DNA of 64,000 bases from an uncultured delta proteobacterium (GTDB taxonomy: Bacteria; Desulfobacterota; RBG-13-43-22). The stretch's first letter is position 1. Each line of letters begins with the position of its first letter. Positions 1 through 64,000 of this stretch are shown here, one piece after another. The stretch spans positions 17,682-81,681 of the forward strand of contig CAVQFQ010000018.1 in assembly GCA_963711835.1 (NCBI GenBank), in the 5' to 3' direction. A program made the translations under genes and the position numbers. Below the pieces are notes generated by a model, which saw only the letters and a program-made list of their open reading frames with translations, was not told the origin of the DNA and searched no databases.

Positions 1-525
1 GAGCTGGCCACCCATTTCCGGGTCTATCCGAATGCCATCCAGGACCACCTCAAGGCCCTGATACGGAAAGGATATCTGATCCGGGAACCCAACCGCTCCC
101 GGGGGCTGCGTCTGATCCCTTTTACCCGCTCTTTGCGTACCATCCCCCTCTATGGGGCCATCCCGGCGGGAGACCCCCTGCTTATCGAGGAAACCCCTGA
201 GGGCTATATGGTCCTGCCGGAAGTCTGGACCCGCGGGAAGGAGGTCTTTCTCCTCCGGGTCCGGGGAGAGAGCATGAGCCCTTACATCCTTCCGGGGGAT
301 CAGGTCATCGTCCGTCGCCAGGAGCACCTTCCCCAGGGGGCGGTGGGGGTCTTTCGCCTGGAAGGGGAAGTTACCCTGAAGCGCTACTTTCGCGAGAAGG
401 ATCGCGTCATACTGAAAGGGGATTCCCCGGAGTTTGTCCCCATGGTTTTGAAAGGGCGGGAACTGGCGGCTCTGGTCATCCTGGGCAGGGTGACCGGGAT
501 CTATCGTTCCGTGGAGAAAGGATGA
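1..525 (+). CDS. lexA: LexA repressor (5' end outside window)
   Basis: Frame 1 is open from base 1: ELATHFRVYPNAIQDHLKALIRKGYLIREPNRSRGL (winged HTH), IPAG cleavage site, RVRGESM (catalytic Ser), VTLKRY (catalytic Lys). Confidence 0.93.
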   Translation, partial: ELATHFRVYPNAIQDHLKALIRKGYLIREPNRSRGLRLIPFTRSLRTIPLYGAIPAGDPLLIEETPEGYMVLPEVWTRGKEVFLLRVRGESMSPYILPGDQVIVRRQEHLPQGAVGVFRLEGEVTLKRYFREKDRVILKGDSPEFVPMVLKGRELAALVILGRVTGIYRSVEKG

Positions 526-554
526 ATCAATGGTTTTGAGGGCTGCCTTGAAAA

Positions 555-1148
555 ATGAATGACCTGATTCCCTTAAAAGAAATTAGACGGCTGGCCTTAT
601 CCGGAGGAAGCATCCTCTTTTTTGGAGAGGCCATGTCCCGCCTCTCGGCCTACCTGATGGGTCTGCTGTCGGCCCGAGGGTCACCTCTTACCCTGGTTGA
701 TGCCGCCCAAGCCTTTGATCCCTATCGGGTAGCCAGGATAGGCCGCTTTAAGGGAATTCCCCCGCGCCTGCTCCTGGAACGTATCCGCCTCAGCCGGGCC
801 TTCACCTGCCACCAACTGGTAACCCTGCTCTGTGAGACCCTGCCTCGGGACGGAAGGAAAGAGCCCCTTTTCATCCTGGGTCCCTGTGGTCTGTTTTATG
901 ATGATCAGGTGGCCTTGAAGGAGCGGCAGGCCCTTTTCAAACAAGTACTCCGTTCCCTGAAAGGGTTAAAAGAAAGAGGCCGGAGGATTTTTCTCTTCCA
1001 GCCCCCGTTAGCCAGGCAAATCAAAACCTATTATTTCGGCCGGGACCTGGCCCGTTCGGTCCGCTGGGTTATCCGAGTTCAGTGGGCGAAAGAAAAATTG
1101 GAAGGCCGGCTTTATCCCTCCTTCGCCCTTCCGGCGAGAAAGGATTAG
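555..1148 (+). CDS. Inactive RecA/RadA-fold protein (ImuA/iRadA-like) of the PolB2 cassette
   Basis: LVDAAQAFDPYRVAR...LLERIRLSRAFTCHQL resembles the RadA/Rad51 core; no intact Walker A; lies between lexA and polB2. Confidence 0.75.
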   Translation: MNDLIPLKEIRRLALSGGSILFFGEAMSRLSAYLMGLLSARGSPLTLVDAAQAFDPYRVARIGRFKGIPPRLLLERIRLSRAFTCHQLVTLLCETLPRDGRKEPLFILGPCGLFYDDQVALKERQALFKQVLRSLKGLKERGRRIFLFQPPLARQIKTYYFGRDLARSVRWVIRVQWAKEKLEGRLYPSFALPARKD

Positions 1149-1150
1149 CG

Positions 1151-1426
1151 GTGGGACGGACCGTCCTGCCTTTCAGCCAGGCCTTGGAGCGAGAGTATGG
1201 AGACTGGAAGAAGTTCCGCCGCGGATTGCGTCGGGAGGACCAGGAGATTTTAGACCGGCTTTTCGACCTGGCCCGCATCCATGTCCAGGCCGGGGTCTAT
1301 GCCTCCCGCCCCTGGCCGTTGGAGACCATCCTGATCTCAATTCTCATTGAACAGGAAAAGGGCCTCCAGACCCTCCGGAAAGAGGTAACGGAAATGCGCG
1401 ACCAACTGCTCCATCTTGAGAAATAA
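1151..1426 (+). CDS. Small helical PolB2-associated protein (arCOG07300/PPB2-like)
   Basis: GTG start at 1151; MGRTVLPFSQALEREYGDWKKFRRGLRREDQEILDRLF matches my recollection of the MGRT..S...W..FRRALR.EDQ..FD.LF pattern of PolB2-linked small proteins. Confidence 0.75.
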   Translation: MGRTVLPFSQALEREYGDWKKFRRGLRREDQEILDRLFDLARIHVQAGVYASRPWPLETILISILIEQEKGLQTLRKEVTEMRDQLLHLEK

Positions 1427-1433
1427 ACAAGCA

Positions 1434-3740
1434 ATGCCTTCCCACGGCTGGCTTATTGATCTCTATGTCCGGGAAGATTTCCTGGCCCTCTGGTTCCGGC
1501 TCCGATCCGGGGAACTCCTTTGCCTGACCGATTCCTTTCCCTATCGTTTTTATGCCTGGGGAAACCCTTCGGCCCTCCGCCATTTGGAAAAAACCCTAAG
1601 ACCCTATTTACGAAATACGGCCTGGACCCGGCGGATCGAATTCTGGAGCGGGAAACCGATCTCGGTGCTGGAACTGGAAATCCGTTCTTTAGAGAAACTG
1701 CCCCAAGTTCAGCGATTACTGGCCACGTGTCCGGAAGGCCTTACCCTTTATAACTGTGACCTGAGCATCCCCCAGTATTATGCCTATGAGAAAGGGTTGT
1801 TTCCTTTATGCTCCTGTGAAATAGAGTGGGAACGGGGAAGCCTGAAGACCCTTAAGGTCTTGAGCTCTCCCTGGGATCCGGATGCCGATCTGCCTGAACT
1901 GAAGGTCCTGAAAATCGGCCTCACCGGTCATCCCCAGATCTCCCTGGACCGGGGGAATTCCATTCAAATTTTGCAGGAAGGTGTTTCGTTTGAAATAGAG
2001 GCCTCGGATATACCCGGGCTCCTCCGGAAACTGAACCATTGCCTGATGCGCCTGGACCCGGATCTGATCCTCTCCCGTCATGGAGACGCCCGCATCTTGC
2101 CTTTCCTCTGGAAGTGGGCTCAGAAAGAAAAAGTCCCTTTGGGCCTGGATCGGGATCCCCGGCCTCCCCTGCGGGCCAAGATAGGCCAAGGCCGCTCTTA
2201 TTTTTCCTATGGCCAGGTCCTTTATCAAAGCACGGCGTTCCCTCTTTACGGCCGTCTCCATATCGATCAGGAAAATTCCTTTTTCTATAAAGAAGCCGGC
2301 CTGGAAGGAATCTTCTTTCTCTCCCGCCTGACCAAGCTGCCGGTTCAGACCCTGGCCCGCGCCACGCCGGGAACGGCCATCACCTCCATGCAACTGGACC
2401 GGGCCGTCCGGAAGAGGATACTCATTCCCTGGAAAAAAGGTCGGCCCGAAACCTTCAAAACCGCCTGGGAACTCCTGGTGGCCGACAAGGGCGGGCTGGT
2501 CTTTCAGCCTCCCATCGGCCTCAAGGAAAGGGTGGCCGAAATCGATTTTGTCTCCATGTATCCCAGCATCATGGTCCGACACAATATTTCGCCCGAGACC
2601 ATGCTTTGCCGCTGCTGCCCGGAGCCGGTGGTGCCGGAGGCAGGCACCAACATCTGCCGGAAGCGGGAAGGGTTGGTGCCCCAAACTCTGCGCCCCATAT
2701 TGAAATTAAGGGATGAATTAAAACATCGGATCAAGACCGGTCATCCGAAAGGGCCTCTTTATAAATCGATGCGGCAGGCCCTGAAGTGGATTCTGGTAAC
2801 CTGCTTTGGCTATATGGGCTACAAGAATGCCCGCTTCGGCTGCATCGAGGCCCACGAAGCCATTACTGCCTTTGGTCGAGAGAAGCTGTTGCAGGCCAAG
2901 GAGTGCGCCGAAGAACAAGGTTTCCAGGTCCTCCACGGCCTGACCGATTCGCTTTGGATTCAGGCAGAGGGTTTGGATGAGACCAAGGTAGAAGACCTGC
3001 TGATCGCCATCCGGGAGCGGACCGGCCTGGACATCAGCCTGGAAGGGATCTATGACTGGATCATCTTTCTGCCATCCAGGGTCCGGGCCAGCCGTCCGGT
3101 GGCCAATCGTTATTTCGGGCTTTTCCAGGATGGGACAGTGAAAATCCGGGGGATCGCCTGCTGCTGCCATGACTCCCCGCCCTTCATCAAAAATGCCCAG
3201 AAGGATCTTTTGCTGACTCTTTCGGCGGCCAAGGATCGAGCGCATTTGGAGCAACAGGTCCCCAGCGTGCTGGAACGCCTGGAGGAATATGTTCTTAGTC
3301 TAAGAGATGGCCAAGTGCCGTCCCGTGACTTAATCATCCATCGCCGCCTAAGTCAAACCCTGGAGGAATATAAAGTCAATACCGCTTCCGTTCTGGCCCT
3401 GCAGCAATTAGAGGCCGTGGGTATCACCCTTTATCCGGGCCAACGGGTGGGCTACGTTTTGCGTGACACCGCTTCAGCCTCTTCTTCTGAAGCCGGCGTT
3501 CTTCCCGCCCCTTTCTTGGATGGAGGAGAATCTTACGACCGGAAGAAATATCTGGATCTCCTGCTCCGGGCCGCTGCTGAAGTTCTGGTTTCCTTCGGGT
3601 TAAACCTTAAAGATCTGGAGTTTAAATTTGGGTCTGGACCACCAAGCCAAACAACTGCAAGAAGAGGCCGGCGTTGTCATGACCATCTCGGTCGGGAGGC
3701 TTTCAAGGGTTTACAGCGAGCCATAAAGTTGTTAAGATAA
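1434..3740 (+). CDS. Family B DNA polymerase, PolB2 group
   Basis: Motif A IDFVSMYPSIM; motif B KWILVTCFGYMG (NS replaced by VT); motif C HGLTDSL (first Asp of DTD lost); degenerate exonuclease region. Confidence 0.9.
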   Translation: MPSHGWLIDLYVREDFLALWFRLRSGELLCLTDSFPYRFYAWGNPSALRHLEKTLRPYLRNTAWTRRIEFWSGKPISVLELEIRSLEKLPQVQRLLATCPEGLTLYNCDLSIPQYYAYEKGLFPLCSCEIEWERGSLKTLKVLSSPWDPDADLPELKVLKIGLTGHPQISLDRGNSIQILQEGVSFEIEASDIPGLLRKLNHCLMRLDPDLILSRHGDARILPFLWKWAQKEKVPLGLDRDPRPPLRAKIGQGRSYFSYGQVLYQSTAFPLYGRLHIDQENSFFYKEAGLEGIFFLSRLTKLPVQTLARATPGTAITSMQLDRAVRKRILIPWKKGRPETFKTAWELLVADKGGLVFQPPIGLKERVAEIDFVSMYPSIMVRHNISPETMLCRCCPEPVVPEAGTNICRKREGLVPQTLRPILKLRDELKHRIKTGHPKGPLYKSMRQALKWILVTCFGYMGYKNARFGCIEAHEAITAFGREKLLQAKECAEEQGFQVLHGLTDSLWIQAEGLDETKVEDLLIAIRERTGLDISLEGIYDWIIFLPSRVRASRPVANRYFGLFQDGTVKIRGIACCCHDSPPFIKNAQKDLLLTLSAAKDRAHLEQQVPSVLERLEEYVLSLRDGQVPSRDLIIHRRLSQTLEEYKVNTASVLALQQLEAVGITLYPGQRVGYVLRDTASASSSEAGVLPAPFLDGGESYDRKKYLDLLLRAAAEVLVSFGLNLKDLEFKFGSGPPSQTTARRGRRCHDHLGREAFKGLQRAIKLLR

Positions 3741-3801
3741 GTTTCAATGAAAACATTTTACTAAAAATAAACTGAATTACAGAGAGTTACGGTTCTATCC
3801 C

Positions 3802-4656
3802 ATGAATGCTACTGAAAACAGGACAACGGAATCCAAAAAAATTGTAGGGGTAAAATTTCAATCTACCGGGACTATTTATGATTTCGACTGCGGCCATTTT
3901 GTCTTAAAATGCGGGGACCGGGTCATTGTCAAGACCGAGCAGGGCCTGGGCCTGGGGAAGGTAGTCCGAGGACCGAACAAGATAGACAAGATTGAGGAAG
4001 GGAAGGAAATCAAGAAAATATTCCGTCTGGCCCATGAAGCCGATTTAGACCAGTACCGCAAGGTCCAGGAAAGAGAAAAAGAGGCCTACTCTTTTTGCCA
4101 GGAGCGGATCCGGGAGAGTAAGCTGGTTATGAAACTGGTCAGGGTCGAAAGTTATTTTGACGGCAGCAAGATCATTTTTTATTTTACGGCCGACGGCCGG
4201 ATTGATTTTCGTGAATTGGTCAAAGACCTAGTGCACCGCTTCCATACCCGGATCGAGATGCGTCAAATCGGCGTTCGTAATGAAGCTAAGATGTTGGGCG
4301 GCTTGGGGCACTGCGGGAGAGAAGTGTGCTGTTCCGCTTTTCTCCCGGATTTCGCCACCGTTTCGGTGAAAATGGCCAAGGAGCAAAACCTGCCCCTTAA
4401 TCCGACCAAAATCTCCGGCCTTTGCGGCCGGTTGATGTGCTGCTTGACCTATGAGTTTGAAACCTATCTGGAGCTTAAGAAGGATTTCCCCAAATGTGGA
4501 AAGACGATTATGTGCTCCCTGGGACCGGTCAAGGTCCTTCGCCAAAATATCATGGAGGGCACGTTGCTCGTCGAAACTCAGGACCGGGAAGAAAAGATCC
4601 TGAAAGTGGCCGAACTGCAGAAAGGGGCTTCCGACCCCAAGAAGGATAAGGAATAA
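3802..4656 (+). CDS. ricT: PSP1/RicT (YaaT) family regulatory Fe-S protein
   Basis: FYFTADGRIDFRELVKDL, GGLGHCGREVCC, KISGLCGRLMCCL; canonical position upstream of metG. Confidence 0.92.
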   Translation: MNATENRTTESKKIVGVKFQSTGTIYDFDCGHFVLKCGDRVIVKTEQGLGLGKVVRGPNKIDKIEEGKEIKKIFRLAHEADLDQYRKVQEREKEAYSFCQERIRESKLVMKLVRVESYFDGSKIIFYFTADGRIDFRELVKDLVHRFHTRIEMRQIGVRNEAKMLGGLGHCGREVCCSAFLPDFATVSVKMAKEQNLPLNPTKISGLCGRLMCCLTYEFETYLELKKDFPKCGKTIMCSLGPVKVLRQNIMEGTLLVETQDREEKILKVAELQKGASDPKKDKE

Positions 4657-4662
4657 ATAGCC

Positions 4663-6576
4663 GTGGATAACTATTTTTATGTGACTACCCCTATTTATTA
4701 TGTGAATGCCGAACCCCACATCGGCCATGCCTACAGCACCTTGGTGGCCGATACCTTAACGCGTTATTATCAATCCCTCGGCTATCTCACCCGGTTTCAA
4801 ACCGGGACGGACGAACATGGAGAAAAGGTGGTCCAGGCCGCCCAGAAAGAGGGCCTGGATCCGAAAGCTTACGCCGACCGGATCAGTCGCTTGTTCCAGG
4901 ACACCTGGCCGGACTTGGATATTTTCCCTGATCATTTTATTCGAACCACCGATCCGGATCATATCCAAGTCGTCACCTATATCCTGAATAAGGTTTACGC
5001 CTCCGGAGATATCTATTTCAGCGAATATGAAGGGCAATATTGTCTGGGCTGCGAACGGTTTTATACCGAAAGGGAACTGCTGGACGGATGTTGTCCGGAT
5101 CATCAAACCAAACCGACCTTGGTTAAAGAGGCCAACTATTTTTTCCGGATGAGTGCCTATCAGGACTGGTTGATTGACCAGATCAAAAGCCATCCGGACT
5201 TTATCCGGCCGGAACGGTATCGCAATGAGGTCTTGTCCTTTTTAAACGAACCCCTGGAGGATCTGTGCATTTCCCGCCCCAAAACCCGTTTGACCTGGGG
5301 GATTCCTCTTCCTTTTGACGAGAACTATGTCACCTATGTCTGGTTCGATGCCCTGATCAATTATCTCTCCGGCTTAGGCTATCCTCAGGGGGAACTATTT
5401 CCAAAGTTCTGGCCGGCGGCGGAACATATTATTGCCAAAGATATTTTAAAACCCCACGGGATTTATTGGCCCATTATGTTGAAGGCCGCCGGGATTGCGC
5501 AGTATCGCCATTTGAACGTCCATGGTTATTGGAATATTGATCAGACCAAGATTTCCAAAAGTCTCGGCAATGTGATCCGCCCGGCCCAACTCAAAGAAAA
5601 GTTCGGGGGCGACGCCGTTCGTTATTTTTTCCTTCGGGAAATGGTCTTCGGGCTAGATGCCCATTTCACTGAAGAAGCCTTGGTGCAACGGATTAATGCC
5701 GACCTGGCCAATAACCTAGGCAATTGTTTCAGCCGCAGCCTGGCTATGATTGAAAAATATTGCGCCGGAAAGGTTCCGGAACCCGGCCCATCCGGTCCGG
5801 CCGAGGAAGGCTTAAAAAATTTAACCCGGGAAGTTCAGGAAACGGTCAGAGAGGAAGTCCGGAGGCTGTCTTTTCACAAAGCCTTAATGGGACTCTGGGA
5901 CCTGATTGACGGGCTGAATAAATATATCGACGGCCAGGCTCCCTGGGCCTTGGCCAAGGACCCGGAGAAAGGGCCACGATTAGCCACGGTCCTTTACCAT
6001 ATCGCGGAAAGCCTTCGTCAGACGGCCCTGCTCCTTTACCCTTTTCTGCCTCAAACGTCATCCCGGATGAAGCAGCAGTTGGGAATCCCCCCGGAGAAAG
6101 GGTCTCCCAACTGGAACAGGGAACTGGCCTGGGGAAAACTGAGTCCGGGAACAACCATCGTAAAGGGACCGGCTCTCTTCCCTCGGATAGAACCGGAAGG
6201 GAAAACCGCCCCGGAAGCCCCAGGAGGAGAGTTGAAAAATGCCCTCCGCTTCCAGCCGGCGCAACCCTTTGCCGAATTCCAGAAGTGGGATTTGCGGGTC
6301 GCCCGGATTGAAAAGGCCGAAAGGGTCCCTAAATCCAATAAGCTGTTGAAACTGGAAATTGACTTAGGGGAAAAAAGGATCCTGGTGGCCGGCATCGGCC
6401 AGACCTATTCACCCGAAGAGCTGATTGGAAAAAAGATCATTGTGGTGGCCAACCTGGAGCCTTCCCGTATCATGGGGGTAGAATCCCAAGCCATGCTTCT
6501 GGCGGCCAAGGACGAAAAGGGGTTAACATTGATCGTCCCGGAAGGAAACCTGGGTCCCGGAGCCAAGGTGTCCTAA
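4663..6576 (+). CDS. metG: Methionyl-tRNA synthetase
   Basis: TTPIYYVNAEPHIGH, KISKS, Zn knuckle, C-terminal tRNA-binding OB domain. Confidence 0.98.
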   Translation: MDNYFYVTTPIYYVNAEPHIGHAYSTLVADTLTRYYQSLGYLTRFQTGTDEHGEKVVQAAQKEGLDPKAYADRISRLFQDTWPDLDIFPDHFIRTTDPDHIQVVTYILNKVYASGDIYFSEYEGQYCLGCERFYTERELLDGCCPDHQTKPTLVKEANYFFRMSAYQDWLIDQIKSHPDFIRPERYRNEVLSFLNEPLEDLCISRPKTRLTWGIPLPFDENYVTYVWFDALINYLSGLGYPQGELFPKFWPAAEHIIAKDILKPHGIYWPIMLKAAGIAQYRHLNVHGYWNIDQTKISKSLGNVIRPAQLKEKFGGDAVRYFFLREMVFGLDAHFTEEALVQRINADLANNLGNCFSRSLAMIEKYCAGKVPEPGPSGPAEEGLKNLTREVQETVREEVRRLSFHKALMGLWDLIDGLNKYIDGQAPWALAKDPEKGPRLATVLYHIAESLRQTALLLYPFLPQTSSRMKQQLGIPPEKGSPNWNRELAWGKLSPGTTIVKGPALFPRIEPEGKTAPEAPGGELKNALRFQPAQPFAEFQKWDLRVARIEKAERVPKSNKLLKLEIDLGEKRILVAGIGQTYSPEELIGKKIIVVANLEPSRIMGVESQAMLLAAKDEKGLTLIVPEGNLGPGAKVS

Positions 6577-6605
6577 GGGGCTACCAAGAGGACAAGCCCA
6601 TAGCC

Positions 6606-7049
6606 TTGATTGCCGTCGATGCTCTTCCACATCGTTTCCCTTTTCTGTTTCTCGACCGGATCCAGACCCTGATCCCAGGCGAGCAAGGCATCTTTTGTTT
6701 TCGGAGCTCGGCCGATGGTTATTATCTTTCGGGAAGCACCCCGCCTTCTTTTCAGCAGGCCCTCCTTTTGGAAGCCATGGCCGAGGGGGCCGGACTCATT
6801 TTGATCAGCGAGTCAGGCCAAAAGGATGAACCCGCTCCGGGGAAAGGCTATCTTTTGCGATTGGACCGGGTATTTTTTGAGGCCCTTCCCCAGGCCGGCC
6901 AGGAGATATGTATCGTTGTGAATAAAAAAATGGTCTTCGGGCAGATGGTCCAATTTCAGGCTCAGGCGAAATCCGGGGACGTCGTTGTCGCCCGGGCAGA
7001 ACTCACCTTGTGGCGCGAACCAAGGGAACAGGGTCAGGAGGATCGTTGA
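6606..7049 (+). CDS. FabZ/FabA-like hot-dog dehydratase, degenerate
   Basis: LPHRFPFLFLDRI N-terminal signature and LLLEAMAE helix; the HFP catalytic His is not visible. Confidence 0.75.
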   Translation: MIAVDALPHRFPFLFLDRIQTLIPGEQGIFCFRSSADGYYLSGSTPPSFQQALLLEAMAEGAGLILISESGQKDEPAPGKGYLLRLDRVFFEALPQAGQEICIVVNKKMVFGQMVQFQAQAKSGDVVVARAELTLWREPREQGQEDR

Positions 7050-7774
7050 AAGTCGGTTTGCTTATCCCGGCCTATAATGTTGAAGATCAGATCGGCGCCG
7101 TTATCGAGGGTGCCCGGCCCTGGGTGGATGGAATTTTGGTCCTGGACGACGGTTCCTCGGACCATACCCGCGAAAAGGCCTTAGGTCTGGGGACGGAAGT
7201 CATATCGAATAAGCCTAATCGAGGGAAGGGGTATGCCTTGAAGCAAGGTTTTGCCTATTTCCGTTTTCATGGGTTTGAGACCATACTGACCATAGATGGC
7301 GATGGACAGCATGACCCCCGATATATCCCCCACTTTCTCGAGGCCTATAAAAAGGGAAAGGCCCAGGTCATTATCGGGTCCCGAATGGAAGAAGGTTCAA
7401 AAATACCCAAAGCCCGCTATGTTCTCAACCTGATCGGGACCTACTGCCTTTCCTGGGCTACCGGACAATATGTCCCCGATTCCCAGAGCGGCTATCGTCT
7501 CTATGAGACCAAAGCCTTGGAGGGTTTATCCTTGAAAGATAACCGGTTCGCCCTGGAAACCGAAGTATTGATCAAGCTGGCCAAACGAGGTTGTGTCTTT
7601 TCCTCTATCCCCATCCCGGCTATTTATAATGAGGTCCGGCAGGCTTCTAATTTCCGGCCGGTGAAAGACATCTATCAGATCAGCATGTTGGTCCTAAGGA
7701 GTATTTTTTGGAAACGAGAAACCCCGCGGCCGAAAGGAACGTTCCTGTTGCCCTTTCGCCGGCGATTCGGTTGA
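7046..7774 (+). CDS. Glycosyltransferase family 2 (DPM1-like)
   Basis: LIPAYN, VLDDGSSD, NRGKG, IDGDGQHDP, DSQSGYR; TTG start overlaps the upstream stop. Confidence 0.9.
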   Translation: MKVGLLIPAYNVEDQIGAVIEGARPWVDGILVLDDGSSDHTREKALGLGTEVISNKPNRGKGYALKQGFAYFRFHGFETILTIDGDGQHDPRYIPHFLEAYKKGKAQVIIGSRMEEGSKIPKARYVLNLIGTYCLSWATGQYVPDSQSGYRLYETKALEGLSLKDNRFALETEVLIKLAKRGCVFSSIPIPAIYNEVRQASNFRPVKDIYQISMLVLRSIFWKRETPRPKGTFLLPFRRRFG

Positions 7775-7778
7775 AGCG

Positions 7779-9002
7779 GTGGAGAAAAGAAAAGCCGTTA
7801 TAACCGGCATCGGGGTGGTCACCTCCATCGGAACAAACCGCCGGGAGTTCTGGCAAAACCTTATCGCCGGCAAGACCGGTATCGGCCGGATAGACCTGTT
7901 TGATACGGCCCAATACCGAGTCACGATTGCCGCCCAGGCCAGGGGTTTTTCGGGCCGGGAGCACTTTACCTCGCGGGAATGCCGGCGGCTGTCCCGCTCC
8001 GACCTCCTGGGCCTGGTGGCAGCCCGGGAAGCCCTGGAAGAGATCCCCTTTAACACCCCGGCCCTTCCTCCCGACCGGATAGCCGTTGTCTTGGGCGCTG
8101 GAGCAGGGGGGATCTATCCGGCTGAAATCTATCGTCAGGACCTTTATCGTCATAAAAAACCGCGCTATCCTTCTTTTCTGCTTTCGTTTCCCATGTGCAG
8201 TCTGACCGATCATATCGGCAACCGCTGGGGCCTGACCGGTCCCCGGGCCACTATTGATACGGCCTGTTCCTCGACCATCACGGCCATCGGACTCGGTTTG
8301 GATTTCATCCAAAGAGACCAGGCTGATCTGGTCATTACCGGCGGCAGTGAATCCCTCTCGCAATTGACTTTTTCCGGATTTAATGCTTTGAAAGCCTTGG
8401 ACCCCGAACCCTGCCGGCCTTTCGACCGGACCCGGCAAGGGCTTTCTCTGGGCGAAGGGGCCGCCCTGCTGATTCTTGAAGAAAAGGAAAGGGCCCGGGA
8501 ACGGGGAGCTCCGGTCTATGCCGAGGTATTGGGCTATGGCACCTCCGGGGATGCCCATCACATAACGGCTCCCCATCCGGAAGGGCGGGGGGCGATTTTG
8601 TCTATGGAGCGGGCTATCGCCAGGGCCGGGCTTTCGGCCGATGATATCGATTTCATCAATGCCCACGGTACGGCCACCCCGGCCAACGACCCGATTGAAA
8701 CCAGGGCCATTAAAAAGGTTTTTGGAGATCGTGCCTATCGGATCCCGGTTACCTCCATTAAATCCTCGATCGGCCATTGTCTGGGCGCAGCCGGTGTTTT
8801 AGGGGCCGTCGCCGGTATCCTGGCCTTAGACCAAGGGGTCCTGCCCCCTACCCTGCACTTTAGGGAGCGGGATCCGGCCTGTGATCTGGATTATGTTTTT
8901 AACCAGGCCCGGAAAAAAGAGATACAAACCGTGCTTTGCAACGCCTTCGCCTTCGGGGGAAATAACAGTTCCATTGTCTTTTCAAAACCGGATTATGCAT
9001 AA
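7779..9002 (+). CDS. Beta-ketoacyl-ACP synthase (FabF-like, active KS)
   Basis: DTACSS (catalytic Cys), NAHGTAT, GHCLGAAG, FAFGG. Confidence 0.93.
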   Translation: MEKRKAVITGIGVVTSIGTNRREFWQNLIAGKTGIGRIDLFDTAQYRVTIAAQARGFSGREHFTSRECRRLSRSDLLGLVAAREALEEIPFNTPALPPDRIAVVLGAGAGGIYPAEIYRQDLYRHKKPRYPSFLLSFPMCSLTDHIGNRWGLTGPRATIDTACSSTITAIGLGLDFIQRDQADLVITGGSESLSQLTFSGFNALKALDPEPCRPFDRTRQGLSLGEGAALLILEEKERARERGAPVYAEVLGYGTSGDAHHITAPHPEGRGAILSMERAIARAGLSADDIDFINAHGTATPANDPIETRAIKKVFGDRAYRIPVTSIKSSIGHCLGAAGVLGAVAGILALDQGVLPPTLHFRERDPACDLDYVFNQARKKEIQTVLCNAFAFGGNNSSIVFSKPDYA

Positions 9003-10203
9003 CGCCGCGATTGTGGTGACCGGTATAGGGGTTATCTCTTCCTTGGGGATCGGCCGGGAGGTCTTCTGGAAACAGTTTCTGGAAGGGCGGACCGGCATCA
9101 GACCTTTGACGGAAATTTCGCCTTTGGAATCCCCTATAGACTTCGGCGGAGAGGTGCCGGGATTCAAGCCCAAGGAATATCTCTCCCCTTTGGTTTATCG
9201 CAAGATGGGCCGGACCTCCCGTCTATCCGTGGCCGCCAGCATAGAGGCCCTTAGTGATGCCGGATTAACCATCAATGAGGCTGGTCAGGACCGGATCGGG
9301 GTGGTCATGGGAACGGGCTATGGAAATTCAGGACTGACCGACGATTTTTTTTTAAGTTTCATGGAAGGGGGCGCCCAGGGAGCAAATCCCCTCCTTTTTG
9401 CCGACACCGTCCCCAACACGGCCGCCAGCCACATCAGTTTATATCATAAACTTCGGGGTCCTTTGACGACCTTTTGCCAGAATTTGATTTCCTCTGAACT
9501 GGCCCTGGCTTATGCCTGCCAGGTTCTCGATTCCGGCCAGGCCGAAGCCATGCTGGTGGGCGGGGCGGATGAGCTCTCTCCGATTCTCCTTCATGCCTTT
9601 TCCGTCTTTAAAGCCTTGAACCCATCCCCAAACCCGATCCTTGGTAAAGGGATCATTCTGGGAGAAGGGGCCTGTATATTAGTCCTGGAGCGGGCCGAAA
9701 AGGCCCTGGCCCGGGGGGCCCGGATTTATGGGGAGATCAGGAATTGTGTTTTAAACAGCGGGGTAACTCAACCGGTCCAGTTTGAAGGAGAGGGTAACGA
9801 AATGAAAAAGGCGGTTTCACGTTGCCTCAGCCCTGAAAATGAACCGGAAGCAGTGGAGTTGATCGGGCTTTCGGCCAATTTTTCTAAGGACCTGGACCGC
9901 CTGGAATATGCCGTCCTCAAAGAGGTCTTTGGGGCTAAACTCTCTCAAATAGCCTTATCCCCATTAAAATATTTCAGCGGAGAATTTGCCGGCATGGGCA
10001 CCTTGAGACTGGCGGCCCTGCTTCTGGCTATGAGGGATCAGGTCCTTCCCCCCAGCGTCAACCCTTCCGAATTAGTGCCTGGTAAGCCTTGGGACCGGGC
10101 CTTTATTCCCGCCAGGTCGGGACCGGTAACCCAGGCCCTATTAACCGGGTTTTCCTTTGGGGGAGGAAATGCCTGTCTCTTAGTGAAGAAACCGACCTAT
10201 TAA
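8995..10203 (+). CDS. Catalytically inactive KS paralog (chain-length-factor-like)
   Basis: KS fold (VVTGIG, LGEGA, FSFGG), but TACSS is replaced by QNLISS and both His motifs are lost; ATG overlaps the KS stop. Confidence 0.85.
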   Translation: MHNAAIVVTGIGVISSLGIGREVFWKQFLEGRTGIRPLTEISPLESPIDFGGEVPGFKPKEYLSPLVYRKMGRTSRLSVAASIEALSDAGLTINEAGQDRIGVVMGTGYGNSGLTDDFFLSFMEGGAQGANPLLFADTVPNTAASHISLYHKLRGPLTTFCQNLISSELALAYACQVLDSGQAEAMLVGGADELSPILLHAFSVFKALNPSPNPILGKGIILGEGACILVLERAEKALARGARIYGEIRNCVLNSGVTQPVQFEGEGNEMKKAVSRCLSPENEPEAVELIGLSANFSKDLDRLEYAVLKEVFGAKLSQIALSPLKYFSGEFAGMGTLRLAALLLAMRDQVLPPSVNPSELVPGKPWDRAFIPARSGPVTQALLTGFSFGGGNACLLVKKPTY

Positions 10204-10303
10204 ACCCTGCCCTAAAATTCCGTTTTGTAGCCTCAGCCTTGGCCAAAAGTAACCCTACTGGACCTGGCGAGTCCGCGTGCTCCATCCCAGGAAGAAGGGG
10301 AGG

Positions 10304-11644
10304 CTAAAAAAATTCCGGGCTGTCGGCCCGCTGTTTTTCTGTTTTGCCTTTTTCCAGATCAACACGGGTGAGGAGAAGAAGACCCAAGGCAAAAAGTACG
10401 GCTAAGGAGAGAATCCCCCAGCGCAGACTGCCGGTCATTTGGAGGGTCATCCCATAAATAAGGGGTCCGAAAATGGCCGAAAATTTCCCGATGACCCCGA
10501 AAAAGCCGAAGAATTCAGCACTGGCGGAGAGCGGTGTCAACTGACCCTGGAGTGCCCGGGAAGAGGCCTGGGTGCCTCCCAAGACCATCCCGGCCAGAAA
10601 TCCCAGGAACCAGTATTCCTTCTTAAGATCCCCTAAAACCCCCAAGAAAAAAGCCCAGATGGTGATGACGATCCAGATAACCAGGGTTATGAGAATGGCT
10701 TTTTTGTTCCCCCAGGCATCAGCCAGGCGCCCGACTAAAAGGGACCCCAGGAAGGCGGTGGCCTGGATGAAGAGGAAAAAAAAGATAAGCTCCTGTTCCT
10801 TAAAGCCCACGATCTCCACCCCATAGATGGAGGCCATAATAATGACGGTCTCCACCCCTTCATTGTAACAGAGATAAGCCAGAAAGAAGCGGAGAAGTTG
10901 ACGGAAGTTTCGGATCTTTTTCAGGGTCTGAAAAATCCGGTGAAATCCGATCCTGAAATAACCCGTCCCTTTACCCGGATGGATGTCCTGATGGGGCGGC
11001 CGCTCCTTAAGCCAGGTCAGGGTGGGGATGGCAAAGAGGGCCCACCAGAGGGCCACCGAGAGAAAACAATCCTGGACCGTAAAATAGCCTTTGGGAAATC
11101 CCAGCACCTGGGGATACTGGAGCATGATCAAATTAAGCACCAGAAGGAGCCCGCCGCCCAGGTAGCCGACGGCCCAGCCGAGTCCGGATACCCAACCCAG
11201 GTGCTCTTCCGGGCAGATCTCCGGGAGAAAGGAGTTATAAAAGACATTTCCGGCTGCAAAACCGATATTGGCCAGGATGAAGAACAGGGCGGCCCGAAGA
11301 TAGGTCCCCTCTCCTACAAAGTACAAGCATCCGGTGGCCATGACCCCCAAGGACCAGAAAAAAATGAGCATCTTTTTTTTAGCCCCGGAATAATCGGCTA
11401 TGGCCCCTAAAACCGGGGCCAGAAAGGCAGATAGGGCCAGGCTGATGGAAACGGTAAAAGTAAACAAAGAGGCCCCGTGGAGATGGAAACCCCAGATGAC
11501 CACCCCTTTTTCTCCACCGGCAATTTTCAAGGCGAAGTACTGGTTAAATATAACGGCCAGGATCGTGGTGGCAAAGGCCGAATTGGCGAAATCATAAAGG
11601 GCCCAACTGTAAATCTCTTTTCGATTATAAGAAGGGGCGGTCAT
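10304..11644 (-). CDS. MFS transporter, UMF1/Atg22-like
   Basis: SWALYDFANSAF, FYNSFLPEI, SGLGWAVGYLGG; multiple hydrophobic helices. Confidence 0.9.
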   Translation of the reverse strand: MTAPSYNRKEIYSWALYDFANSAFATTILAVIFNQYFALKIAGGEKGVVIWGFHLHGASLFTFTVSISLALSAFLAPVLGAIADYSGAKKKMLIFFWSLGVMATGCLYFVGEGTYLRAALFFILANIGFAAGNVFYNSFLPEICPEEHLGWVSGLGWAVGYLGGGLLLVLNLIMLQYPQVLGFPKGYFTVQDCFLSVALWWALFAIPTLTWLKERPPHQDIHPGKGTGYFRIGFHRIFQTLKKIRNFRQLLRFFLAYLCYNEGVETVIIMASIYGVEIVGFKEQELIFFFLFIQATAFLGSLLVGRLADAWGNKKAILITLVIWIVITIWAFFLGVLGDLKKEYWFLGFLAGMVLGGTQASSRALQGQLTPLSASAEFFGFFGVIGKFSAIFGPLIYGMTLQMTGSLRWGILSLAVLFALGLLLLTRVDLEKGKTEKQRADSPEFF

Positions 11645-11671
11645 GAGAATAATTCCATCGCTCTTAATTCC

Positions 11672-11945
11672 GGAAATTTATCTCTAACTTTTCAATATCA
11701 GGTGGTGGGGAGTCTTATTTTTTGAATTGTCCAAAGGGTAACTAGAGCCCCTAATCCGGCCCGAATAACTAAGTTTATGTTAGAACAGGGCATTCACCAA
11801 CACTTATTTCCAGCTTGGGTGTAGGCCTGCTGATGAAATAGGGTTCGCATTTTGGCCCGGCAAAGAAGCTTATGGCTTTGGGGTGGACAACTCAAAAAAT
11901 AAGACCCACCACCACCATTTCTTCAGGACTTTAGAAAAAATTTCC
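11672..11945. mobile_element. Nested MITE-like element, family A copy 1
   Basis: Inner imperfect TIR ggtggtggggagtcttattttttgaattgtcca (11701) / tggacaactcaaaaaataagacccaccaccacc (to 11916); outer ggaaattt..ctaa / ttagaaaaaatttcc; reverse-complement similar to 21753-22004. Confidence 0.75.
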
Positions 11946-11964
11946 AATATCTTTGGTCAGTCTT

Positions 11965-12132
11965 TAACAGGATGCGGAAAAACTCATTTTTACAGGTTGT
12001 TCAAAAAGGTCCAGATACAAGGCGCCCGAATTCCCGAGGAATGAGGCGTACATAAAAGTACGTCGCAATGACCAGGGATGAGGGTAATCCCGCGAAGCGC
12101 GGGATAGATGGGCCTTTTTCAGCAACCTGTTA
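11965..12132. mobile_element. MITE-like element with (a)caggttgttcaaaaa termini
   Basis: TIR acaggttgttcaaaaaggtcca / tgggcctttttcagcaacctgt; second left end taacaggatgcggaaaaa; internal palindrome atcccgcg-aag-cgcgggat. Confidence 0.7.
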
Positions 12133-13890
12133 ATTAAAAAGAGACATCTGTTTCTTTTTGGGGTGCGCAGACGGTTTTTTCCCTGCCGAACTGACCTGAG
12201 ATTTAAGTTCCGCTTCAATATCCTCCAGGAAAGGGGAGGGTGATTGGGACAGGTATTGCCCGAATAGGTTTCGTTTTCGGGCCCAGGTGAGAACAAGCTT
12301 ATCCTGAGCCCGGGTCAGACCCACATAGAAAAGACGCCGCTCTTCTTCCGGATCCGATTCTTTTAACAAGCTAAGGGGCAAGAGATTGGCTTCGCAGCCG
12401 GCAATGATGACAAAAGGGAACTCGAGCCCTTTGGCGGCGTGTAGGGTTAACAGGCTGACTTTCTCCTGATCCGGTTCATAGGTATCCAAACCGGTTTGTA
12501 CGGAAAGGAGGTCCAGAAATTCTCCCAGGGTTCCTTTAAAAGCGGCCGCCCAGGACAGGAGTTTTTTCAAGGCATCGGCTCCTTCCAAAGAGATTGCTTT
12601 CGGGTCCATAACCCCCCGGGAGAATAGTTCATTCAGGGCAGGCGCAGGAGGAATCTCCAAGGGATGGGAGCGTTTCAGGTAAGTCAGGCAGGTTCGGACC
12701 TCAGGCCGTTCAGCCCAATGTATTTCCTGAACCCTTTGAAAAGGGATCCCTTTTTTCATAAAGGCCCGGGCCAGGCCTTCCCCCTGGGCATGAAGGCGGT
12801 AAAGGACGGCAAAATCGGAAAAACTCCGGGTCAATATATCTCTGGCATAAGACCGCTCCCCCTGGTCCAGGAAGGTAAGTCCACCCATTTCTTTTTCAAT
12901 GAGCCGAGTTACTTCCTCTCCTTCCTCCTCTTCCGAAGCAGTGACCAGGACCGGAATAACGCCTTCCCCGCCCTTTTGAGATCGGAGTTTGATTGGGGAG
13001 GGCTGGATTGAACCCTGAATGACCTGGATGGAAGCCTTGAGAACGGTCGGGTTGAGGCGAAAGGTTTCTTCCAACCGGATTTCAGCAAGGGAAGGAGTTT
13101 CCTGTTTGAGTCGGGAGAAAAAATCCGCACTGGCCCCGCGGAAACCGTAGATGGCCTGATTCGGATCACCGATGATCATCCATTCTTCATCTAATCGGGT
13201 CAGGCGTTTAAAAAGATCAAACTGAATTAAATTGATATCCTGAAATTCATCGACCAGGACAAAAGGGTATCGCTGCCGGGTGTCGGTTTGAAGCTGGGGG
13301 TTGTCCTCAAGAAGGGCCAGGGCCTGGAGAATCAGTTCGTCGAAATCCCAATAGTTGTTATGGGATAATTTATCCTGGTAGGCCTGATAGAGGCCGGGCC
13401 AGGCCGGGTAGGTCTCCCATTCCGGCAAGTGAGAGGAGTTAGCGGCAGGGATCCGGTTGTTTTTGGCGGCCGAGATACGCCTGGATAGCTCCTTGAATTG
13501 GGGGGCGGGGAATCGGGGATCCTTTTCCCGAACCGCTTCTTTCAGCACCGCCAGGGCCTCGGTCTCGGAAAGCAGTTGGCTGGGTGTGGCCAGGTTTTCA
13601 TGTAAAAACCGAAAACAGAATCCATGAAAAGTGGTCACCCGGGGTAGGTGCGACGGTTGGGTCTGGACCACCAGTCCTTCAATCCGGGTCCGGATTTCAT
13701 CGGCGGCTTTGTTGGTAAAGGTGATACCCAAGATCTGGTCGGGTCGAGCGATCCGGGCTTCAAGGAGATGAGCGATCCGAAAAGTCAGGGTGCGCGTTTT
13801 GCCGGTTCCCGGCCCGGCTACCACCATGAGCGGCCCGCCCCGGTGCCTGACCGCCTTTTGTTGGGCCGGTGTTAAGGAAGAAAGGTCCAT
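12130..13890 (-). CDS. UvrD/Rep/PcrA superfamily 1 helicase (short form)
   Basis: AGPGTGKT, VDEFQD, IGDPNQAIYGFRGA, TLHAAKGLEF, EERRLFYVGLTRA; C-terminal KQMSLF (clamp-binding-like). Confidence 0.93.
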   Translation of the reverse strand: MDLSSLTPAQQKAVRHRGGPLMVVAGPGTGKTRTLTFRIAHLLEARIARPDQILGITFTNKAADEIRTRIEGLVVQTQPSHLPRVTTFHGFCFRFLHENLATPSQLLSETEALAVLKEAVREKDPRFPAPQFKELSRRISAAKNNRIPAANSSHLPEWETYPAWPGLYQAYQDKLSHNNYWDFDELILQALALLEDNPQLQTDTRQRYPFVLVDEFQDINLIQFDLFKRLTRLDEEWMIIGDPNQAIYGFRGASADFFSRLKQETPSLAEIRLEETFRLNPTVLKASIQVIQGSIQPSPIKLRSQKGGEGVIPVLVTASEEEEGEEVTRLIEKEMGGLTFLDQGERSYARDILTRSFSDFAVLYRLHAQGEGLARAFMKKGIPFQRVQEIHWAERPEVRTCLTYLKRSHPLEIPPAPALNELFSRGVMDPKAISLEGADALKKLLSWAAAFKGTLGEFLDLLSVQTGLDTYEPDQEKVSLLTLHAAKGLEFPFVIIAGCEANLLPLSLLKESDPEEERRLFYVGLTRAQDKLVLTWARKRNLFGQYLSQSPSPFLEDIEAELKSQVSSAGKKPSAHPKKKQMSLFN

Positions 13891-13995
13891 AGCGCCTTCC
13901 TTTGTATAACAATCCTGTAATCAACCTCAAGGGAAATGATTCTGAGGTAAAAATAAAGATTTTAGACCCCAGGCTATATCGAAAAACATTAAAAT

Positions 13996-14038
13996 CTTGA
14001 CAAGAAAGTAAGAAAAATTTATTTTCTTGTTTGTCAAG
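13996..14038 (+). promoter_or_regulatory. Promoter/operator of the TA operon (nested inverted repeats over a TTGACA -35)
   Basis: cttgacaa...aagaaaa-attta-ttttctt...ttgtcaag immediately upstream of the antitoxin RBS. Confidence 0.6.
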
Positions 14039-14049
14039 GAGGGAGAACA

Positions 14050-14322
14050 ATGAAAGCAGCAACCGTATCCCAAAAGGGACAAATAGCCATTCCCAAAGAA
14101 ATCAGGGAAAAGCTTCGAATAAAAAGCGGCGACAAACTGGTTTTTAAAATCATTAAAGGGAAGATCACCCTGGAGCCGACGATCACCATTCCAAGGTCTC
14201 AGGCCTGGTTTTGGACCGATGAAGTTCAACAGAAAATAAAAAAAGTGGAAAAAAACTACCAGGCCGGTAATTTCACCCAATATGATGACCTCAACGATCT
14301 TAACAAGGATCTCAGCGAGTGA
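14050..14322 (+). CDS. AbrB/MazE-type antitoxin
   Basis: VSQKGQIAIPKEIREKLRIKSGDKL (AbrB fold), SQAWFWT C-terminal motif. Confidence 0.9.
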   Translation: MKAATVSQKGQIAIPKEIREKLRIKSGDKLVFKIIKGKITLEPTITIPRSQAWFWTDEVQQKIKKVEKNYQAGNFTQYDDLNDLNKDLSE

Positions 14323-14582
14323 TCCCGAACGTAATTACCATAGACCCTGAGTTTTTCTCCCAATACGAGGCCCTTCCTAAAACCGTCAGGAAAAAATTTA
14401 AAAAGCAATTGGCCTTCTTAAAAGACAACCCCAAGCACAGGTCCTTGCAAATTCACAAAATGGAAGGAACGGATTATTGGGAGTTTTATGTGGATAAAGG
14501 CTATCGGTGCATTTTCAAAAGAGAAGGCCATATGATTAGGCTGCTTTTTGTAGGCACCCATGAGTTGATCGACAGATTTTGA
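14319..14582 (+). CDS. RelE/ParE-family toxin
   Basis: 87 aa, NPKHRSLQIHKMEG..WEFYVDKGYR...VGTH; GTGA overlap with the antitoxin. Confidence 0.82.
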   Translation: MIPNVITIDPEFFSQYEALPKTVRKKFKKQLAFLKDNPKHRSLQIHKMEGTDYWEFYVDKGYRCIFKREGHMIRLLFVGTHELIDRF

Positions 14583-14730
14583 ATTATTTTCCCACCCTTA
14601 TTATTGAAAATATACTTTACGTTTAGATGCCTAGAAGTAACATATGGTTATCATGGTAAAACGACCTTTTTGGATTCATCTTGGGATAATACAGTAGTGT
14701 TATCCCGAATGATCGGAGGAAAGGGGTTAC

Positions 14731-15012
14731 ATGGCACAAATCGAGAGACAGCAGACGGTTCTTGACATCCTCTGGAAACTTGCGGGATCTGGTCGGCCTT
14801 AAAAGGCTTTTCTGGGAGGAACTTGAACTACGAGCGCGAAAACAAACCGCTCAGTATGCGCGGCTGGCCGGATATCGCCCGCAAGGCGCTGGTAGATGAC
14901 CCCACCCTGTTTGCCAGCGGCGGGGAGGATTGACCTGATGGTCTATGAGCTTTATGGGCTAACGGAGGAGGAGATTGCTGTGGAAGGCGTGGCGGGTAAG
15001 GAGGGGAAATGA
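14731..15012 (+). pseudogene. Deletion remnant of a type IIG restriction-modification gene
   Basis: Frameshifted N-terminus (..LKRLFWEE-LNYERENKPLSMRGWP..) joined directly to IDLMVYELYGLTEEEIAVEG, the typical C-terminus of Eco57I/TaqI-C-like enzymes. Confidence 0.65.
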
Positions 15013-15049
15013 GCAGGGGTGCGTCTATTGGCAATAGCCGTGGAGGCGA

Positions 15050-15980
15050 TTCTCTCTCCGGCAACACAAGGTCACCGGGAGTGAATGTGGTCAGTGTCCC
15101 GGCGACCTTGAGTCGCCGGACGCAAAATGTCGGTGCAGATACAAGGTCATCAGGATCCCTATACACTGCCCACAATCTCAAGCCGGCTTTCGCTCTCCAC
15201 TACGACTGGACCGGCTGGCCGACCGCCGGCACGACGTCTGCCCGCACAGATGCGCCGCTGTAGCGCGCGAAACCGCGTCCTTATGGGAAAAGGACGGCCT
15301 GCGCCTGCTTGAACCTCACGCCACGGCTGAAAAGGTGCAGATTCTTTTCAGCGTCACCCCGCAGGTGAGCCCTACGTTCTTCTGCCAGCGCGTCAAAGGG
15401 CGGCTGCAGCATGCGCTCCGCAAGTTCGGCACGCCGGTGGATTTCAGCCGCAAGGTGTCGTTCCGCAGTCTCGGCGAGAACACCTCCGACGTGGTCGAAA
15501 ACTATATCCGCGGCCAGGTCGGCAAGGGCGACTTCGCCGACCCGCGTTTTCGAGAGATCATGCGCCAGTTCACGATTGTCTCCGATGATGTGCGGCTGGC
15601 CGAGCCGTCGGAGTCCAACAGCGGGCGGTACTGGTACGACCTGCATCTCGTGCTGGTGGTGGCGGATCGTTTCAGGATCACCGCCCCCGAGCAGCTCGGA
15701 CGGATTCGCGACGCGGCTTTGGCCGTGGCGGCGGAGGGCGGCCACCGGATCGCGGCTTTGTCGGTGATGCCGGACCATGTCCATATGGCGTTGCGCGGGA
15801 ATATCGAGCGGTCGCCGGAAGAGATTGCGTTGGCGTTTCAGAATGGGCTGGCGCGGGCCGCGGGGTGCCGGGTCTGGCAGGATGGGTTCTACGTGGGAAC
15901 GTTCAGTGAGTATGATTTGGAGGTCATTCGTCGCATTGCCAGGCAGTCGTGATCTCCTGCCGGACAAGCCGGCAGGAGGA
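15050..15980 (+). mobile_element. IS200/IS605-like (Y1 HUH) element with tandem-domain transposase, 5' part frameshifted
   Basis: ORF 15335-15952 contains ENYIRGQ, YDLHLVLV, MPDHVHM and WQDGFY; upstream frame has YTAHNLKPAFALHYDWTGWP; visibly higher GC; flanking hairpins at 15099-15119 and 15954-15978. Confidence 0.8.
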
Positions 15981-16034
15981 TAACCCCAGCGAGCTTGTCC
16001 GACCGAGAGGTCAGGCCTTCCGATTAAATGGCTG

Positions 16035-16063
16035 AAAAAAAAGGCCAGGGGTTAGCCTGGCCT
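16035..16063 (-). terminator. Rho-independent terminator of the ferredoxin gene
   Basis: aggccagg/cctggcct stem followed by a T-run on the minus strand. Confidence 0.75.
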
Positions 16064-16088
16064 GTCAAAAATCCGAGAAAAAAATGAG

Positions 16089-16274
16089 TTAAATCTCTTT
16101 TACTGTAATGGCACCGGATTCACAAACCTCAACACAACTTTCGCAGCCAAGGCACTCATCCATATTAACCGGGACGGCCTTATTGTCCTGGAGTTCGAAA
16201 ACACTCACCGGACAGGTGTCCACGCAATTGGAATCCCCGGTGCATTTGTCGGCATCAACCGTAACCTCAAACAT
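16089..16274 (-). CDS. Dicluster ferredoxin with Cys->Asp ligand (7Fe/8Fe type)
   Basis: CTGDSNCVDTCP and CLGCESCVEVC; strong AGGAGG RBS. Confidence 0.92.
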   Translation of the reverse strand: MFEVTVDADKCTGDSNCVDTCPVSVFELQDNKAVPVNMDECLGCESCVEVCESGAITVKEI

Positions 16275-16644
16275 TGAACATACCTCCTTGCTCTTTTATA
16301 ATTTTTTCCCCTAAATTCAGGGTGTTAATTCGATCCTGGTTAAACCCCCTGAGGGTTTCTCAGGCCGATGACCTAAGATTAAGGGGGGAGGTTAGATTAT
16401 TTTTTTCCAAAGGTCAATCAAATTTTTAGGGCCGCCTCTCAGGATAATCTTCAGTAAATAAATTGATAATAAATTAAATAGGTTATGGAAATAGAGGAAG
16501 ATTTTCTTTCTTCCGGGGAACCCGCCTCGGGCAGGATAATGAAAAAAAAGAAGGACCGGGAGATCCCGGTCAAAAAGATTGACCTTAGGGGGTGTTATGA
16601 TAAACTTCTTCTTAAAACACCGTAAGACGTGAGGAGAATCCCTT

Positions 16645-17379
16645 ATGCTAAATGACCTGGACCTGATCCGCTATGACCGGCAAATGATGCTTAAGGACTT
16701 TGGACCGGCCGGTCAGGAGAAGTTGAAAAAAAGCCGGGTCTTAATCGCCGGAGCCGGAGGGCTGGGGTCGGCCGCCGGGTTTTATCTGGCCGCTGCCGGC
16801 GTCGGGGCCTTGCGCCTGGTGGATCGGGATAAAGTCGAACTCAGCAACCTGAACAGGCAAATCCTCCACTGGAATGCAGACCTGGGCAGACCCAAGGTGG
16901 AATCAGCCCGGGAAAAACTGCTGCATTTCAATCCCGGGACTGCGGTAGAAATTTATCAGGAAGAAATAAATGAAAAAACCTTTCCGGATTTAATAGCCGG
17001 CTGTGATTTGATTATAGATGGGCTGGACAATTTTCCGACCCGTTATCTGATCAATGAAAAAATTCAGGAGCGGGGCGTCCCCTTTGTCTATGGGGGGATT
17101 CTGGGCTTCATGGGCATGGCCACCTTTATCCAACCCGGACAAACCCCCTGCCTGCAATGTCTTTTTCCCCAGGCTCCCCCGCCTCAGAAATTTCCGGTTC
17201 TGGGAACCACTCCGGGAATCATTGGTCTGATCGAGGCCAATGAAGCGATCAAGTATCTTTTGGGGCTGGGAAGACTCCTGTCCGGCAGACTCCTTATTTA
17301 CAATGGCTTGGAAATGCATTTCTCCGAGGTAGTGATAGAACGGAACCGGGATTGTTTGACCTGCGGCCGGCCAGAATAG
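16645..17379 (+). CDS. ThiF/MoeB/HesA family adenylyltransferase
   Basis: RYDRQ, GAGGLG, VELSNLNRQ, PCLQC, CLTC. Confidence 0.93.
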   Translation: MLNDLDLIRYDRQMMLKDFGPAGQEKLKKSRVLIAGAGGLGSAAGFYLAAAGVGALRLVDRDKVELSNLNRQILHWNADLGRPKVESAREKLLHFNPGTAVEIYQEEINEKTFPDLIAGCDLIIDGLDNFPTRYLINEKIQERGVPFVYGGILGFMGMATFIQPGQTPCLQCLFPQAPPPQKFPVLGTTPGIIGLIEANEAIKYLLGLGRLLSGRLLIYNGLEMHFSEVVIERNRDCLTCGRPE

Positions 17380-17466
17380 TTCATTGACTAAAATAAAATA
17401 TCGCTATACTATCCAGAGCCATTTAAGGTAAGAAATCATAATTTCATAAGAAGGCTTTGGCGGCTG

Positions 17467-18153
17467 ATGATCGATAACTTGAGACAGAACCCGCTCTTTC
17501 GCGGACTGGAAGAAGCCGAATTGGAAAAAATTAGAGGCATTGCCTCGGTCCATTCTTTCAGGAAGGGAACTTCCCTTTTTTCACAAGGAGAGGCGGCCAG
17601 CGGACTCTATCTGGTCATCAGCGGGCGAGTAAAAATTTATCGCCTTTCCCCACAAGGCCAGGAGTATGTCATGCGTATCGTCGGACCCGGAGAAACCATA
17701 GCCGAGGCGGCCGTATTTTCCGGGCAGACCTATCCGGCTTCAGCCGAGGTCTTGGAAGAATCCTCCTTGACCTATCTAAGGAAGTCCGATTTCCTGCTGC
17801 TCATCAAGGAAAGCCCCCAACTGGCCCTCAATATGATAACCGGCTTGTCCCAGCTCTTAAGGCAGCTGGCCCGGCAGGTGGAAGATCTTTCCTTAAAGGA
17901 GGTCTCGGCCCGATTAGCCCGATTTTTAATCGAGGAAGCAACCCGAATATCTCCTGCGCCGGACCAGGGTTTAAGAATTTCACTTGAAATCAAGAAAAAT
18001 CTTTTAGCCGGCCGGTTGGGGACCATCGGGGAAACGCTTTCCCGGACCCTGGCCAAAATGAAACAGAAAGGCCTGATCGAAATGTCCGGGAATATGATCA
18101 CGATCCTGGATCTTGAATCGTTAAAGGAAATTGCCGAAGGTTCAAAATTATAG
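17467..18153 (+). CDS. Crp/Fnr family transcriptional regulator (HcpR/Dnr-like)
   Basis: cNMP-type beta-barrel plus HTH GTIGETLSR; no N-terminal Fnr cysteines. Confidence 0.9.
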   Translation: MIDNLRQNPLFRGLEEAELEKIRGIASVHSFRKGTSLFSQGEAASGLYLVISGRVKIYRLSPQGQEYVMRIVGPGETIAEAAVFSGQTYPASAEVLEESSLTYLRKSDFLLLIKESPQLALNMITGLSQLLRQLARQVEDLSLKEVSARLARFLIEEATRISPAPDQGLRISLEIKKNLLAGRLGTIGETLSRTLAKMKQKGLIEMSGNMITILDLESLKEIAEGSKL

Positions 18154-18164
18154 GGAGAACCATT

Positions 18165-19088
18165 TTGGAGATTGTTTTTTTAGGAACGGGAGCGGCCTGG
18201 GGAGTTCCCGAAGTCGGTTGCCCTTGTCGCATCTGTCAGAAAGTGCGTTCGTTGGATGAAGAAAGAACCCGGAGTGCCTATCTTATAAAAGGCAAGGAAA
18301 CCCTGCTCCTGGATTGCGGGCCGGATATTCGCCGCCAGCTTGAACGACAAGAGGTGGAGCGGCTGGATGCCATACTGATCAGCCATGAACACGCCGATCA
18401 CTATTTGGGATTAGACGATATCACGGCCTTTCGTCGTCGTCTTTCCCGGGAAAAATGGCAGCCCATTCCCACTTACGCCACCAAAGCCGCCTGGGCGGTG
18501 ATTAAGAAATCATTCGGGTACCTGTGCGGAACCCTTCTGGAACCCAGGGTCATAAAGCCCGGGGAAAGGGTAGCCGGTCTGGCTACGGATATTTATCCTT
18601 TTAAGACTTTTCACGGAGATTCAGCGCCCGGTTCGGTCGGTTTTATCATCGAAGAAGACCTTTCGGGAAATGCGCACAAATTGATTTATACCTCGGACTT
18701 TTTTGATGTACCCAAACTGGGCGGCCGCCTGATGGAGCCTGACTTCCTGATCCTTCAGTCGCACTGGCTGAATGAACCCCTGGTCAACCGGGCCCATAGC
18801 CTGAGTTTGGAAAGGGGAGTGGATTTTATCCAAGCCTGGAAACCGAAAAGCCGGATCTTTCTGGTCCATATTTCTGAAGCCTATCCCATCGAAGGCGACC
18901 CGGCCAATGAGGCCTTAAAAAAAGTGGCCCCTAAAAAACCGATGAAGGACCCCAAAACCAAATTACCCTATACCCTTCCCACCTGCCAGACGGAATGGCA
19001 GTCGGTAGCTGAAAAGGTCCTTCAAGACCGGGGAATTCCCACCCCGGTCCAGGTGGCTTCAGACGGCCTTAAGGTCCGCCTCTGGTAA
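18165..19088 (+). CDS. MBL-fold metallohydrolase (PhnP-like)
   Basis: FLGTGAAWGVP..GCPCRIC, DCGPD, SHEHADH. Confidence 0.87.
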   Translation: MEIVFLGTGAAWGVPEVGCPCRICQKVRSLDEERTRSAYLIKGKETLLLDCGPDIRRQLERQEVERLDAILISHEHADHYLGLDDITAFRRRLSREKWQPIPTYATKAAWAVIKKSFGYLCGTLLEPRVIKPGERVAGLATDIYPFKTFHGDSAPGSVGFIIEEDLSGNAHKLIYTSDFFDVPKLGGRLMEPDFLILQSHWLNEPLVNRAHSLSLERGVDFIQAWKPKSRIFLVHISEAYPIEGDPANEALKKVAPKKPMKDPKTKLPYTLPTCQTEWQSVAEKVLQDRGIPTPVQVASDGLKVRLW

Positions 19089-19126
19089 GGGGGTCCCTTC
19101 CCAATACTTAAGTTACAGGAGGTCTT

Positions 19127-20101
19127 ATGCTGTTTCCTGACTACCGACCCAGAAGATTGAGACAAAACGATGCCTTCAGAAGGATGATCCGGGAGACCTC
19201 TTTATCCGTCGATAACCTGATCTATCCCCTGTTTGTTGTGGCCGGTAAGGGGGTGCGCCGGCCCATCTCCTCCATGCCGGGGATTTATCAGTTATCCCTC
19301 GATGAACTGATTAAAGAGGCCCGACAGGTTAAGGAACTTCGTATCCCGGCTGTCCTGCTCTTCGGAATTCCTGATAAAAAGGATGAAAAGGCCTCCCAGG
19401 CCTATGACCCTAACGGGATCATTCAACGGGCCGTAAAGGTTCTCAAAGACCAGGTTCCTGACCTCCTGGTCATCTGCGACGTTTGTCTTTGCGAATACAT
19501 GAGCCATGGGCACTGCGGCTTGATAAAAGGTCTGGATGTGGATAATGACGCTACCCTGGAACTTCTGGCCCGGACGGCCTTATCCCAGGCCAAAGCCGGC
19601 GCCGATATGGTCGCTCCGAGTGATATGATGGATGGAAGGGTGGCGGAGATACGCCAGGCCTTAGATGAAAATGGTTATGAAACGGTCCCGATTATGGCCT
19701 ATTCCGCCAAATACGCTTCGGCCTTTTATGGCCCTTTTCGGGAGGCCGCCGAGTCCGCCCCGAAGTTTGGAGACCGGAAGACCTATCAAATGGATCCGGC
19801 TAATGTCCGGGAGGCCATTCGGGAGGTTAGCCTGGACGTAGAAGAAGGGGCCGATATTATCATGGTCAAGCCGGCCCTTGCTTACCTGGATGTGATCAGC
19901 AAGGTCCGGGAGGAATTTGATCTTCCCGTGGCCGCCTACAACGTGAGCGGAGAGTATGCCATGGTCAAGGCCGCAGCCCAGCAGGGCTGGATGGATGGAG
20001 AAAAAGTGATGATGGAGATCTTATACTCAATCCGTCGAGCCGGGGCTGACCTCATAATAACCTATTTTGCCAAGGAGGCAGCGGACCTGCTAAACAAGTA
20101 A
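19127..20101 (+). CDS. hemB: Porphobilinogen synthase
   Basis: [35 protein letters not shown]. Confidence 0.98.
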
Positions 20102-20122
20102 TCGCTGTTCGTTAGAGAGATC

Positions 20123-21241
20123 ATGCCACCCGCATCAGCCAACCTTCCGGTCGCCCTGGCCTCCGTCCCTTCTCTGCGATTAGTCGCCTGGGAAGTTACC
20201 CGCCAATGTAACCTGTCCTGCCTTCATTGCCGGGCTTCGGCGGCTTCGGGCCCTTATCCGGAGGAACTAACCACCGGAGAGGGCCTCCAAGTTCTGGATC
20301 AGATTAGGGAAGTCGGACAGCCGGTTATCATCCTGACCGGGGGAGAGCCGCTGCTTCGTTCCGATATTTTTGATCTGGCCCGTCATGGACACGATCTCGG
20401 CCTTCGAATGGTCATGGCCGTGAATGGGACCCTTTTAGATCCTGTTACCGCCCAGAGGCTAAATGACTCCGGGATTCAACGAATCAGTATCAGCCTGGAC
20501 GGCGCTTCCGCTGAAAGCCATGATTTTTTCCGCCAGGTTAAAGGCGCTTTTGCCGGGGCTCTGAAAGGGGCGGAATCAGCCAAGACCGTTGGTCTGGAGT
20601 TTCAGATCAACACCACGGTAACCCAATACAACCTAAATGAACTGGCTAAAATTCAGGAGGTTGCCCTGGAATTGGGGGCAGCGGCCCATCATATTTTTAT
20701 GTTGGTGCCCACCGGCCGAGGCCGGGAATTATCAGACCAGACCATCTCCGCCGGTGATTATGAAAAGACGTTGACCTGGTTGGTCGGGCGGAAAGAAGAG
20801 CTGCCTATTTCGGTCAAGGCCACTTGTGCCCCCCATTACTACCGTATCCTTAGGGAGATAGCCCGTAAGGAAGGAAAAGAGATAACCTTTAAGTCCCATG
20901 GACTGGATGCGGTAACCCGGGGTTGTCTGGGAGGAACCGGATTTTGCTTTATCTCCCACCGGGGACAGGTCCAGCCCTGCGGGTATCTTGAAATCGATTC
21001 AGGCCATATCAGAAAACAAAGCTTCAAGGAGATCTGGGAAAACTCGCCGGTTTTTCAGGCCTTAAGGGACCGATCAAAATATACCGGGAAATGCGGTCGG
21101 TGTGAATACTTTAAGGTCTGCGGGGGCTGCCGGGCCCGGGCCTTTGAGGCCAGCGGCGACTATCTTTCTGAAGAGCCGCTTTGTACCTATCAACCCAGGG
21201 GGATGAAAACCCCGCAGAACCCATCTAATCTGTTGGAATAA
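20123..21241 (+). CDS. ahbD: Heme b synthase (radical SAM/SPASM, NirJ2)
   Basis: RLVAWEVTRQCNLSCLHCRA, KATCAPHYYR, TRGCLGG, SPASM cysteines; between hemB and ahbA. Confidence 0.9.
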   Translation: MPPASANLPVALASVPSLRLVAWEVTRQCNLSCLHCRASAASGPYPEELTTGEGLQVLDQIREVGQPVIILTGGEPLLRSDIFDLARHGHDLGLRMVMAVNGTLLDPVTAQRLNDSGIQRISISLDGASAESHDFFRQVKGAFAGALKGAESAKTVGLEFQINTTVTQYNLNELAKIQEVALELGAAAHHIFMLVPTGRGRELSDQTISAGDYEKTLTWLVGRKEELPISVKATCAPHYYRILREIARKEGKEITFKSHGLDAVTRGCLGGTGFCFISHRGQVQPCGYLEIDSGHIRKQSFKEIWENSPVFQALRDRSKYTGKCGRCEYFKVCGGCRARAFEASGDYLSEEPLCTYQPRGMKTPQNPSNLLE

Positions 21242-21248
21242 CGAAAAA

Positions 21249-21728
21249 GTGACTGCCCCGAGGATGGAAAAGACCTTTAAACTGGATCGAACCGACCGTG
21301 CTATCCTGAATGAAATTCAATCGCAGTTTCCTTTGATTGCCAGGCCATACAAAAAGGTGGCCCAGGGACTTGCCTTGGAGGAAAAAGAGATCATCGCCAG
21401 GGTAAAGCGCATGAAGGAAAAAGGGATCATCCGCCGGATTGGGGCTAACGTTAACTCCCGGAAATTAGGTTTTACCAGTACCTTGTGTGCCGCCCGGGTT
21501 CCCCGGGAAAAAATGGAAGGGTTCATTGAGGTGGTCAATCACTATGCGGGGGTGACTCACAATTATGAGAGGGAAGGCGACTATAATATCTGGTTTACCT
21601 TCATTGCCGAGTCCCAGGAACGGATCGAGTCTTCCCTGCAGGAGATAAGGCGGCTTAGCGGTATCGAGGATTTGATTAGTTTGCCGGCGGTCAAGATCTT
21701 CAAGATCCGGGTTGACTTTGAAGTCTAA
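21249..21728 (+). CDS. ahbA: Siroheme decarboxylase subunit alpha (Lrp/AsnC fold)
   Basis: IQSQFPL..RPY, GIIRRIG, LGFTSTLCAA, VTHNYER, YNIWFT. Confidence 0.88.
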   Translation: MTAPRMEKTFKLDRTDRAILNEIQSQFPLIARPYKKVAQGLALEEKEIIARVKRMKEKGIIRRIGANVNSRKLGFTSTLCAARVPREKMEGFIEVVNHYAGVTHNYEREGDYNIWFTFIAESQERIESSLQEIRRLSGIEDLISLPAVKIFKIRVDFEV

Positions 21729-21752
21729 ACAAAGATACTTGAAATCTTTTTC

Positions 21753-22004
21753 AAGAAATGGTGTTGGAGGGTCCTATTTTTTGAGTTGTCCACCCCTAAG
21801 CCATGAGCTTCTTTGCCGGGCCAAAATCAGATAGTGTTTTGGCAACAGGCCTACACCCAAGCTGGAAATGGGCTGGGGTGTAGGCCCTGCTCTCAAATGA
21901 TCTTAGCTATTCGGGCCGGATTGGGGGCTCTTAGTCACCTTTTGGACAACCCGAAAAATAGGACCCCCCAACACCTGATTATTCGGAAAGTTGGAGATAA
22001 ATTC
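21753..22004. mobile_element. MITE-like element, family A copy 2 (inverted relative to 11672-11945)
   Basis: TIR ggtgttggagggtcctattttttgagttgtcca / tggacaacccgaaaaataggaccccccaacacc; internal caggcctacacccaagctggaaat and gcttctttgccgggccaaaat match copy 1 in reverse. Confidence 0.75.
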
Positions 22005-22094
22005 TCAGACCAACTATTTTTAACTAATCTAATGGCCATCCGAAAATCTTCGACTTCCGGATGAGCACTGATCTGATAGAGATAGGAAAGAAGG

Positions 22095-22670
22095 ATGGAC
22101 TATACAATCCCAACCGAAGATAGACCGGAACCCCGAATTGAAGTGGTTCCCCCCTTGGAGGAGAAAATGAGGGGTCCTGGTTCGATGATCCCCTCACCCA
22201 AACCTTCTCCGAAGCGGTCCCCATTAAAAATTTGGGGACCGGCCCTGGCGATTGCCTTGATAGGGGTGGGTTTTGGTTTGTGGTCTTTTGTAAAAACCGG
22301 ACCGGCCACCGGGAAGACCGAAGGGTTTCCGGAAATAAAGGAATTAAAAGAAGGGATTCAGAGGCTAACTACGGAAGGGGCCGCTTTAAAAAAAGAGGTT
22401 GAAACCATAAAGGGTGAACTGGTGGGGGCCCAGGAACAAATAAAAGGGCTCAAAGAACAGGTGGTCGTTTTGGCCAAGAAGCCTGAAAAAACGCCCGAAA
22501 GAAAGGCGCCCCCCAAATCCATTTCCTATCGAGTGAAGAAAGGAGATTCCTTGGCCGCCATTGCCAAAAGATTCCGGGTACATCCGGAGGATCTGCGTAA
22601 ATGGAACCAAATTCCCCCCAGGACCGATGTTAAGCCCGGTCGTATTTTAGTCCTTCACCCCCCTTCCTAA
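22095..22670 (+). CDS. Membrane-anchored coiled-coil LysM protein
   Basis: One TM helix, a coiled coil, C-terminal YRVKKGDSLAAIAKRF LysM. Confidence 0.88.
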   Translation: MDYTIPTEDRPEPRIEVVPPLEEKMRGPGSMIPSPKPSPKRSPLKIWGPALAIALIGVGFGLWSFVKTGPATGKTEGFPEIKELKEGIQRLTTEGAALKKEVETIKGELVGAQEQIKGLKEQVVVLAKKPEKTPERKAPPKSISYRVKKGDSLAAIAKRFRVHPEDLRKWNQIPPRTDVKPGRILVLHPPS

Positions 22671-22679
22671 ATAAACCTC

Positions 22680-22883
22680 GAAGTTGCATAAAAATTGATC
22701 GATAACGTGTTCTTTGTCAATTAAAACGGTGCGTTCTAACGGTTTCAGAGTTGAGACCAAAGTTCACTCCAATTGAGGTTTAGCATTCTAAAAAGTATCG
22801 ATCAATTTTTACCCTTCGCGAAAGTCTGGGAAGTCGTCCCGCCGCGGCGGGATTCGCCCTGGACGCCTCGGATCTGCAACTTC
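22680..22883. mobile_element. MITE-like element whose right TIR is split by a 63-bp insertion
   Basis: Left gaagttgcataaaaattgatcgata; right tatcgatcaattttta[22812-22874]tgcaacttc. Confidence 0.65.
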
Positions 22884-23144
22884 CGAAACTTTTGCAACAG
22901 CGAGGTAAAGATACCCATGTTTTTCCGCCCCACCTAAAGTAATTGCAGGCCAAGAAGGCCCCCATATCTTAATAACATCTTGAAATTATAATATAAATTA
23001 TTTCCATCGGTTCTGGCCCGCTTTTAAAACCGGGCCGACCGACTCCTTGTGAAACCAATAAGGAAATTTTAAGGGATTTGGGCTAAAAAATTTTTTTGAG
23101 AAAAAAAGATTTTTTAGCTTGAATTTTACGTGGAAAACATTATA

Positions 23145-23171
23145 TTAGCACTGACTCGTGACGAGTGCTAA
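23145..23171 (+). promoter_or_regulatory. CIRCE (HrcA operator)
   Basis: TTAGCACTG-N9-GAGTGCTAA, one mismatch to TTAGCACTC-N9-GAGTGCTAA, upstream of groES. Confidence 0.93.
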
Positions 23172-23206
23172 TAAAACCCAATAATTTGTGGAAGGAGTGT
23201 GAATCT

Positions 23207-23494
23207 ATGAAAATCAGGCCATTAAATGACCGGGTAATCGTCCAACGGATTGAAGAGGAAGAAAAAACCAAGGGAGGAATTATTATCCCGGATACGGCGA
23301 AAGAAAAGCCTCAAGAAGGGAAGGTAATAGCCGTAGGAGCAGGAAAGATCCTGGAAAGTGGAACCAAAGTCCCTATGGACGTCAAGGTGGGAGATCGGGT
23401 ACTTTTTGGCAAATATGCCGGGACCGAGATCAAAATCGAAGGCGATGAGTATTTGATGATGAGAGAAGACGATATCTTAGGTGTAATAGAATAA
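23207..23494 (+). CDS. groES: Co-chaperonin GroES
   Basis: [23 protein letters not shown]. Confidence 0.98.
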
Positions 23495-25132
<1,638 letters not shown>

Positions 25133-25154
25133 TTCTTTTAAAAACCCATAGTAT

Positions 25155-25192
25155 AATAAAAAAGCCCCCGGAGAACCGGGGGCTTTTTTATT
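25155..25192 (+). terminator. Rho-independent (bidirectional-looking) terminator
   Basis: aataaaaaagcccccgg-agaa-ccgggggcttttttatt. Confidence 0.9.
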
Positions 25193-25201
25193 GCAATTTT
25201 C

Positions 25202-25538
25202 GGGATTGTCCCAAAGGGCTTCGGGGGTCTTGATTTCAAGGTTGTCCGAAAGGGTATCCGTAGCCCCAAACTGGGATCCACTCCGCAGGAGTGGGACTGA
25301 GCATTGTTTTGGATGCGAAGAACCCGGCCCGTCCGCCACGGCGGACTAAGTTGGTTGGGAGCCGGGCATTCATCCCGCCGAGGCGGGACTTTGGTGTTGG
25401 CCTGCTTCTAAACCCCATTATAAATTTCCTGCCCGGGTTCAGGCTGCCGGCGTTTTGGCGGACAATCCTTGAAATTAAGACCCCCGAAGCCCTCTATGAA
25501 TGGAGTGCTAAAAAATCACGTAACTTTGGGACAAACTC
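25202..25538. mobile_element. Nested MITE: family A inner element (25215-25493) inside an outer element with an 8-bp target duplication
   Basis: Inner TIR agggcttcgggggtcttgatttcaagg / ccttgaaattaagacccccgaagccct; outer gggattgtcccaaag / ctttgggacaaactc; flanking direct repeat CAATTTTC. Confidence 0.8.
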
Positions 25539-25597
25539 CAATTTTCTTGACTTCCCCAAATCTATTTGATTAAAATTACACTACTTCACCTCTAAAG

Positions 25598-26260
25598 TTG
25601 AGGGACCTTATGACCTTCCGCCTCTTACCTGCTTTTGTCGGTGCCCTGCTTATTGTTCACACCTCCCTTTGGGCCAGATCAATGGTTATTACCGATCGTA
25701 TTGAGGTGGGGCTGCGTTCCGGAATCGGCATTGAGCAGCGCATCATTTCAACCTTAAAAACCGGCGATCGGGTTGAAGTGCTTGAAGGGGACCGGACCTG
25801 GTCGAAAGTCAGGCTTCCAAATGGAACCGTCGGCTGGCTGGCCACCAGTTTTTTGGTGGAAAGCGTCCGGCCTCAAGTCCCTTTGGTGGATCCAAAAATT
25901 CAAGAAGAGTTACGGGGATTAAAGGAGGCCAATCAAAACTTGGTCAAGCAACTGAGCGATCTCCACCAGGAAAGGGAAAGGCTTCTTAAAGAAAGGGAGG
26001 ATGGCAAGAGGCCGATCTCAACCCATCCACAGGAAAAAAATAGGCCCCTGCCGGCCGAAGTGGCTCAACTTAAGGCCAAGAATGAACAATTGGAAAAGGA
26101 GATCCTATTTTTTAAAAAGCAAGGAGCTGTTAAAGATAAAGAGCCTGGTTCGGGGCAGCATATTCAATGGTTTTTGGCCGGCTCCGGGGTTTTGTTTTTA
26201 GGATTGGTCCTCGGCTGGGTGATGAATCGAGGCCGCCGAAAACCATCCCGTTACTATTAA
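25598..26260 (+). CDS. SH3-domain exported protein (TIGR04211/YgiM-like)
   Basis: Signal peptide, SH3b (LRSG...WSKVR...GW), coiled coil, C-terminal WFLAGSGVLFLGLVLG plus basic tail. Confidence 0.85.
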   Translation: MRDLMTFRLLPAFVGALLIVHTSLWARSMVITDRIEVGLRSGIGIEQRIISTLKTGDRVEVLEGDRTWSKVRLPNGTVGWLATSFLVESVRPQVPLVDPKIQEELRGLKEANQNLVKQLSDLHQERERLLKEREDGKRPISTHPQEKNRPLPAEVAQLKAKNEQLEKEILFFKKQGAVKDKEPGSGQHIQWFLAGSGVLFLGLVLGWVMNRGRRKPSRYY

Positions 26261-26264
26261 CAAG

Positions 26265-26897
26265 TCATTTTCTTTCTTTGGCCAAAATCCTGACATCCAC
26301 CTCCCCCTCAAGCAATCCTCTAAATTCTTGAGCGTCCTTATCAGACCCTACGATAGCGCCATAGTGGATGGGAACGGCTATCCGCGGTTTCATCACCTTG
26401 GCGGCTTCGGCCGCCTCTTTAGCCGTCATGACATAGGTTCCGGAAACAGGAAAAAAGGCAATGTCGGCCTGAATGGTTTTCATCTCCGGAATAAAGTCGG
26501 CATCACCGGGATGATACAAACGAACCCCTTCGATGGAAATGATAAAACCCAACCAGCCCTTGGCCTTGGGATGAAAGTCCTTATTGGTATTATAGGCGGG
26601 GACGGCCTCAACCGTAATACCCAGAACGGTCTTGGTTTCTCCCGGCTTTAGAATTTCAACCCGGCCGGAAAGTTTTTTGGCCGAATCAGGTTCGGTGAGG
26701 ATGAGAGTCTCCGGTTTCTGAATCTTTTTCACATCCTCTGGGGAGCAGTGGTCGAAATGATCGTGACTGATCAGGATCAAATCTGCCGGAGGGCCGCCTG
26801 AAATATCATAAGGATCAATATAAAGCACGATGGTATCGTGATACAAAATACCATCATGCCCCAACCAGGATATTTTTTTAAAGACATCTTCGATCAT
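26265..26897 (-). CDS. MBL-fold hydrolase (UPF0173/UlaG-like)
   Basis: WLGHDG, YIDPY, SHDHFDH, YHPGD, PIHYG. Confidence 0.88.
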   Translation of the reverse strand: MIEDVFKKISWLGHDGILYHDTIVLYIDPYDISGGPPADLILISHDHFDHCSPEDVKKIQKPETLILTEPDSAKKLSGRVEILKPGETKTVLGITVEAVPAYNTNKDFHPKAKGWLGFIISIEGVRLYHPGDADFIPEMKTIQADIAFFPVSGTYVMTAKEAAEAAKVMKPRIAVPIHYGAIVGSDKDAQEFRGLLEGEVDVRILAKERK

Positions 26898-26934
26898 GTC
26901 GGCCTCCTTTTAGATTAACACGCTGATCTTCGGT

Positions 26935-27123
26935 TTAATCTTCCCCAAGTAGGATTTTATGGTCCACCAGGGACATTTTTTTTATTTTGGCAGGCAGAAT
27001 TTTTTGTTCTCCAAAGATATTGATGAGCCTTAAGTTCCCATTTTCCTGTTCAACAATATCCACACGTTCTAAGACCAGTTCTTCCCGGCCTTCTCGAATA
27101 ATAAAAGCCGACGCTTCACACAT
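26935..27123 (-). CDS. cooT: CooT family nickel-binding protein
   Basis: MCEASAF start (Cys2), NIFGEQK, SLVDHKI. Confidence 0.82.
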   Translation of the reverse strand: MCEASAFIIREGREELVLERVDIVEQENGNLRLINIFGEQKILPAKIKKMSLVDHKILLGED

Positions 27124-27533
27124 TAGCCTATCCACTCCTTCAAACGAATGATTATCTTGTCCACTAAATGGGGCAGGGGTTCAGGGGCCAAACCGACCAA
27201 CTCTATATTTTCCTGAGACAGGGGAACCAGAAGTTTCAGGCCGGGACTGGAGGCTACCGCCTGAGCGATAGCCGGTGTCACTTCACCCATCATGGCCTGG
27301 GCGAGAACGATCCCAATCGGGCCGATCAGAATATCCATTCGGGGGGCAGTTTGAATGATGGCGTTTTCTCCGGTAGCCCCTTTGTTGGCTCGGGCTTTCA
27401 TCATCTGAGCCGTGGCAATGGAATTAGTTCCCAGGGCAACCACTTCCATTTTTTCGCCGAATTCTTCCCGAAGCCTTTTTATAATGGCGCTTCCGATGCC
27501 CCCGCCTTGTCCGTCTAAGATCCCGATTTTCAT
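27123..27533 (-). CDS. DUF3842 family protein
   Basis: ILDGQGGGIG, ALGTNSIAT..M..A.A..GATGENA, GEVTPAIA. Confidence 0.85.
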   Translation of the reverse strand: MKIGILDGQGGGIGSAIIKRLREEFGEKMEVVALGTNSIATAQMMKARANKGATGENAIIQTAPRMDILIGPIGIVLAQAMMGEVTPAIAQAVASSPGLKLLVPLSQENIELVGLAPEPLPHLVDKIIIRLKEWIG

Positions 27534-27730
27534 ACTGTTCAATTTGCTACCCTATGCTGATCTTTTATGCCAAGCGCATCTAAAAAGCAAGCAAAAGGGT
27601 TTTTTATTTCCCTTGACTTGACCGTTTGCTCTTCGTATAGTTTCTGAAGCTGGATTATTATAACTAATTGAAATAACGCTCATAATCTCCTTAATGGCTT
27701 AACCGATTATTATTATTATTTATTTTTTTA

Positions 27731-28351
27731 ATGGATATTTTTATTAAGGGAATCCTACTTGCCGTCCTGGCCTATTTTATCGGGTCCATTTCTACCGGGG
27801 TTATCCTCTCATATTACCTTGGCCAAAAAAACCTTCAAAAAGAAGGAAGCGGAAACATTGGGGCAACAAATGTTACCCGGTTGCTGGGGAAAAAATGGGG
27901 CCTCCTAACCTTAGTTGGAGACACGCTAAAGGGGATGATCCCCATTTGGCTGGGTCAATGGGTTCTGGAAGCTGAAAGCGAACAGTCTTTTCTCACCTTA
28001 AGTGTAATTGCATTGTCTGCCTTTTTGGGGCATCTTTTTCCTGTCTATCTTCATTTTAAGGGTGGGAAAGGAGTGGCTACGGCCTTGGGTATTTTCATTC
28101 TATTGGGTCCCAAGGCTCTTTTGGTAGCTATTCCCTTGTTTGTCCTGGTGGTCTTATGGGGAAAATATATCTCTTTGGGATCAATCAGTGCAGTCCTCTC
28201 TGTTCCTATCTCATTGATATTATTAAATTATAATATCTACGTGGTTCTATTGTCCTTTATCATGGCCGCAGCCATCATCTTGAAGCATAAGGAAAATATC
28301 CGGCGTCTTCTAAAAGGGGAAGAAAAAGTCTGGTATAATAGAAAGGGCTGA
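27731..28351 (+). CDS. plsY: Glycerol-3-phosphate acyltransferase PlsY
   Basis: GSGNIGATNV, GHLFPVYLHFKGGKGVAT, KHKENIRRL. Confidence 0.96.
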   Translation: MDIFIKGILLAVLAYFIGSISTGVILSYYLGQKNLQKEGSGNIGATNVTRLLGKKWGLLTLVGDTLKGMIPIWLGQWVLEAESEQSFLTLSVIALSAFLGHLFPVYLHFKGGKGVATALGIFILLGPKALLVAIPLFVLVVLWGKYISLGSISAVLSVPISLILLNYNIYVVLLSFIMAAAIILKHKENIRRLLKGEEKVWYNRKG

Positions 28352-28381
28352 TAAAAGGTGTTTAGCTGAGCGGATAGCTTC

Positions 28382-28900
28382 TTAAATTTTTTCCCAATAC
28401 ATTTTTTCTGATTTTTTTTGCTTGGAGGGCCTTCGGGCCAGACCTTTTTTCTTCCCTGGACGACTATCAATAGCCTGATGATCGTCATCTTCTCCGCCTT
28501 GTCCCTGGGATTTTTTTTGGATTCGATGGGCAAATTCTTCCGAAGGAATCCAGCCGGCACTTCGGGCACGGCAGAAAAATCCAAGTTCAACGTCGGAGGT
28601 CACCACTAAAAAATTCCCTGGTGCCTTTGAAACCAGTCGCTTGATAATATCGTCTGCTGTTTGGCCTATCTGGGAATAAAGGACCTTAATCCCTTTAAAA
28701 AAATCCCTCTCTTCGGAAAATCCCCCGCCTCGTACCCCATCGAAAACCACGGTTATCGGGTGGGGCTTTTGACGGCGGTATTCAGTGAGCCATTCCAATA
28801 ATACTTCTCTCCCCCTGGAAAAATTCTGGGCCTCAACCCGGGAAAGGGGCGGGAATTTTCGGATTAGATTATAGCCGTCAATAATAATCTCAAAGGCCAT
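28382..28900 (-). CDS. NYN/YacP-like PIN-fold nuclease
   Basis: IIDGYNLI, VVFDG, TADD, VVTSD. Confidence 0.87.
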   Translation of the reverse strand: MAFEIIIDGYNLIRKFPPLSRVEAQNFSRGREVLLEWLTEYRRQKPHPITVVFDGVRGGGFSEERDFFKGIKVLYSQIGQTADDIIKRLVSKAPGNFLVVTSDVELGFFCRARSAGWIPSEEFAHRIQKKSQGQGGEDDDHQAIDSRPGKKKGLARRPSKQKKSEKMYWEKI

Positions 28901-28904
28901 GAGC

Positions 28905-29783
28905 TCACAAGACCACTCCTCTTTGCATCAGCAGATCGACCACCCGAATCAATTCCTCCTCGGAATGGAAGAAAATTTCCAGTAACCCGCCTTTCTTCTT
29001 TCTCTTTACCCGAACCCTGGTTTTATACTTTTGGATCAAATCCTTAACCCACTCTTCCTCAGGCGGGATAGTTATGAAATGCCTCTTTCCTCCCAACTCA
29101 CCGATTTTTTTAATGATCCGTTCCAGTTCGCGTACCGAAATCCCTTTCGTAATTGCTTCCTTGGTCAGCCGGATCTGATCTTGAGGAGAATCAAGACTTA
29201 GGAGACATTTGGCATGGCCAAAAGACAAGGTACCCTCAAAGATTTTTTCCTGAACAAACGGGGGTAATTTCAAGAGGCGGAGGACATTGGCGATGCTCGA
29301 CCTATCCTTCCCGACCCTGCTTCCTACTTCCTCCTGGGAAAGGCCGAATTCCTTAATCAGGCGCTGATAGGCCTCCGCCTCCTCCAGAGGATTTAGATCT
29401 TGGCGTTGGATATTTTCGATCAGGGCCAATTCCAATTGAGCCCTTGGTCCGGTTTCTCGAATAACCACAGGAACTTCGCCAAAGCCGGCTTTTTGGGCGG
29501 CCCTCCATCTTCTTTCCCCGGCAATCAATTCATACCCTTTGTCTTTCCGTCGAACGATCAAAGGTTGAATAATACCATTTTCCTTAATGGACTCGGCTAA
29601 TTGATCGATGGAGGCGTTTTTTATTTTTTTTCGGGGTTGCAGAGGATTCGGGCTGATTTCTTCGATCCCTACAGAAAGAAAAGTCCTCGGCTGGCTTTCG
29701 CGATACTCCCCTGAAGGGATCAGGGCCCCCAATCCCCGGCCCAATCCCTTCTTTTTCAGACTAGTGCTCTTGGATTCTTCCAT
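28905..29783 (-). CDS. parB: Chromosome partitioning protein ParB/Spo0J
   Basis: GLGRGLGAL, PNPLQPR, IAGERRWRA, ENIQRQDLNPLEEA. Confidence 0.96.
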   Translation of the reverse strand: MEESKSTSLKKKGLGRGLGALIPSGEYRESQPRTFLSVGIEEISPNPLQPRKKIKNASIDQLAESIKENGIIQPLIVRRKDKGYELIAGERRWRAAQKAGFGEVPVVIRETGPRAQLELALIENIQRQDLNPLEEAEAYQRLIKEFGLSQEEVGSRVGKDRSSIANVLRLLKLPPFVQEKIFEGTLSFGHAKCLLSLDSPQDQIRLTKEAITKGISVRELERIIKKIGELGGKRHFITIPPEEEWVKDLIQKYKTRVRVKRKKKGGLLEIFFHSEEELIRVVDLLMQRGVVL

Positions 29784-30549
29784 TTAGCCCTTCTCCTTCC
29801 AGAACTTCTTTGGCCAAGTCCAAATAGCTTTGGGCCCCTTTGGAATGGATGTCATAGAGGACAACCGGCATTCCATGGCTGGGACTTTCGCTAATCCGAA
29901 CATTTCTCGGAATTACGGTCTTAAATACCAGTTCTTTTAAATGGGTTCGGACCTCTTTCTCAACCTGGGAAGAGAGGTTGTTCCGAACATCAAACATCGT
30001 CAACAAAATGCCCTCGATATAAAGAGCAGGATTTAAATTTTTTTGAACCATCTGGATGGTACCTAATAACTTGCTCAACCCCTCTAAGGCATAGTATTCA
30101 CATTGGGTGGGAATAATTACCGATTGAGCGGCCGTCAGGGCATTAATGGTTAGTAAGCCGAGAGAAGGAGGACAATCCAAAAAGATATAATCAAAGTCCG
30201 GCCGTAAGGACATGATTTGTTGTCTCAACACTTTTTCCCGGTCAGGCAGGTTAACCAGTTCGATCTCGGCCCCGACCAGGTCCATGTCGGAAGGGATGAT
30301 CTTTAGGAGAGCAATAGCGGTTGGTAAGATAAGGGCGGATGGGTCCACCTGGTCGATAATGAGCTGATATAACGATTGATCTATTTCCTTTGGGTTGATT
30401 CCCAGCCCACTGGTGGCGTTCCCCTGGGGGTCGCAGTCAATAACCAGAACCTTTTTATCGGAAAGGGCCAGGGCCGCAGCCAAGTTAATGACCGTAGCGG
30501 TTTTCCCTACCCCTCCTTTTTGATTGACGAAGCTGATAATTTTGCCCAT
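29761..30549 (-). CDS. parA: Chromosome partitioning ATPase ParA/Soj
   Basis: NQKGGVGKT, DCDPQGNAT, DCPPSLGLLT, IPRNVRISESPSHG. Confidence 0.96.
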   Translation of the reverse strand: MGKIISFVNQKGGVGKTATVINLAAALALSDKKVLVIDCDPQGNATSGLGINPKEIDQSLYQLIIDQVDPSALILPTAIALLKIIPSDMDLVGAEIELVNLPDREKVLRQQIMSLRPDFDYIFLDCPPSLGLLTINALTAAQSVIIPTQCEYYALEGLSKLLGTIQMVQKNLNPALYIEGILLTMFDVRNNLSSQVEKEVRTHLKELVFKTVIPRNVRISESPSHGMPVVLYDIHSKGAQSYLDLAKEVLEGEGLNGRIQEH

Positions 30550-30574
30550 AGAAGAGTTTGACCCATTATTATTT

Positions 30575-30857
30575 GAGGTTATCCCAACGTTATTTTATTT
30601 TTTAGCCATCCGGTTCTATGGGGCTTCAGGGGTTTTTATTTCGCAGTTGTCCAAAAGGAATCCCTAGCTCCAAAACCGCCCCGGCCGCCGTGGCGGACTA
30701 AGTTGATTCGGAGCCGGGCAGACACCCAACCCAAGACGATAAATCGCTTTGGTTTTGGTCCGCTGCGGCAGACGGTCGGCGTTTTAGCGGACAATCCCTG
30801 ACATCAAGACCCTTGAAGCCCTTTGGTTTGAGAATCATGTAATGTTAGGACAATCTC
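30575..30857. mobile_element. Nested MITE, family A (inner 30621-30821), degenerate
   Basis: Inner gggcttcagggg..gttgtcc / ggacaatccctgacatcaagacccttgaagccc; outer gaggttatcccaacgtta / taatgttaggacaatctc; shares ggcggactaagttg and gagccgggca with the 25.2 kb copy. Confidence 0.7.
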
Positions 30858-30909
30858 TATAGTTTTGTGATACTATGACATAAAAATTTTTTTTTAAAAA
30901 GAGAAATAA

Positions 30910-30925
30910 TGTTCCACGTGGAACA
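30910..30925. promoter_or_regulatory. parS centromere site
   Basis: Perfect palindrome TGTTCCACGTGGAACA about 360 bp upstream of parA. Confidence 0.92.
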
Positions 30926-31000
30926 TCTGGGAAAGGGGTACTTTCCTTGATCCCCACCATCTTTATAAAGACCTTTTAATTCCAATAAGCTATAATTCAT

Positions 31001-31110
31001 TGGTATCGTTCAAAAGTTGTGGCATTATATTTCTGATACCGGAGGGAAGGGGACCGGTGGTCCCCAGTCAGGCCATAATGCGCCAATGCCAAAACTTTTG
31101 AACGATACTA
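31001..31110. mobile_element. 110-bp MITE with 26-bp TIRs
   Basis: tggtatcgttcaaaagttgtggcatt / aatgccaaaacttttgaacgatacta (2 mismatches); flanking direct repeat ATTCAT. Confidence 0.78.
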
Positions 31111-31123
31111 ATTCATCGGAAAG

Positions 31124-31750
31124 ATGAGCATCGAATATAAGAAAGGAAAAAGGATGGATCAGCCTATTAGAAATGTGGCTATTTTAATTTTTGATCAGGT
31201 GGAGGTGTTGGATTTTAGCGGCCCCTTTGAGGTCTTTTCGGTCACAGGAGTTAAGACCGATCCGAGGCCTTTTCATGTCTATACCGTGGCGGAGAAGAAA
31301 AAACCTATTCTGGCCCGGAATAACCTCAGCGTAAATCCGCATTACTCTTTTAGTGAAGCCCCTCTTCCCAAGATTCTGGTGATCCCGGGAGGCCTTGGTA
31401 CCCGTCGGGAAATACATAATCCCGCTATGATTGAATGGATCAAAGACCAGGCCCAAAAAGCCGAACTTACCCTTTCGGTTTGTACCGGAGCACTTCTGTT
31501 GGCTAAAGCCGGTCTGCTCGATGGCCTAAAAGCCACCACGCATCACGGCGCTGTAGGTCTTCTCCAGGAACTGGCGCCCAAGACCGTTATTGAGCCTCAA
31601 AAACGGTTTATCGACAATGGCGCTATCATTCTATCGGCCGGGATCTCCGCCGGGATTGATATGTCCTTGTATGTGGTTGCCCGGCTTTTGGGGAAGTCGC
31701 AGGCCCTGGAGACCGCCCAATATATGGAATATGACTGGCACCAGGACTAA
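31124..31750 (+). CDS. DJ-1/PfpI family protein (InhA-like)
   Basis: VEVLDFSGPFEVF, IPGGLG, SVCTGA, ATTH, SAGISAGID. Confidence 0.9.
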   Translation: MSIEYKKGKRMDQPIRNVAILIFDQVEVLDFSGPFEVFSVTGVKTDPRPFHVYTVAEKKKPILARNNLSVNPHYSFSEAPLPKILVIPGGLGTRREIHNPAMIEWIKDQAQKAELTLSVCTGALLLAKAGLLDGLKATTHHGAVGLLQELAPKTVIEPQKRFIDNGAIILSAGISAGIDMSLYVVARLLGKSQALETAQYMEYDWHQD

Positions 31751-31774
31751 TCAGTTAATAACGTTCAAAAGTTG

Positions 31775-31947
31775 GAGGTTGTCCAAAAGGTAATCCGTAG
31801 CCCCAACCCGACCCATCCGCCGCGGCGGACTGCCGGCGTTTTGGCGGACAATCCTTGAAATCAAGACCCCTGAAGCCCTTTGGGGTGATTTAATATTTTA
31901 AGAGGCTACCCCTTGAGTTTGAGAATCACGTAACTTTGGGACTATCC
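31775..31947. mobile_element. Shortened family A composite MITE with a 9-bp duplication
   Basis: gttgtccaaaaggtaatccgtagcccc...gccggcgttttggcggacaatccttgaaatcaagacccctgaagccc...aatcacgtaactttgggac; flanked by CAAAAGTTG on both sides. Confidence 0.72.
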
Positions 31948-32200
31948 CAAAAGTTGAGGCAATAATCCGGCCATTGAAATCCGAACCCACGAGTCCACAT
32001 CAGGTTCATTAGGATGTCCCTTTGCCGGGAGGAAACGGCCTCGGTCCCCTCGGATCTTCCCGCCAAGAAATCCCCCCATATTAATACATAATTGTAATTA
32101 ACAAAATTACCATATTACAGTTTTGTATAATACTAAATACCATTTTTGCAGTTTTATTTAATTAACATATTGTAATTACATATAATTTATTCATTTCCCC

Positions 32201-32217
32201 TTGGCAGGCCTTTTGCA
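32201..32217 (+). promoter_or_regulatory. Sigma54 (-24/-12) promoter of amtB
   Basis: TTGGCAGGCCTTTTGCA: GG-N10-GC with TGGCA and TTGCA, just upstream of the amtB start. Confidence 0.8.
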
Positions 32218-32254
32218 AAAATATTATTAATTACCGTCTTTGGGGGGGAACCTT

Positions 32255-33586
32255 ATGAAAAGCAAATTGGGCCGGGGTTGGTTCTGGGGCGTTTTGTTTT
32301 TTCTATCAACTAATAGTGTCTTTGCAGCCGGAGAAAGTCAAATCGACAGCGGTTCCACGGCCTGGATGTTGATGTCAACCGCTTTGGTATTACTCATGAT
32401 TCCAGGATTGGCGATGTTTTATGGAGGGCTGGTGCGAACCAAAAATGTCCTGGGAACCATGATGCACAGCTTTGTTTCCATGGCCATTATCGGCGTCCTC
32501 TGGGCGGTCTGCGGTTATGCCCTCTGCTTCGGGAAAAACATCCTGGGGGGCTGGATCGGTTGGAATGGCGATTACTTCTTTTTAAAGGGAATCGATGATT
32601 CTATCCATAGTTCCGGGGTCCCGGAGTATGTGGTGGCCATGTTTCAGGGAAAATTCGCCATTATTACGCCGGCCTTGATAGCCGGCGCTTTTGCCGAACG
32701 CATTCGTTTCCGGAGTTATTGCGTTTTTATTACTCTGTGGTTTTTATTGGTTTATTGCCCCCTGTGTCATTGGGTCTGGTCTGGGGACGGTTTTCTCTAC
32801 AACCTGGGGGCTCGCGGGGTTATCGATCTGGCCGGAGGAACGGTGATCCATGTCTCAGCCGGAATAAGCGCCTTGGTGGCTGTCCTTTATCTGGGGGCCA
32901 GACATGGCTATCCGAAGGTGGTGACCTCTCCCAACAACTTAGTCATTACCATGATCGGAGCCGGGTTATTGTGGGTCGGCTGGTTTGGGTTCAATGCCGG
33001 AAGTACTGTCTCCAGCGGGCTGGATACGGCCAGGGCCCTGACCATGACCCAGATTTCAGCCGCCTCAGGGGCACTAGCCTGGATGTTGATAGAGTCCATC
33101 CACCTGCATAAGGCCACCTCCCTGGGGTTTGTTACCGGCATTCTGGCTGGTCTGGTAGTCATTACACCCGCCGCCGGGGTGGTCCAGCCTATCGGTGCCA
33201 TTATCCTGGGCGGGATTTCCTCTCTGGTCTGTTATTCCGCCATCTTGCTCAAATACAAACTCGGTTACGATGACACCTTGGATGTCTTTGGTGTTCATGG
33301 GGTAGGCAGCGGCTTCGGGGTCCTGCTTCTTTCCTTCTTTATCCGCCCGAGCTGGATGGCCGAGGCCGCGCTCAAGGCCGGTGGTTCATGGACTATCTGG
33401 AATCAATTAGGCGTCCAGGCTTTCGGACTGGCGGTAACGATTGGTTATGCTGCCACAGTCACGATGGTGTTGGTCTGGATTATTACTAAAACTCTCGGGT
33501 TCCGGATTGATCCCCAGGAAGAGATGGTCGGGTTGGATCAAAGCCTTCATGGGGAGCACGGCTATGGACTCCTGGATGTCCGCTAA
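32255..33586 (+). CDS. amtB: Ammonium transporter
   Basis: TAWMLMSTALVLLMIPGLAMFYGG, GAFAER, DLAGGTVIH, LLWVGWFGFNAGS, DDTLDVFGVHG. Confidence 0.97.
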   Translation: MKSKLGRGWFWGVLFFLSTNSVFAAGESQIDSGSTAWMLMSTALVLLMIPGLAMFYGGLVRTKNVLGTMMHSFVSMAIIGVLWAVCGYALCFGKNILGGWIGWNGDYFFLKGIDDSIHSSGVPEYVVAMFQGKFAIITPALIAGAFAERIRFRSYCVFITLWFLLVYCPLCHWVWSGDGFLYNLGARGVIDLAGGTVIHVSAGISALVAVLYLGARHGYPKVVTSPNNLVITMIGAGLLWVGWFGFNAGSTVSSGLDTARALTMTQISAASGALAWMLIESIHLHKATSLGFVTGILAGLVVITPAAGVVQPIGAIILGGISSLVCYSAILLKYKLGYDDTLDVFGVHGVGSGFGVLLLSFFIRPSWMAEAALKAGGSWTIWNQLGVQAFGLAVTIGYAATVTMVLVWIITKTLGFRIDPQEEMVGLDQSLHGEHGYGLLDVR

Positions 33587-34153
33587 ATGGGTTTTTCGAC
33601 GGAATCATCAAAAATAGAAAAGGAGCCTCCCTAACTTCCCGGGCCATTAACCCTGACTTAAATCAGCGCCTTGATTAAAGAGGGCCTGAACAATAATAGG
33701 ATTTATCCCCACCAGCTTTTTAACTAATTGAAACCATGTGTTTATTTAAGTGAATACGGTTTTTTTGGCTTTTTCAGTGCTTCCCGGCGGGGAAAAGCGT
33801 AATTCTCCATTACGATCCTTTTAAACCGCCAAAATAAGAACTACTTCCCTCCAACCCCTGAGATCTTCCCCTTTTTCAAGTCTGTTTCATGAAAAATTAT
33901 ATCTTAATATTTTTCTTGACAAATTCTTATTTAAACCGTTTAATTTAAACCAAATTTGATGGATACCTTTTTATAAAAATAAATATAAACAGAAAGTTTC
34001 AATTAAAAGAATTAGTTTCACTTTAGAGTAAAGGGTTAACCTCTTAATAGCCCAAGAAGGGAATTGATTAGTTGTTTCTTTAGGTAAACATGGTTCGGTT
34101 GATTATCAAGGGATGTACCAGAGAGTATTTAACGTCGGCCTACAAAAAAACAG

Positions 34154-36262
34154 ATGGCTACCCCTTCTCACATCTATAACTTTAGGAATGAGGGTCAACT
34201 CGAGGAGGCCGATCTTCGGCACTATAATTTATATAATCTTATTGAGTTGTTAGGGTCGGAAGATCTTGAAAAGCGATTTAACAATGTAAAAAAAATTAAT
34301 CGCAAAAGACTGATCGATCAAATCAATTATCTCAATTTTGCAGATGGTAATTTGATCATTGTCTTTAAGCATTCCAGGTACGAGGAACTCTTAACCATCC
34401 CGGCCATACCCGATCCTTGCCAAACCGAAGTTCTTTCCTGCCGGATAGAAAAGACCGGCTATGCTTTCCAGCACCTAAAAGAATCCAGGTTTCTTTGTTT
34501 CTACATTGAAGATGGGAGAAAAGTCCTTTTAGCCCGATCCGAAGAAATTGAACTGATTGATAACGGCCTCTGTATTAAGGTTCCTGAATTTTGTTATGAA
34601 ATAAGCTCCCGGAAAACAAGACGCTATGCCTGCCCTGAGATTCAAGCCCAGGTGATCCAAAACGGTATCATCTTTTCCGGGCATCTATCCGTTTTCAGTA
34701 TCGGCTCTTTTCAGGTTGAAATTTTCTCCGATGAGAACAGCTCCCTCAAATGGGTCAATGCCGAATATCCGGTTCAGGTTATTCTCAAAAAACAGAACCA
34801 GATCCTCTACACCGGCGAATGCACTATAATCAAACACAGCCGAAGCCGCGATGCCAAGAGCCTGATTTTACTCCCCAGCCTTTCTCCCATTAAACGATTT
34901 AAAAAGAGGGAATTCCGGGCTCCGAGGCAGAAACTGCATCCCTCTCCGAGCATCTCTTTCCTCCATCCTTTAATCGGGAAATTAATTCACTTGACCGTTT
35001 GCGACTTATCCACGTCGGGTTTTTCCATTGAGGAGGAAGGGGAATCGTCCAACCTGTTGCCCGGCATGATCATCCCGGAAATAAAAATAGACCTGGCTAC
35101 GGCCACGAACCTGGCCTGCCGCGCCCAGGTCGTCTTCAGGAATCCTTTGGATCAAAATATCATTAAGTGCGGGCTCACCATATTAAGTATGTCTACCGAA
35201 GACTATATCAGGTTATCCAATATGGTGACCAAAACCTTCAATAACAACCTGGATGTTTGCGGCCTTATCGATTTGGAAAATCTATGGAATTTTTTCTTTG
35301 AAACCGGCTTTATCTATCCTAAAAAGTACCACTACATTCAATCCAACAAAGAAGCGTTTAAAAAATTATACGAAAAAATCTACACCGGCACCGCCGGAAT
35401 CGAACGGCATTTCACCTACCAGGAGCGCGGGGCCATCCTGGGCCATATTTCCATGTTGCATATCTACGATACCACCTGGATGCTGCACCATTATGCCACC
35501 ACCCCGAACTCGAGGCATAAGAGGGTGGGCTTGACGTTGTTACAGCAAATTGAACGCTTTATTATCGATTCGCATTATATCGATTCGACTAAGATGGATT
35601 ATATGATCTGTTTTTTCCGTCCGGACAATAAATTCCCCAATCTGGTTTTCGGGGGAGCGGCTCGGACCTTGCGGGATCCCCAAATTTGTTCCCTCGACAG
35701 CTTTGCCTATTTTAATTATCCCCAGGCCTTAAACACCAAGCGGCAGGTTCTACCCCAACCCTGGGCGATGACCCGAACCGATCGGGAAGATCTGGAAGAG
35801 CTGCGAAACTTTTATGATCATACCTCGGGGGGGCTGATGCTCCAGGCCCTTAATGTACAACCCGGTTTGGAAGAGGACGGTTCCCTCAGCCAGGCTTATC
35901 ATAAAGTCGGCTTGAAGAGAGAACGCCACCTGTTATCCATCAAGAAGGATGGAGAAGTAAAAGCGATTATCAATTTGCTTATGACCGAAAAAGGACTCAA
36001 TCTCTCCGAACTGGCCAATTGTGTTTCCCTGATCGTCCTGGATCCCGAAGACTTCCCCTTCGAAATCTTTCTCAAGGCCTTGTCTAACTTGAGCCTGTTT
36101 GATGAACGGGAAATCCTCCCGGTCCTAATCTACCCGGTTCACTACGCCCAGAAATATTCCCTGGCTTATGAAAGAATCTATAATTTATGGGCCTTTAAGG
36201 TGGATAACAGCGATTTTTACTTCAAGTATATTAACAAGATCTTCTCCCGCATTGTTTCCTAA
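34154..36262 (+). CDS. Tandem PilZ-like domain protein with uncharacterised (GNAT-like?) C-terminal region
   Basis: SRKTRRY (RxxxR) and VCDLSTSGFSI (DxSxxG); C-terminal ~330 aa not confidently assigned. Confidence 0.7.
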   Translation: MATPSHIYNFRNEGQLEEADLRHYNLYNLIELLGSEDLEKRFNNVKKINRKRLIDQINYLNFADGNLIIVFKHSRYEELLTIPAIPDPCQTEVLSCRIEKTGYAFQHLKESRFLCFYIEDGRKVLLARSEEIELIDNGLCIKVPEFCYEISSRKTRRYACPEIQAQVIQNGIIFSGHLSVFSIGSFQVEIFSDENSSLKWVNAEYPVQVILKKQNQILYTGECTIIKHSRSRDAKSLILLPSLSPIKRFKKREFRAPRQKLHPSPSISFLHPLIGKLIHLTVCDLSTSGFSIEEEGESSNLLPGMIIPEIKIDLATATNLACRAQVVFRNPLDQNIIKCGLTILSMSTEDYIRLSNMVTKTFNNNLDVCGLIDLENLWNFFFETGFIYPKKYHYIQSNKEAFKKLYEKIYTGTAGIERHFTYQERGAILGHISMLHIYDTTWMLHHYATTPNSRHKRVGLTLLQQIERFIIDSHYIDSTKMDYMICFFRPDNKFPNLVFGGAARTLRDPQICSLDSFAYFNYPQALNTKRQVLPQPWAMTRTDREDLEELRNFYDHTSGGLMLQALNVQPGLEEDGSLSQAYHKVGLKRERHLLSIKKDGEVKAIINLLMTEKGLNLSELANCVSLIVLDPEDFPFEIFLKALSNLSLFDEREILPVLIYPVHYAQKYSLAYERIYNLWAFKVDNSDFYFKYINKIFSRIVS

Positions 36263-36498
36263 GGGAAAAATTTCACCCTCGACATCTATTTCCTTCTCTC
36301 GTATAATACGGCTAAAAGTGACCGAATGGTTATGAATTTGGATCCAAAAAGGGTTCGAGTTTTTTTTATTGACCCAACATGGATTGGATTCTTTGATCTA
36401 AAAGCGTTCAATGGATAATACCCCCAATTAAAATATTGCCCGGGAAGTAGGGAAGTTTGCGGCCTAATCCTGAAAACCGAAGCGGGAGCTTAAGGGTT

Positions 36499-38403
36499 AT
36501 GAACGATAGGCCCCTCTACAGCAGTCGAATTTTAAATACCTATATCAACTTCGTTAAGAGGAATTACCCCGCCATTGATGTCAATGAAGTGTTAAGCTAT
36601 GCCGGTGTGGAATCATATCAGGTAGTTGATGAAGGCCACTGGTTCACCCAGGAGCAGCAAGACCGCTTTCACGAAAAATTGGTGGAGTTAACAGGGAATG
36701 AGAAGATCGCCCGCGAAGTTGGAAGATATTCGGCGTCCCCAGATGCCGTCGGTTTATTAAAGCAATATGCCATTGGATTATTAGGTCCTGCCCATGTCTT
36801 TCAAATGGTAGGTAATATCTACCCGAAGTTTAGTAGATCCTCAACAATAAAGTTTAAAAAGATTTCCTCCAATGTTGTTGAAATCACAGCAACTCCCCGA
36901 GAAGATTCTTCTGAAAAACCATATCAATGTGAAAATCGGTTGGGCATGTTTGAATTAACCATAGAAATGTTCAATTACAAGGCGGCGAGAGTTGAACATT
37001 CGGAGTGTATCTTTGAGGGGGCCAAAGCATGTAAATATTTAATTTCATGGCAAAAACCACGCTCTTTATATTGGAAACGGATTCGAAATATTGTCGGTCT
37101 GTTAGTATTGGGGCTCAGTGGTTTTCTGATTTGGTTGTTTCCTTGGGATACGATTACCATACTTTTGGCGATTTCCGTGTTTTTGGTACTAAGTTATTTT
37201 GTCAAAAACTTGGAAGAGCGAGAATTACAAATTACCCTTAACAATCTCCGAGATATGACGGAGCATCAGATTGATCAGATTGATATTAATTATAAAAATG
37301 CTTTAATGATCAATGAAATTGGGCAGGCCATCAGTAAAAAATTAGATATTAATGCCATATTATTAAATATCATGCATACCCTGGAACAGAGACTGGATTA
37401 CGATCGGGGGATGATCCTGCTGGCCAATGAGGATAAGACCCTGTTGCATTATGCTGCGGGTTTTGGCCTGGACGATGAAAAATTGAAAATTTTAAAGGAG
37501 ACCTTTTTCCATCTGGATCGGCCGGAATCCAAGGGGGTTTTCGTCCTGTCTTTTCGCGAGCAAAGACCTATCCTGGTCAATGATATGGACAATCTTGAAA
37601 AAACCATCTCCTCCAAAAGCTTAGACATATTAAGGGGTATGGGAAGCCAATCTTTTATTTGTTGTCCCATCATCTATGAAACCGAATCAATGGGTGTTCT
37701 GGTAGTAGATAATATTCGGAAAAAAAGAGGATTGACTCAGACGGATATCAGCTTGTTAACCGGGATCGCCCCCCAAATAGGGATCAGTATTCATAACGCC
37801 CGAATGGTCAATAATCAGAAAAAACAGTTTAATTCGATTTTGCGAGTTTTGGCGGCCTCCATCGACGCCAGAGACCCGCTAACTGCCGGGCATTCCGAAA
37901 AGGTCACCGAGTATGCCGTGGGGATTGCCCGCATCTTAGAGTTGGACGGCGAGTTCTGTGAAATGATCGGAATCGCCGGGTTACTGCACGATTACGGAAA
38001 AATCGGGGTCCGGGATGATGTATTAAAAAAGCCGGGTAAATTAACCGATGAAGAGTATACGGAGATTCGTTCCCACGTGGAACAAACCCGACGGATATTG
38101 GAACAAATGGAATTTGAGGGGATCTTCAATCAAATTCCTTCTATTGCTGGTTTTCATCATGAAAAGGTTGACGGCAGCGGTTATCCAATGGGTTTAAAAG
38201 GAGAGGAAATTCCCTTGGGAGCCCGGATCATTGCCGTGGCCGACGTTTTTGAGGCCTTAACCGCCGAGAGACATTATCGTCAGCCCATGAAAAACGAAGA
38301 TGCTTTGGAGATCATTCAAAAAGGATCGGGCAATGCCTTTGATCCCCAGGTGGTGGAGGCCTTTGATCGTTATTATCATAACCATATTGGAAACTCCGGT
38401 TAA
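36499..38403 (+). CDS. HD-GYP phosphodiesterase with N-terminal V4R/H-NOX-like domain, 2 TM helices and GAF
   Basis: CENRLG..EHSECIFEGAKACKY (V4R-like Cys pattern), hydrophobic hairpin, GAF (FICCPI..MGVLVVD), TAGHS, HDYGKIG, HHEKVDGSGYP. Confidence 0.88.
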   Translation: MNDRPLYSSRILNTYINFVKRNYPAIDVNEVLSYAGVESYQVVDEGHWFTQEQQDRFHEKLVELTGNEKIAREVGRYSASPDAVGLLKQYAIGLLGPAHVFQMVGNIYPKFSRSSTIKFKKISSNVVEITATPREDSSEKPYQCENRLGMFELTIEMFNYKAARVEHSECIFEGAKACKYLISWQKPRSLYWKRIRNIVGLLVLGLSGFLIWLFPWDTITILLAISVFLVLSYFVKNLEERELQITLNNLRDMTEHQIDQIDINYKNALMINEIGQAISKKLDINAILLNIMHTLEQRLDYDRGMILLANEDKTLLHYAAGFGLDDEKLKILKETFFHLDRPESKGVFVLSFREQRPILVNDMDNLEKTISSKSLDILRGMGSQSFICCPIIYETESMGVLVVDNIRKKRGLTQTDISLLTGIAPQIGISIHNARMVNNQKKQFNSILRVLAASIDARDPLTAGHSEKVTEYAVGIARILELDGEFCEMIGIAGLLHDYGKIGVRDDVLKKPGKLTDEEYTEIRSHVEQTRRILEQMEFEGIFNQIPSIAGFHHEKVDGSGYPMGLKGEEIPLGARIIAVADVFEALTAERHYRQPMKNEDALEIIQKGSGNAFDPQVVEAFDRYYHNHIGNSG

Positions 38404-39212
38404 GAGGATAACGGCTTGCGGCCGCAGCAGGCAATTAGAGGTGTATAGGTAAATCGGCGGGGATGATGAAAAAAAGAGGTACACTCCTGAACGAAGGCCT
38501 CATAGGAGCCGTTGTACTCAGTAAATGGATAACCGATCTTGGGGGGAACCACTTCAATTTTTTTCATCCAGTTAAAGGCATCGGTGTCGTTGAGGGATCC
38601 ATAGATAACATGATGGGCCGAAATATCGACCTTTATTTCCTCGTAGCCTAAATCATAAAAATAGGAATAGAGTTTTCTTCCGGCATAGGGATCAAAATTT
38701 GCTTTTTTCTGTAAAATCTCCGTGATGGCGAAGATGGTCTTTTCCAGACGACCGGGTATCCCATAATGGCTAAGACAGTTGTAATCCAAATCCATCAGGC
38801 ATAAGATACCCCCCGGTTTTAAGATTTTGGTAATATTTTCTACCAATTGGGAGCCACCAACCAGATAGTACTCTAACAGAAACCGCACCCATAAAAAATC
38901 AAATCTGCCCAGGTCTTGTAACTCCTCTCTTGCATCCCTGCAAATAAAATGCAACCCAGGTTCAACATAATGGTTTTTGGCGTAGTCGTATCTATTTCGT
39001 GAAAAATCTATTCCAACCGCCTCCCCTCCCGGCTTGACCAATTCATAAAGGATAGAAGTTGTCTTTCCGGGACCACATCCTATATCAGCAACCCGCATTC
39101 CGGATCTTATCCCAGCCCAGAGGGCTTGGCGCTTAATCGTCTCCGGATCGGTTTTAAGGTCTAATCGGATTGATTCCTCTTCATTTTCCATGAGATAGGG
39201 TAAGGTTTCCAT
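38400..39212 (-). CDS. Class I SAM-dependent methyltransferase
   Basis: RVADIGCGPGK, GIDFS, FDFLWVRFLLEY, LKPGG. Confidence 0.9.
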   Translation of the reverse strand: METLPYLMENEEESIRLDLKTDPETIKRQALWAGIRSGMRVADIGCGPGKTTSILYELVKPGGEAVGIDFSRNRYDYAKNHYVEPGLHFICRDAREELQDLGRFDFLWVRFLLEYYLVGGSQLVENITKILKPGGILCLMDLDYNCLSHYGIPGRLEKTIFAITEILQKKANFDPYAGRKLYSYFYDLGYEEIKVDISAHHVIYGSLNDTDAFNWMKKIEVVPPKIGYPFTEYNGSYEAFVQECTSFFHHPRRFTYTPLIACCGRKPLSS

Positions 39213-39357
39213 GGGGGCTCACTTTTTAATTTATAGTGCTATTATGCTTGAAAAGTATTATAGAATTTGAGAAGTAATTACCAGAAGAATCTGAATAGGT
39301 AAAAAAATATCCAACTTTTTATTAAAAAATATACCCACCTCCAGAAGGCGGATTTTT

Positions 39358-40695
39358 ATGAAAAGGCTTCTATTAATAAACCCCGTTGGAAGAAGAAGCG
39401 GTTATCTCTTAAGCCAATTCTCAACATTTTCTCCCTTGAGTTTAGCGTATGTCGCAGCGCTAACCCCTTCCCATTGGGAGATTAAAATTGTAGATGAAAA
39501 TTTTGACACCTTTGAATTTGAGGAAGCCGATCTGGTTGGGATCACGGCCTTTTCCAGCAATATCAACCGAGCCTATGAATTGGCCCAAACCTACCGAAAA
39601 AAAAAGATTAAGGTGGTCATGGGCGGTATTCATGCCTCCATGCTCCCAGACGAAGCCTTGAATTACTGTGATGCAGTGGTCCGGGGAGAAGTGGAGGGGG
39701 TCTGGGAAAAAGTAATTTCTGATTTCGAAAAGAACAATTTAGTCTCCCTATACAACGGGCCTCAGGTTGATCTTAAAAGGTATGCGATTCGTCCCCGCCG
39801 TGATTTGTTAAGTCCGAAATATTTTTGGAATTCGGTTCAAACCTCCCGGGGATGCCCTTTTAATTGCCATTTTTGCTCGGTATCAAAATACCTGGGAAAT
39901 GAATACCGTCAAAGAGATCCAGATCAGGTGCTTGATGAAATAGAACAAATAAATGGCCACTATATTACTTTCGTAGATGATAATTTAGTTGGTCATAACG
40001 AGGAACACAGAAACCGGGCCAAAAAATTATTTAAGGGCCTGATTGACCGGGGAATAAATAAGCATTGGTGGATGCAAACATCTATAAATGCGGCAGAGGA
40101 TCTGGAGACAATTCAATTAGCCTCCAAATCTGGATGCATGATGGTTTTTATTGGATTTGAAACCATCAGCGAAGATTCTCTTTTGGGAATGAAAAAAAGG
40201 GTTAATCTAAAAATCGGGGTTGAAAACTATAAAAAGGTTGTGGATCGATTCCATCGTTATGGAATCGGGGTTTTGGGGGCTTTTATAATCGGCAATGATT
40301 ATGAATCTTCTAATTATTATAAAGCATTAGCCGAATTTATCATTCAAACAAACATTGACGTAGTGCAGATTACCATCTTGACCCCCCTACCAGGGACGGC
40401 CTTCATGGAAGAACTGGAAAAAGCGGGGCGTCTGATTTATCATAATTTTCCTGATGATTGGGAGAAATATCGTTTTTCTTATGTGGTCCATAATCCCAAG
40501 GGGATAACACCGGAAACCATCTATAGCGGAGATAATTTCATCAAAGAACGGATTTATTCCTTCCCCAGGTATCAATTCCGCATTTTAAGATCGTTAATAA
40601 ATCTAAAAAACCCAACCAATTTTTACACCGTTTATAAATTAAATGAAGCCTATAAAAGAGGCTGGCAAAACTCCCATTATTATAAAAACTTTTAA
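39358..40695 (+). CDS. Cobalamin-binding radical SAM enzyme
   Basis: N-terminal B12-binding domain (PLSLAYVAA, DLVGIT, VMGGIHAS), TSRGCPFNCHFC, FVDDN, IGFET. Confidence 0.92.
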   Translation: MKRLLLINPVGRRSGYLLSQFSTFSPLSLAYVAALTPSHWEIKIVDENFDTFEFEEADLVGITAFSSNINRAYELAQTYRKKKIKVVMGGIHASMLPDEALNYCDAVVRGEVEGVWEKVISDFEKNNLVSLYNGPQVDLKRYAIRPRRDLLSPKYFWNSVQTSRGCPFNCHFCSVSKYLGNEYRQRDPDQVLDEIEQINGHYITFVDDNLVGHNEEHRNRAKKLFKGLIDRGINKHWWMQTSINAAEDLETIQLASKSGCMMVFIGFETISEDSLLGMKKRVNLKIGVENYKKVVDRFHRYGIGVLGAFIIGNDYESSNYYKALAEFIIQTNIDVVQITILTPLPGTAFMEELEKAGRLIYHNFPDDWEKYRFSYVVHNPKGITPETIYSGDNFIKERIYSFPRYQFRILRSLINLKNPTNFYTVYKLNEAYKRGWQNSHYYKNF

Positions 40696-40746
40696 CCTTT
40701 TTAAGATACGAGTCACCCATTTCCCCAGGCGCTTGAAGGGGTCTTT

Positions 40747-41934
40747 TCAATCCGCCGCCTTGCGTATAAAAGTGGGGACATCCAGTTCTTCTTCGTCAAA
40801 ATAATAATCCGGGGGTTTGGCCGGCCTCCGCGGACCATACTTGTCTATTTCTTTACCGACCCGACGAAAGGTCGGGGTTTCCCGATCCTCGGGGCTTTCT
40901 CTCTTGAACTCGGGCACCGACGGGTGAATTCGTTCAATATCCAGGTGTACTTTTTCCTCTTTCAGGTGGATTCCCGTGGCCACCACGGTGACCCGCAATT
41001 CTTCCCCCATCCCTTCATCGATGGCTGTCCCGAATATGATATTGGCGTCTTCATGCACTTCTTTCCGAATCAGGGTGCAGGCTTCGGTAACCTCCTCAAA
41101 CCCCAGATTGGAACTGGCGGTAATATTAAGCAGCACCGCCCGGGCCCCGGAGATGGTAATATCCTCCAACAAAGGACTGGAGATGGCCCTCTCGGCCGCC
41201 TCAACCGCCCGGTTCTCCCCGCTGGCCACCCCGGTTCCCATAAGAGCGACGCCCATTTCCGACATGATGGCCTTCACATCGGCAAAATCAAGATTAATCA
41301 ACCCGGGGATAACCACTAAATCGGAAATCCCCTTGACGGCATAAAGCAAAACATCATCGGCTTTCTTCAGCATTTCCAGGAAAGTGGCCTTTTTGGTGGC
41401 CAGAGAAATCAGACGGTCGTTCGGGATGGTAATTAAGGTATCCACGACCTGGCGTAACTCCTGGATCCCTTCTTCGGCCTGTTTTAAGCGCCGGGTCCCT
41501 TCAAAATGGAACGGTTTGGTAACGACCGCGACGGTCAGGATGTCCAATTCCTTGCAGATTTGAGCCACTATGGGGGAACCGCCGGTTCCGGTCCCGCCTC
41601 CCATGCCGGCCGTGATAAAGACCATGTCGCTGCCTTGTAACGCCTCTCGGATTTTTTCCGAATCTTCCAGGGTGGCATTACGGCCAATTTCAGGATTGGC
41701 CCCGGCCCCTAAACCTTTAGTCAGGTTCGTTCCCACCTGGATCCGGGTCTCGGCCAGGCAAGAGGAGAGAGCCTGGAGGTCGGTATTGGCGGTAATAAAT
41801 TCAACGCCTGTCAACTGGGATCGGATCATATTATTAATGGCATTGCTGCCCCCTCCCCCGATACCCAAGACGCGGATTTTTGGTTTCTGACAAGCGGTTT
41901 CTTCACCTACCCCAACCATTTCAATTTTCATCAT
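40747..41934 (-). CDS. ftsZ: Cell division protein FtsZ
   Basis: GIGGGGSNA, GMGGGTGTG, INLDFADV, LDVPTFIRK. Confidence 0.99.
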   Translation of the reverse strand: MMKIEMVGVGEETACQKPKIRVLGIGGGGSNAINNMIRSQLTGVEFITANTDLQALSSCLAETRIQVGTNLTKGLGAGANPEIGRNATLEDSEKIREALQGSDMVFITAGMGGGTGTGGSPIVAQICKELDILTVAVVTKPFHFEGTRRLKQAEEGIQELRQVVDTLITIPNDRLISLATKKATFLEMLKKADDVLLYAVKGISDLVVIPGLINLDFADVKAIMSEMGVALMGTGVASGENRAVEAAERAISSPLLEDITISGARAVLLNITASSNLGFEEVTEACTLIRKEVHEDANIIFGTAIDEGMGEELRVTVVATGIHLKEEKVHLDIERIHPSVPEFKRESPEDRETPTFRRVGKEIDKYGPRRPAKPPDYYFDEEELDVPTFIRKAAD

Positions 41935-42133
41935 CCCTTTTACCTCCTCTTGATTTGGTTTGTTCCCATTCTGGTGCCGAAAGGATAGATCCGCATGAAG
42001 TCAAGAAGAATCATCCTTTATATAGCTTGTTTGCAGCCGATTGAAAACAGAAATTTTTATCTTCCCTAACCTTTTGATTTAAAAAGTTAAAAAAATTTCG
42101 GGCCGTTCAATTGGCTACCCCAAGCCCCCTTTT

Positions 42134-43354
42134 TTATATAATCTCTTTAAACCATTTTTTCATCCGATCCATGACCCGGAAAAAAATATTTTGGTCGCGG
42201 ATCCTAAATTTTTTCTTGGGCAGGGATCTGGCTCCGTAAAGGACCAGGCCGACTGCGGTAGCATACATGGGACTGTTAACTACATCGGCAATCCCGCCGA
42301 ATCCCTGCGGATATCCTCGTCGAGCCGGAAGATTAAAAATCTGTTCGGCCAACTCAGGGATGCCTTCCATCAACGAAGAGCCGCCCGTTATGGCCAGGCC
42401 GGAGGCAATGGAATCGCTATAGTTCGACCGCAGGATTTCACGGTTCACCAGAGAAAAGATTTCTTCCACCCGGGGCTCTAAAATTTCCCCCAAGATCTGG
42501 CGCGTGAGGGTCCGGGGTTTTCTGCCTCCGACGCTCGGGACCTCAATGGTTTCATCCTTAGTGATCATCGAGGTTAGGCAACAGCCGTGGATCTTTTTTA
42601 TTTTTTCCGCGGCTAAATGAGGCGTTCGGAGTCCTACGGCAATATCGTTGGTCAGGTTGTTTCCTCCCAAGGCCAAAATGGAGGTGTGTTTAATGTTGTT
42701 GTTGGAGAAGATGGCCAAATCCGTGGTCCCGCCTCCGAAGTCGATCAGGGCCACCCCTAATTCTTTTTCTTCCGGGGTAAGGACGGTTTCACTGGAGGCA
42801 ATGGATTCCAATACGATATCACAGACGTCCAATCCGGCCTTGTTGGCACACCGAATGATGTTCTGGGCCGAGGTCACCGCCCCGGTGATAATATGGACCT
42901 TGACTTCCAGACGCACCCCCGACATGCCTAAGGGGTCCTGAATGCCGTCCTGGTCGTCGACAATAAATTCCTGGGGGAGCACATGGATCACTTCCCGATC
43001 CAGAGGAATGGCGATGGCCTTGGCCGCATCAATAACCCGTACGATGTCGTTTTTGGTGACTTCCCTGCTTTTGACGGCAATCACACCCTGGCTGTTAAAG
43101 CCTTTGATGTGCCCCCCGGCAATGCCGGCAAAAACGGAGGTAATCTCGCAGCCGGCCATGAGTTCCGCTTCCTCGATGGCTTTCTTGATCGAATTCACGG
43201 TGCTTTCGATATTGACGACCACCCCCTTCCGCAAACCCACTGATGGATGGGTCCCGATCCCGACGATATCCACCCCGCCTGAGGAGACTTCCCCGACAAC
43301 GGCACAAATTTTTGTGGTCCCGATATCCAATCCTACCACCAGATTGTTATGCAA
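42134..43354 (-). CDS. ftsA: Cell division protein FtsA
   Basis: VGLDIGTTKI, IDFGGGTTD, C-terminal WFKE helix; TTG start after GGAGGTGA (the ORF-track start is too far upstream). Confidence 0.96.
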   Translation of the reverse strand: MHNNLVVGLDIGTTKICAVVGEVSSGGVDIVGIGTHPSVGLRKGVVVNIESTVNSIKKAIEEAELMAGCEITSVFAGIAGGHIKGFNSQGVIAVKSREVTKNDIVRVIDAAKAIAIPLDREVIHVLPQEFIVDDQDGIQDPLGMSGVRLEVKVHIITGAVTSAQNIIRCANKAGLDVCDIVLESIASSETVLTPEEKELGVALIDFGGGTTDLAIFSNNNIKHTSILALGGNNLTNDIAVGLRTPHLAAEKIKKIHGCCLTSMITKDETIEVPSVGGRKPRTLTRQILGEILEPRVEEIFSLVNREILRSNYSDSIASGLAITGGSSLMEGIPELAEQIFNLPARRGYPQGFGGIADVVNSPMYATAVGLVLYGARSLPKKKFRIRDQNIFFRVMDRMKKWFKEII

Positions 43355-43395
43355 AAGGTACTCACCTCCCTTCCTTAATAACCGCGGCCAAGGAC

Positions 43396-44250
43396 TTAAA
43401 CGCCTTTTTGGGGCCTCAGTCCATGGACGATAATCCGCCGGCCAAACTGCAAAGAAATTCCCCGGAGATGCGGGAGGTCCGGGCGGGATTGCAGTGCCGC
43501 CCAGATTTTCTCCAGCCGCTTGACCCTGTTTGGAAGGTCTTCTTTTCCGAGGGTAATCCGGATCCCCCGCTCTAAGGTGTAGAGGGTAAACCCGCAATCC
43601 GGGTCGCAATGAATTTCGGAAAGCTTGCCCGGATAGATCGGGTCAACCCCTTGACTCAAAAGGGTTTGCAGGGTTACCAGGTCTTGAAGAAGGCCCGATC
43701 TTAGCCGGCCCGTAGCTTCCCAGTCTTCTTTTTCCAGTCCGGTTAGGAGAGGAAAGGCGACGCCGTCCCGGGACTCCGCTTTTTTAAAGAGCAGCCCTTC
43801 CCGGTTTAAAAAATATAGGTCCCGGTTGAGTAAGACCAGGTCCAGGGGCTGGTGTTCGGTCACCACGACATGAAGTTTGTTGGGCAGTTCCCGCCGCAGA
43901 GAAACCGTTTTGACCCAGGGGATGGTCTCCATCTTTTTTTTAACTTCGTTTAAATTTAAGGCCAGAAGATTGACCCCGTTTTCAAGACCCCCTTTCTGAA
44001 GCAATTCAGCTTGGGTGACCTTATTGATCCCGGCGACCGCCACGTCTTCGATTTTGAAAAAGGGGGTGGAAAGGGCCACGAGGTAGCCCATTAATAGGGT
44101 CAGACTGATCCCCAAGGCGATCATGATCAGCAGGGACCCAATCCAAAAATTATGCCAGAAGCGTTGAATCAAGGAAAGACCGGATTCCCGGAGAGGGGTC
44201 CGGTAGCTATTTCTGCCGATGCTGCCGATTCTGGTTTTACCGATATACAT
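43396..44250 (-). CDS. ftsQ: Cell division protein FtsQ/DivIB
   Basis: TM + POTRA (PWVKTVSLRRELPN); position upstream of ftsA. Confidence 0.88.
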   Translation of the reverse strand: MYIGKTRIGSIGRNSYRTPLRESGLSLIQRFWHNFWIGSLLIMIALGISLTLLMGYLVALSTPFFKIEDVAVAGINKVTQAELLQKGGLENGVNLLALNLNEVKKKMETIPWVKTVSLRRELPNKLHVVVTEHQPLDLVLLNRDLYFLNREGLLFKKAESRDGVAFPLLTGLEKEDWEATGRLRSGLLQDLVTLQTLLSQGVDPIYPGKLSEIHCDPDCGFTLYTLERGIRITLGKEDLPNRVKRLEKIWAALQSRPDLPHLRGISLQFGRRIIVHGLRPQKGV

Positions 44251-44259
44251 GAATTTCTC

Positions 44260-45189
44260 CTAAAGGGAACAGCCCCATAATGTTACTTCCGGTTCCAATA
44301 AAATTCCGCTCTCTTGAAAAACGCGTTTTTGGATCAAACGCATCAAAGACAGGACGTCTTGAGCCCGGCCCTTTCCCCGGTTTATGATAAAATTGGCATG
44401 CCGGGTGGATATTTCCACATCACCCCGGATAACCCCTTTCAGTCCGGCCTCTTCGATCAACCGGCCGGCAAAATCCCCCGGGGGATTTTTAAATACCGAA
44501 CCGCAACTGGGCCTTCTTAGGGGCTGGGTTAATCTTCGCCGGTTCCAGAGGGCCTTGGTTTCTTCCCGAATACGAAGCGGATCTCCTTGGGATAAAGCCA
44601 CTCCTCCCGACAGGATAACGGCCCCGGCCTCAAGGTTAAGCTGACGATAGGTAAAAGTGAGCTGCTCCCGATTCATTTTTTCCAGGCCCGCGGCCGGGGA
44701 GACCAGGATCAGGTATTCGGTAATATCTTTTATCTCCCGGCCATAACTGCCGGCATTCATGGCCCAGGCTCCGCCCAGGGAACCGGGGATGCCGGTCAAA
44801 AATTCAAGCCCTTGAAGGTGGTTCTTCAGACCATACTGGACCAGTTTAGAAAGAGGATAGCCGGCTCCCACCTCCAGAAGCCTTTGATTTGTTCTCCGGG
44901 TCTTTTCCTCCAACCCGGCAAAATGAGGCGCCAGATGGAGAACCGCTCCCCGGACTCCCTGATCGGCCACCAGCAGGTTGCTGCCTTGCCCCAAAATAAA
45001 CCAGGGCAGATCCCGGTTTTGAAAAATCTCCAGGAGCTGCTCTACCTCCCGGATTCCCTGGGGTTGAATAAACCAATCGGCCCGCCCTCCGATGTTAAGA
45101 GTTGTCAAAGGGGCCAGGGGAAGCCACTGTTTTGCCCTTCCCGGACAGACCCTTTCAAAAAGCTGTTTCAGGCCCTTTCGAAGATACAA
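44260..45189 (-). CDS. murB: UDP-N-acetylmuramate dehydrogenase
   Basis: [39 protein letters not shown]. Confidence 0.96.
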
Positions 45190-46540
45190 GCTGCTGTCCT
45201 ATCTTCCAGACATCACCGGCCCCCAGGGTAACCAAAATATCTCCGGAAGCCAGGACATCCTGGAGATAGGCCATGACCTTATCCTGGCTCGGTTGGAATC
45301 GGACCTCGCGATGCCCTTTTTCCTTGATCCCCTCCAGCAAATGTTCTGCGTCCAGACCCGGAATCGGATCTTCGCCGGCGGAATAAATAGGCATCAGGAT
45401 CAGGCAATCGGCCTGGTAAAAAGAGGTCGTAAATTCGTTAAAAAGGGCCTTGGTTCTGGTAAAACGGTGAGGTTGAAAAACCACTACGATCCGCCGGTCC
45501 GGCCAACAGCCCCGCACGGCAGTGAGCGTGGCCCGGATTTCGGTGGGGTGGTGGCCATAATCATCAACAACGGTCACGCCGTTCCATTCGCCTCGAATCT
45601 GGAACCGCCGTTGGACCCCGGCTAATTGATCAAAGGCCTTTTTGATCTTTTCGAAAGGGATCTCCAGTTCGAATCCAACGGCAATAGCGGCCAGAGAGTT
45701 ATAAACATTGTGCACCCCGGGCAGATTCAGATGAATCTCTCCCCAATCCCGGCCGTTATGAACAAGATGGAAGTGGGTGGACAGCCCCTGTTGTTGGATC
45801 CCCCTGGCCTGGAAATCAGCCTGAGTCGAGAGGCCGTAGGTCCGGTAGCGCTTCTTTAATTTGGGAATCAAAGAAGGAAGATAGGGGTCGTCCAAACAGA
45901 GGATGGCCAGCCCATAAAAGGGAAGACGGTTTAGAAAATCAAGAAAGGCGGCTTGGATCTGACTTAGGTCGCTGTAAAAATCGAGATGTTCCAAGTCGAT
46001 ATTGGTGACCACGGCAATACTGGGCGAAAGATGCAGAAATGAACCATCGCTTTCATCGGCTTCGGCCACCAGGAAGGCCCCCTGTCCCAGCCGGGCGTTG
46101 CTGCCCCAACTATCCAGCCTTCCTCCGATGACCACCGTGGGGTCAAGGCCCCCCTGGGCCAGGACCTGGGCTACGATGGCCGTGGTGGTGGTCTTACCAT
46201 GGGCCCCGGCAATCGCTATGCCGTATTTCAAACGCATCAACTCGGCCAGCATTTCAGCCCGGGGAATAACCGGAAGAAGGGCTTCCCGGGCCGCCAAGAC
46301 CTCGGGATTATCAGACCGGACCGCCGAGGAGATGACCACCACCTCGGCCCCTTGAACCTGTTCGGCTTTATGCCCAATGGAAATCTTCCCCCCCAGGGAC
46401 TCCAGACGCCGGGTGATTTCCGATTCCTTAAGATCGGACCCGCTGACCTGATAGCCAAGATTCAGCAGAACCTCGGCAATACCGCTCATCCCGATGCCGC
46501 CGATTCCTATAAAATGGATATGTTGAAAACGCGGGTACAT
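45155..46540 (-). CDS. murC: UDP-N-acetylmuramate-L-alanine ligase
   Basis: [37 protein letters not shown]. Confidence 0.98.
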
Positions 46541-46600
46541 AATTTCCTGATCAAACGCACCGTTTTTTCCCGAACAGCTCTGATCGGGTTTCCTTAAAGA

Positions 46601-47695
46601 TTAAGTCCGAGATTCTTTATCCTCAAGCAGTTGATAGCAGCTTTCCACAATCTCGTCTGCTGCCTGCCAGCGCCCCAAAGTCCGGGCCTGATCACCCAGA
46701 GAAGCCCATCGCTCCGGATGTTTCAGCCAGTCTCTGATCGTTTCCCCCAGGAGCTGCGGGGTCAAATTTTTTTCCAGGATCATTTCAGCCGCCTTGGCCC
46801 TGACCAAGGCCCGGGCATTATATTCCTGGTGGTTATTGGTGGCATAGGGATAGGGGATCAATAAACTGGCTTTCCCCAGAGCCGTAATTTCGGTCAGGGT
46901 CATGGCCCCGGCCCGGCTGATGATCAGGTCGGCCTGACCATAGGCCCAGGTCATGTCGGTAATAAAGGCCATAACCTGGTGCCGAAACCCCTTTTCCCGA
47001 TAGGCCTGGGCCACCCGGGGTTCATCTTTGGCACCTGTTTGATGGATAAACATCAACTCTTCTTTTAAGGAAAGGAGCTCATCGAGGGCTTCCACCATAA
47101 CCTGATTAATCCGCTGGGCCCCCTGGCTCCCCCCCAAAATCAACAGCGTCAGGGCTTGGGAACGGGAAGTTTTTCCAGCGGCCGCCTTTTGGAGCTCCTT
47201 CCGAATCGGATTCCCGGTCAGGACACATTTTTCCCTTGGGAAATAGGCCCTGCTGGCCTCGAAGGCACAGAAGACTCGGTCCGCCACCCGGCCCAGGAGG
47301 CGGTTGGTAGTCCCGGGAATGGAATTCTGTTCCTGGATGACACAGGGGATTCTCTTTAACCGGGCCGCCAGGACCACCGGACCCGAGATGTATCCACCCA
47401 CGCCCAAAACGATCCGGGGACGGATCTCTTTCAGCAAGGCCAGGGATTGCCTCAAGGCCCCGGGGAGTTTCGAAACGGAGCGCATTTTTTCGTTCAGGTT
47501 TTTCCCTTTGATTCCCCCCAGTTCCAGGGTTTGGGCTGAAAAGCCCCGGTCGGTTAGGATCCGGGTATCCAGGGTCCGGGCGGTAGTTACAAACAGGACC
47601 TGATTAAGGGGCTCTTTTTCCATAAAGGCCTCAGCCAGCGCAATCGCCGGAAAAAGATGGCCTCCGGTTCCCCCTCCGGCGATCAGGATTCGCAC
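46601..47695 (-). CDS. murG: Lipid II GlcNAc transferase
   Basis: GGGTGGHLFP, EQNSIPG, GGSQGA, SRAGA. Confidence 0.97.
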   Translation of the reverse strand: MRILIAGGGTGGHLFPAIALAEAFMEKEPLNQVLFVTTARTLDTRILTDRGFSAQTLELGGIKGKNLNEKMRSVSKLPGALRQSLALLKEIRPRIVLGVGGYISGPVVLAARLKRIPCVIQEQNSIPGTTNRLLGRVADRVFCAFEASRAYFPREKCVLTGNPIRKELQKAAAGKTSRSQALTLLILGGSQGAQRINQVMVEALDELLSLKEELMFIHQTGAKDEPRVAQAYREKGFRHQVMAFITDMTWAYGQADLIISRAGAMTLTEITALGKASLLIPYPYATNNHQEYNARALVRAKAAEMILEKNLTPQLLGETIRDWLKHPERWASLGDQARTLGRWQAADEIVESCYQLLEDKESRT

Positions 47696-48810
47696 TCCTT
47701 TTCCTCAAGATGTTGGGCGGCAATATTCATTAGGATCCCCATACAGATCATCGTTAAAATCAAAGAAGATCCCCCGTAACTGATAAAAGGCAAGGTCAGG
47801 CCCTTCGTGGGCAGCAGCCCCATCACCACCAGGATATTGATGAAGGCCTGGAAGCCTATCATGACCGTGATTCCGACAATCAAATAAACCGTAAAGAGTT
47901 CCTTGATTTTCAGGGCCAATCGCAGGCATTTAAAAATAAGGATCAAATAAAGGCTCGTAATCAAGAGCACCCCGATATAACCGAATTCCTCCCCCAGGAT
48001 GGAGAAAATGAAATCGGTGTGAGGTTCGGGCAAATAAAAAAGCTTTTGCTGGCTTCCACCCAGTCCCTGTCCGGTCAGGCCTCCGGAACCAAAGGCCAGA
48101 AACGAGTGCTTCAGGTGAAATCCGGACCCGAGGGGATCTTTCCAGGGATCCAGATAGGACAGGACCCGCATCCTCCGATAAGGCACTTTCCAGACCAGGA
48201 AGTAGGCCATGGGAATCATGGGCAGGATAGAGAACACCAGATACCGAATCCGTGCCCCCCCCACAAAAAGCATGATACCGGTGATCATCAAGAGGCTGAT
48301 GGCCATACCCAGATCAGGTTCAATCAAGATCAAAATCAGGAAAAGGCCGACCACACCGGCGGGAAAAATAAACCCCTTGACCAGGGTTTTTATTTGCACC
48401 TGGTGCTTGCTCATGAAATAGGCCAAATAGATCACGATCACCAATTTGGAAAACTCGGCCGGTTGCAGGGAGAGTCCCCCCATCCGAAACCAGCGGGAAG
48501 CCCCGCCCATCCGGGATCCGATTCCCGGGATCAATACCAGCAGCAGCGATAAAAGGCTGGCTCCTAACAACCAATAGACCCATCGTTCAAACCGCTGGTA
48601 AGGAATGAAGCGAAAGACGATCATCACCAGGAGGCCGAAAAAAGCGAAAACCAGTTGTTTTTGGACAAAATAAAAACTGTTATGGTAGCGTTTGGCCGCC
48701 AAATGGGAACTGGCGCTATAGACCATGATGATCCCGATGATGACCAGGGCCAGGGCCAGGCCCAAAAAAAGATAATCCATCCCTAAAGCCGGTTTCGTTT
48801 CTTCCTGCAC
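47683..48810 (-). CDS. ftsW: SEDS peptidoglycan polymerase FtsW
   Basis: GASRW, QPAEFSK, LPEPHTDFIF, LPFISYGGSS. Confidence 0.97.
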   Translation of the reverse strand: MQEETKPALGMDYLFLGLALALVIIGIIMVYSASSHLAAKRYHNSFYFVQKQLVFAFFGLLVMIVFRFIPYQRFERWVYWLLGASLLSLLLVLIPGIGSRMGGASRWFRMGGLSLQPAEFSKLVIVIYLAYFMSKHQVQIKTLVKGFIFPAGVVGLFLILILIEPDLGMAISLLMITGIMLFVGGARIRYLVFSILPMIPMAYFLVWKVPYRRMRVLSYLDPWKDPLGSGFHLKHSFLAFGSGGLTGQGLGGSQQKLFYLPEPHTDFIFSILGEEFGYIGVLLITSLYLILIFKCLRLALKIKELFTVYLIVGITVMIGFQAFINILVVMGLLPTKGLTLPFISYGGSSLILTMICMGILMNIAAQHLEEKECES

Positions 48811-48855
48811 AAGTTACCCTTACCGTTTTATTTACAGGTTTTTGCCTGCAGCCTC

Positions 48856-50244
48856 TTAACCCTCAGCTATTGGTTCTTTTACCGGGTAGTCCCAGCCCAG
48901 TTCTTTTACTGCTTTTTGAAAGACTTCACCCCGATGGACATAATCGCGAAACATATCAAAACTGGAGCAGGCCGGTGAGAGCAGGACCACCTCTCCCGGA
49001 GCCGCTTGCTGAAAGGACCAGGAAACGGCTTCTTCCAGGGTCCGGGCCAGGAAGGTCCGGGTTAAAGCCCCCAATTGGTCCTTCATGACCTGCTGCGCTT
49101 CTCCGATTAAGGCCAGGCCTTTGCATTTCTGTTGAATCCATGGTTTCAGGGGACTATAATCGCCCCCTTTGTCCCGGCCTCCGGCAATGAGATAAACCGG
49201 CTCGGAAAAACCTTCCAGGGCCTTTACGACCGCACCAACATTGGTTCCCTTGGAATCATCATAGAACCGGACCCCCCGAACCTCTCCAACCCATTCCAGG
49301 CGATGGCCGAAACCCTTAAAGGTTTGCAGGGTCCGCTGGACCGCTTCCGGCGAAGCCTCCAAAAGGCGCGCCGCTAAGAGGGCGGCCAGGGCGTTTTCCC
49401 GATTATGGAGGCCCGGCAAAGAAAAGCCGTTCAGGTGATACCTTTCAGAGCGGGATCCCATTTCCAGGAGAATCCCCTGGGGATCCAGATAAGCCCCGGG
49501 AAAGACCTTCTCTCGCCGGCTAAAATAGAAGACCGGCCCCGGGAGCCTTTCCCCGAGGGATCGGACAATAGGGTCATCCCAATTCAAAACGGCCATTCCT
49601 TTTTCACCTTGATTGCGGAAGAGGCTGGCTTTGGAATTTTGATAGGCCTGGAAGTCGGGGTAGCGGTCCAGATGGTCTTCGGTGATGTTGAGCAGAAGAC
49701 CCAGGATCGGAGAAAAATGCCAAGCCGTATCCAGTTGAAAGCTGCTGATTTCAGCCACGACCAAATCCAAATCCTGACCCTTTAGGAGATACTCGGTTAA
49801 GGGCCGGCCGATATTGCCCCCTAAAAAGGTTTTCTTACCCGAAGCTACGAGCATTTCATTCAGTAAGGCCGTGGTGGTTGTTTTGCCGTTGGTTCCGCTG
49901 ACCGCCGCTACCGGTGTTTGGCACAAAGTCGAGAACAATTCCAACTCCCCCCAGACCGGGACCCCCCGTTGCCTGGCCTGGGCCAGGGCCGGCAGGTCCA
50001 GGGGGATGCCCGGACTAAGTAAGATCAAATCGGCCTGGTTAAAGAAGGCTTCGGTATGCCTTCCCCCTTCCATCACCACAGGCAGGCCCTTTCCCTGAAA
50101 GGCCTTGAGTTGCTCTTCCAGGCCGGACCGTTCTCGGGTATCGGAAACCAGGACCTGGGCCCCTTGCTCCATTAACAGGGAGACCAGGGCCAGCCCTGTT
50201 TTTCCCAGACCCGTCACCAAGACCTTTTTCCCTTTTAATTCCAA
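48856..50244 (-). CDS. murD: UDP-MurNAc-L-Ala-D-Glu ligase
   Basis: GLGKTG, SPGI, GTNGKTT, EISSFQL, DSKGTN, LSPACSSFD. Confidence 0.97.
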   Translation of the reverse strand: MELKGKKVLVTGLGKTGLALVSLLMEQGAQVLVSDTRERSGLEEQLKAFQGKGLPVVMEGGRHTEAFFNQADLILLSPGIPLDLPALAQARQRGVPVWGELELFSTLCQTPVAAVSGTNGKTTTTALLNEMLVASGKKTFLGGNIGRPLTEYLLKGQDLDLVVAEISSFQLDTAWHFSPILGLLLNITEDHLDRYPDFQAYQNSKASLFRNQGEKGMAVLNWDDPIVRSLGERLPGPVFYFSRREKVFPGAYLDPQGILLEMGSRSERYHLNGFSLPGLHNRENALAALLAARLLEASPEAVQRTLQTFKGFGHRLEWVGEVRGVRFYDDSKGTNVGAVVKALEGFSEPVYLIAGGRDKGGDYSPLKPWIQQKCKGLALIGEAQQVMKDQLGALTRTFLARTLEEAVSWSFQQAAPGEVVLLSPACSSFDMFRDYVHRGEVFQKAVKELGWDYPVKEPIAEG

Positions 50245-50253
50245 GAAGAGCTC

Positions 50254-51333
50254 CTACCGTAATTTTAACGTGCTTAAAGACAGCAAACTCAGAATGACGG
50301 CGATAATCCAGAATCGGACAATGACCTTGGGTTCAGCCCACCCTTTCAGTTCAAAATGATGGTGTAAAGGGGCCATGCGAAAAATTCGTTTTCCGTGGGT
50401 CATCTTGAAGTAGCCCACCTGGAAGATGACCGAAAGGGCCTCGATGACAAAAATTCCGCCCACCAGGATCAACAAAATTTCATTTTTGGTAATAACCGCT
50501 GTGGTTCCCAGGGCCGACCCTAAGGAAAGGGAGCCCACATCCCCCATAAAGACTTGCGCCGGATAGGCGTTAAACCAGAGGAAACCGATTCCGGCCCCGA
50601 CCATGGCGCCGCATAAGATGGAAAGTTCCCCGGATCCTGGCACATAGGGTATGAGAAGATAATTGGCAATCTTGAAGTGGCCGCTAAAGTAGCTGAGCAA
50701 CAAAAAGGTCCCGAAGGCAATGGTGGCCGGACCAATGGCCAGCCCGTCCAAACCATCGGTCAGGTTGACGGCATTGGAAGTCCCGACAATGATAAACAGG
50801 GCCAAAATAACATAACCCAAACCAAGGTCAGGGGTCAGGGCCTTAAAGAAGGGGATGTTCAACCGGGTGTTGAATTTATAATTCAGATATAAAAAAATGG
50901 CCGGGATTAAGGCGACCCCGATTTGCCAGAGAAACTTCGCCCGGGGGGAGAGGCCTTTATTTTTCTTTTTTATCAGCATCAAATAGTCATCCCAAAAGCC
51001 GAGACCTCCAAAAAACAGGGAAACTGAAAGCACCAGCCAGATATATTCATTGGTTAGATCAGCCCAGCAGAGCGTTGCGACAAAGACCGCGAAAAGGATC
51101 AAGACCCCGCCCATGGTGGGCGTCCCTTCTTTGCTGAGATGGGATTGGGGGCCGTCTTCCCGGATGTATTGGCCGATCTGGTATTTCTTCAGCAGGCGGA
51201 TAACGGTGGGTCCTAAGATAAAGGTGATCAATAAGGCCGTCAGGGTGGCATAGATCGTCCTGAGCGAGATGTATCGAAAAACATTAAAAAAGGAAAGCTG
51301 GGTATGAAGGCCGTAGAGTAAGTGATAGAGCAT
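50254..51333 (-). CDS. mraY: Phospho-MurNAc-pentapeptide transferase
   Basis: [35 protein letters not shown]. Confidence 0.98.
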
Positions 51334-51336
51334 GGC

Positions 51337-52743
51337 TTAAGGGGCCTCCTTTTCCAGGGAGCGGACCACGGCATCCATCCCCAGGCCGTGCGACCCCTTG
51401 ACCAGCACCCAGTCCCCCGGCTGCATGACGTCCATCAGGCGCTGGACCGCCTCCTGTTGGGTCCGGATCTGAAAGGCCCGGGCCGGGGGACGAGAACCTT
51501 TCAGGGCTTTTTCCAGTAAGACCTGAGAGAGAGGGCCAAGGGTTAAAAGATAATCGATCCCCATCTCACCGATGAGTTCGCCGATTTCCTGATGGGCCGG
51601 CCCGGCCTGCTCCCCAAGTTCCAACATGTCGCCCAAGACCAGCCCTCCTCTATCGGCTTTCCGGAGAGATTGGAAGGTGGAAAGGGCTGCTTTTAAAGAG
51701 GCCGGGTTGGCATTGTAGGTATCGTCGATAAGGCGAACTTCCCGGACTCCTTTTCTGAGCTGGAGCCGGTGCTCCGGGAGGGAGGCCTGTTCCAGGCCTT
51801 TCCGGACGGTGGTTAGAGAAAGACCCAGGGCCAGGGCCGCGGCCGCCGCCCCTAAGGCATTGACGATATTATGGCCTCCCTGCATTTTCAGGAAAACTTC
51901 CTGCTCCTCCCCCTGGAAAAGGATTCGAAACCGAAATCCCTCCGTGGTCGAATCAATAAGCCGGCCTTGGACCTGGGCCCCGGGGTCCAGGCCAAAGGTC
52001 ATCTTTCGGGCCCGACAGGTTTGAGCCAGTTCTTTTATCCGAAAATCATCCTGATTAATAATGGCCCAATCACCCGGACCCAGGGCCTCGAAGAGTTCTC
52101 CTTTCGCCTGGGTAATGGCCTCCAGGGAACCCAAACCCTCTAAATGGGCCGGCCCGATACTGGTCAAAAGACCTGCGGCCGGTTTGGCTATCTGGCATAA
52201 ACGGGCGATCTCGCCGGCCCGGTTCATGCCCATTTCCATCACGGCAAAACGAATCCCGGCCTGAAGAGAAAAGAGACTTAATGGTAATCCGATCCAGTTG
52301 TTCAGGTTCCCGAGATTCTTTAAGGTCGGCCCCTCCAATTGCAGGATGCTCGCCAGCATATCCTTGGCGGTTGTCTTGCCGTTACTACCCGAAATACCAG
52401 TCAGGACAACCGGAAACAGGTCCCTCCAGAGGGAAGCCAGATCTCCCAAAGCGGTCAGGGTGTCCTTGACCAGGATGATGGCTTTTCCCGAGACCGGGAC
52501 ACCCGGCGGAAAGGGCTCCGAAACCAGGGCCGCCGCCGCCCCTTTTTCAAAGGCTTGAGAAAGGAAGGTCTGGCCGTTAAAATGGGGTCCTTTTAAGGCC
52601 ACAAACAGATTTCCGGCCTGAAGAGTCCGGGTGTCAGTCGAAACCCCCTGAGCCTCCCGGTTGAGCTCTCCCTGGATGAGCCTGCCGGAAATACCTTGGA
52701 TCAGGTTATCCCAGCCTAAGTGGTCGGTGTTAAACATCCCCAT
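51337..52743 (-). CDS. murF: UDP-MurNAc-tripeptide-D-Ala-D-Ala ligase
   Basis: STDTR, GSNGKTT, EMGMN, DDTYNANP, GDMLELG, VKGS. Confidence 0.96.
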   Translation of the reverse strand: MGMFNTDHLGWDNLIQGISGRLIQGELNREAQGVSTDTRTLQAGNLFVALKGPHFNGQTFLSQAFEKGAAAALVSEPFPPGVPVSGKAIILVKDTLTALGDLASLWRDLFPVVLTGISGSNGKTTAKDMLASILQLEGPTLKNLGNLNNWIGLPLSLFSLQAGIRFAVMEMGMNRAGEIARLCQIAKPAAGLLTSIGPAHLEGLGSLEAITQAKGELFEALGPGDWAIINQDDFRIKELAQTCRARKMTFGLDPGAQVQGRLIDSTTEGFRFRILFQGEEQEVFLKMQGGHNIVNALGAAAAALALGLSLTTVRKGLEQASLPEHRLQLRKGVREVRLIDDTYNANPASLKAALSTFQSLRKADRGGLVLGDMLELGEQAGPAHQEIGELIGEMGIDYLLTLGPLSQVLLEKALKGSRPPARAFQIRTQQEAVQRLMDVMQPGDWVLVKGSHGLGMDAVVRSLEKEAP

Positions 52744-54257
52744 CCTCTAAAGCCTTTAAGGCTTCCCGGCGGTCATCAAAGGCCAGGGTTTTTTGACCAA
52801 CCAACTGAGTGGACTTCGTGCCCTTTTCCGGCGATCAGCACCAGATCGCCGGGCCGGGCCAGACGAATGGCCAGATGAATCGCTTCGGCCCGATCAGGAA
52901 CCAAGCTGTAACCTGGGGTGTCAGGGAGCCGATTGAGGCCTGTCCGTTCAAAAAAGGGGCGTCCTGATTTTATCAGGCCGGTCTCTATTTCCTGGATAAT
53001 CGTTAAGGGATCTTCCGATCTGGGGTTGTCGGAAGTAATCAGGGTAAAATGACTTAAGTTACCCGCCACCAGACCCATCAGCGGGCGCTTCTGAAGATCA
53101 CGATCACCCCCGCAGCCAAAGACCGTCAGAATTCTTCCTTTTCCGCAGGCCTTTAATGAAATTAGAGCAAACTCCAAGGCCTGCGGGGTATGGGCGTAAT
53201 CGACCAGAAGGGTCAGGCCCCTGGTATTGGGAACAGGCTCCATCCTACCCGGCACCCGGGCCAGAGATTCGATCCCTTCCTGAATGACCTTCCCGGGAAG
53301 ATGAAAGCCTTCTCCTACGGCCCAGGCCGCTAAGATATTATACATATTGTAACGGCCGATCAAAGAGGAGGTGATGCCATAGTCCCCTTTTGGGGTTCGA
53401 ATAGTGCCCGAAATCCCGTTAAGATCGGAATGAAGCTTCAGAGGAAAGTAGGCGGCCCGGCCTTCTATCCTGAAATCCTGCTTGCGGTCCTTTATTTCTT
53501 CCCAGAGTCTCTGCCCATAAGGATCATCCCGGTTGATGATGGCTTGAGCCGGAGCTCCATCAGAGGAAGGCTTCAAATGGTGTTGAAAAAGCTTGGCCTT
53601 GGCTTGAAAATAGTCTTCCATATCACGGTGATAATCAAGGTGATCCTGGCTTAAGTTGGTAAAGATTCCCTGCTCAAAGCAGACCTCTCCCAACCGGCCC
53701 TGGTCTAAGGCATGGGAGGAAACTTCCATGACCACATGGGTTATTTTTTCCCGGACCATTTCAGCCAAAAGCTCCTGCAAATCCAGGGATTCAGGAGTGG
53801 TGACCGGGGCTGGGATGACCCTTGAACCGGTGCGATAAGAGATGGTCCCCAAAACGCCGACCCGGCACCCGGCAACCTTTAAAACCGATTCAATTAAATA
53901 AGAGGTCGTTGTTTTACCATTAGTCCCGGTAATGCCCACCAGATGGAGTCGCCGGGCCGGATACTCAAAAAAACGGGTTGATAGTTTAGATAAGGCCTCC
54001 CGGCTGTTTCCAACCCGAATCCCGGTTAAGGTTCCAGGAACCTTAGCCGCCCCCTTCTCCTGGACGATGACCCGGGCCCCATTTTGGATGGCCTGATCGA
54101 TATAGCGATGGCCATCGGTTTTATGGCCGGAGATGGCCACGAACAGGCCGTTTTTCCGTACTTTTCGGGAATCATAGGCCAAACTTTCAATCTCTATATC
54201 CCTGTTGCCGCAAACTTCGGCCCCAGGCAGGGTCCGGATTAATTCTTCAAGGTTCAA
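52730..54257 (-). CDS. murE: UDP-MurNAc-dipeptide-DAP ligase (apparent frameshift near 52814)
   Basis: GTNGKTT, EVSSH, DYAHTP, DNPR (meso-DAP), GKGHE; the conserved tail QLVGQKTLAFDDR continues in a shifted frame. Confidence 0.93.
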
Positions 54258-54293
54258 AAGGGCCTCTCTTCTAAAGGATCCACAAATCACGTC

Positions 54294-56270
54294 TTAAAGT
54301 ACGGGATGAAATTGTACCTGGCAGGGAGTTCCCTGACTGAGCAGGCTCCCCGGCAAAGGCCTCTGGGAAACGGCCTTTCCCGTCCCAACCAGAACTACCG
54401 GGACCTCATAGCCTTTCATCACCTCCAACACCTTCCGCATACTCATCCCCCGCACATCAGGCATGATCTTTTTGTTCTGGATTTCGCCCGTCAGGGGCCC
54501 GGCCTCTTCCAGATGCCGCTGGGCCAGCAACCAGGGATTCTGCTGCACCGGCAGGTCTTGGACGGGGGGCGGCGCCATAATCCTTTTTTGGCCCAGTAAA
54601 GAGAGGGTTTGTTCCCCAATGGCTTTAAAAACCGGACCGGCTACAACCCCCCCGTAATGGGACCCTTTGGGTTCATCGATGACAATCACGATCACCAAAG
54701 AGGGATTTTCAGCCGGTAAAAAGCCCATAAAAGTCGAAAGGGATTTCCCGGGGGCATAGCGGCGGGTGGCCGGGTTTACTTTTTGGGCTGTTCCGGTTTT
54801 TCCGCCCACCTGAAAACCTTCGATAGCGGCCAGGGTGGCGGTTCCCCCAGGTTCGGTAACCCGGACCAGGAGCTGCCTCATCAACCGGGCGGTGTCCGGA
54901 GAAAGGACCTGCCTGACGGGTTGGGGAGTAAAGGATTTTACCGGTTGTCCTTTTTGATCCAGGATCTTCTGGACCAGGTAGGGCTTCATGAGCCGGCCGT
55001 CGTTGGCGATGGCTCCCAGGGCAGCGGTAAGCTGGAGGGCGGTGACGGTAATCCCCTGGCCGAAACAGATATTGGAGGCCTCGATTTCTCCCCAGCGTTG
55101 GTAAGGCCAGACCACGGCCCCAACCTCCCCGGGTAAGTCGATCCCGGTTTCCCTCCCGAAACCAAATTTCTTGATATAGGCATGAAAAGTCTTAGGCCCC
55201 ACTTTTTTACCGATCTTGGTCGCCCCGATATTACTGGAAACCTTGATGACATCCTGAAAAGAAAGCCAGCCGTAGCGGTGGACGTCATGGATGACATGGT
55301 TTCCCACCCGATAAGACCCATTCTCGCAAAAGATCATGTCGTTGATGCCGAACTTTTTCTCTTCCAAAGCGGCGGCCAGCAGAAAGGTCTTGAAGGTCGA
55401 TCCCGGCTCAAAGGTATCGGTTAAGGCCTGATTTCTTCTAAAAGAGGGCGGAATTTCTTTAAAGCCGTTTAAATTAAAAGAGGGTTGGTTGGCCATAGCC
55501 AGGACTTCCCCGGTCTTCGGATTCATAACAATGGCCATTCCTCCTTTGGCCTGGGCCTTGATCACCCCTTTTTTTAATTCCTTTTCCGCCAGGTATTGAA
55601 TGTTCTTATCCAAGGTCAGGACCAGGCTCAGCCCCTCATTTTCCTGAATCGTCTCCATATCATTCAGGTAAAGGGACCGGCCCAGGGCGTCGCGGACGCT
55701 GGGTTCGTACAGGTAAGGACTCTTGAGAAAGGTATTGTATTGCCGTTCCAGCCCTTCCAATCCATTAGGGTCGGCCCCCACAAAACCGATAACGTGACAG
55801 GCCAGATCCAGATAGGGATAAAAACGCTGGGCTTCCTTGGTAAAGGCGACCCCTTCCATGCCCTGGGCCTTAACCGCTTCGCATTGACTGGGGGTGGCCC
55901 GGCGTTTAAGAAAGACAAACGGTTTCGATTGACTGAGCAATTGAGAAAGCCGTTTTTGTTCTATGGCTAGTACCGGGCTTAACTGCCCGGAGACTTCGTT
56001 AACATCCTTGATCCCTTTGGGCTGGGCAAAGATGGATTCCATTTCAACCGTCAAGGCCAATTCAAACCGATTCCGATCGAAAATCGCCCCCCTTTTATGG
56101 GTCCTGGGAATCTGTTTCTGGATTTCATTTCGGGCGATCTTGGCCAGCTTGGGCCCCTCCCATAATTGGAGCTGGGTGGCCCGGAAAACAATAATCAGAA
56201 AAAGGAGACCACTGAGGCCCAGGACCCAATGCAGTCGGAATCGAATCCATTTCAGATCGGGTTCCTTCAT
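54294..56270 (-). CDS. ftsI: Class B PBP FtsI with PASTA domain
   Basis: RGAIFDRN, EPGSTFK, SSN, GKTGTAQ, C-terminal MPDVRGMS PASTA. Confidence 0.96.
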   Translation of the reverse strand: MKEPDLKWIRFRLHWVLGLSGLLFLIIVFRATQLQLWEGPKLAKIARNEIQKQIPRTHKRGAIFDRNRFELALTVEMESIFAQPKGIKDVNEVSGQLSPVLAIEQKRLSQLLSQSKPFVFLKRRATPSQCEAVKAQGMEGVAFTKEAQRFYPYLDLACHVIGFVGADPNGLEGLERQYNTFLKSPYLYEPSVRDALGRSLYLNDMETIQENEGLSLVLTLDKNIQYLAEKELKKGVIKAQAKGGMAIVMNPKTGEVLAMANQPSFNLNGFKEIPPSFRRNQALTDTFEPGSTFKTFLLAAALEEKKFGINDMIFCENGSYRVGNHVIHDVHRYGWLSFQDVIKVSSNIGATKIGKKVGPKTFHAYIKKFGFGRETGIDLPGEVGAVVWPYQRWGEIEASNICFGQGITVTALQLTAALGAIANDGRLMKPYLVQKILDQKGQPVKSFTPQPVRQVLSPDTARLMRQLLVRVTEPGGTATLAAIEGFQVGGKTGTAQKVNPATRRYAPGKSLSTFMGFLPAENPSLVIVIVIDEPKGSHYGGVVAGPVFKAIGEQTLSLLGQKRIMAPPPVQDLPVQQNPWLLAQRHLEEAGPLTGEIQNKKIMPDVRGMSMRKVLEVMKGYEVPVVLVGTGKAVSQRPLPGSLLSQGTPCQVQFHPVL

Positions 56271-56593
56271 TTTATAATCTCTATCTGTCCCTTGGCGGGC
56301 GGTCTCAACCCTAATTTGGTCAGAGCAATCTGTTCAATGCGTTCGGGAGCTCTCAAGTTGGCCAGTTGTATGCGCAACTTTTTATTCGTTTCCGTCAGCT
56401 CCTTTTTCTGTTTCTGTTCCCTGGCCAGATCATAACTCAAGTTGACTCGCTGGACATGGAGCCAAATATAAGCCAGGACTGCAGGGATAAAAAACCCCAG
56501 GGCGATCAAAGTGTACTTCAAGGGATTCCTGGAGCCCGAATCCTTTGACGGTTTTTTTCTTTTATGCGGCTGCGGCCGGATTGACCCTTTCAT
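56267..56593 (-). CDS. ftsL: Cell division protein FtsL
   Basis: TM + leucine zipper, PERIEQIA..LGL; between rsmH and ftsI. Confidence 0.87.
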   Translation of the reverse strand: MKGSIRPQPHKRKKPSKDSGSRNPLKYTLIALGFFIPAVLAYIWLHVQRVNLSYDLAREQKQKKELTETNKKLRIQLANLRAPERIEQIALTKLGLRPPAKGQIEIIK

Positions 56594-57507
56594 GACAGTC
56601 TCTCCCCGACCCGGAGTTTTGCGGAGCGGGCCCGGGGATTTTCCCGGATCTCCTCCGGACTCGGGGGCCAGGGTTTACGATTGATCCTTTTGAATACGGG
56701 CCTTTCCGGAGTCTCCGAATAGCCCGGATCGGTTTGTCCGGTCGGGATTCCCCGTTCCAATTTCAGAAAGGCCTCTTTAATGAGCCGATCTTCCAGGGAG
56801 TGATAGGAAAGCAGACAGACCCGCCCGCCCGGATTCAAGACCCGGATAAACTGCTCCAAAAAATTTTGTAATTGAGCCAGTTCATCATTGACGAGGATAC
56901 GCAGGGCCTGAAAGGTCCTGGTGGCCGGGTGAAGACGTTTGGGCCAATACTTTCGAGGAATGGCTTCAGCCACCCGGTCGGCCAATTCCCGGGTGGTTTC
57001 AATTGCCTTTCCGGCCGGAAAAGCCGCCACCTTTTTGGCAATGCGCTTGGCCCAGCGCTCCTCGCCGTACTGTCTTAACACCTGCGCCAACTCTTTTTCT
57101 TTGGCCCGGGCCAGCCATTCCCGGGCGGTTCTGCCCTGACTTCGATCCATCCGCATATCCAAGGGATCTTCCCTTTGGAAGCTGAAGCCTCTTTCCGGGC
57201 TTTCCAACTGGAAGGAAGAGAAGCCCAGATCGAGAAGGATGCCGTCAACCGCCTCAAATCCCGAATGGAACAGGATGTCTTTTACATCTCCAAATTTCCC
57301 ATGAATCAGGTGCAGTCGGTTGGAAAAGGGGCTTAACTTCTCCCGGGCCAGGATGATACTTTCCGGGTCTCGGTCAATTCCGATAACCTGCGTGGGTGCC
57401 GGGCTGTTCTGGAGAATGGCCAAGGTATGGCCTCCGGTTCCCAGGGTGCCGTCGACAAACAGGCCTCCCCGGGAACACCGCAGCTGGTGTACCACTTCTT
57501 GAACCAT
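56590..57507 (-). CDS. rsmH: 16S rRNA m4C1402 methyltransferase
   Basis: DGTLGTGGH, DLGFSSFQL, RGFSF, PLDMRMD, SYHSLEDR, NPRARSAKLR. Confidence 0.97.
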   Translation of the reverse strand: MVQEVVHQLRCSRGGLFVDGTLGTGGHTLAILQNSPAPTQVIGIDRDPESIILAREKLSPFSNRLHLIHGKFGDVKDILFHSGFEAVDGILLDLGFSSFQLESPERGFSFQREDPLDMRMDRSQGRTAREWLARAKEKELAQVLRQYGEERWAKRIAKKVAAFPAGKAIETTRELADRVAEAIPRKYWPKRLHPATRTFQALRILVNDELAQLQNFLEQFIRVLNPGGRVCLLSYHSLEDRLIKEAFLKLERGIPTGQTDPGYSETPERPVFKRINRKPWPPSPEEIRENPRARSAKLRVGERLS

Positions 57508-57542
57508 TACCGGTTGATGGCTGGTCGCGGTTGATCTCCTTT

Positions 57543-57983
57543 TTATAGACCCAGTGAGGCCAATTTGTTTTCCAGGTCAGGCAGCTTACTGATGCTCTTG
57601 GATAATTCTTCTTCAAACCTTCCCTTGTCCCAGATTTCAAAGCATTTAAGCTGGCCGGCCATAACCACTTCTTTCTCCAGGCCTGCATATTCACGCAAGG
57701 CCGGAGGTACCAGGATGCGGCCCTGTCTATCGAGGTTGCATTCACAGGCCCCGGAGAGGAAAAAACGCTTAAAGGAGCGGATGTCCCGATCTACCAGGGA
57801 GAACTCCCCCATCTTTTCTTCGATTAGTTGCCATTCGGAATAGGGATAGGCTGCCAGGCAGTCCTCCCAGTTGGTGATGATCAGGCGCGGGTCTCCATGG
57901 GCCTTCAGCAATTCCCGAAAACGGGTTGGGATGCTGATCCGCCCCTTGGAATCAATGAGATGAATGGAACGTCCCCGAAACAC
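57543..57983 (-). CDS. mraZ: Division/cell wall cluster repressor MraZ
   Basis: MFRG, DSKGRISIP, DRQGRILVP, FEIWD. Confidence 0.97.
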   Translation of the reverse strand: MFRGRSIHLIDSKGRISIPTRFRELLKAHGDPRLIITNWEDCLAAYPYSEWQLIEEKMGEFSLVDRDIRSFKRFFLSGACECNLDRQGRILVPPALREYAGLEKEVVMAGQLKCFEIWDKGRFEEELSKSISKLPDLENKLASLGL

Positions 57984-58011
57984 TCTAAACCCCCAGCTTA
58001 AAGATCTTCAT

Positions 58012-58075
58012 CCTACACAATTCCCCACAATTCCCCACTTTTGTGTAAATATATAGGAAACCTGGGTCTTGTCAA
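58012..58075 (-). promoter_or_regulatory. dcw promoter with MraZ-binding direct repeats
   Basis: Minus strand TTGACA-N16-TATATT followed by GTGGGG/GTGGGG/GTGTAG at 10-nt periodicity. Confidence 0.8.
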
Positions 58076-58291
58076 GGAAAAAATGGGATTACCAATGGAA
58101 ATTCCTAAAATTTTTCTCCTTTAGGACCCGGGCAAGGGCGGGGTTGAAAATAGGTTGGCTATGCGTTATATTTCAGATCATAAGCAATCCAAATGGGAGG
58201 ATTGCTTAATTTTTAATGGGCACCATGATTACAGGATTTAAGACCCTGTTAGGTGATTCGAAACCCAACCGATAGGCAGGGAAGGAAGGTT

Positions 58292-60109
58292 ATGGAAGAT
58301 TTAAGAGATAAAAAGGGTTCCAGCCCCGAGGTGGACCAAAAGCTCCCGACTCAAAAGGAATTAGAGAGGGAATTAGGCGATTATTTGGCTAAAAAATACG
58401 GCGACCGGGTCAAGATCATTACCCCCTTTGTCTTTCCGAAAGGGGAACCCGAAGAAATCCCCACTTTTCCTAAAGAACAAAAAGCCGGTCCCGCCACTAA
58501 GATTGATTTTGATCTCAAACCGGAAGAATTAGAGGCCTATCTGGATGAATACGTAATCCGCCAGGACGAGGCCAAGGCCGTTCTGGCCACTAAAATCAGC
58601 ACCCATTTCAACCGCATCAAGTATTGGGAGCAGCAAGCGAAGCAAAACGGGACCGATCAAGTGGGCATGATCAAAAATAATATTATCATGATCGGACCCA
58701 CCGGTGTCGGGAAGACCTACCTGATCAAACTGATCGCCAAAAAATTAGGGGTCCCCTTTGTCAAAGGAGATGCCACCAAATTCAGTGAAACCGGCTACGT
58801 CGGGGGGGATGTGGAAGACCTGGTCCGCGATCTGGTCTATGAGTCCAATGGCGATATTGAGCTGGCGCAATGCGGCATCATCTATATCGACGAAATCGAC
58901 AAAATCGCCTCCAGCAACAATCTGATCGGGCCGGATGTTTCCCGGACCGGTGTTCAGCGGGCCCTGCTTAAACCCATGGAAGAGACCGAGATCGATCTCC
59001 GGGTGGCCCATGATCCCATTTCCCAATTGCAGGCCATTGAAAGTTATCGCAAGACCGGAAAACGGGAAAAGAAAACCATCAACACCAAAAACATCCTCTT
59101 TATTGTCAGCGGGGCTTTTTACAGTCTGGATAAAATGATTCAGAAGAGGGTCCAGGAGCAAGGCCTGGGCTTCGGCGCTCCCCTGAAATCCAAGAAAAAG
59201 AGCCAGAAATACTTGAACCAGGTTCGGGCTGAAGATCTGATCGGTTATGGATTCGAATCGGAATTTGTGGGGCGTCTGCCGGTGACGGTGGTCCTGGAGG
59301 AATTGACCCAGGATGACCTTTATCAAATCCTGAAGAATCCCAATAACCCCATCATTCGAAGCAAGAAAAGGGATTTTAAATCCTACGGGATTAATATCCT
59401 TTTCGAAGAAGAAGCCCTCCATCTTCTGGCCAAAAATGCCTGCGAAGAAAAAACCGGAGCCCGGGGACTGGTTAGTGTGGTAGAAAGGGCCTTAATAAAA
59501 TTTGAGAAAAAACTGCCCTCCACCGCCATTAAACAACTTCTGGTCACTCCGGAAGTGGTCCTTAACCCGGCCAAAGAACTGGACCGCCTGCTATCCCATC
59601 CCGATAACCCGGAAATCCGGACCCGTTTTCAATCGGCCTGGGAAGAAGAACGCCGGATCGTGATAAACCGGATTAAGACCAAGGCCCCGGAATATATGGG
59701 ACGCTTTGATACCAAATTGACCGATTTTCGCCTGGAGCTGATTGCCGATCGCTCCCTGGAGATGGTCCAGGACCTCCCCCAGGCCCTGGAAGCGATCTTT
59801 CAGATGATCCAGCAGGTTCAGGATTATGAAATGCGGTTCTTTGAACGATTCGGGATCGGTTTGAAGTTTTCCGAAGAAGGGACCGATGAGGTTCTCCGAA
59901 AGGCCGGGGCTTCCAGGGTGAGTGTCCTGTCCATTTGCGAGAATTTGTCCAAGGATTTTGAGTACGGCTTTAAACTGGTTCAGGAAAAAACCGGCCTGAC
60001 CCGCTTCATCATTACCCCGGAGGCCGTTTCCAATCCGGAGGCCTATATTCAAAAACTGATTCGAACCTATTACCAGCAGGGAGAACCGGTTTCCGAAAAA
60101 AGGGAATAA
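58292..60109 (+). CDS. ClpX-like AAA+ ATPase without Zn-finger, with long C-terminal extension
   Basis: IGPTGVGKT, DATKFSETGYVGGDVE, IDEIDKI, DVSRTGVQRALLK, LGF loop, TGARGL. Confidence 0.88.
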   Translation: MEDLRDKKGSSPEVDQKLPTQKELERELGDYLAKKYGDRVKIITPFVFPKGEPEEIPTFPKEQKAGPATKIDFDLKPEELEAYLDEYVIRQDEAKAVLATKISTHFNRIKYWEQQAKQNGTDQVGMIKNNIIMIGPTGVGKTYLIKLIAKKLGVPFVKGDATKFSETGYVGGDVEDLVRDLVYESNGDIELAQCGIIYIDEIDKIASSNNLIGPDVSRTGVQRALLKPMEETEIDLRVAHDPISQLQAIESYRKTGKREKKTINTKNILFIVSGAFYSLDKMIQKRVQEQGLGFGAPLKSKKKSQKYLNQVRAEDLIGYGFESEFVGRLPVTVVLEELTQDDLYQILKNPNNPIIRSKKRDFKSYGINILFEEEALHLLAKNACEEKTGARGLVSVVERALIKFEKKLPSTAIKQLLVTPEVVLNPAKELDRLLSHPDNPEIRTRFQSAWEEERRIVINRIKTKAPEYMGRFDTKLTDFRLELIADRSLEMVQDLPQALEAIFQMIQQVQDYEMRFFERFGIGLKFSEEGTDEVLRKAGASRVSVLSICENLSKDFEYGFKLVQEKTGLTRFIITPEAVSNPEAYIQKLIRTYYQQGEPVSEKRE

Positions 60110-60130
60110 TCCCAAGGCCGAGGCTGAGTC

Positions 60131-60240
60131 GGATACCGGATGACGGATGTCGGATACAGGACGCCTGATTTCGGATTCATCCATCCATTTGCAAAAACCC
60201 CCTCTATTCCCCCTTTGGCAAAGGGGGGCAGGGGGATTTA
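60131..60240. repeat. Degenerate 7-mer tandem (CGGATNN) followed by a REP-like C/G-run hairpin
   Basis: cggatac cggatga cggatgt cggatac aggacgc ctgattt cggattc; then ccccctttggcaaaggggg. Confidence 0.6.
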
Positions 60241-60261
60241 TTAAACCGAAGGTAAAACCAC

Positions 60262-61448
60262 ATGATCGGTATTTCCAAACTTTATTTAGGCACCGTCGAA
60301 CCTTCCGATGCCCTTCGGTATGGACGGCATTCCGCCCAACTTCCCTCCCATTTGCTTCAGTTCTCGCAAGACAAAAAACCGGTGGTGGTCTGGAACATGA
60401 CCCGGCAGTGCAACTTGAAGTGCCGCCACTGCTATGCCCAGGCCCAAATTAAAAAGACCAGCAATGAATTGACCACCCAGGAGGGCAAGGCCCTGATCGA
60501 TGACTTAAGCCGCTTCGGGGCCCCGGTCATCCTCTTTTCCGGGGGCGAGCCCATCATGCGCCCGGATCTCCCCGAGTTGGCGGAATATGCCGTGGCCAGG
60601 GGCCTGCGGGCCGTAATTTCAACCAACGGCACCCTGATCACCCGGGAGTTGGCCCGGGTCCTGAAACAGATCGGTCTCTCTTATGTGGGGATCAGCCTGG
60701 ACGGGATGGAGCAGGTCAACGACCGCTTTCGGGGTGTTTCCGGGGCCTTTGACCAGGCCCTGAAAGGGATTCGCAACTGTCAGGAGGCCGGGCATCAAGG
60801 TGGGTCTGCGGTTTCACCATCAACCGGATGAATGCCGACCAGGTGGAGCCGATTTTTGACCTGCTTGAAAAAGAGGGTATTCCCCGAGTCTGTTTCTATC
60901 ATCTGGTTTATGCCGGACGGGGTTCCGAGTTGATCGAAGAAGACCTTGACCATGACCAGACCCGGCGGCTGGTCGACCTGATCATCGACCGGACCAAGGC
61001 CTTATCGGATGCCGGCCAGGAAAAAGAAGTCCTGACTGTGGATAACCATGCCGATGGACCTTATATCTATTTGCGGCTTCTTAAGGAAGGGTCTCCCCGG
61101 GCTTCGGAGGTCCTGGAACTTTTGAAAATGAACGAAGGAAACAGCTCGGGGCGGGGCATCGGTTGTATCAGTTGGGACGGCCAGGTCCATGCCGATCAAT
61201 TTTGGCGTCATTATTCCTTCGGGAATATACGGCAACGGCCCTTCAGCGCGATCTGGCAGGATACCTCCAACCCCCTCATGGCCCAATTAAAAGAAAAGAT
61301 GAAACACGTTAAAGGCCGCTGCGCCGCCTGCCGCTGGTTGGACATCTGCGCCGGCAATTTCAGGGTCCGGTCCGAAGCCAAGACCGGGGATCTCTGGGCC
61401 CCGGACCCGGCCTGCTACCTCACCGACGAAGAGATCGGTTTGGCCTAA
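60262..61448 (+). CDS. ahbC: 12,18-didecarboxysiroheme deacetylase (NirJ1), split by apparent frameshifts at ~60790-60815
   Basis: MIGISKLY..DALRYG..LPSHLLQFS.DKKPVVVWNMTRQCNLKCRHCY; C-half YHLVYAGRG, LTVDNHADG, DPACYL. Confidence 0.9.
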
Positions 61449-61657
61449 GGGGCTTCCTAAAAATATTCATCTTTCCGCCGGGGTCAGCCTCGGGGGGGCA
61501 CTGATCCCTCACCTGTTTGGGACAGATGCCCTGGCATATGAATGTATCCGGGCGAGTATGCCCCGCCTTATCTTAACAGTTCAACTAATCCAAGAACGCC
61601 CCCATCATACAATTGATTTTGATGTTTCTCGCGTGTTTCACCCACTACTATTCAGAA

Positions 61658-61858
61658 TCAAAGCGCTAATAATTTATCGATCACCAATAGAAATGTGCGA
61701 TAGAAACTTCCCGAATTCAACGACCGGTTTCTTGTGCCAGGGGTGTATAAATGTTGTCGTTTTGAAGAGAAAGCCAATAAGTATACACGGCAGCAGTCTT
61801 CGCACTTGATTCTGGCAATGTCGGTGAGGAGGTTGTCGCAATCCAAATACCGCTCCAT
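61658..61858 (-). pseudogene. Remnant of an IS91-family transposase Zn-binding domain
   Basis: ERYLDC...ARIKCEDC....LLAFSSKRQH is a degenerate form of YL.CG....GFARV.C..C....LAFSCK.R.FC. Confidence 0.6.
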
Positions 61859-61904
61859 AAGTAAATTAATAGGTCGTTTCGAATATAAAACTGAAAAGGT
61901 TTTC

Positions 61905-62235
61905 CTATCTTATCCCTATGGACTTACTCAGCAGAGTAAGAAGGGATTCAATTTTCAGGTTATGATTTGGTCCCTCCGGTCCTAAGACCATCAGACAGCC
62001 GGGACAATAAAGGCTCATGATATCGGCACCGGTATCTTTGGCCTGTTTAAGCCTGCCATCCCGGAAATCCAGCCCCGGCTTTACCGATCCACCGATAGCA
62101 TAGGCCAGGCAACACCAGGCTGCTTCTCCCCTATTTTCCATTTTGATCATCTTAATGCCCGGTATGGCCTTTACTATCTCTCTGGGGGATTCCGAGCCGG
62201 GTTTTACTCCGCGGACAGAGTGGCAGGGGTCATAA
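61905..62235 (-). pseudogene. C-terminal CCG-domain fragment of an Fe-S oxidoreductase (HdrD/GlpC-like)
   Basis: YDPCH..R, AWCC, AKDTGAD....CPGC; no credible N-terminus. Confidence 0.65.
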
Positions 62236-62368
62236 ATTACCAAAAAAAGAAACCTCCTGGTAAGAAAAAAAGTAAGCACCACCAAACTCAAACTCTTAAA
62301 CAGGAAGTTTCCAATGAACGAAACAGATCGTATCAGACTGGAGGAGTTTCGTCAACTCAAGAAAGAAC

Positions 62369-62769
62369 TTATGGATTTGCTTTAGATTGGGATTTATATT
62401 GGTTAACAGTAAGGGCTGTCTTTATTTCAAATAATAAATCCACTGAATTAAATGGCTTGGTAATAAAACAATCTGCTCCTTCTTTTAACCCTTTAGATAA
62501 ATCCTGCTCTCGGGCTAATGCCGTCAACATAATCACCGGCATATCTTTGGTAATTTGATTTTCTTTTAAACGTTTACACAACTCAAAGCCATTGATTTTC
62601 GGCATAAGAATATCAAGGATAATCAGGTCGGGCATTTCTTCTTGCGCTTTTTTTAGCCACTTTCCCCATTCGATGCACTAATTACATCGTAGCCACTGCT
62701 TTTCAATCTAATACTTAAAAATTCTACAAAGTCCGGCTCATCATCCACTACTAATATCTTTTTCTTCAT
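62369..62769 (-). pseudogene. Single-domain response regulator, frameshifted (~62655)
   Basis: MKKKILVVDDEPDF...ASNGESG, then shifted frame PDLIILDILMP...MLTA...TKPF. Confidence 0.78.
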
Positions 62770-62829
62770 CGGGGTTCTCCTTCCCTCTTTAAACTGAAAA
62801 CCCGGCTGGTTATTCGCCAAGCACTTCTT

Positions 62830-63177
62830 TTATTTTAGCCACAAGTTCGACCGTGCTCGCAGTCTTGACAAAATATCCGGAATATGGAACTCTTCTGCCG
62901 CTTCTTTTGTTTCCTTATCCCCTCTTGCCGTAAGTACTATTACGGGTATAGTGAATGTTTTGAGGTGTGCTCTTATATTCTTCAATGCTTCCAATCCGCC
63001 GCCTGCAGGCATCATGATATCCAAAAGTATTAGATCCGGTATTAATTTGATTGCCTGTGCCGTAGCTTGTACGGTATCGAATGCCCCTTCTATCTGATAG
63101 CCTTCGTGTCCTAACCTTATGGCCAGCATCTTTACCCAATCCTTTTCATCATCTACGATTAATATTCTTTTCCCCAT
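62830..63177 (-). CDS. Response regulator receiver, C-terminus probably degenerate
   Basis: ILIVDDE, PDLILLDIMMP, VLTAR; the KP motif is missing. Confidence 0.78.
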   Translation of the reverse strand: MGKRILIVDDEKDWVKMLAIRLGHEGYQIEGAFDTVQATAQAIKLIPDLILLDIMMPAGGGLEALKNIRAHLKTFTIPVIVLTARGDKETKEAAEEFHIPDILSRLRARSNLWLK

Positions 63178-63520
63178 AACTCTTTAGGCGCTTCTTAGCT
63201 ATTTTAATTAATTCTTCACCATTTTTAGCTTCATCCGGATAAACCGCAGAACCAAACCTTAATTTAATCTCTTTAGGTACTTTCTCATTGGTTAAATACT
63301 TTTCCAATGCTTCCCTTAACTTATTTTCTACACTCAAAGCACCTTTTTTATCACAGCCGGGCAAAATAATCATCATCTCGCCGGAATCCAAATAGAACAC
63401 AGCATTCCCATGGCGTATGCTACTCTTGATAATCGCCTTCATATTCTTTAAAATAGCATCTATTTTCTCATCTGAGAACTCCTGTTTTAATTGATTAAAC
63501 TCAAGAATAGGAGATAACAA
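63149..63520 (-). pseudogene. Degenerate GGDEF-like domain (probable C-terminus of the upstream kinase)
   Basis: SIRHG..FYLDSGEMMIILP...RFGSAVYPDEA..GEELIKIA; no GGDEF motif. Confidence 0.6.
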
Positions 63521-63567
63521 TTAAATTTATGCGAGCCTTCCGGTCCATGGCCTCTCGTATCCCATTA

Positions 63568-64000
63568 TCAAGTATTCCTTAAGATTCCTTCAGCAGGGTA
63601 TTTAGGCAGAATAAAAACTGACTTTTGCCCTTTGCCAAGTTTACTCTCCACCCGGATTTTGCCTCCATGCAGTTCAATAATTCCTTCGGTAATAGCCAGG
63701 CCCAGGCCTGTGCCTTTTTCTCCCGGGCCGGGCAGGCGGCCAAACTGTTCAAACTTACTGAATACCTTAGGCAGATCTTCCTCATTCATACCTAAACCGG
63801 TATCGGCCACAACGCACTCAATTTCTTTTCTTTTTCTTGCATGAAATTTCTATATAACCCCTATCCGTGAATTTTAAGGCATTTCCTATCAGGTTGGTAA
63901 AAACCTGAATTAGTTTATCCGGATCTACAAAGGCATCTATCTGTTTTTCCGGAACATTGATTTTTAACTCCAAGTTTTTTTCCTTTAGATTCAACTCAAA
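63568..64000 (-). pseudogene. Sensor histidine kinase HATPase domain, partial and frameshifted
   Basis: N-box VFTNLIGNALKFT, frameshift near 63830, then [22 protein letters not shown]. Confidence 0.78.

Follow-up and report, generated by a model that had tools for sequence, protein, structure and literature searches.

The first 3,740 positions of the window (the whole stretch of 64,000 nucleotides analysed here) hold four intact, co-oriented genes, lexA, iRadA, ppb2 (PPB2/arCOG07300) and polB2, of which lexA is open at its 5' end in the window. The features are as follows; C18 denotes the contig.

C18:17565-17580, outside the window, in the lexA promoter: putative LexA operator CTGTAC-AAAA-ATACAG, a palindrome of the form CTGTAC-N4-ATACAG
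1..525, forward strand: 3' part of lexA (full gene 203 aa, C18:17595-18206, starting 87 nt before the window)
555..1148, forward strand: iRadA, 197 aa, RadA/Rad51 fold without N-terminal helical domain and without Walker A
1151..1426, forward strand: ppb2, 91 aa, GTG start, MGRT...FRR...REDQ, with a conserved MGRT arm
1434..3740, forward strand: polB2 (bacterial G2 group), 768 aa
2484..2489, forward strand: D351-K352, the PolB2/G2-specific D(K/R) motif (ADKGG), invariant in 99/99 aligned rows
2544..2564, forward strand: motif A DFVSMYP with catalytic D371; D371, S374, Y376 and P377 invariant in 99 rows
2934..2948, forward strand: motif C HGLTD (HxxxD form; H501, catalytic D505); both residues unchanged in all 99 rows
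3159..3167, forward strand: thumb motif Cys-Cys-Cys, against x-Arg-Arg in outside relatives; a family trait

The genes are separated by gaps of 29, 2 and 7 nt (lexA-iRadA, iRadA-ppb2 and ppb2-polB2). The first-pass annotation had read them as a LexA-led SOS cassette and had asked whether their order recurs elsewhere, which it does, both in genomes of the same family and in distant bacteria. In particular, 16 of the 20 genomes from the same family have lexA, iRadA and ppb2 side by side on a single contig, lexA remains joined either to iRadA-ppb2 or straight to polB2 throughout the family, and the order iRadA-PPB2-PolB is kept in distant bacteria, a Leptospira phage and a haloarchaeal (Halalkalicoccus) plasmid; the set is therefore not a chance grouping. 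Purifying selection is indicated by dN/dS values of 0.07-0.20 in 7/7 pairs. A mobile element at the locus was rejected on the grounds of a GC content (54-56%) near the genome value (about 53%), housekeeping flanks and a fixed site, the cassette lying beside the same neighbour gene in all 11 loci of genus g4 that were checked. We take this neighbour to be nicotinate phosphoribosyltransferase-like.

The protein annotated earlier as a RecA-fold protein without Walker A indeed has no GxxxxGK[TS], carrying ILFFGEAMSRLS in its place. Its profile search retrieved archaeal RadA (E 8e-7), then DMC1/Rad51, and RecA was absent among the 30 matches listed; the structure model (pLDDT 90) superimposes on Rad51, RadA and DMC1 with a TM of about 0.7. 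By hhalign it matches, at 84%, the second gene ahead of PolB on the Halalkalicoccus plasmid. It is thus a RadA homolog lacking the ATPase site and the N-terminal domain, as PolB2/G2 operons require. Neither its C-terminus nor that of PolB2 showed a QLxLF-like clamp motif under a loose pattern, which differs from the profile of PMC11791011. A clamp-binding motif is optional among PolB2/G2 operons and carried by some members only.

PPB2 is close to the expected size of 90 aa, and its MGRT arm is conserved in an alignment of 21 sequences. The gene just before PolB on the Halalkalicoccus plasmid is its counterpart by hhalign (99.4%, 34% identity). The GTG start of ppb2 falls where a close strain has ATG.

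The reading frame of polB2 is open from TTG 1416; ATG 1434 is the preferred start because relatives start there and a 99%-identical database protein has 768 aa. The three motifs are as first reported: DFVSMYP, VTCFGY (motif B) and, for motif C in its context, HGLTDS. The first Asp of motif C is lost and both remaining catalytic Asp are intact. The D(K/R) motif is a signature of PolB2/G2 (Kazlauskas et al. 2020, PMC7544198, who described the G2 group of bacterial PolBs), and the HxxxD form of motif C one of PolB2 (PMC8764526). The exonuclease is decayed: DIET and YNGDN of Pyrococcus PolB align with SLKT and RHGDA, no intact exonuclease motif was seen, and inspection revealed no D-x-E pair. Across 228 conserved columns the protein departs at 7 positions (median 4), and its last ~30 aa form a low-confidence tail missing from same-family relatives.

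The assignment to PolB2, likewise proposed at first reading, is borne out by the phylogeny, a quick tree without bootstrap that contains neither Sulfolobus Dpo2 nor named PolB1/PolB3 references. The polymerase falls into a clade (99% SH-aLRT) with three haloarchaeal plasmid PolBs, called PolB2 from motifs and neighbours rather than from a database label, and the Pol II and viral PolBs in the tree, three of each, lie outside it. Among the best 60 of 76 PDB matches, which include no solved PolB2, archaeal PolBs reach 177 bits and Pol II 55; Pol II models score 54-69 bits. The top NCBIfam models, NF004416 and NF004418 (421 and 387 bits), are both below cut-off and so name no subfamily.

LexA scores 120.9 bits against TIGR00498 (cut-off 110.95) from its partial sequence, has an HTH and an S24 peptidase domain, and retains the Ala-Gly site (IPAG), the GESM serine motif and the VTLK lysine motif. 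We read these as the cleavage site and the Ser-Lys dyad. It is the sole lexA found in the genome (89% complete). The search upstream of the window for an SOS box, suggested at first reading, located an operator-like palindrome filling the 17-nt spacer between TTGACG and TATTCA, a -35/-10 pair read by eye that the promoter scan did not call. In 19 of the 21 lexA rows of the family a palindrome occupies the spacer of the promoter; in one further row it lies 170 nt upstream, and in another half of it is lost. We interpret it as the likely LexA operator. A matrix built from the boxes of three relatives ranks this lexA promoter first in a genome-wide scan (18.4 vs 16.5).

Within the family the putative operator occurs in two forms, CTGTAC and CCATAC, which track LexA residue 40: Asn in 5/5 CTG rows, Gly or Ala in 16/16 CCA rows, a match resting on some two or three independent changes in a tree of weak resolution. 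Perfect CCATAC-N4-GTATGG sites occur in 17/20 relatives, as a single copy in 15, and 16 of the 19 sites precede a located lexA; the reversed control gave one site in 21 genomes. Genome-wide, CTGT-N8-ACAG by itself shows no enrichment (21 observed, 17.9 expected), and CTGTAC-N4-DWACAG gave 18 family sites against 17 in the reversed control, just 4 of them before a lexA. The case for the operator depends on the position and conservation of the palindrome, not on genome-wide enrichment. Since recA and dinB of this genome have no such box upstream, its sole LexA looks dedicated to the PolB2 cassette. The putative operator and its two forms tracking residue 40 are what is new here, and the two forms provide a naturally occurring test of how one residue affects LexA specificity.

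The same genome yielded one dnaE (below the NF004225 cut-off), one Y-family polymerase of DinB type and one recA match, and no match to DnaE2, ImuB or UmuC; the RecA and DinB genes lie elsewhere, outside the cassette. By analogy, DinB is likely the lesion inserter and PolB2 the extender. PPB2 is present in 36 of 251 genomes of the phylum; DnaE2 occurs in 16, and PPB2 is missing from all of these (2.3 co-occurrences expected, P 0.08, with related genomes not independent), which suggests that the PPB2 operon may replace ImuABC in the phylum.

The cassette belongs to an already published type of bacterial operon. The association of PolB2, arCOG07300 and iRadA was correctly given as known in the first-pass annotation, but the lexA-led four-gene form had also been named in 2014, for Leptospirillum ferriphilum LFML04_0990-0993 (Makarova et al. 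2014, PMC4104785), so that its novelty is lower than was implied. Shared with that type are the identical order of the four genes, the MGRT arm, an iRadA without ATPase site, the D(K/R) and HxxxD motifs and the decayed exonuclease. Here, in contrast, a putative operator in two family forms is identified, recA and dinB are without box, both thumb Arg are Cys, no clamp motif was seen, an extra tail of about 30 aa is present, and relatives hold defence cargo between ppb2 and polB2.

Among characterised polymerases, Sulfolobus Dpo2 is induced by damage, causes mutations and extends after Dpo4 (PMC7390963, PMC8764526, PMC8721586). It shares with our polymerase the PolB2 subfamily, the partner genes and a host with one Y-family polymerase possibly inserting first; it differs in its Orc1/Cdc6-linked control, as opposed to LexA and a bacterial clamp context here, and in that its activity is demonstrated, the present cassette being known from sequence. 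The analogy to the imuABC mutasome holds in part. Like lexA2-imuA-imuB-dnaE2 (imuC) of Pseudomonas putida (PMC3901139), the cassette is a four-gene unit under its own leading LexA with a RecA-fold accessory protein; however, the polymerase is of the B and not the C family, is of archaeal origin, and has no inactive Y-family scaffold of ImuB type beside it. With both DnaE2 and ImuB missing, the cassette is an analogue of that system, not a member. For iRadA, for which the role of ImuA had been proposed, the published comparison is another: the model of Timinskas et al. (2025, PMC11791011) covers PolB2-iRadA-PPB2x3 complexes for 40 archaeal and bacterial sets, likens them to E. coli Pol V (UmuD'2C-RecA), and has iRadA bound as RecA is in Pol V, through an oligomerisation-like motif, with the small-subunit arm of PPB2 predicted near the active site much as that of UmuD'. 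Pol V differs in being a Y-family enzyme that uses active RecA. E. coli Pol II (G1) is an SOS-induced B-family extender, but it acts alone as one subunit, has the YGDTD motif and proofreads actively, and it lies outside the PolB2 clade.

Intact genes and a likely LexA operator together lead us to predict a damage-induced, error-prone lesion-bypass complex. We assign a probability of about 0.8 to the reading that this is an intact lexA-iRadA-ppb2-polB2 operon, probably repressed by LexA through the promoter palindrome and predicted to encode a damage-induced, proofreading-less PolB2 complex for lesion extension. As elsewhere among LexA repressors, RecA filaments formed on damaged DNA would set off the self-cleavage of LexA and so derepress the operon. 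According to the homolog models (PMC11791011), a PPB2 trimer together with a single PolB2 and a single iRadA would make up a heteropentamer, in which PolB2 may dock to iRadA through a motif resembling that of RadA oligomerisation and one MGRT arm may enter near the PolB2 active site. If Dpo2/Dpo4 of Sulfolobus is a guide, the single DinB of the host would insert opposite the lesion and PolB2 would extend, fixing mutations. LexA would serve chiefly this operon and not recA or dinB, and would thereby hold the place that lexA2-imuABC has in Pseudomonas putida.

The complex might instead be damage-induced and carry out mostly accurate synthesis, in gap filling or linked to recombination, in which iRadA would cap RecA-coated DNA or load onto it. 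The Rad51/RadA fold of iRadA, whose best structural matches include Rad51-paralog capping complexes, is consistent with this, as are the fidelity of Dpo2 on undamaged DNA, near replicase level (PMC8764526), the antimutator effect of P. putida ImuC, and the fork-repair or regulatory roles proposed in PMC4104785; we nevertheless regard such a function as improbable.

We judge it very improbable that the operon is LexA-controlled but the PolB2 of this lineage weakened or dying, with lesion bypass left to DinB alone. Both thumb arginines (R577/R578) are replaced by Cys, which could weaken the grip on DNA; the clamp motif was not found; polB2 carries a frameshift or stop or is a fragment in 5 of the 17 relatives that have it, some perhaps through assembly errors; and up to 10 kb separate it from its operator in relatives. 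Yet the catalytic motifs are intact, dN/dS of polB2 is 0.13-0.16 in 3/3 pairs, and database proteins that are 99% and 93% identical share the full-length reading frame. Private decay of the thumb motif was considered and rejected: at least one Cys is present in each of the first 25 rows (CC in 8, CR in 17), whereas 73 of the remaining 74 have RR, so that a retained variant fits better than decay.

It is highly implausible that lexA is a mere neighbour whose palindrome serves autoregulation, the three downstream genes being expressed regardless of damage, for although cargo between ppb2 and polB2 in relatives has its own promoter-like site and, weakly, all four genes appear in pieces on metatranscriptome contigs without known damage, the gaps here are very short, the fusion of lexA to its partners persists family-wide, and bacterial polB2 is generally enriched for adjacent lexA. 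These contigs, a few percent divergent, trace to one study with three runs (shares 0.26, 0.15 and 0.04), and a single one runs from the end of lexA to the end of ppb2. They were rejected as evidence of transcription or induction, since neighbouring genes are covered too and a silent control is absent.

If the lesion-extension complex works as predicted, it would add to Pol V and ImuABC a third type of SOS mutasome in bacteria, with an archaeal B-family polymerase. This idea is already in print; in agreement with the first-pass annotation, our literature search found no experiment on any bacterial PolB2. The cassette, being compact, intact, under purifying selection and equipped with a defined putative operator, is a practical construct for a first test.

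The ppb2-polB2 junction is compact and free of cargo in this copy. Seven of the eight relatives with ppb2 and polB2 close together on one contig have 0.5-10 kb of restriction-modification and toxin-antitoxin genes between them, and PMC11791011 mentions genes interspersed within such operons. An integron array was discarded as an explanation, as self-comparison of 19 cargo stretches revealed no recurring attC-like repeat; no integrase was noticed among the 84 cargo reading frames scanned (of 177 called plus flanks). A more far-reaching proposal, which we hold to be doubtful, is that the family LexA is a dedicated switch of the PolB2 mutasome, re-specified between CTGTAC and CCATAC by one recognition-helix residue, with the junction as a defence hotspot; damage would then co-induce a mutagenic polymerase and variable restriction-modification and toxin-antitoxin genes. 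Cargo often parts polB2 from the operator in the relatives, and at 12 of 13 polB2 loci without adjacent lexA no box lies within 300 nt. One relative (G020) has a separated polB2 that retains a box with one mismatch together with a lexA remnant.

Positions 1-3740 of the window are taken up by four open reading frames (ORFs) in the same orientation, and the co-oriented genes named in the first-pass annotation (lexA, an iRadA-type gene, a ~91-aa MGRT protein and a PolB) are real and intact there:

start 87 nt before the window, + strand, lexA, ORF, full length 203 aa
555-1148, + strand, iRadA (RadA homolog without ATPase site), ORF, 197 aa
1151-1426, + strand, ppb2 (PPB2/arCOG07300), ORF, 91 aa
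1434-3740, + strand, polB2 (archaeal-type polymerase), ORF, 768 aa

The intergenic gaps are, in gene order, 29, 2 and 7 nt. The 5' side holds an aldolase, a zinc dehydrogenase and a pgaABCD-like locus, the last a polysaccharide locus upstream of the window (G000:C18:9856-15231, L001:175-5550); the 3' side holds ricT and, in our own reading, a methionyl-tRNA synthetase-like ORF. The source genome (G000) comprises 3.9 Mb, is 89% complete and 6.4% contaminated, and the window corresponds to G000:C18:17682-81681. The earlier interpretation of the cassette as a LexA-led mutasome built on PolB2 is correct, and the cassette belongs to a kind already described computationally.

RecA triggers the cleavage of LexA family proteins. 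We propose that such cleavage would release the cassette operon, that PolB2, iRadA and three PPB2 would assemble into a complex (predicted, and modelled for homologs), and that DinB would insert while PolB2 would extend without proofreading. The model for these last roles is Sulfolobus, in which Dpo4 inserts and Dpo2 extends according to PMC8721586, PMC7390963 and PMC8764526. The whole proposal, from LexA release through 1:1:3 assembly to DinB insertion and PolB2 extension, has in our estimate a probability of about 0.8. The four-gene operon is named for Leptospirillum ferriphilum (PMC4104785), and PMC11791011 models the PolB2-iRadA-three-PPB2 complex for 40 homolog sets, gives a phylogeny, reports lexA as enriched beside bacterial polB2 and iRadA-PPB2-PolB2 as the sole bacterial order, interspersed forms included. 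PMC3901139 treats lexA2-imuABC, and PMC12926913 still terms the mutasome predicted in 2026. No experiment on a bacterial PolB2 cassette was found in the open-access library searched.

The polymerase is a Pfam DNA_pol_B match. At 65-71% identity, most of its closest named relatives carry delta proteobacterium or Thermodesulfobacteriota in the title. The top NCBIfam models score 421 and 387 bits, both below cut-off, and Pol II models 54-69 bits; among solved relatives, Thermococcales PolBs reach at most 177 bits and Pol II 55 bits, and the predicted structure (pLDDT 85) has archaeal PolBs as its best structural matches. An alignment of 99 homologs, hand-picked out of 121 available, shows no variation at D351-K352, in motif A or at H501/D505. 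D351-K352 and H501/D505 correspond to the D(K/R) signature of PolB2 and its bacterial group G2 and to the HxxxD signature of PolB2, as given in PMC7544198 and PMC8764526, respectively. A quick 27-row tree, with several long branches and with neither Dpo2 nor named PolB1/PolB3 among its rows, recovers a clade (99% SH-aLRT) that joins the polymerase to three PolBs of haloarchaeal plasmids and to 14 homologs from bacteria or phages; three Pol II, one T4-like and two haloviral enzymes fall outside, and the separation from such enzymes on which the first-pass annotation depended is borne out.

For iRadA, a profile search returns archaeal RadA first (E 8e-7), with DMC1 and Rad51 next, and the predicted structure (pLDDT 90) has the Rad51/RadA fold. 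Walker A is absent from its 197 aa; the RecA of G000 has GPESSGKT. PPB2, with the N-terminus MGRT, matches the gene preceding PolB on a Halalkalicoccus plasmid (profile match 99.4%), where the order is cdc6-iRadA-like-PPB2-PolB. In the alignment to solved relatives, the exonuclease motifs of PolB2 are decayed. One alternative is that the complex performs accurate gap or recombination synthesis, which we regard as improbable. It is improbable, too, that PolB2 is a weakened enzyme. Its thumb reads GIACCCHD at a position that is Arg-Arg in 73 of 74 outside rows and CC in 8 and CR in 17 of the 25 closest rows. Of the 228 conserved columns, 7 deviate from the consensus in PolB2 (median 4), and dN/dS of the four cassette genes is 0.07-0.20 (7 pairs, dS close to saturation), so PolB2 is without visible decay.

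The LexA-released PolB2 extender that we favour would be governed from the lexA promoter. Just 5' of the window this consists of TTGACG, a 17-nt spacer with CTGTAC-AAAA-ATACAG, and TATTCA; the palindrome ends 14 nt before the lexA ATG, and an SOS-box-like site, for which a search upstream of lexA had been suggested, is present in the promoter spacer. Its CTGT-N8-ACAG core is that of the SOS box in E. coli. Without further constraint it is not enriched genome-wide in G000 (21 observed against 17.9 expected), and it is therefore the position of the palindrome that constitutes the evidence. A matrix from the boxes of three relatives places the lexA site at the top in G000 (score 18.4), with ranks 2-3 within ORFs and rank 4 upstream of a transporter-like gene. 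With a matrix that includes G000's own box, no box was detected before recA (4 kb) or dinB (0.8 kb), the best scores being 6.3 and 3.7 against 22.1. A single lexA was found, and the LexA of G000 may be devoted mainly to the cassette operon.

Among 21 family lexA promoters, 4 carry the CTGTAC box and 15 carry CCATAC-AAAT-GTATGG in the identical slot; the remaining two have a CCATAC box 170 nt upstream and half a CTG box, respectively. LexA residue 40, where the presumed recognition helix begins, is Asn in 5/5 rows with a CTG box and either Gly or Ala in 16/16 rows with a CCA box, a pairing that amounts to about two or three independent changes on the tree. Genome scans located perfect CCATAC-N4-GTATGG in 17 of 20 relatives, as a single copy in 15. 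Sixteen of the 19 sites lie upstream of a located lexA, two represent one promoter at contig ends before a lexA start and one is intra-ORF; a reversed-pattern control gave 1 site. This putative operator switch was not found in print in the open-access library searched. In another part of the phylum, a compact cassette of the four genes (L041, genome G022) has a third form, CTGAAC-AGT-GTTCAG, between TTGACA and TATAAT of its lexA promoter.

PF07733 has a single match in G000 (1163 aa), as does the Y-family (DLDAFY, SIDE), and there is one recA. Its dnaE scores 718 bits, with a cut-off of 939, against NF004225, which we take to be the DnaE2 model. A Y-family match, single or as one split gene, occurs in 19 of 20 relatives. 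In a phylum survey of 251 genomes, PPB2 was present in 36 and the NF004225 cut-off was passed in 16, with an overlap of 0 against 2.3 expected (P 0.077, the genomes being related and non-independent).

Matches among the 20 same-family genomes number 17 for polB2, 18 for iRadA, 17 for PPB2 and 19 for lexA. The gene order is kept elsewhere, lexA-iRadA-ppb2 being adjacent in 16 of the 20. In 8 genomes ppb2 and polB2 are near each other on a single contig; a few nt separate them in one of these, and about 0.5, 2.2, 5.5, 8.4, 8.6, 8.8 and 10.4 kb in the remaining seven. This cargo of candidate defence, toxin-antitoxin and restriction-modification genes (loci L064-L068, L037 and L027, from G016, G005, G007, G004, G009, G014 and G008) includes type II/III methylases and endonucleases and PIN, HicA, HepT/MNT and Fic modules, co-oriented and shuffled in order between genomes, with PADLOC candidates PDC-M11 and PDC-M30; GmrSD and PemK lie downstream of ppb2 in other relatives. 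A cargo hotspot at the ppb2-polB2 junction was not found in print in the open-access library searched. Of the 17 relatives with polB2, 5 have it broken or in fragments. Among 13 polB2 loci without adjacent lexA, 12 show no box within 300 nt of the gene; the exception, G020, keeps a 1-mismatch box together with a remnant of lexA. In three genomes lexA is joined directly to polB2. That lexA is incidental to the cassette is very unlikely.

G020 (L031, L036, L042, L071) has lexA-iRadA-ppb2 with a CCATAC box, two lexA-polB2 units with a CTGTAC box, one of them truncated, and an isolated polB2 preceded by a lexA remnant; two of the polB2 copies have a DUF72 gene nearby. A divergent PPB2 (MGKT start, 38% identity) occurs in L083 (G012:C185:50070-50318); the 7.6 kb examined there gave a match to neither iRadA nor polB2. 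A Leptospira LE1-type phage (KF114878.1, L086:3207-6259) carries a complete iRadA-PPB2-PolB2 unit downstream of an integrase gene, its PPB2 unannotated and its PolB2 ending in a clamp-motif-like QLLLPF; three further Leptospira phage records match PolB2.

Elsewhere in G000, a ppb2 3' remnant at the head of the stretch G000:C17:683222-685330 (L082) is the trace of a second, lost cassette copy. Behind it come an antitoxin-like ORF with a frameshift, a PIN toxin, an N6/N4 methylase and the initial ~70 nt of a second methylase; the PIN module and methylase are also seen in relatives' cargo. The unit is divergent from ileS and has its own promoter-like site (TTGACA-17-TATGCT with a short palindrome). 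Within the window, 6606-10203 holds dehydratase-like, glycosyltransferase and two ketosynthase-like ORFs in series (translations read by eye), 14050-14582 a small two-gene module of antitoxin-toxin-like appearance, and 14709-15982 a stretch 73-93% similar to DNA within several relatives' cargo, which includes a 205-aa ORF of transposase-like appearance on visual inspection. About 20 copies of a ~260-nt repeat are spread over G000, one at about 22669-22906 of the window and others on C4, C5, C6, C8-C10, C12, C14-C17, C19, C21 and C27; they show 70-84% identity to a stretch directly 5' of polB2 in G015.

Follow-up and report, generated by a model that had tools for sequence, protein, structure and literature searches.

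The genes for a PilZ-GNAT protein, a methyltransferase and a heme-free H-NOX sensor form a conserved, co-inherited set across many anaerobes. We read this set as a synthase–receptor pair whose signal is lipophilic, acylated and methylated, at about even odds (0.5); the folds, motifs and co-inheritance were observed, and from them we infer the product and the ligand. It would likely be a previously undescribed bacterial signalling system under second-messenger control. We found no description of this gene set in the literature, where its nearest analogue is PixB of Myxococcus.

A four-gene block between amtB and ftsZ

The window is the whole 64,000-nucleotide stretch of DNA that was analysed. 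An earlier note had placed four genes in an AT-richer block between amtB (32240–33586) and ftsZ (40747–41934, minus strand), and an ORF check of the window confirmed all four as genuine. The block has a GC content of 0.421, lower than any of 556 equal-sized, non-overlapping windows of the genome (mean 0.528, sd 0.029). The plsY-parAB region, 4–6 kb upstream of the block, is likewise AT-rich (GC 0.43–0.48), as is the final 2 kb of the window (GC 0.39–0.42).

The PilZ-GNAT gene (34154..36262, plus strand) encodes 702 residues. The HD-GYP sensor gene is called in the database at 36499..38403 (plus strand, ATG start, 634 aa), within an ORF (36457–38403, plus strand) that would encode 648 aa from a TTG start. 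Its stop overlaps that of the SAM methyltransferase gene (38400..39212, minus strand, 270 aa) by 4 nt, as had been noted, and the B12 radical SAM (rSAM) gene (39358..40695, plus strand, 445 aa) diverges from the methyltransferase gene across 145 bp. A sigma-70-like promoter candidate, TTGACA-17-TTTAAT (33917..33945, plus strand), lies 5′ of the PilZ-GNAT gene; it is a consensus match only, and is absent from our scan list because the scan required A at position 2. A second candidate (36279..36307, plus strand, 11/12 match) lies 5′ of the HD-GYP gene and weakly suggests that this gene has a transcript of its own, the candidate being weak because the scan total (14) did not exceed that in shuffles (16.1). 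Independent DNA (L126) covers the junctions from amtB through PilZ-GNAT to HD-GYP at 95–97% identity, and contigs of runs X1/X2 bridge the HD-GYP/methyltransferase and methyltransferase/rSAM junctions; none of the contigs listed bridges rSAM and ftsZ.

PilZ-GNAT has three barrels and a tandem GNAT

The 702-aa protein contains the sequence motifs quoted for it in the earlier note, and the two PilZ barrels described there are present, but the barrels total three. Structure comparison of an AF2 model (pLDDT 86) identified a YcgR-N-like barrel (residues 37–152; VIA Z 11.2 to YcgR-N 5y6h), a first PilZ barrel (153–245; Z 10.0 to PA0012 over 150–243) and a second PilZ barrel (252–366; VIA Z 12.9, rmsd 2.3, to the MrkH PilZ domain 5ked over 255–366), with the six strands of a PilZ barrel. 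RxxxR is kept in the first PilZ barrel only (R153 in 71/72 and R157 in 72/72 family rows), the second reading FRxxR in this position. The second motif of the first PilZ barrel is VFSIGS (D in 52/72 rows, last position S in 59), and the second PilZ barrel carries DLSTSG (D284–G289). Neither PilZ barrel has both RxxxR and [D/N]hSxxG (motif as defined in 10.1101/814665).

Myxococcus xanthus PixB (MXAN_2604) similarly fuses PilZ domains to a C-terminal GNAT. According to the portions of its description consulted (PMC8316039), PixB binds c-di-GMP in vitro, although its second PilZ motif is defective, and c-di-GMP is suggested to activate the protein; PixB has RXXXR in both PilZ domains (R121 and R331, 210 residues apart) and lacks the second-motif Ser. 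Compared by published motif pattern, the 702-aa protein differs in having three barrels, motif halves in separate barrels and a tandem GNAT. In the same portions, PixB is not described as having an H-NOX sensor, a methyltransferase, an rSAM or a FadL as a partner.

A GNAT fold had been proposed for the C-terminus. Structure matches and Pfam bore this out and corrected it to a tandem GNAT (residues 361–687), an enzyme fold. Foldseek found the GNAT fold with E 4.5e-9, and PF00583 matched at 22.6 bits (cut-off 20.7), a cut-off passed by only 1 of 47 PilZ-GNAT family members. The best matches were structures of a histidine N-acetyltransferase (9emd, 9en3 and 9emp), which acylates an amino acid: 9emd came top (VIA Z 13.1, rmsd 4.4 over 261 residues), and the N-myristoyl-histidine structure 9emp of the same small-molecule enzyme scored Z 12.5. 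At 7–8% identity and rmsd 4.4 these matches are remote, and the common fold shows no function; protein acyltransferases (NMT, VipF) and sugar acetyltransferases score within ~2 Z units of the top. The pyrophosphate loop of GNATs, motif A, is Q/RxxGxG/A. In PilZ-GNAT it is degenerate (HKRVGL, judged in the N-terminal half), with G459 alone conserved (44/47), so that the protein may possibly be a catalytically dead pseudo-enzyme.

The LuxI/FeeM subclass suggested earlier was not recovered. Neither FeeM (PF21926) nor autoinducer synthase Pfam models matched this protein at E up to 1, or any of the 47 family members at E up to 0.1, and the PF21926 hit in this genome fell in another gene. By hhalign, PilZ-GNAT reached a probability of 1.9% against a FeeM profile of 10 rows, one of them from the wrong strand; a generic GNAT control also failed (0.7%). 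Enzymes of the FeeM/NasY type do offer a chemical precedent, in which a GNAT-fold acyltransferase and a methyltransferase yield methylated N-acyl amino acids. In the sections consulted, stieleriacine clusters hold a FeeM/NasY N-acyl amino acid synthase with a tailoring methyltransferase (PMC12479983), and Roseovarius makes N-acyl alanine methyl esters whose synthase the paper calls unidentified (PMC11580390). PilZ-GNAT differs from FeeM/NasY in lying outside the FeeM Pfam family, in its tandem GNAT and PilZ front end, and in its proposed partner receptor.

The sensor is an H-NOX fold lacking the heme histidine

The N-terminus of the 634-aa sensor (residues 1–190; AF2 model, pLDDT 90) has an H-NOX fold, with VIA Z 16.4 to 6mx5 (rmsd 3.8, 176 residues) and 16.1 to 4u99, and Foldseek E 3.5e-7. 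The earlier assignment to a V4R/H-NOX-like superfamily therefore stands, with the domain nearer H-NOX than V4R (Z about 8). It is cytoplasmic by hydropathy, and is followed by a hydrophobic hairpin (about 195–240), a GAF domain and HD-GYP. Clustered at 50% identity, the sensor domain family comprises 1,293 representatives, and no Pfam model covers it.

In 598 H-NOX sequences the proximal heme His is invariant (PMC7108781, in the part consulted). We matched sensor helix 97–110 to H-NOX helix F by element order, not residue-level superposition, and no column of this helix has His in more than 11/151 rows. Residue H47 (His in 111/151 rows) lies outside it. H-NOX proteins bind the heme propionates through YxSxR, a motif missing from the sensor, whose corresponding strand has the sequence VEITATPRED (consensus VEITVTP). 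Heme might still bind in an atypical way.

A Cys3His zinc-site pattern, by contrast, is kept (C144 in 150/151, H167 in 142/150, C170 in 148/150 and C178 in 146/150 rows), in a region that aligns with the Shewanella H-NOX C-terminus. In Shewanella oneidensis and Vibrio cholerae, H-NOX proteins that bind zinc share the fold (Z 16.1 to 4u99) and, in the text consulted, the Cys/His/Cys/Cys spacing, with zinc ligands Cys/His(Gln)/Cys/Cys, and are coupled to kinases and c-di-GMP enzymes (PMC7108781). The sensor is distinguished by having no counterpart of the heme His, by fusion to its output through a membrane hairpin and GAF, and by its tie to an enzyme cassette. Its invariant non-zinc residues (Y7, D44, W48, Q51, R72, E139, Q143 and R147) suggest a specific pocket.

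The HD-GYP catalytic motifs are intact, as had been claimed: each metal ligand (H465, H497, D498, H526, H553, H554 and D582) and the GYP motif (G561-Y562-P563) is kept in 84/84 rows. The guanine motif Rxx(R/K) is present as R591xxR594, at a position that we presume from PmGH offsets (column R 66, H 17, N 1 of 84). This motif marks the c-di-GMP type of HD-GYP, and Q or N marks cGAMP enzymes (10.1101/600031). The sensor is thus predicted to be a c-di-GMP-type phosphodiesterase with an intact active site. L461, which we take by offset to be the equivalent of E185, is not acidic (L 67, M 6, I 5, Y 4 of 84). Because trinuclear HD-GYP enzymes have an acidic residue here (10.1101/2021.11.05.467447), the sensor HD-GYP is likely binuclear.

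Methyltransferase and radical SAM enzyme

The 270-aa protein is a class I SAM methyltransferase by Pfam, of a module-specific family. Its profile matched 3mgg best among PDB sequences (E 7e-17), plant phosphoethanolamine N-methyltransferase 5wp5 over the core only (E 2e-13), and juvenile hormone acid methyltransferase over residues 37–246 (E 2e-12), the longest annotated match, which acts on a hydrophobic acid.

The rSAM enzyme has an N-terminal B12-binding domain and a CxxxCxxC motif (CPFNCHFC), with both Pfam models above cut-off (PF04055, 63.5 bits; PF02310, 54 bits). It scored below every NCBIfam equivalog cut-off, those of HpnR, HpnJ, BchE and PhpK included (best 97 bits, cut-off 650). 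Orthologues at least 63% identical occur in 7 other genomes of the 251 sampled; six have a sensor gene no more than 1.7 kb away (four of these pairs belong to one genus), and the remaining one begins 522 bp from the end of its contig. Another type of rSAM was detected in 1/251 genomes, where it sits inside the module. In a quick tree, the module rSAMs require at least three label changes on starred branches, which agrees with B12 radical SAM enzymes having been recruited to the module more than once. Generic rSAM enrichment was modest (4/42 and 1/22, against ~3% expected from the genome's 8 copies), and 12 of 78 well-flanked loci contain an rSAM. The rSAM is an accessory, optional yet specific member of the set.

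The gene set is co-inherited

Among 251 evenly drawn genomes of the phylum, this one counted, 31 carry PilZ-GNAT, 25 the sensor (23 of them with PilZ-GNAT) and 20 the methyltransferase (18 with PilZ-GNAT). The sensor occurs in 13/16 families with the GNAT and 1/75 others, kin being non-independent, and joint presence of the core families persists where the genes are unlinked. Within 6.5 kb of PilZ-GNAT, 80 GTDB loci held 62 methyltransferases, 44 sensors, 16 FadL genes and 6 rSAMs; the figures for 80 metagenome loci were 59, 32, 14 and 6. The four families grouped in the earlier note do co-occur elsewhere: at loci L081–L084, with copies about 21–25% identical, methyltransferase, sensor kinase and rSAM are still adjacent in differing orders. 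By record titles, adjacency in several orders spans at least three phyla. In 11 of the 78 well-flanked loci no partner gene is near PilZ-GNAT, which in the closest relatives stands alone behind ftsZ. Neither acyl carrier protein nor acyl-CoA ligase genes recur as neighbours of PilZ-GNAT.

The FadL porin is often a member of the set, as a module-specific subfamily. All four FadL proteins at least 50% identical to a module copy adjoin a module gene (probable query source excluded), 25 weaker matches are all at most 44% identical, and all 17 FadL genes in the 78 loci are accompanied by sensor and methyltransferase. No FadL was detectable in this genome (89% complete).

Proposed signal synthesis and its alternatives

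We propose that the YcgR-PilZ-PilZ front end would take up c-di-GMP and thereby switch the tandem GNAT, whose reaction would be the N-acylation of a small amine or amino acid. The methyltransferase would methylate this product, a methyl ester being our best guess, and the rSAM, where present, may add a C-methyl or like decoration. The signal would then cross membranes, assisted in many species by the dedicated FadL porin, and occupy, in the membrane-anchored cytoplasmic sensor, the cavity that true H-NOX proteins use for heme. In favour of such a ligand, the structure titles of the fold relatives DmpR/PoxR, VirS and Bet3 show small hydrophobic ligands bound or describe the proteins as sensing them. 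The ligand-bound sensor would tune its output, which is c-di-GMP breakdown here and, in other genomes, a histidine kinase, GGDEF or cyclase. The c-di-GMP feedback loop envisaged in the earlier note may close in HD-GYP versions of the sensor; it is not universal, because one of the other three outputs, in many cases the histidine kinase, often replaces the phosphodiesterase.

Known fatty-signal systems resemble this scheme in logic only. PhcB/PhcS is a synthase–receptor pair with a fatty signal, and FadL aids long-chain AHL uptake. In RpfF/RpfC/RpfG and RpfF/RpfR, likewise, a synthase is encoded next to a sensor in the membrane whose output runs through a kinase or c-di-GMP, and the signal is hydrophobic. 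We found no synthase or sensor family in common with such pairs and, unlike theirs, the putative synthase here bears its own c-di-GMP-receptor domains.

An unlikely alternative, modelled on PixB or chemoreceptor adaptation, is that no diffusible product is made and the c-di-GMP-gated GNAT and the methyltransferase acylate or methylate the sensor or another protein inside the cell. The sensor domain does sit in the cytoplasm, NMT (Z 10.9), VipF (Z 11.0) and PatZ (Z 11.5) are near the top for the tandem GNAT, and the PixB acetyltransferase domain regulates motility, its substrate unidentified in the excerpts consulted (PMC8316039). Protein modification leaves the FadL subfamily and the repeated rSAM recruitment unaccounted for, and the long methyltransferase matches are small-molecule enzymes.

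It is rather improbable that the module senses and inactivates, with FadL importing an outside hydrophobic compound, the heme-free H-NOX detecting it, and the acyl- and methyltransferases modifying it so that the signal ends or the compound is detoxified. FadL association suits this, as does the sensing of phenols by the fold relatives DmpR and PoxR; one 100% complete genome (G093) has the sensor and no detected PilZ-GNAT. A c-di-GMP-type front end, however, would suit a regulated synthase more than a detoxifier, and 20/78 loci have GNAT and methyltransferase with no sensor nearby.

More doubtful again is a redox switch, in which the Cys3His site senses oxidation, as in heme-free Vibrio H-NOX, and c-di-GMP then sets acylation and methylation of a membrane lipid by the three enzymes. 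The site is near-invariant and spaced like Shewanella C139/H161/C164/C172 (PMC7108781, part consulted), and the nearest named rSAM models, far below cut-off, include the lipid methylases HpnR and HpnJ. Yet a generic redox sensor needs no fixed enzyme partner, whereas 23/25 sensor genomes have PilZ-GNAT, and the invariant non-zinc residues suggest a specific pocket. Chance gathering of unrelated genes in an AT-rich island, for which the block's extreme GC and the scattering of module genes in same-family relatives could speak, is very improbable and for the three core genes largely refuted by adjacency in several orders and phyla, linkage at about 21% identity and co-presence without linkage.

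The synthase–receptor reading may extend, tentatively and at less than even odds, to cell–cell signalling of a new class among anaerobic members of Desulfobacterota, Nitrospirota and Planctomycetota. The tandem GNAT, switched by c-di-GMP, would make an N-acyl signal that becomes methylated, B12 radical SAM enzymes, where present, would give species dialects, and the reader would be an H-NOX that swapped heme for lipid, with swappable kinase or cyclic-nucleotide outputs. If true, sulfate- and metal-reducing and syntrophic bacteria would have a signal synthase and receptor, an H-NOX fold without heme would serve to receive a small molecule, and an enzyme of biosynthesis would double as a c-di-GMP effector. 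PilZ-GNAT is present in about one in eight genomes of the phylum sample (31/251). Its carriers in culture include Geomonas silvestris Red330, G. limicola Red745 and Desulfurivibrio sp. C05AmB, and the reading is therefore directly testable.

The core genes and the proposed circuit

The genes for a PilZ-GNAT protein, a SAM methyltransferase and a sensor with a heme-free H-NOX domain form a real and widespread module, to which a B12 radical SAM enzyme (rSAM) and a FadL porin belong as accessory members. The reading that we prefer, at a probability of about 0.5, proceeds by inference from observed folds, motifs and linkage to the c-di-GMP-switched synthesis, decoration and sensing of a small molecule. 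c-di-GMP would switch the GNAT, which would acylate a small amine; the methyltransferase and, optionally, the rSAM would decorate the acylated product; FadL would assist it across the outer membrane; and the heme-free H-NOX would bind it and set the output.

The PilZ-GNAT protein

Of 3,296 candidates, 1,122 are relatives of the PilZ-GNAT protein (702 aa). In an AlphaFold2 model built from 72 sequences (pLDDT 86), a YcgR-N-like barrel (residues 37-152, Z 11.2 vs 5y6h) is joined by two barrels of PilZ type (Z 10.0 and 12.9) and by a tandem GNAT (residues 361-687). The GNAT fold that an earlier note had proposed for the C-terminus is therefore borne out by the model, with the histidine acetyltransferase 9emd as top match (Z 13.1, rmsd 4.4, 261 residues, 8% identity); a further structure of this enzyme contains N-myristoyl-histidine (9emp, Z 12.5). 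Scores lower by no more than about 2 Z units go to N-myristoyltransferases, VipF and sugar acetyltransferases, and because such unlike acyltransferases score so closely, the substrate cannot be read off the fold. A circuit of protein modification, instead of one built on a small molecule, is unlikely in our judgement, though it deserves weight.

The PilZ-GNAT of the window passes the Pfam GNAT cut-off, but only 1 of 47 family members does so, and the acetyl-CoA loop is degenerate relative to its usual motif. The GNAT profile gave only weak matches to PDB sequences (best E 0.03), and an ESM Atlas search returned hypothetical clusters only. No longer fused form was found at 1230-3510 aa, which is weak evidence. 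The narrower suggestion of a LuxI/FeeM subclass was not supported, as the FeeM and LuxI Pfam models give no match. Neither family appears among the fold matches listed for the complete model (702 aa), although a relationship to either may exist nonetheless, and an hhalign comparison of the GNAT with FeeM was uninformative, its control having failed too.

The first PilZ barrel keeps RxxxR (71/72 and 72/72 sequences) and has not kept the second half-motif, while the second keeps DxSxxG (69/72, 72/72 and 72/72), yet reads FRxxR. Because the motif halves are kept in separate barrels and PixB binds c-di-GMP despite defective motifs (PMC8316039), c-di-GMP binding by PilZ-GNAT is likely by analogy. 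A divergent form of about 950 aa (loci L081-L084) has a canonical N-terminal PilZ, with a two-kinase sensor and a sigma-54 activator adjoining. An early lead for membership was Geobacter GSU1240, a PilZ protein whose deletion is reported to alter biofilms, in accounts that state neither its length nor its gene neighbours.

The SAM enzymes and FadL

The methyltransferase family profile matched the unannotated enzyme 3mgg best, followed by plant phosphoethanolamine N-methyltransferase (core only); juvenile hormone acid methyltransferase was matched over residues 37-246 (E 2e-12). There are weak hints that the substrate may be a small hydrophobic acid. The rSAM combines CxxxCxxC with a B12-binding domain, and falls below the cut-off of every named family. 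Arsenic (ArsM/ArsL) and hopanoid readings were rejected, their scores lying far below cut-offs.

By plain count the rSAM is present at few well-flanked loci (4 of 42 and 1 of 22), where the 8 copies of this genome would lead one to expect about 3%, and a first clustering (3 of 81 loci) had made it seem incidental. That view was overturned by orthologue-level adjacency to the sensor and by a second rSAM type inside the module. Orthologues of at least 63% identity occur in 7 other genomes of the 251 drawn from the phylum; six are no more than 1.7 kb from a sensor gene, in four genomes of one genus and in members of two further families, and the seventh starts 522 bp from a contig end. Loci L018, L023 and L140 provide additional cases. 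None of three weaker matches (43-48% identity) adjoins the module. The second type matched in 1 of the 251 genomes, within the module. At the orthologue level, sequence comparison thus marks the rSAM as specific to the module. In a quick tree (31 rows), module-linked rSAMs require three or more label changes on starred branches, which is consistent with repeated recruitment, provisionally given the long branches. In genome G099, two convergent module rSAM copies (66% and 63% identity; L098:11374-14418) adjoin a sensor kinase.

Four FadL matches at 50-55% identity each adjoin module genes, one 100% match having been excluded as the probable query source. At 44% identity or less there are 25 matches, 24 of them in genomes without a PilZ-GNAT match. 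FadL has no match in this genome (89% complete). The FadL subfamily, together with the repeated recruitment of rSAMs, leads us to favour a lipophilic small molecule, whether made or removed. Removal would fit an outside compound that is sensed and inactivated, which we consider rather improbable. For synthesis, as the preferred reading has it, N-acyl amino acid synthases described next to methyltransferases provide a chemical precedent (PMC12479983, PMC11580390).

The sensor

The modelled sensor residues 1-190 (pLDDT 90) matched H-NOX folds best (Z 16.4 and 16.1), followed by VirS (14.0) and, lower down, by V4R proteins, among them DmpR (8.2), in agreement with the H-NOX/V4R-like N-terminus proposed earlier. 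In the heme-histidine helix, located by the order of structural elements, His occupies at most 11 of 151 aligned rows in any column, and the H-NOX motif YxSxR is not present in these rows. H47 (111/151 rows) may permit atypical heme binding. C144, H167, C170 and C178 are near-invariant, with the same spacing as the zinc ligands described for Shewanella H-NOX (C139, H161, C164 and C172; PMC7108781). A zinc-thiolate redox switch combined with lipid remodelling is a still less probable account of the module. A hydrophobic stretch (~195-240) without a long loop implies a putatively cytoplasmic, membrane-anchored sensor domain.

Searching with the sensor domain yields 1,293 representatives at E ≤0.001. 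Outputs were surveyed in 45 of 95 long sensor proteins among the best matches listed, hand-picked for length variety: 35 were histidine kinases, 3 HD-GYP, 2 GGDEF and 1 a cyclase, with none recognised in 4. Relatives of near-equal length are mostly HD-GYP.

The HD-GYP catalytic motifs, previously called intact, have invariant ligands in all 84 rows of an alignment of relatives (A2). Published motif rules were mapped onto the sensor by presumed position offsets. R591xxR594 is of the c-di-GMP type by the guanine-motif rule (10.1101/600031), and because L461 replaces the third-metal glutamate (10.1101/2021.11.05.467447), a binuclear enzyme is predicted. Its expected product would be pGpG. At column 594 of A2, 17 of the 84 relatives have RxxH in place of RxxR, a variant described in deltaproteobacteria. 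Some of the sensors with HD-GYP output end in an additional PilZ domain (L043:11949-14333, L072:5245-7563 and L076:3656-5905). Immediately upstream of the module, two Geomonas loci (L050:4935-9575 and L062:4938-9574) encode a second sensor copy, which is a histidine kinase, and a GAF-GGDEF cyclase that may supply c-di-GMP locally. Cultured carriers include Geomonas silvestris (L050), G. limicola (L062) and Desulfurivibrio sp. C05AmB (L046).

Co-occurrence of the families

The earlier note had proposed looking for the families together elsewhere, and both 251 genomes drawn evenly from the phylum and loci picked by similarity support linkage. Among the genomes, PilZ-GNAT occurs in 31, the sensor in 25 (23 shared) and the methyltransferase in 20 (18 shared, with scoring limited to 10 candidates per genome). 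By family, the sensor is present in 13 of 16 with PilZ-GNAT versus 1 of 75 others, kin not being independent. Eight PilZ-GNAT genomes have no listed sensor; among the five inspected, a divergent sensor adjoins in three and two stop some 570 bp short of a contig edge. The sensor occurs without a detected PilZ-GNAT in G099 (85% complete) and G093 (100%; L094:7156-9612, L102 and L120), the latter with two FeeM-family genes elsewhere.

The similarity-picked loci were the top 80 of 513 GTDB matches and the top 80 of 480 from metagenomes, many short and at least one contig being in both. Within 6.5 kb of PilZ-GNAT they contain, respectively, methyltransferase genes in 62 and 59, sensor in 44 and 32, FadL (PF03349) in 16 and 14, and rSAM in 6 and 6. 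Well-flanked loci, with 3 kb or more upstream and 5 kb or more downstream, number 78, among them the window and 13 loci chosen by hand. All four families are present in 10 of these and no partner in 11, and all 17 FadL genes accompany both sensor and methyltransferase. Gene order varies, with several arrangements seen. Four copies only ~21-25% identical (L081-L084) still have methyltransferase, sensor kinase and rSAM. A chance gathering of genes is very improbable. Pairwise identities of the three core genes correlate at 0.62-0.80 (68 loci), uncorrected for kinship and hence not counted as evidence. A FabH-like protein (ACP_syn_III, weak match) is encoded no farther than 10 kb from the module at L018, L057, L063 and L064.

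Relation to known systems

PhcB/PhcS, reportedly a synthase-receptor pair, can be likened to the module and has no tested family in common with it. RpfF/RpfC/RpfG has a similar working logic, but none of the tested families is common to both. The nearest effector is PixB, whose PilZ motif pattern differs from that of PilZ-GNAT, judged by its published description. A full-text literature search, covering neither subscription journals nor bioRxiv supplements, found no description of the module, and the main text of two PilZ surveys contains neither 'GNAT' nor 'acetyltransferase'. The module is apparently undescribed; that it is a new signalling class we suggest tentatively, and with some doubt.

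The locus and its history

The four open reading frames lie where the earlier note had placed them, the HD-GYP and methyltransferase stops overlap by 4 nt, and the block is indeed AT-richer (GC 0.421; none of 556 genome windows of equal size is as low). For the HD-GYP gene the probable start is ATG 36499 (634 aa), agreeing with the database gene call. The methyltransferase and rSAM genes are divergent, 145 bp apart. PilZ-GNAT, sensor and methyltransferase genes have one copy each in this genome (89% complete), and plasmids gave no match. Junctions from amtB through the rSAM gene are backed by a metagenome contig (L126) and by contigs of sequencing runs X1 and X2; no listed contig bridges rSAM and ftsZ. 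Short contigs from RNA runs X7 and X24, both of one study, cover each of the four genes in part, possibly by DNA carry-over.

At ten of the closest loci (L001, L002, L005-L007, L127-L129, L131 and L172), PilZ-GNAT directly follows ftsA-ftsZ on the same strand, the other three genes being absent from the flanking stretch compared. The block in the window faces ftsZ, inverted relative to these. In-place inversion of an ancestral run of ftsZ, GNAT, sensor, methyltransferase and rSAM would give the present order, and low GC therefore need not signal recent import.

An Rfam search of window 30500-42200 gave no match. Upstream of amtB, at window 31750-32240, there is no adjacent glnK-sized ORF of at least 90 aa. 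At window 31000-31110 and 31830-31950, summed contig depth reaches ~325, with loose ends and joints linking both places; depth and joints point to a short repeated element flanking the DJ-1/PfpI gene on both sides. At 62000-64000, where both window and contig end, the DNA is again AT-rich (GC 0.39-0.42) and strongly negative in skew.
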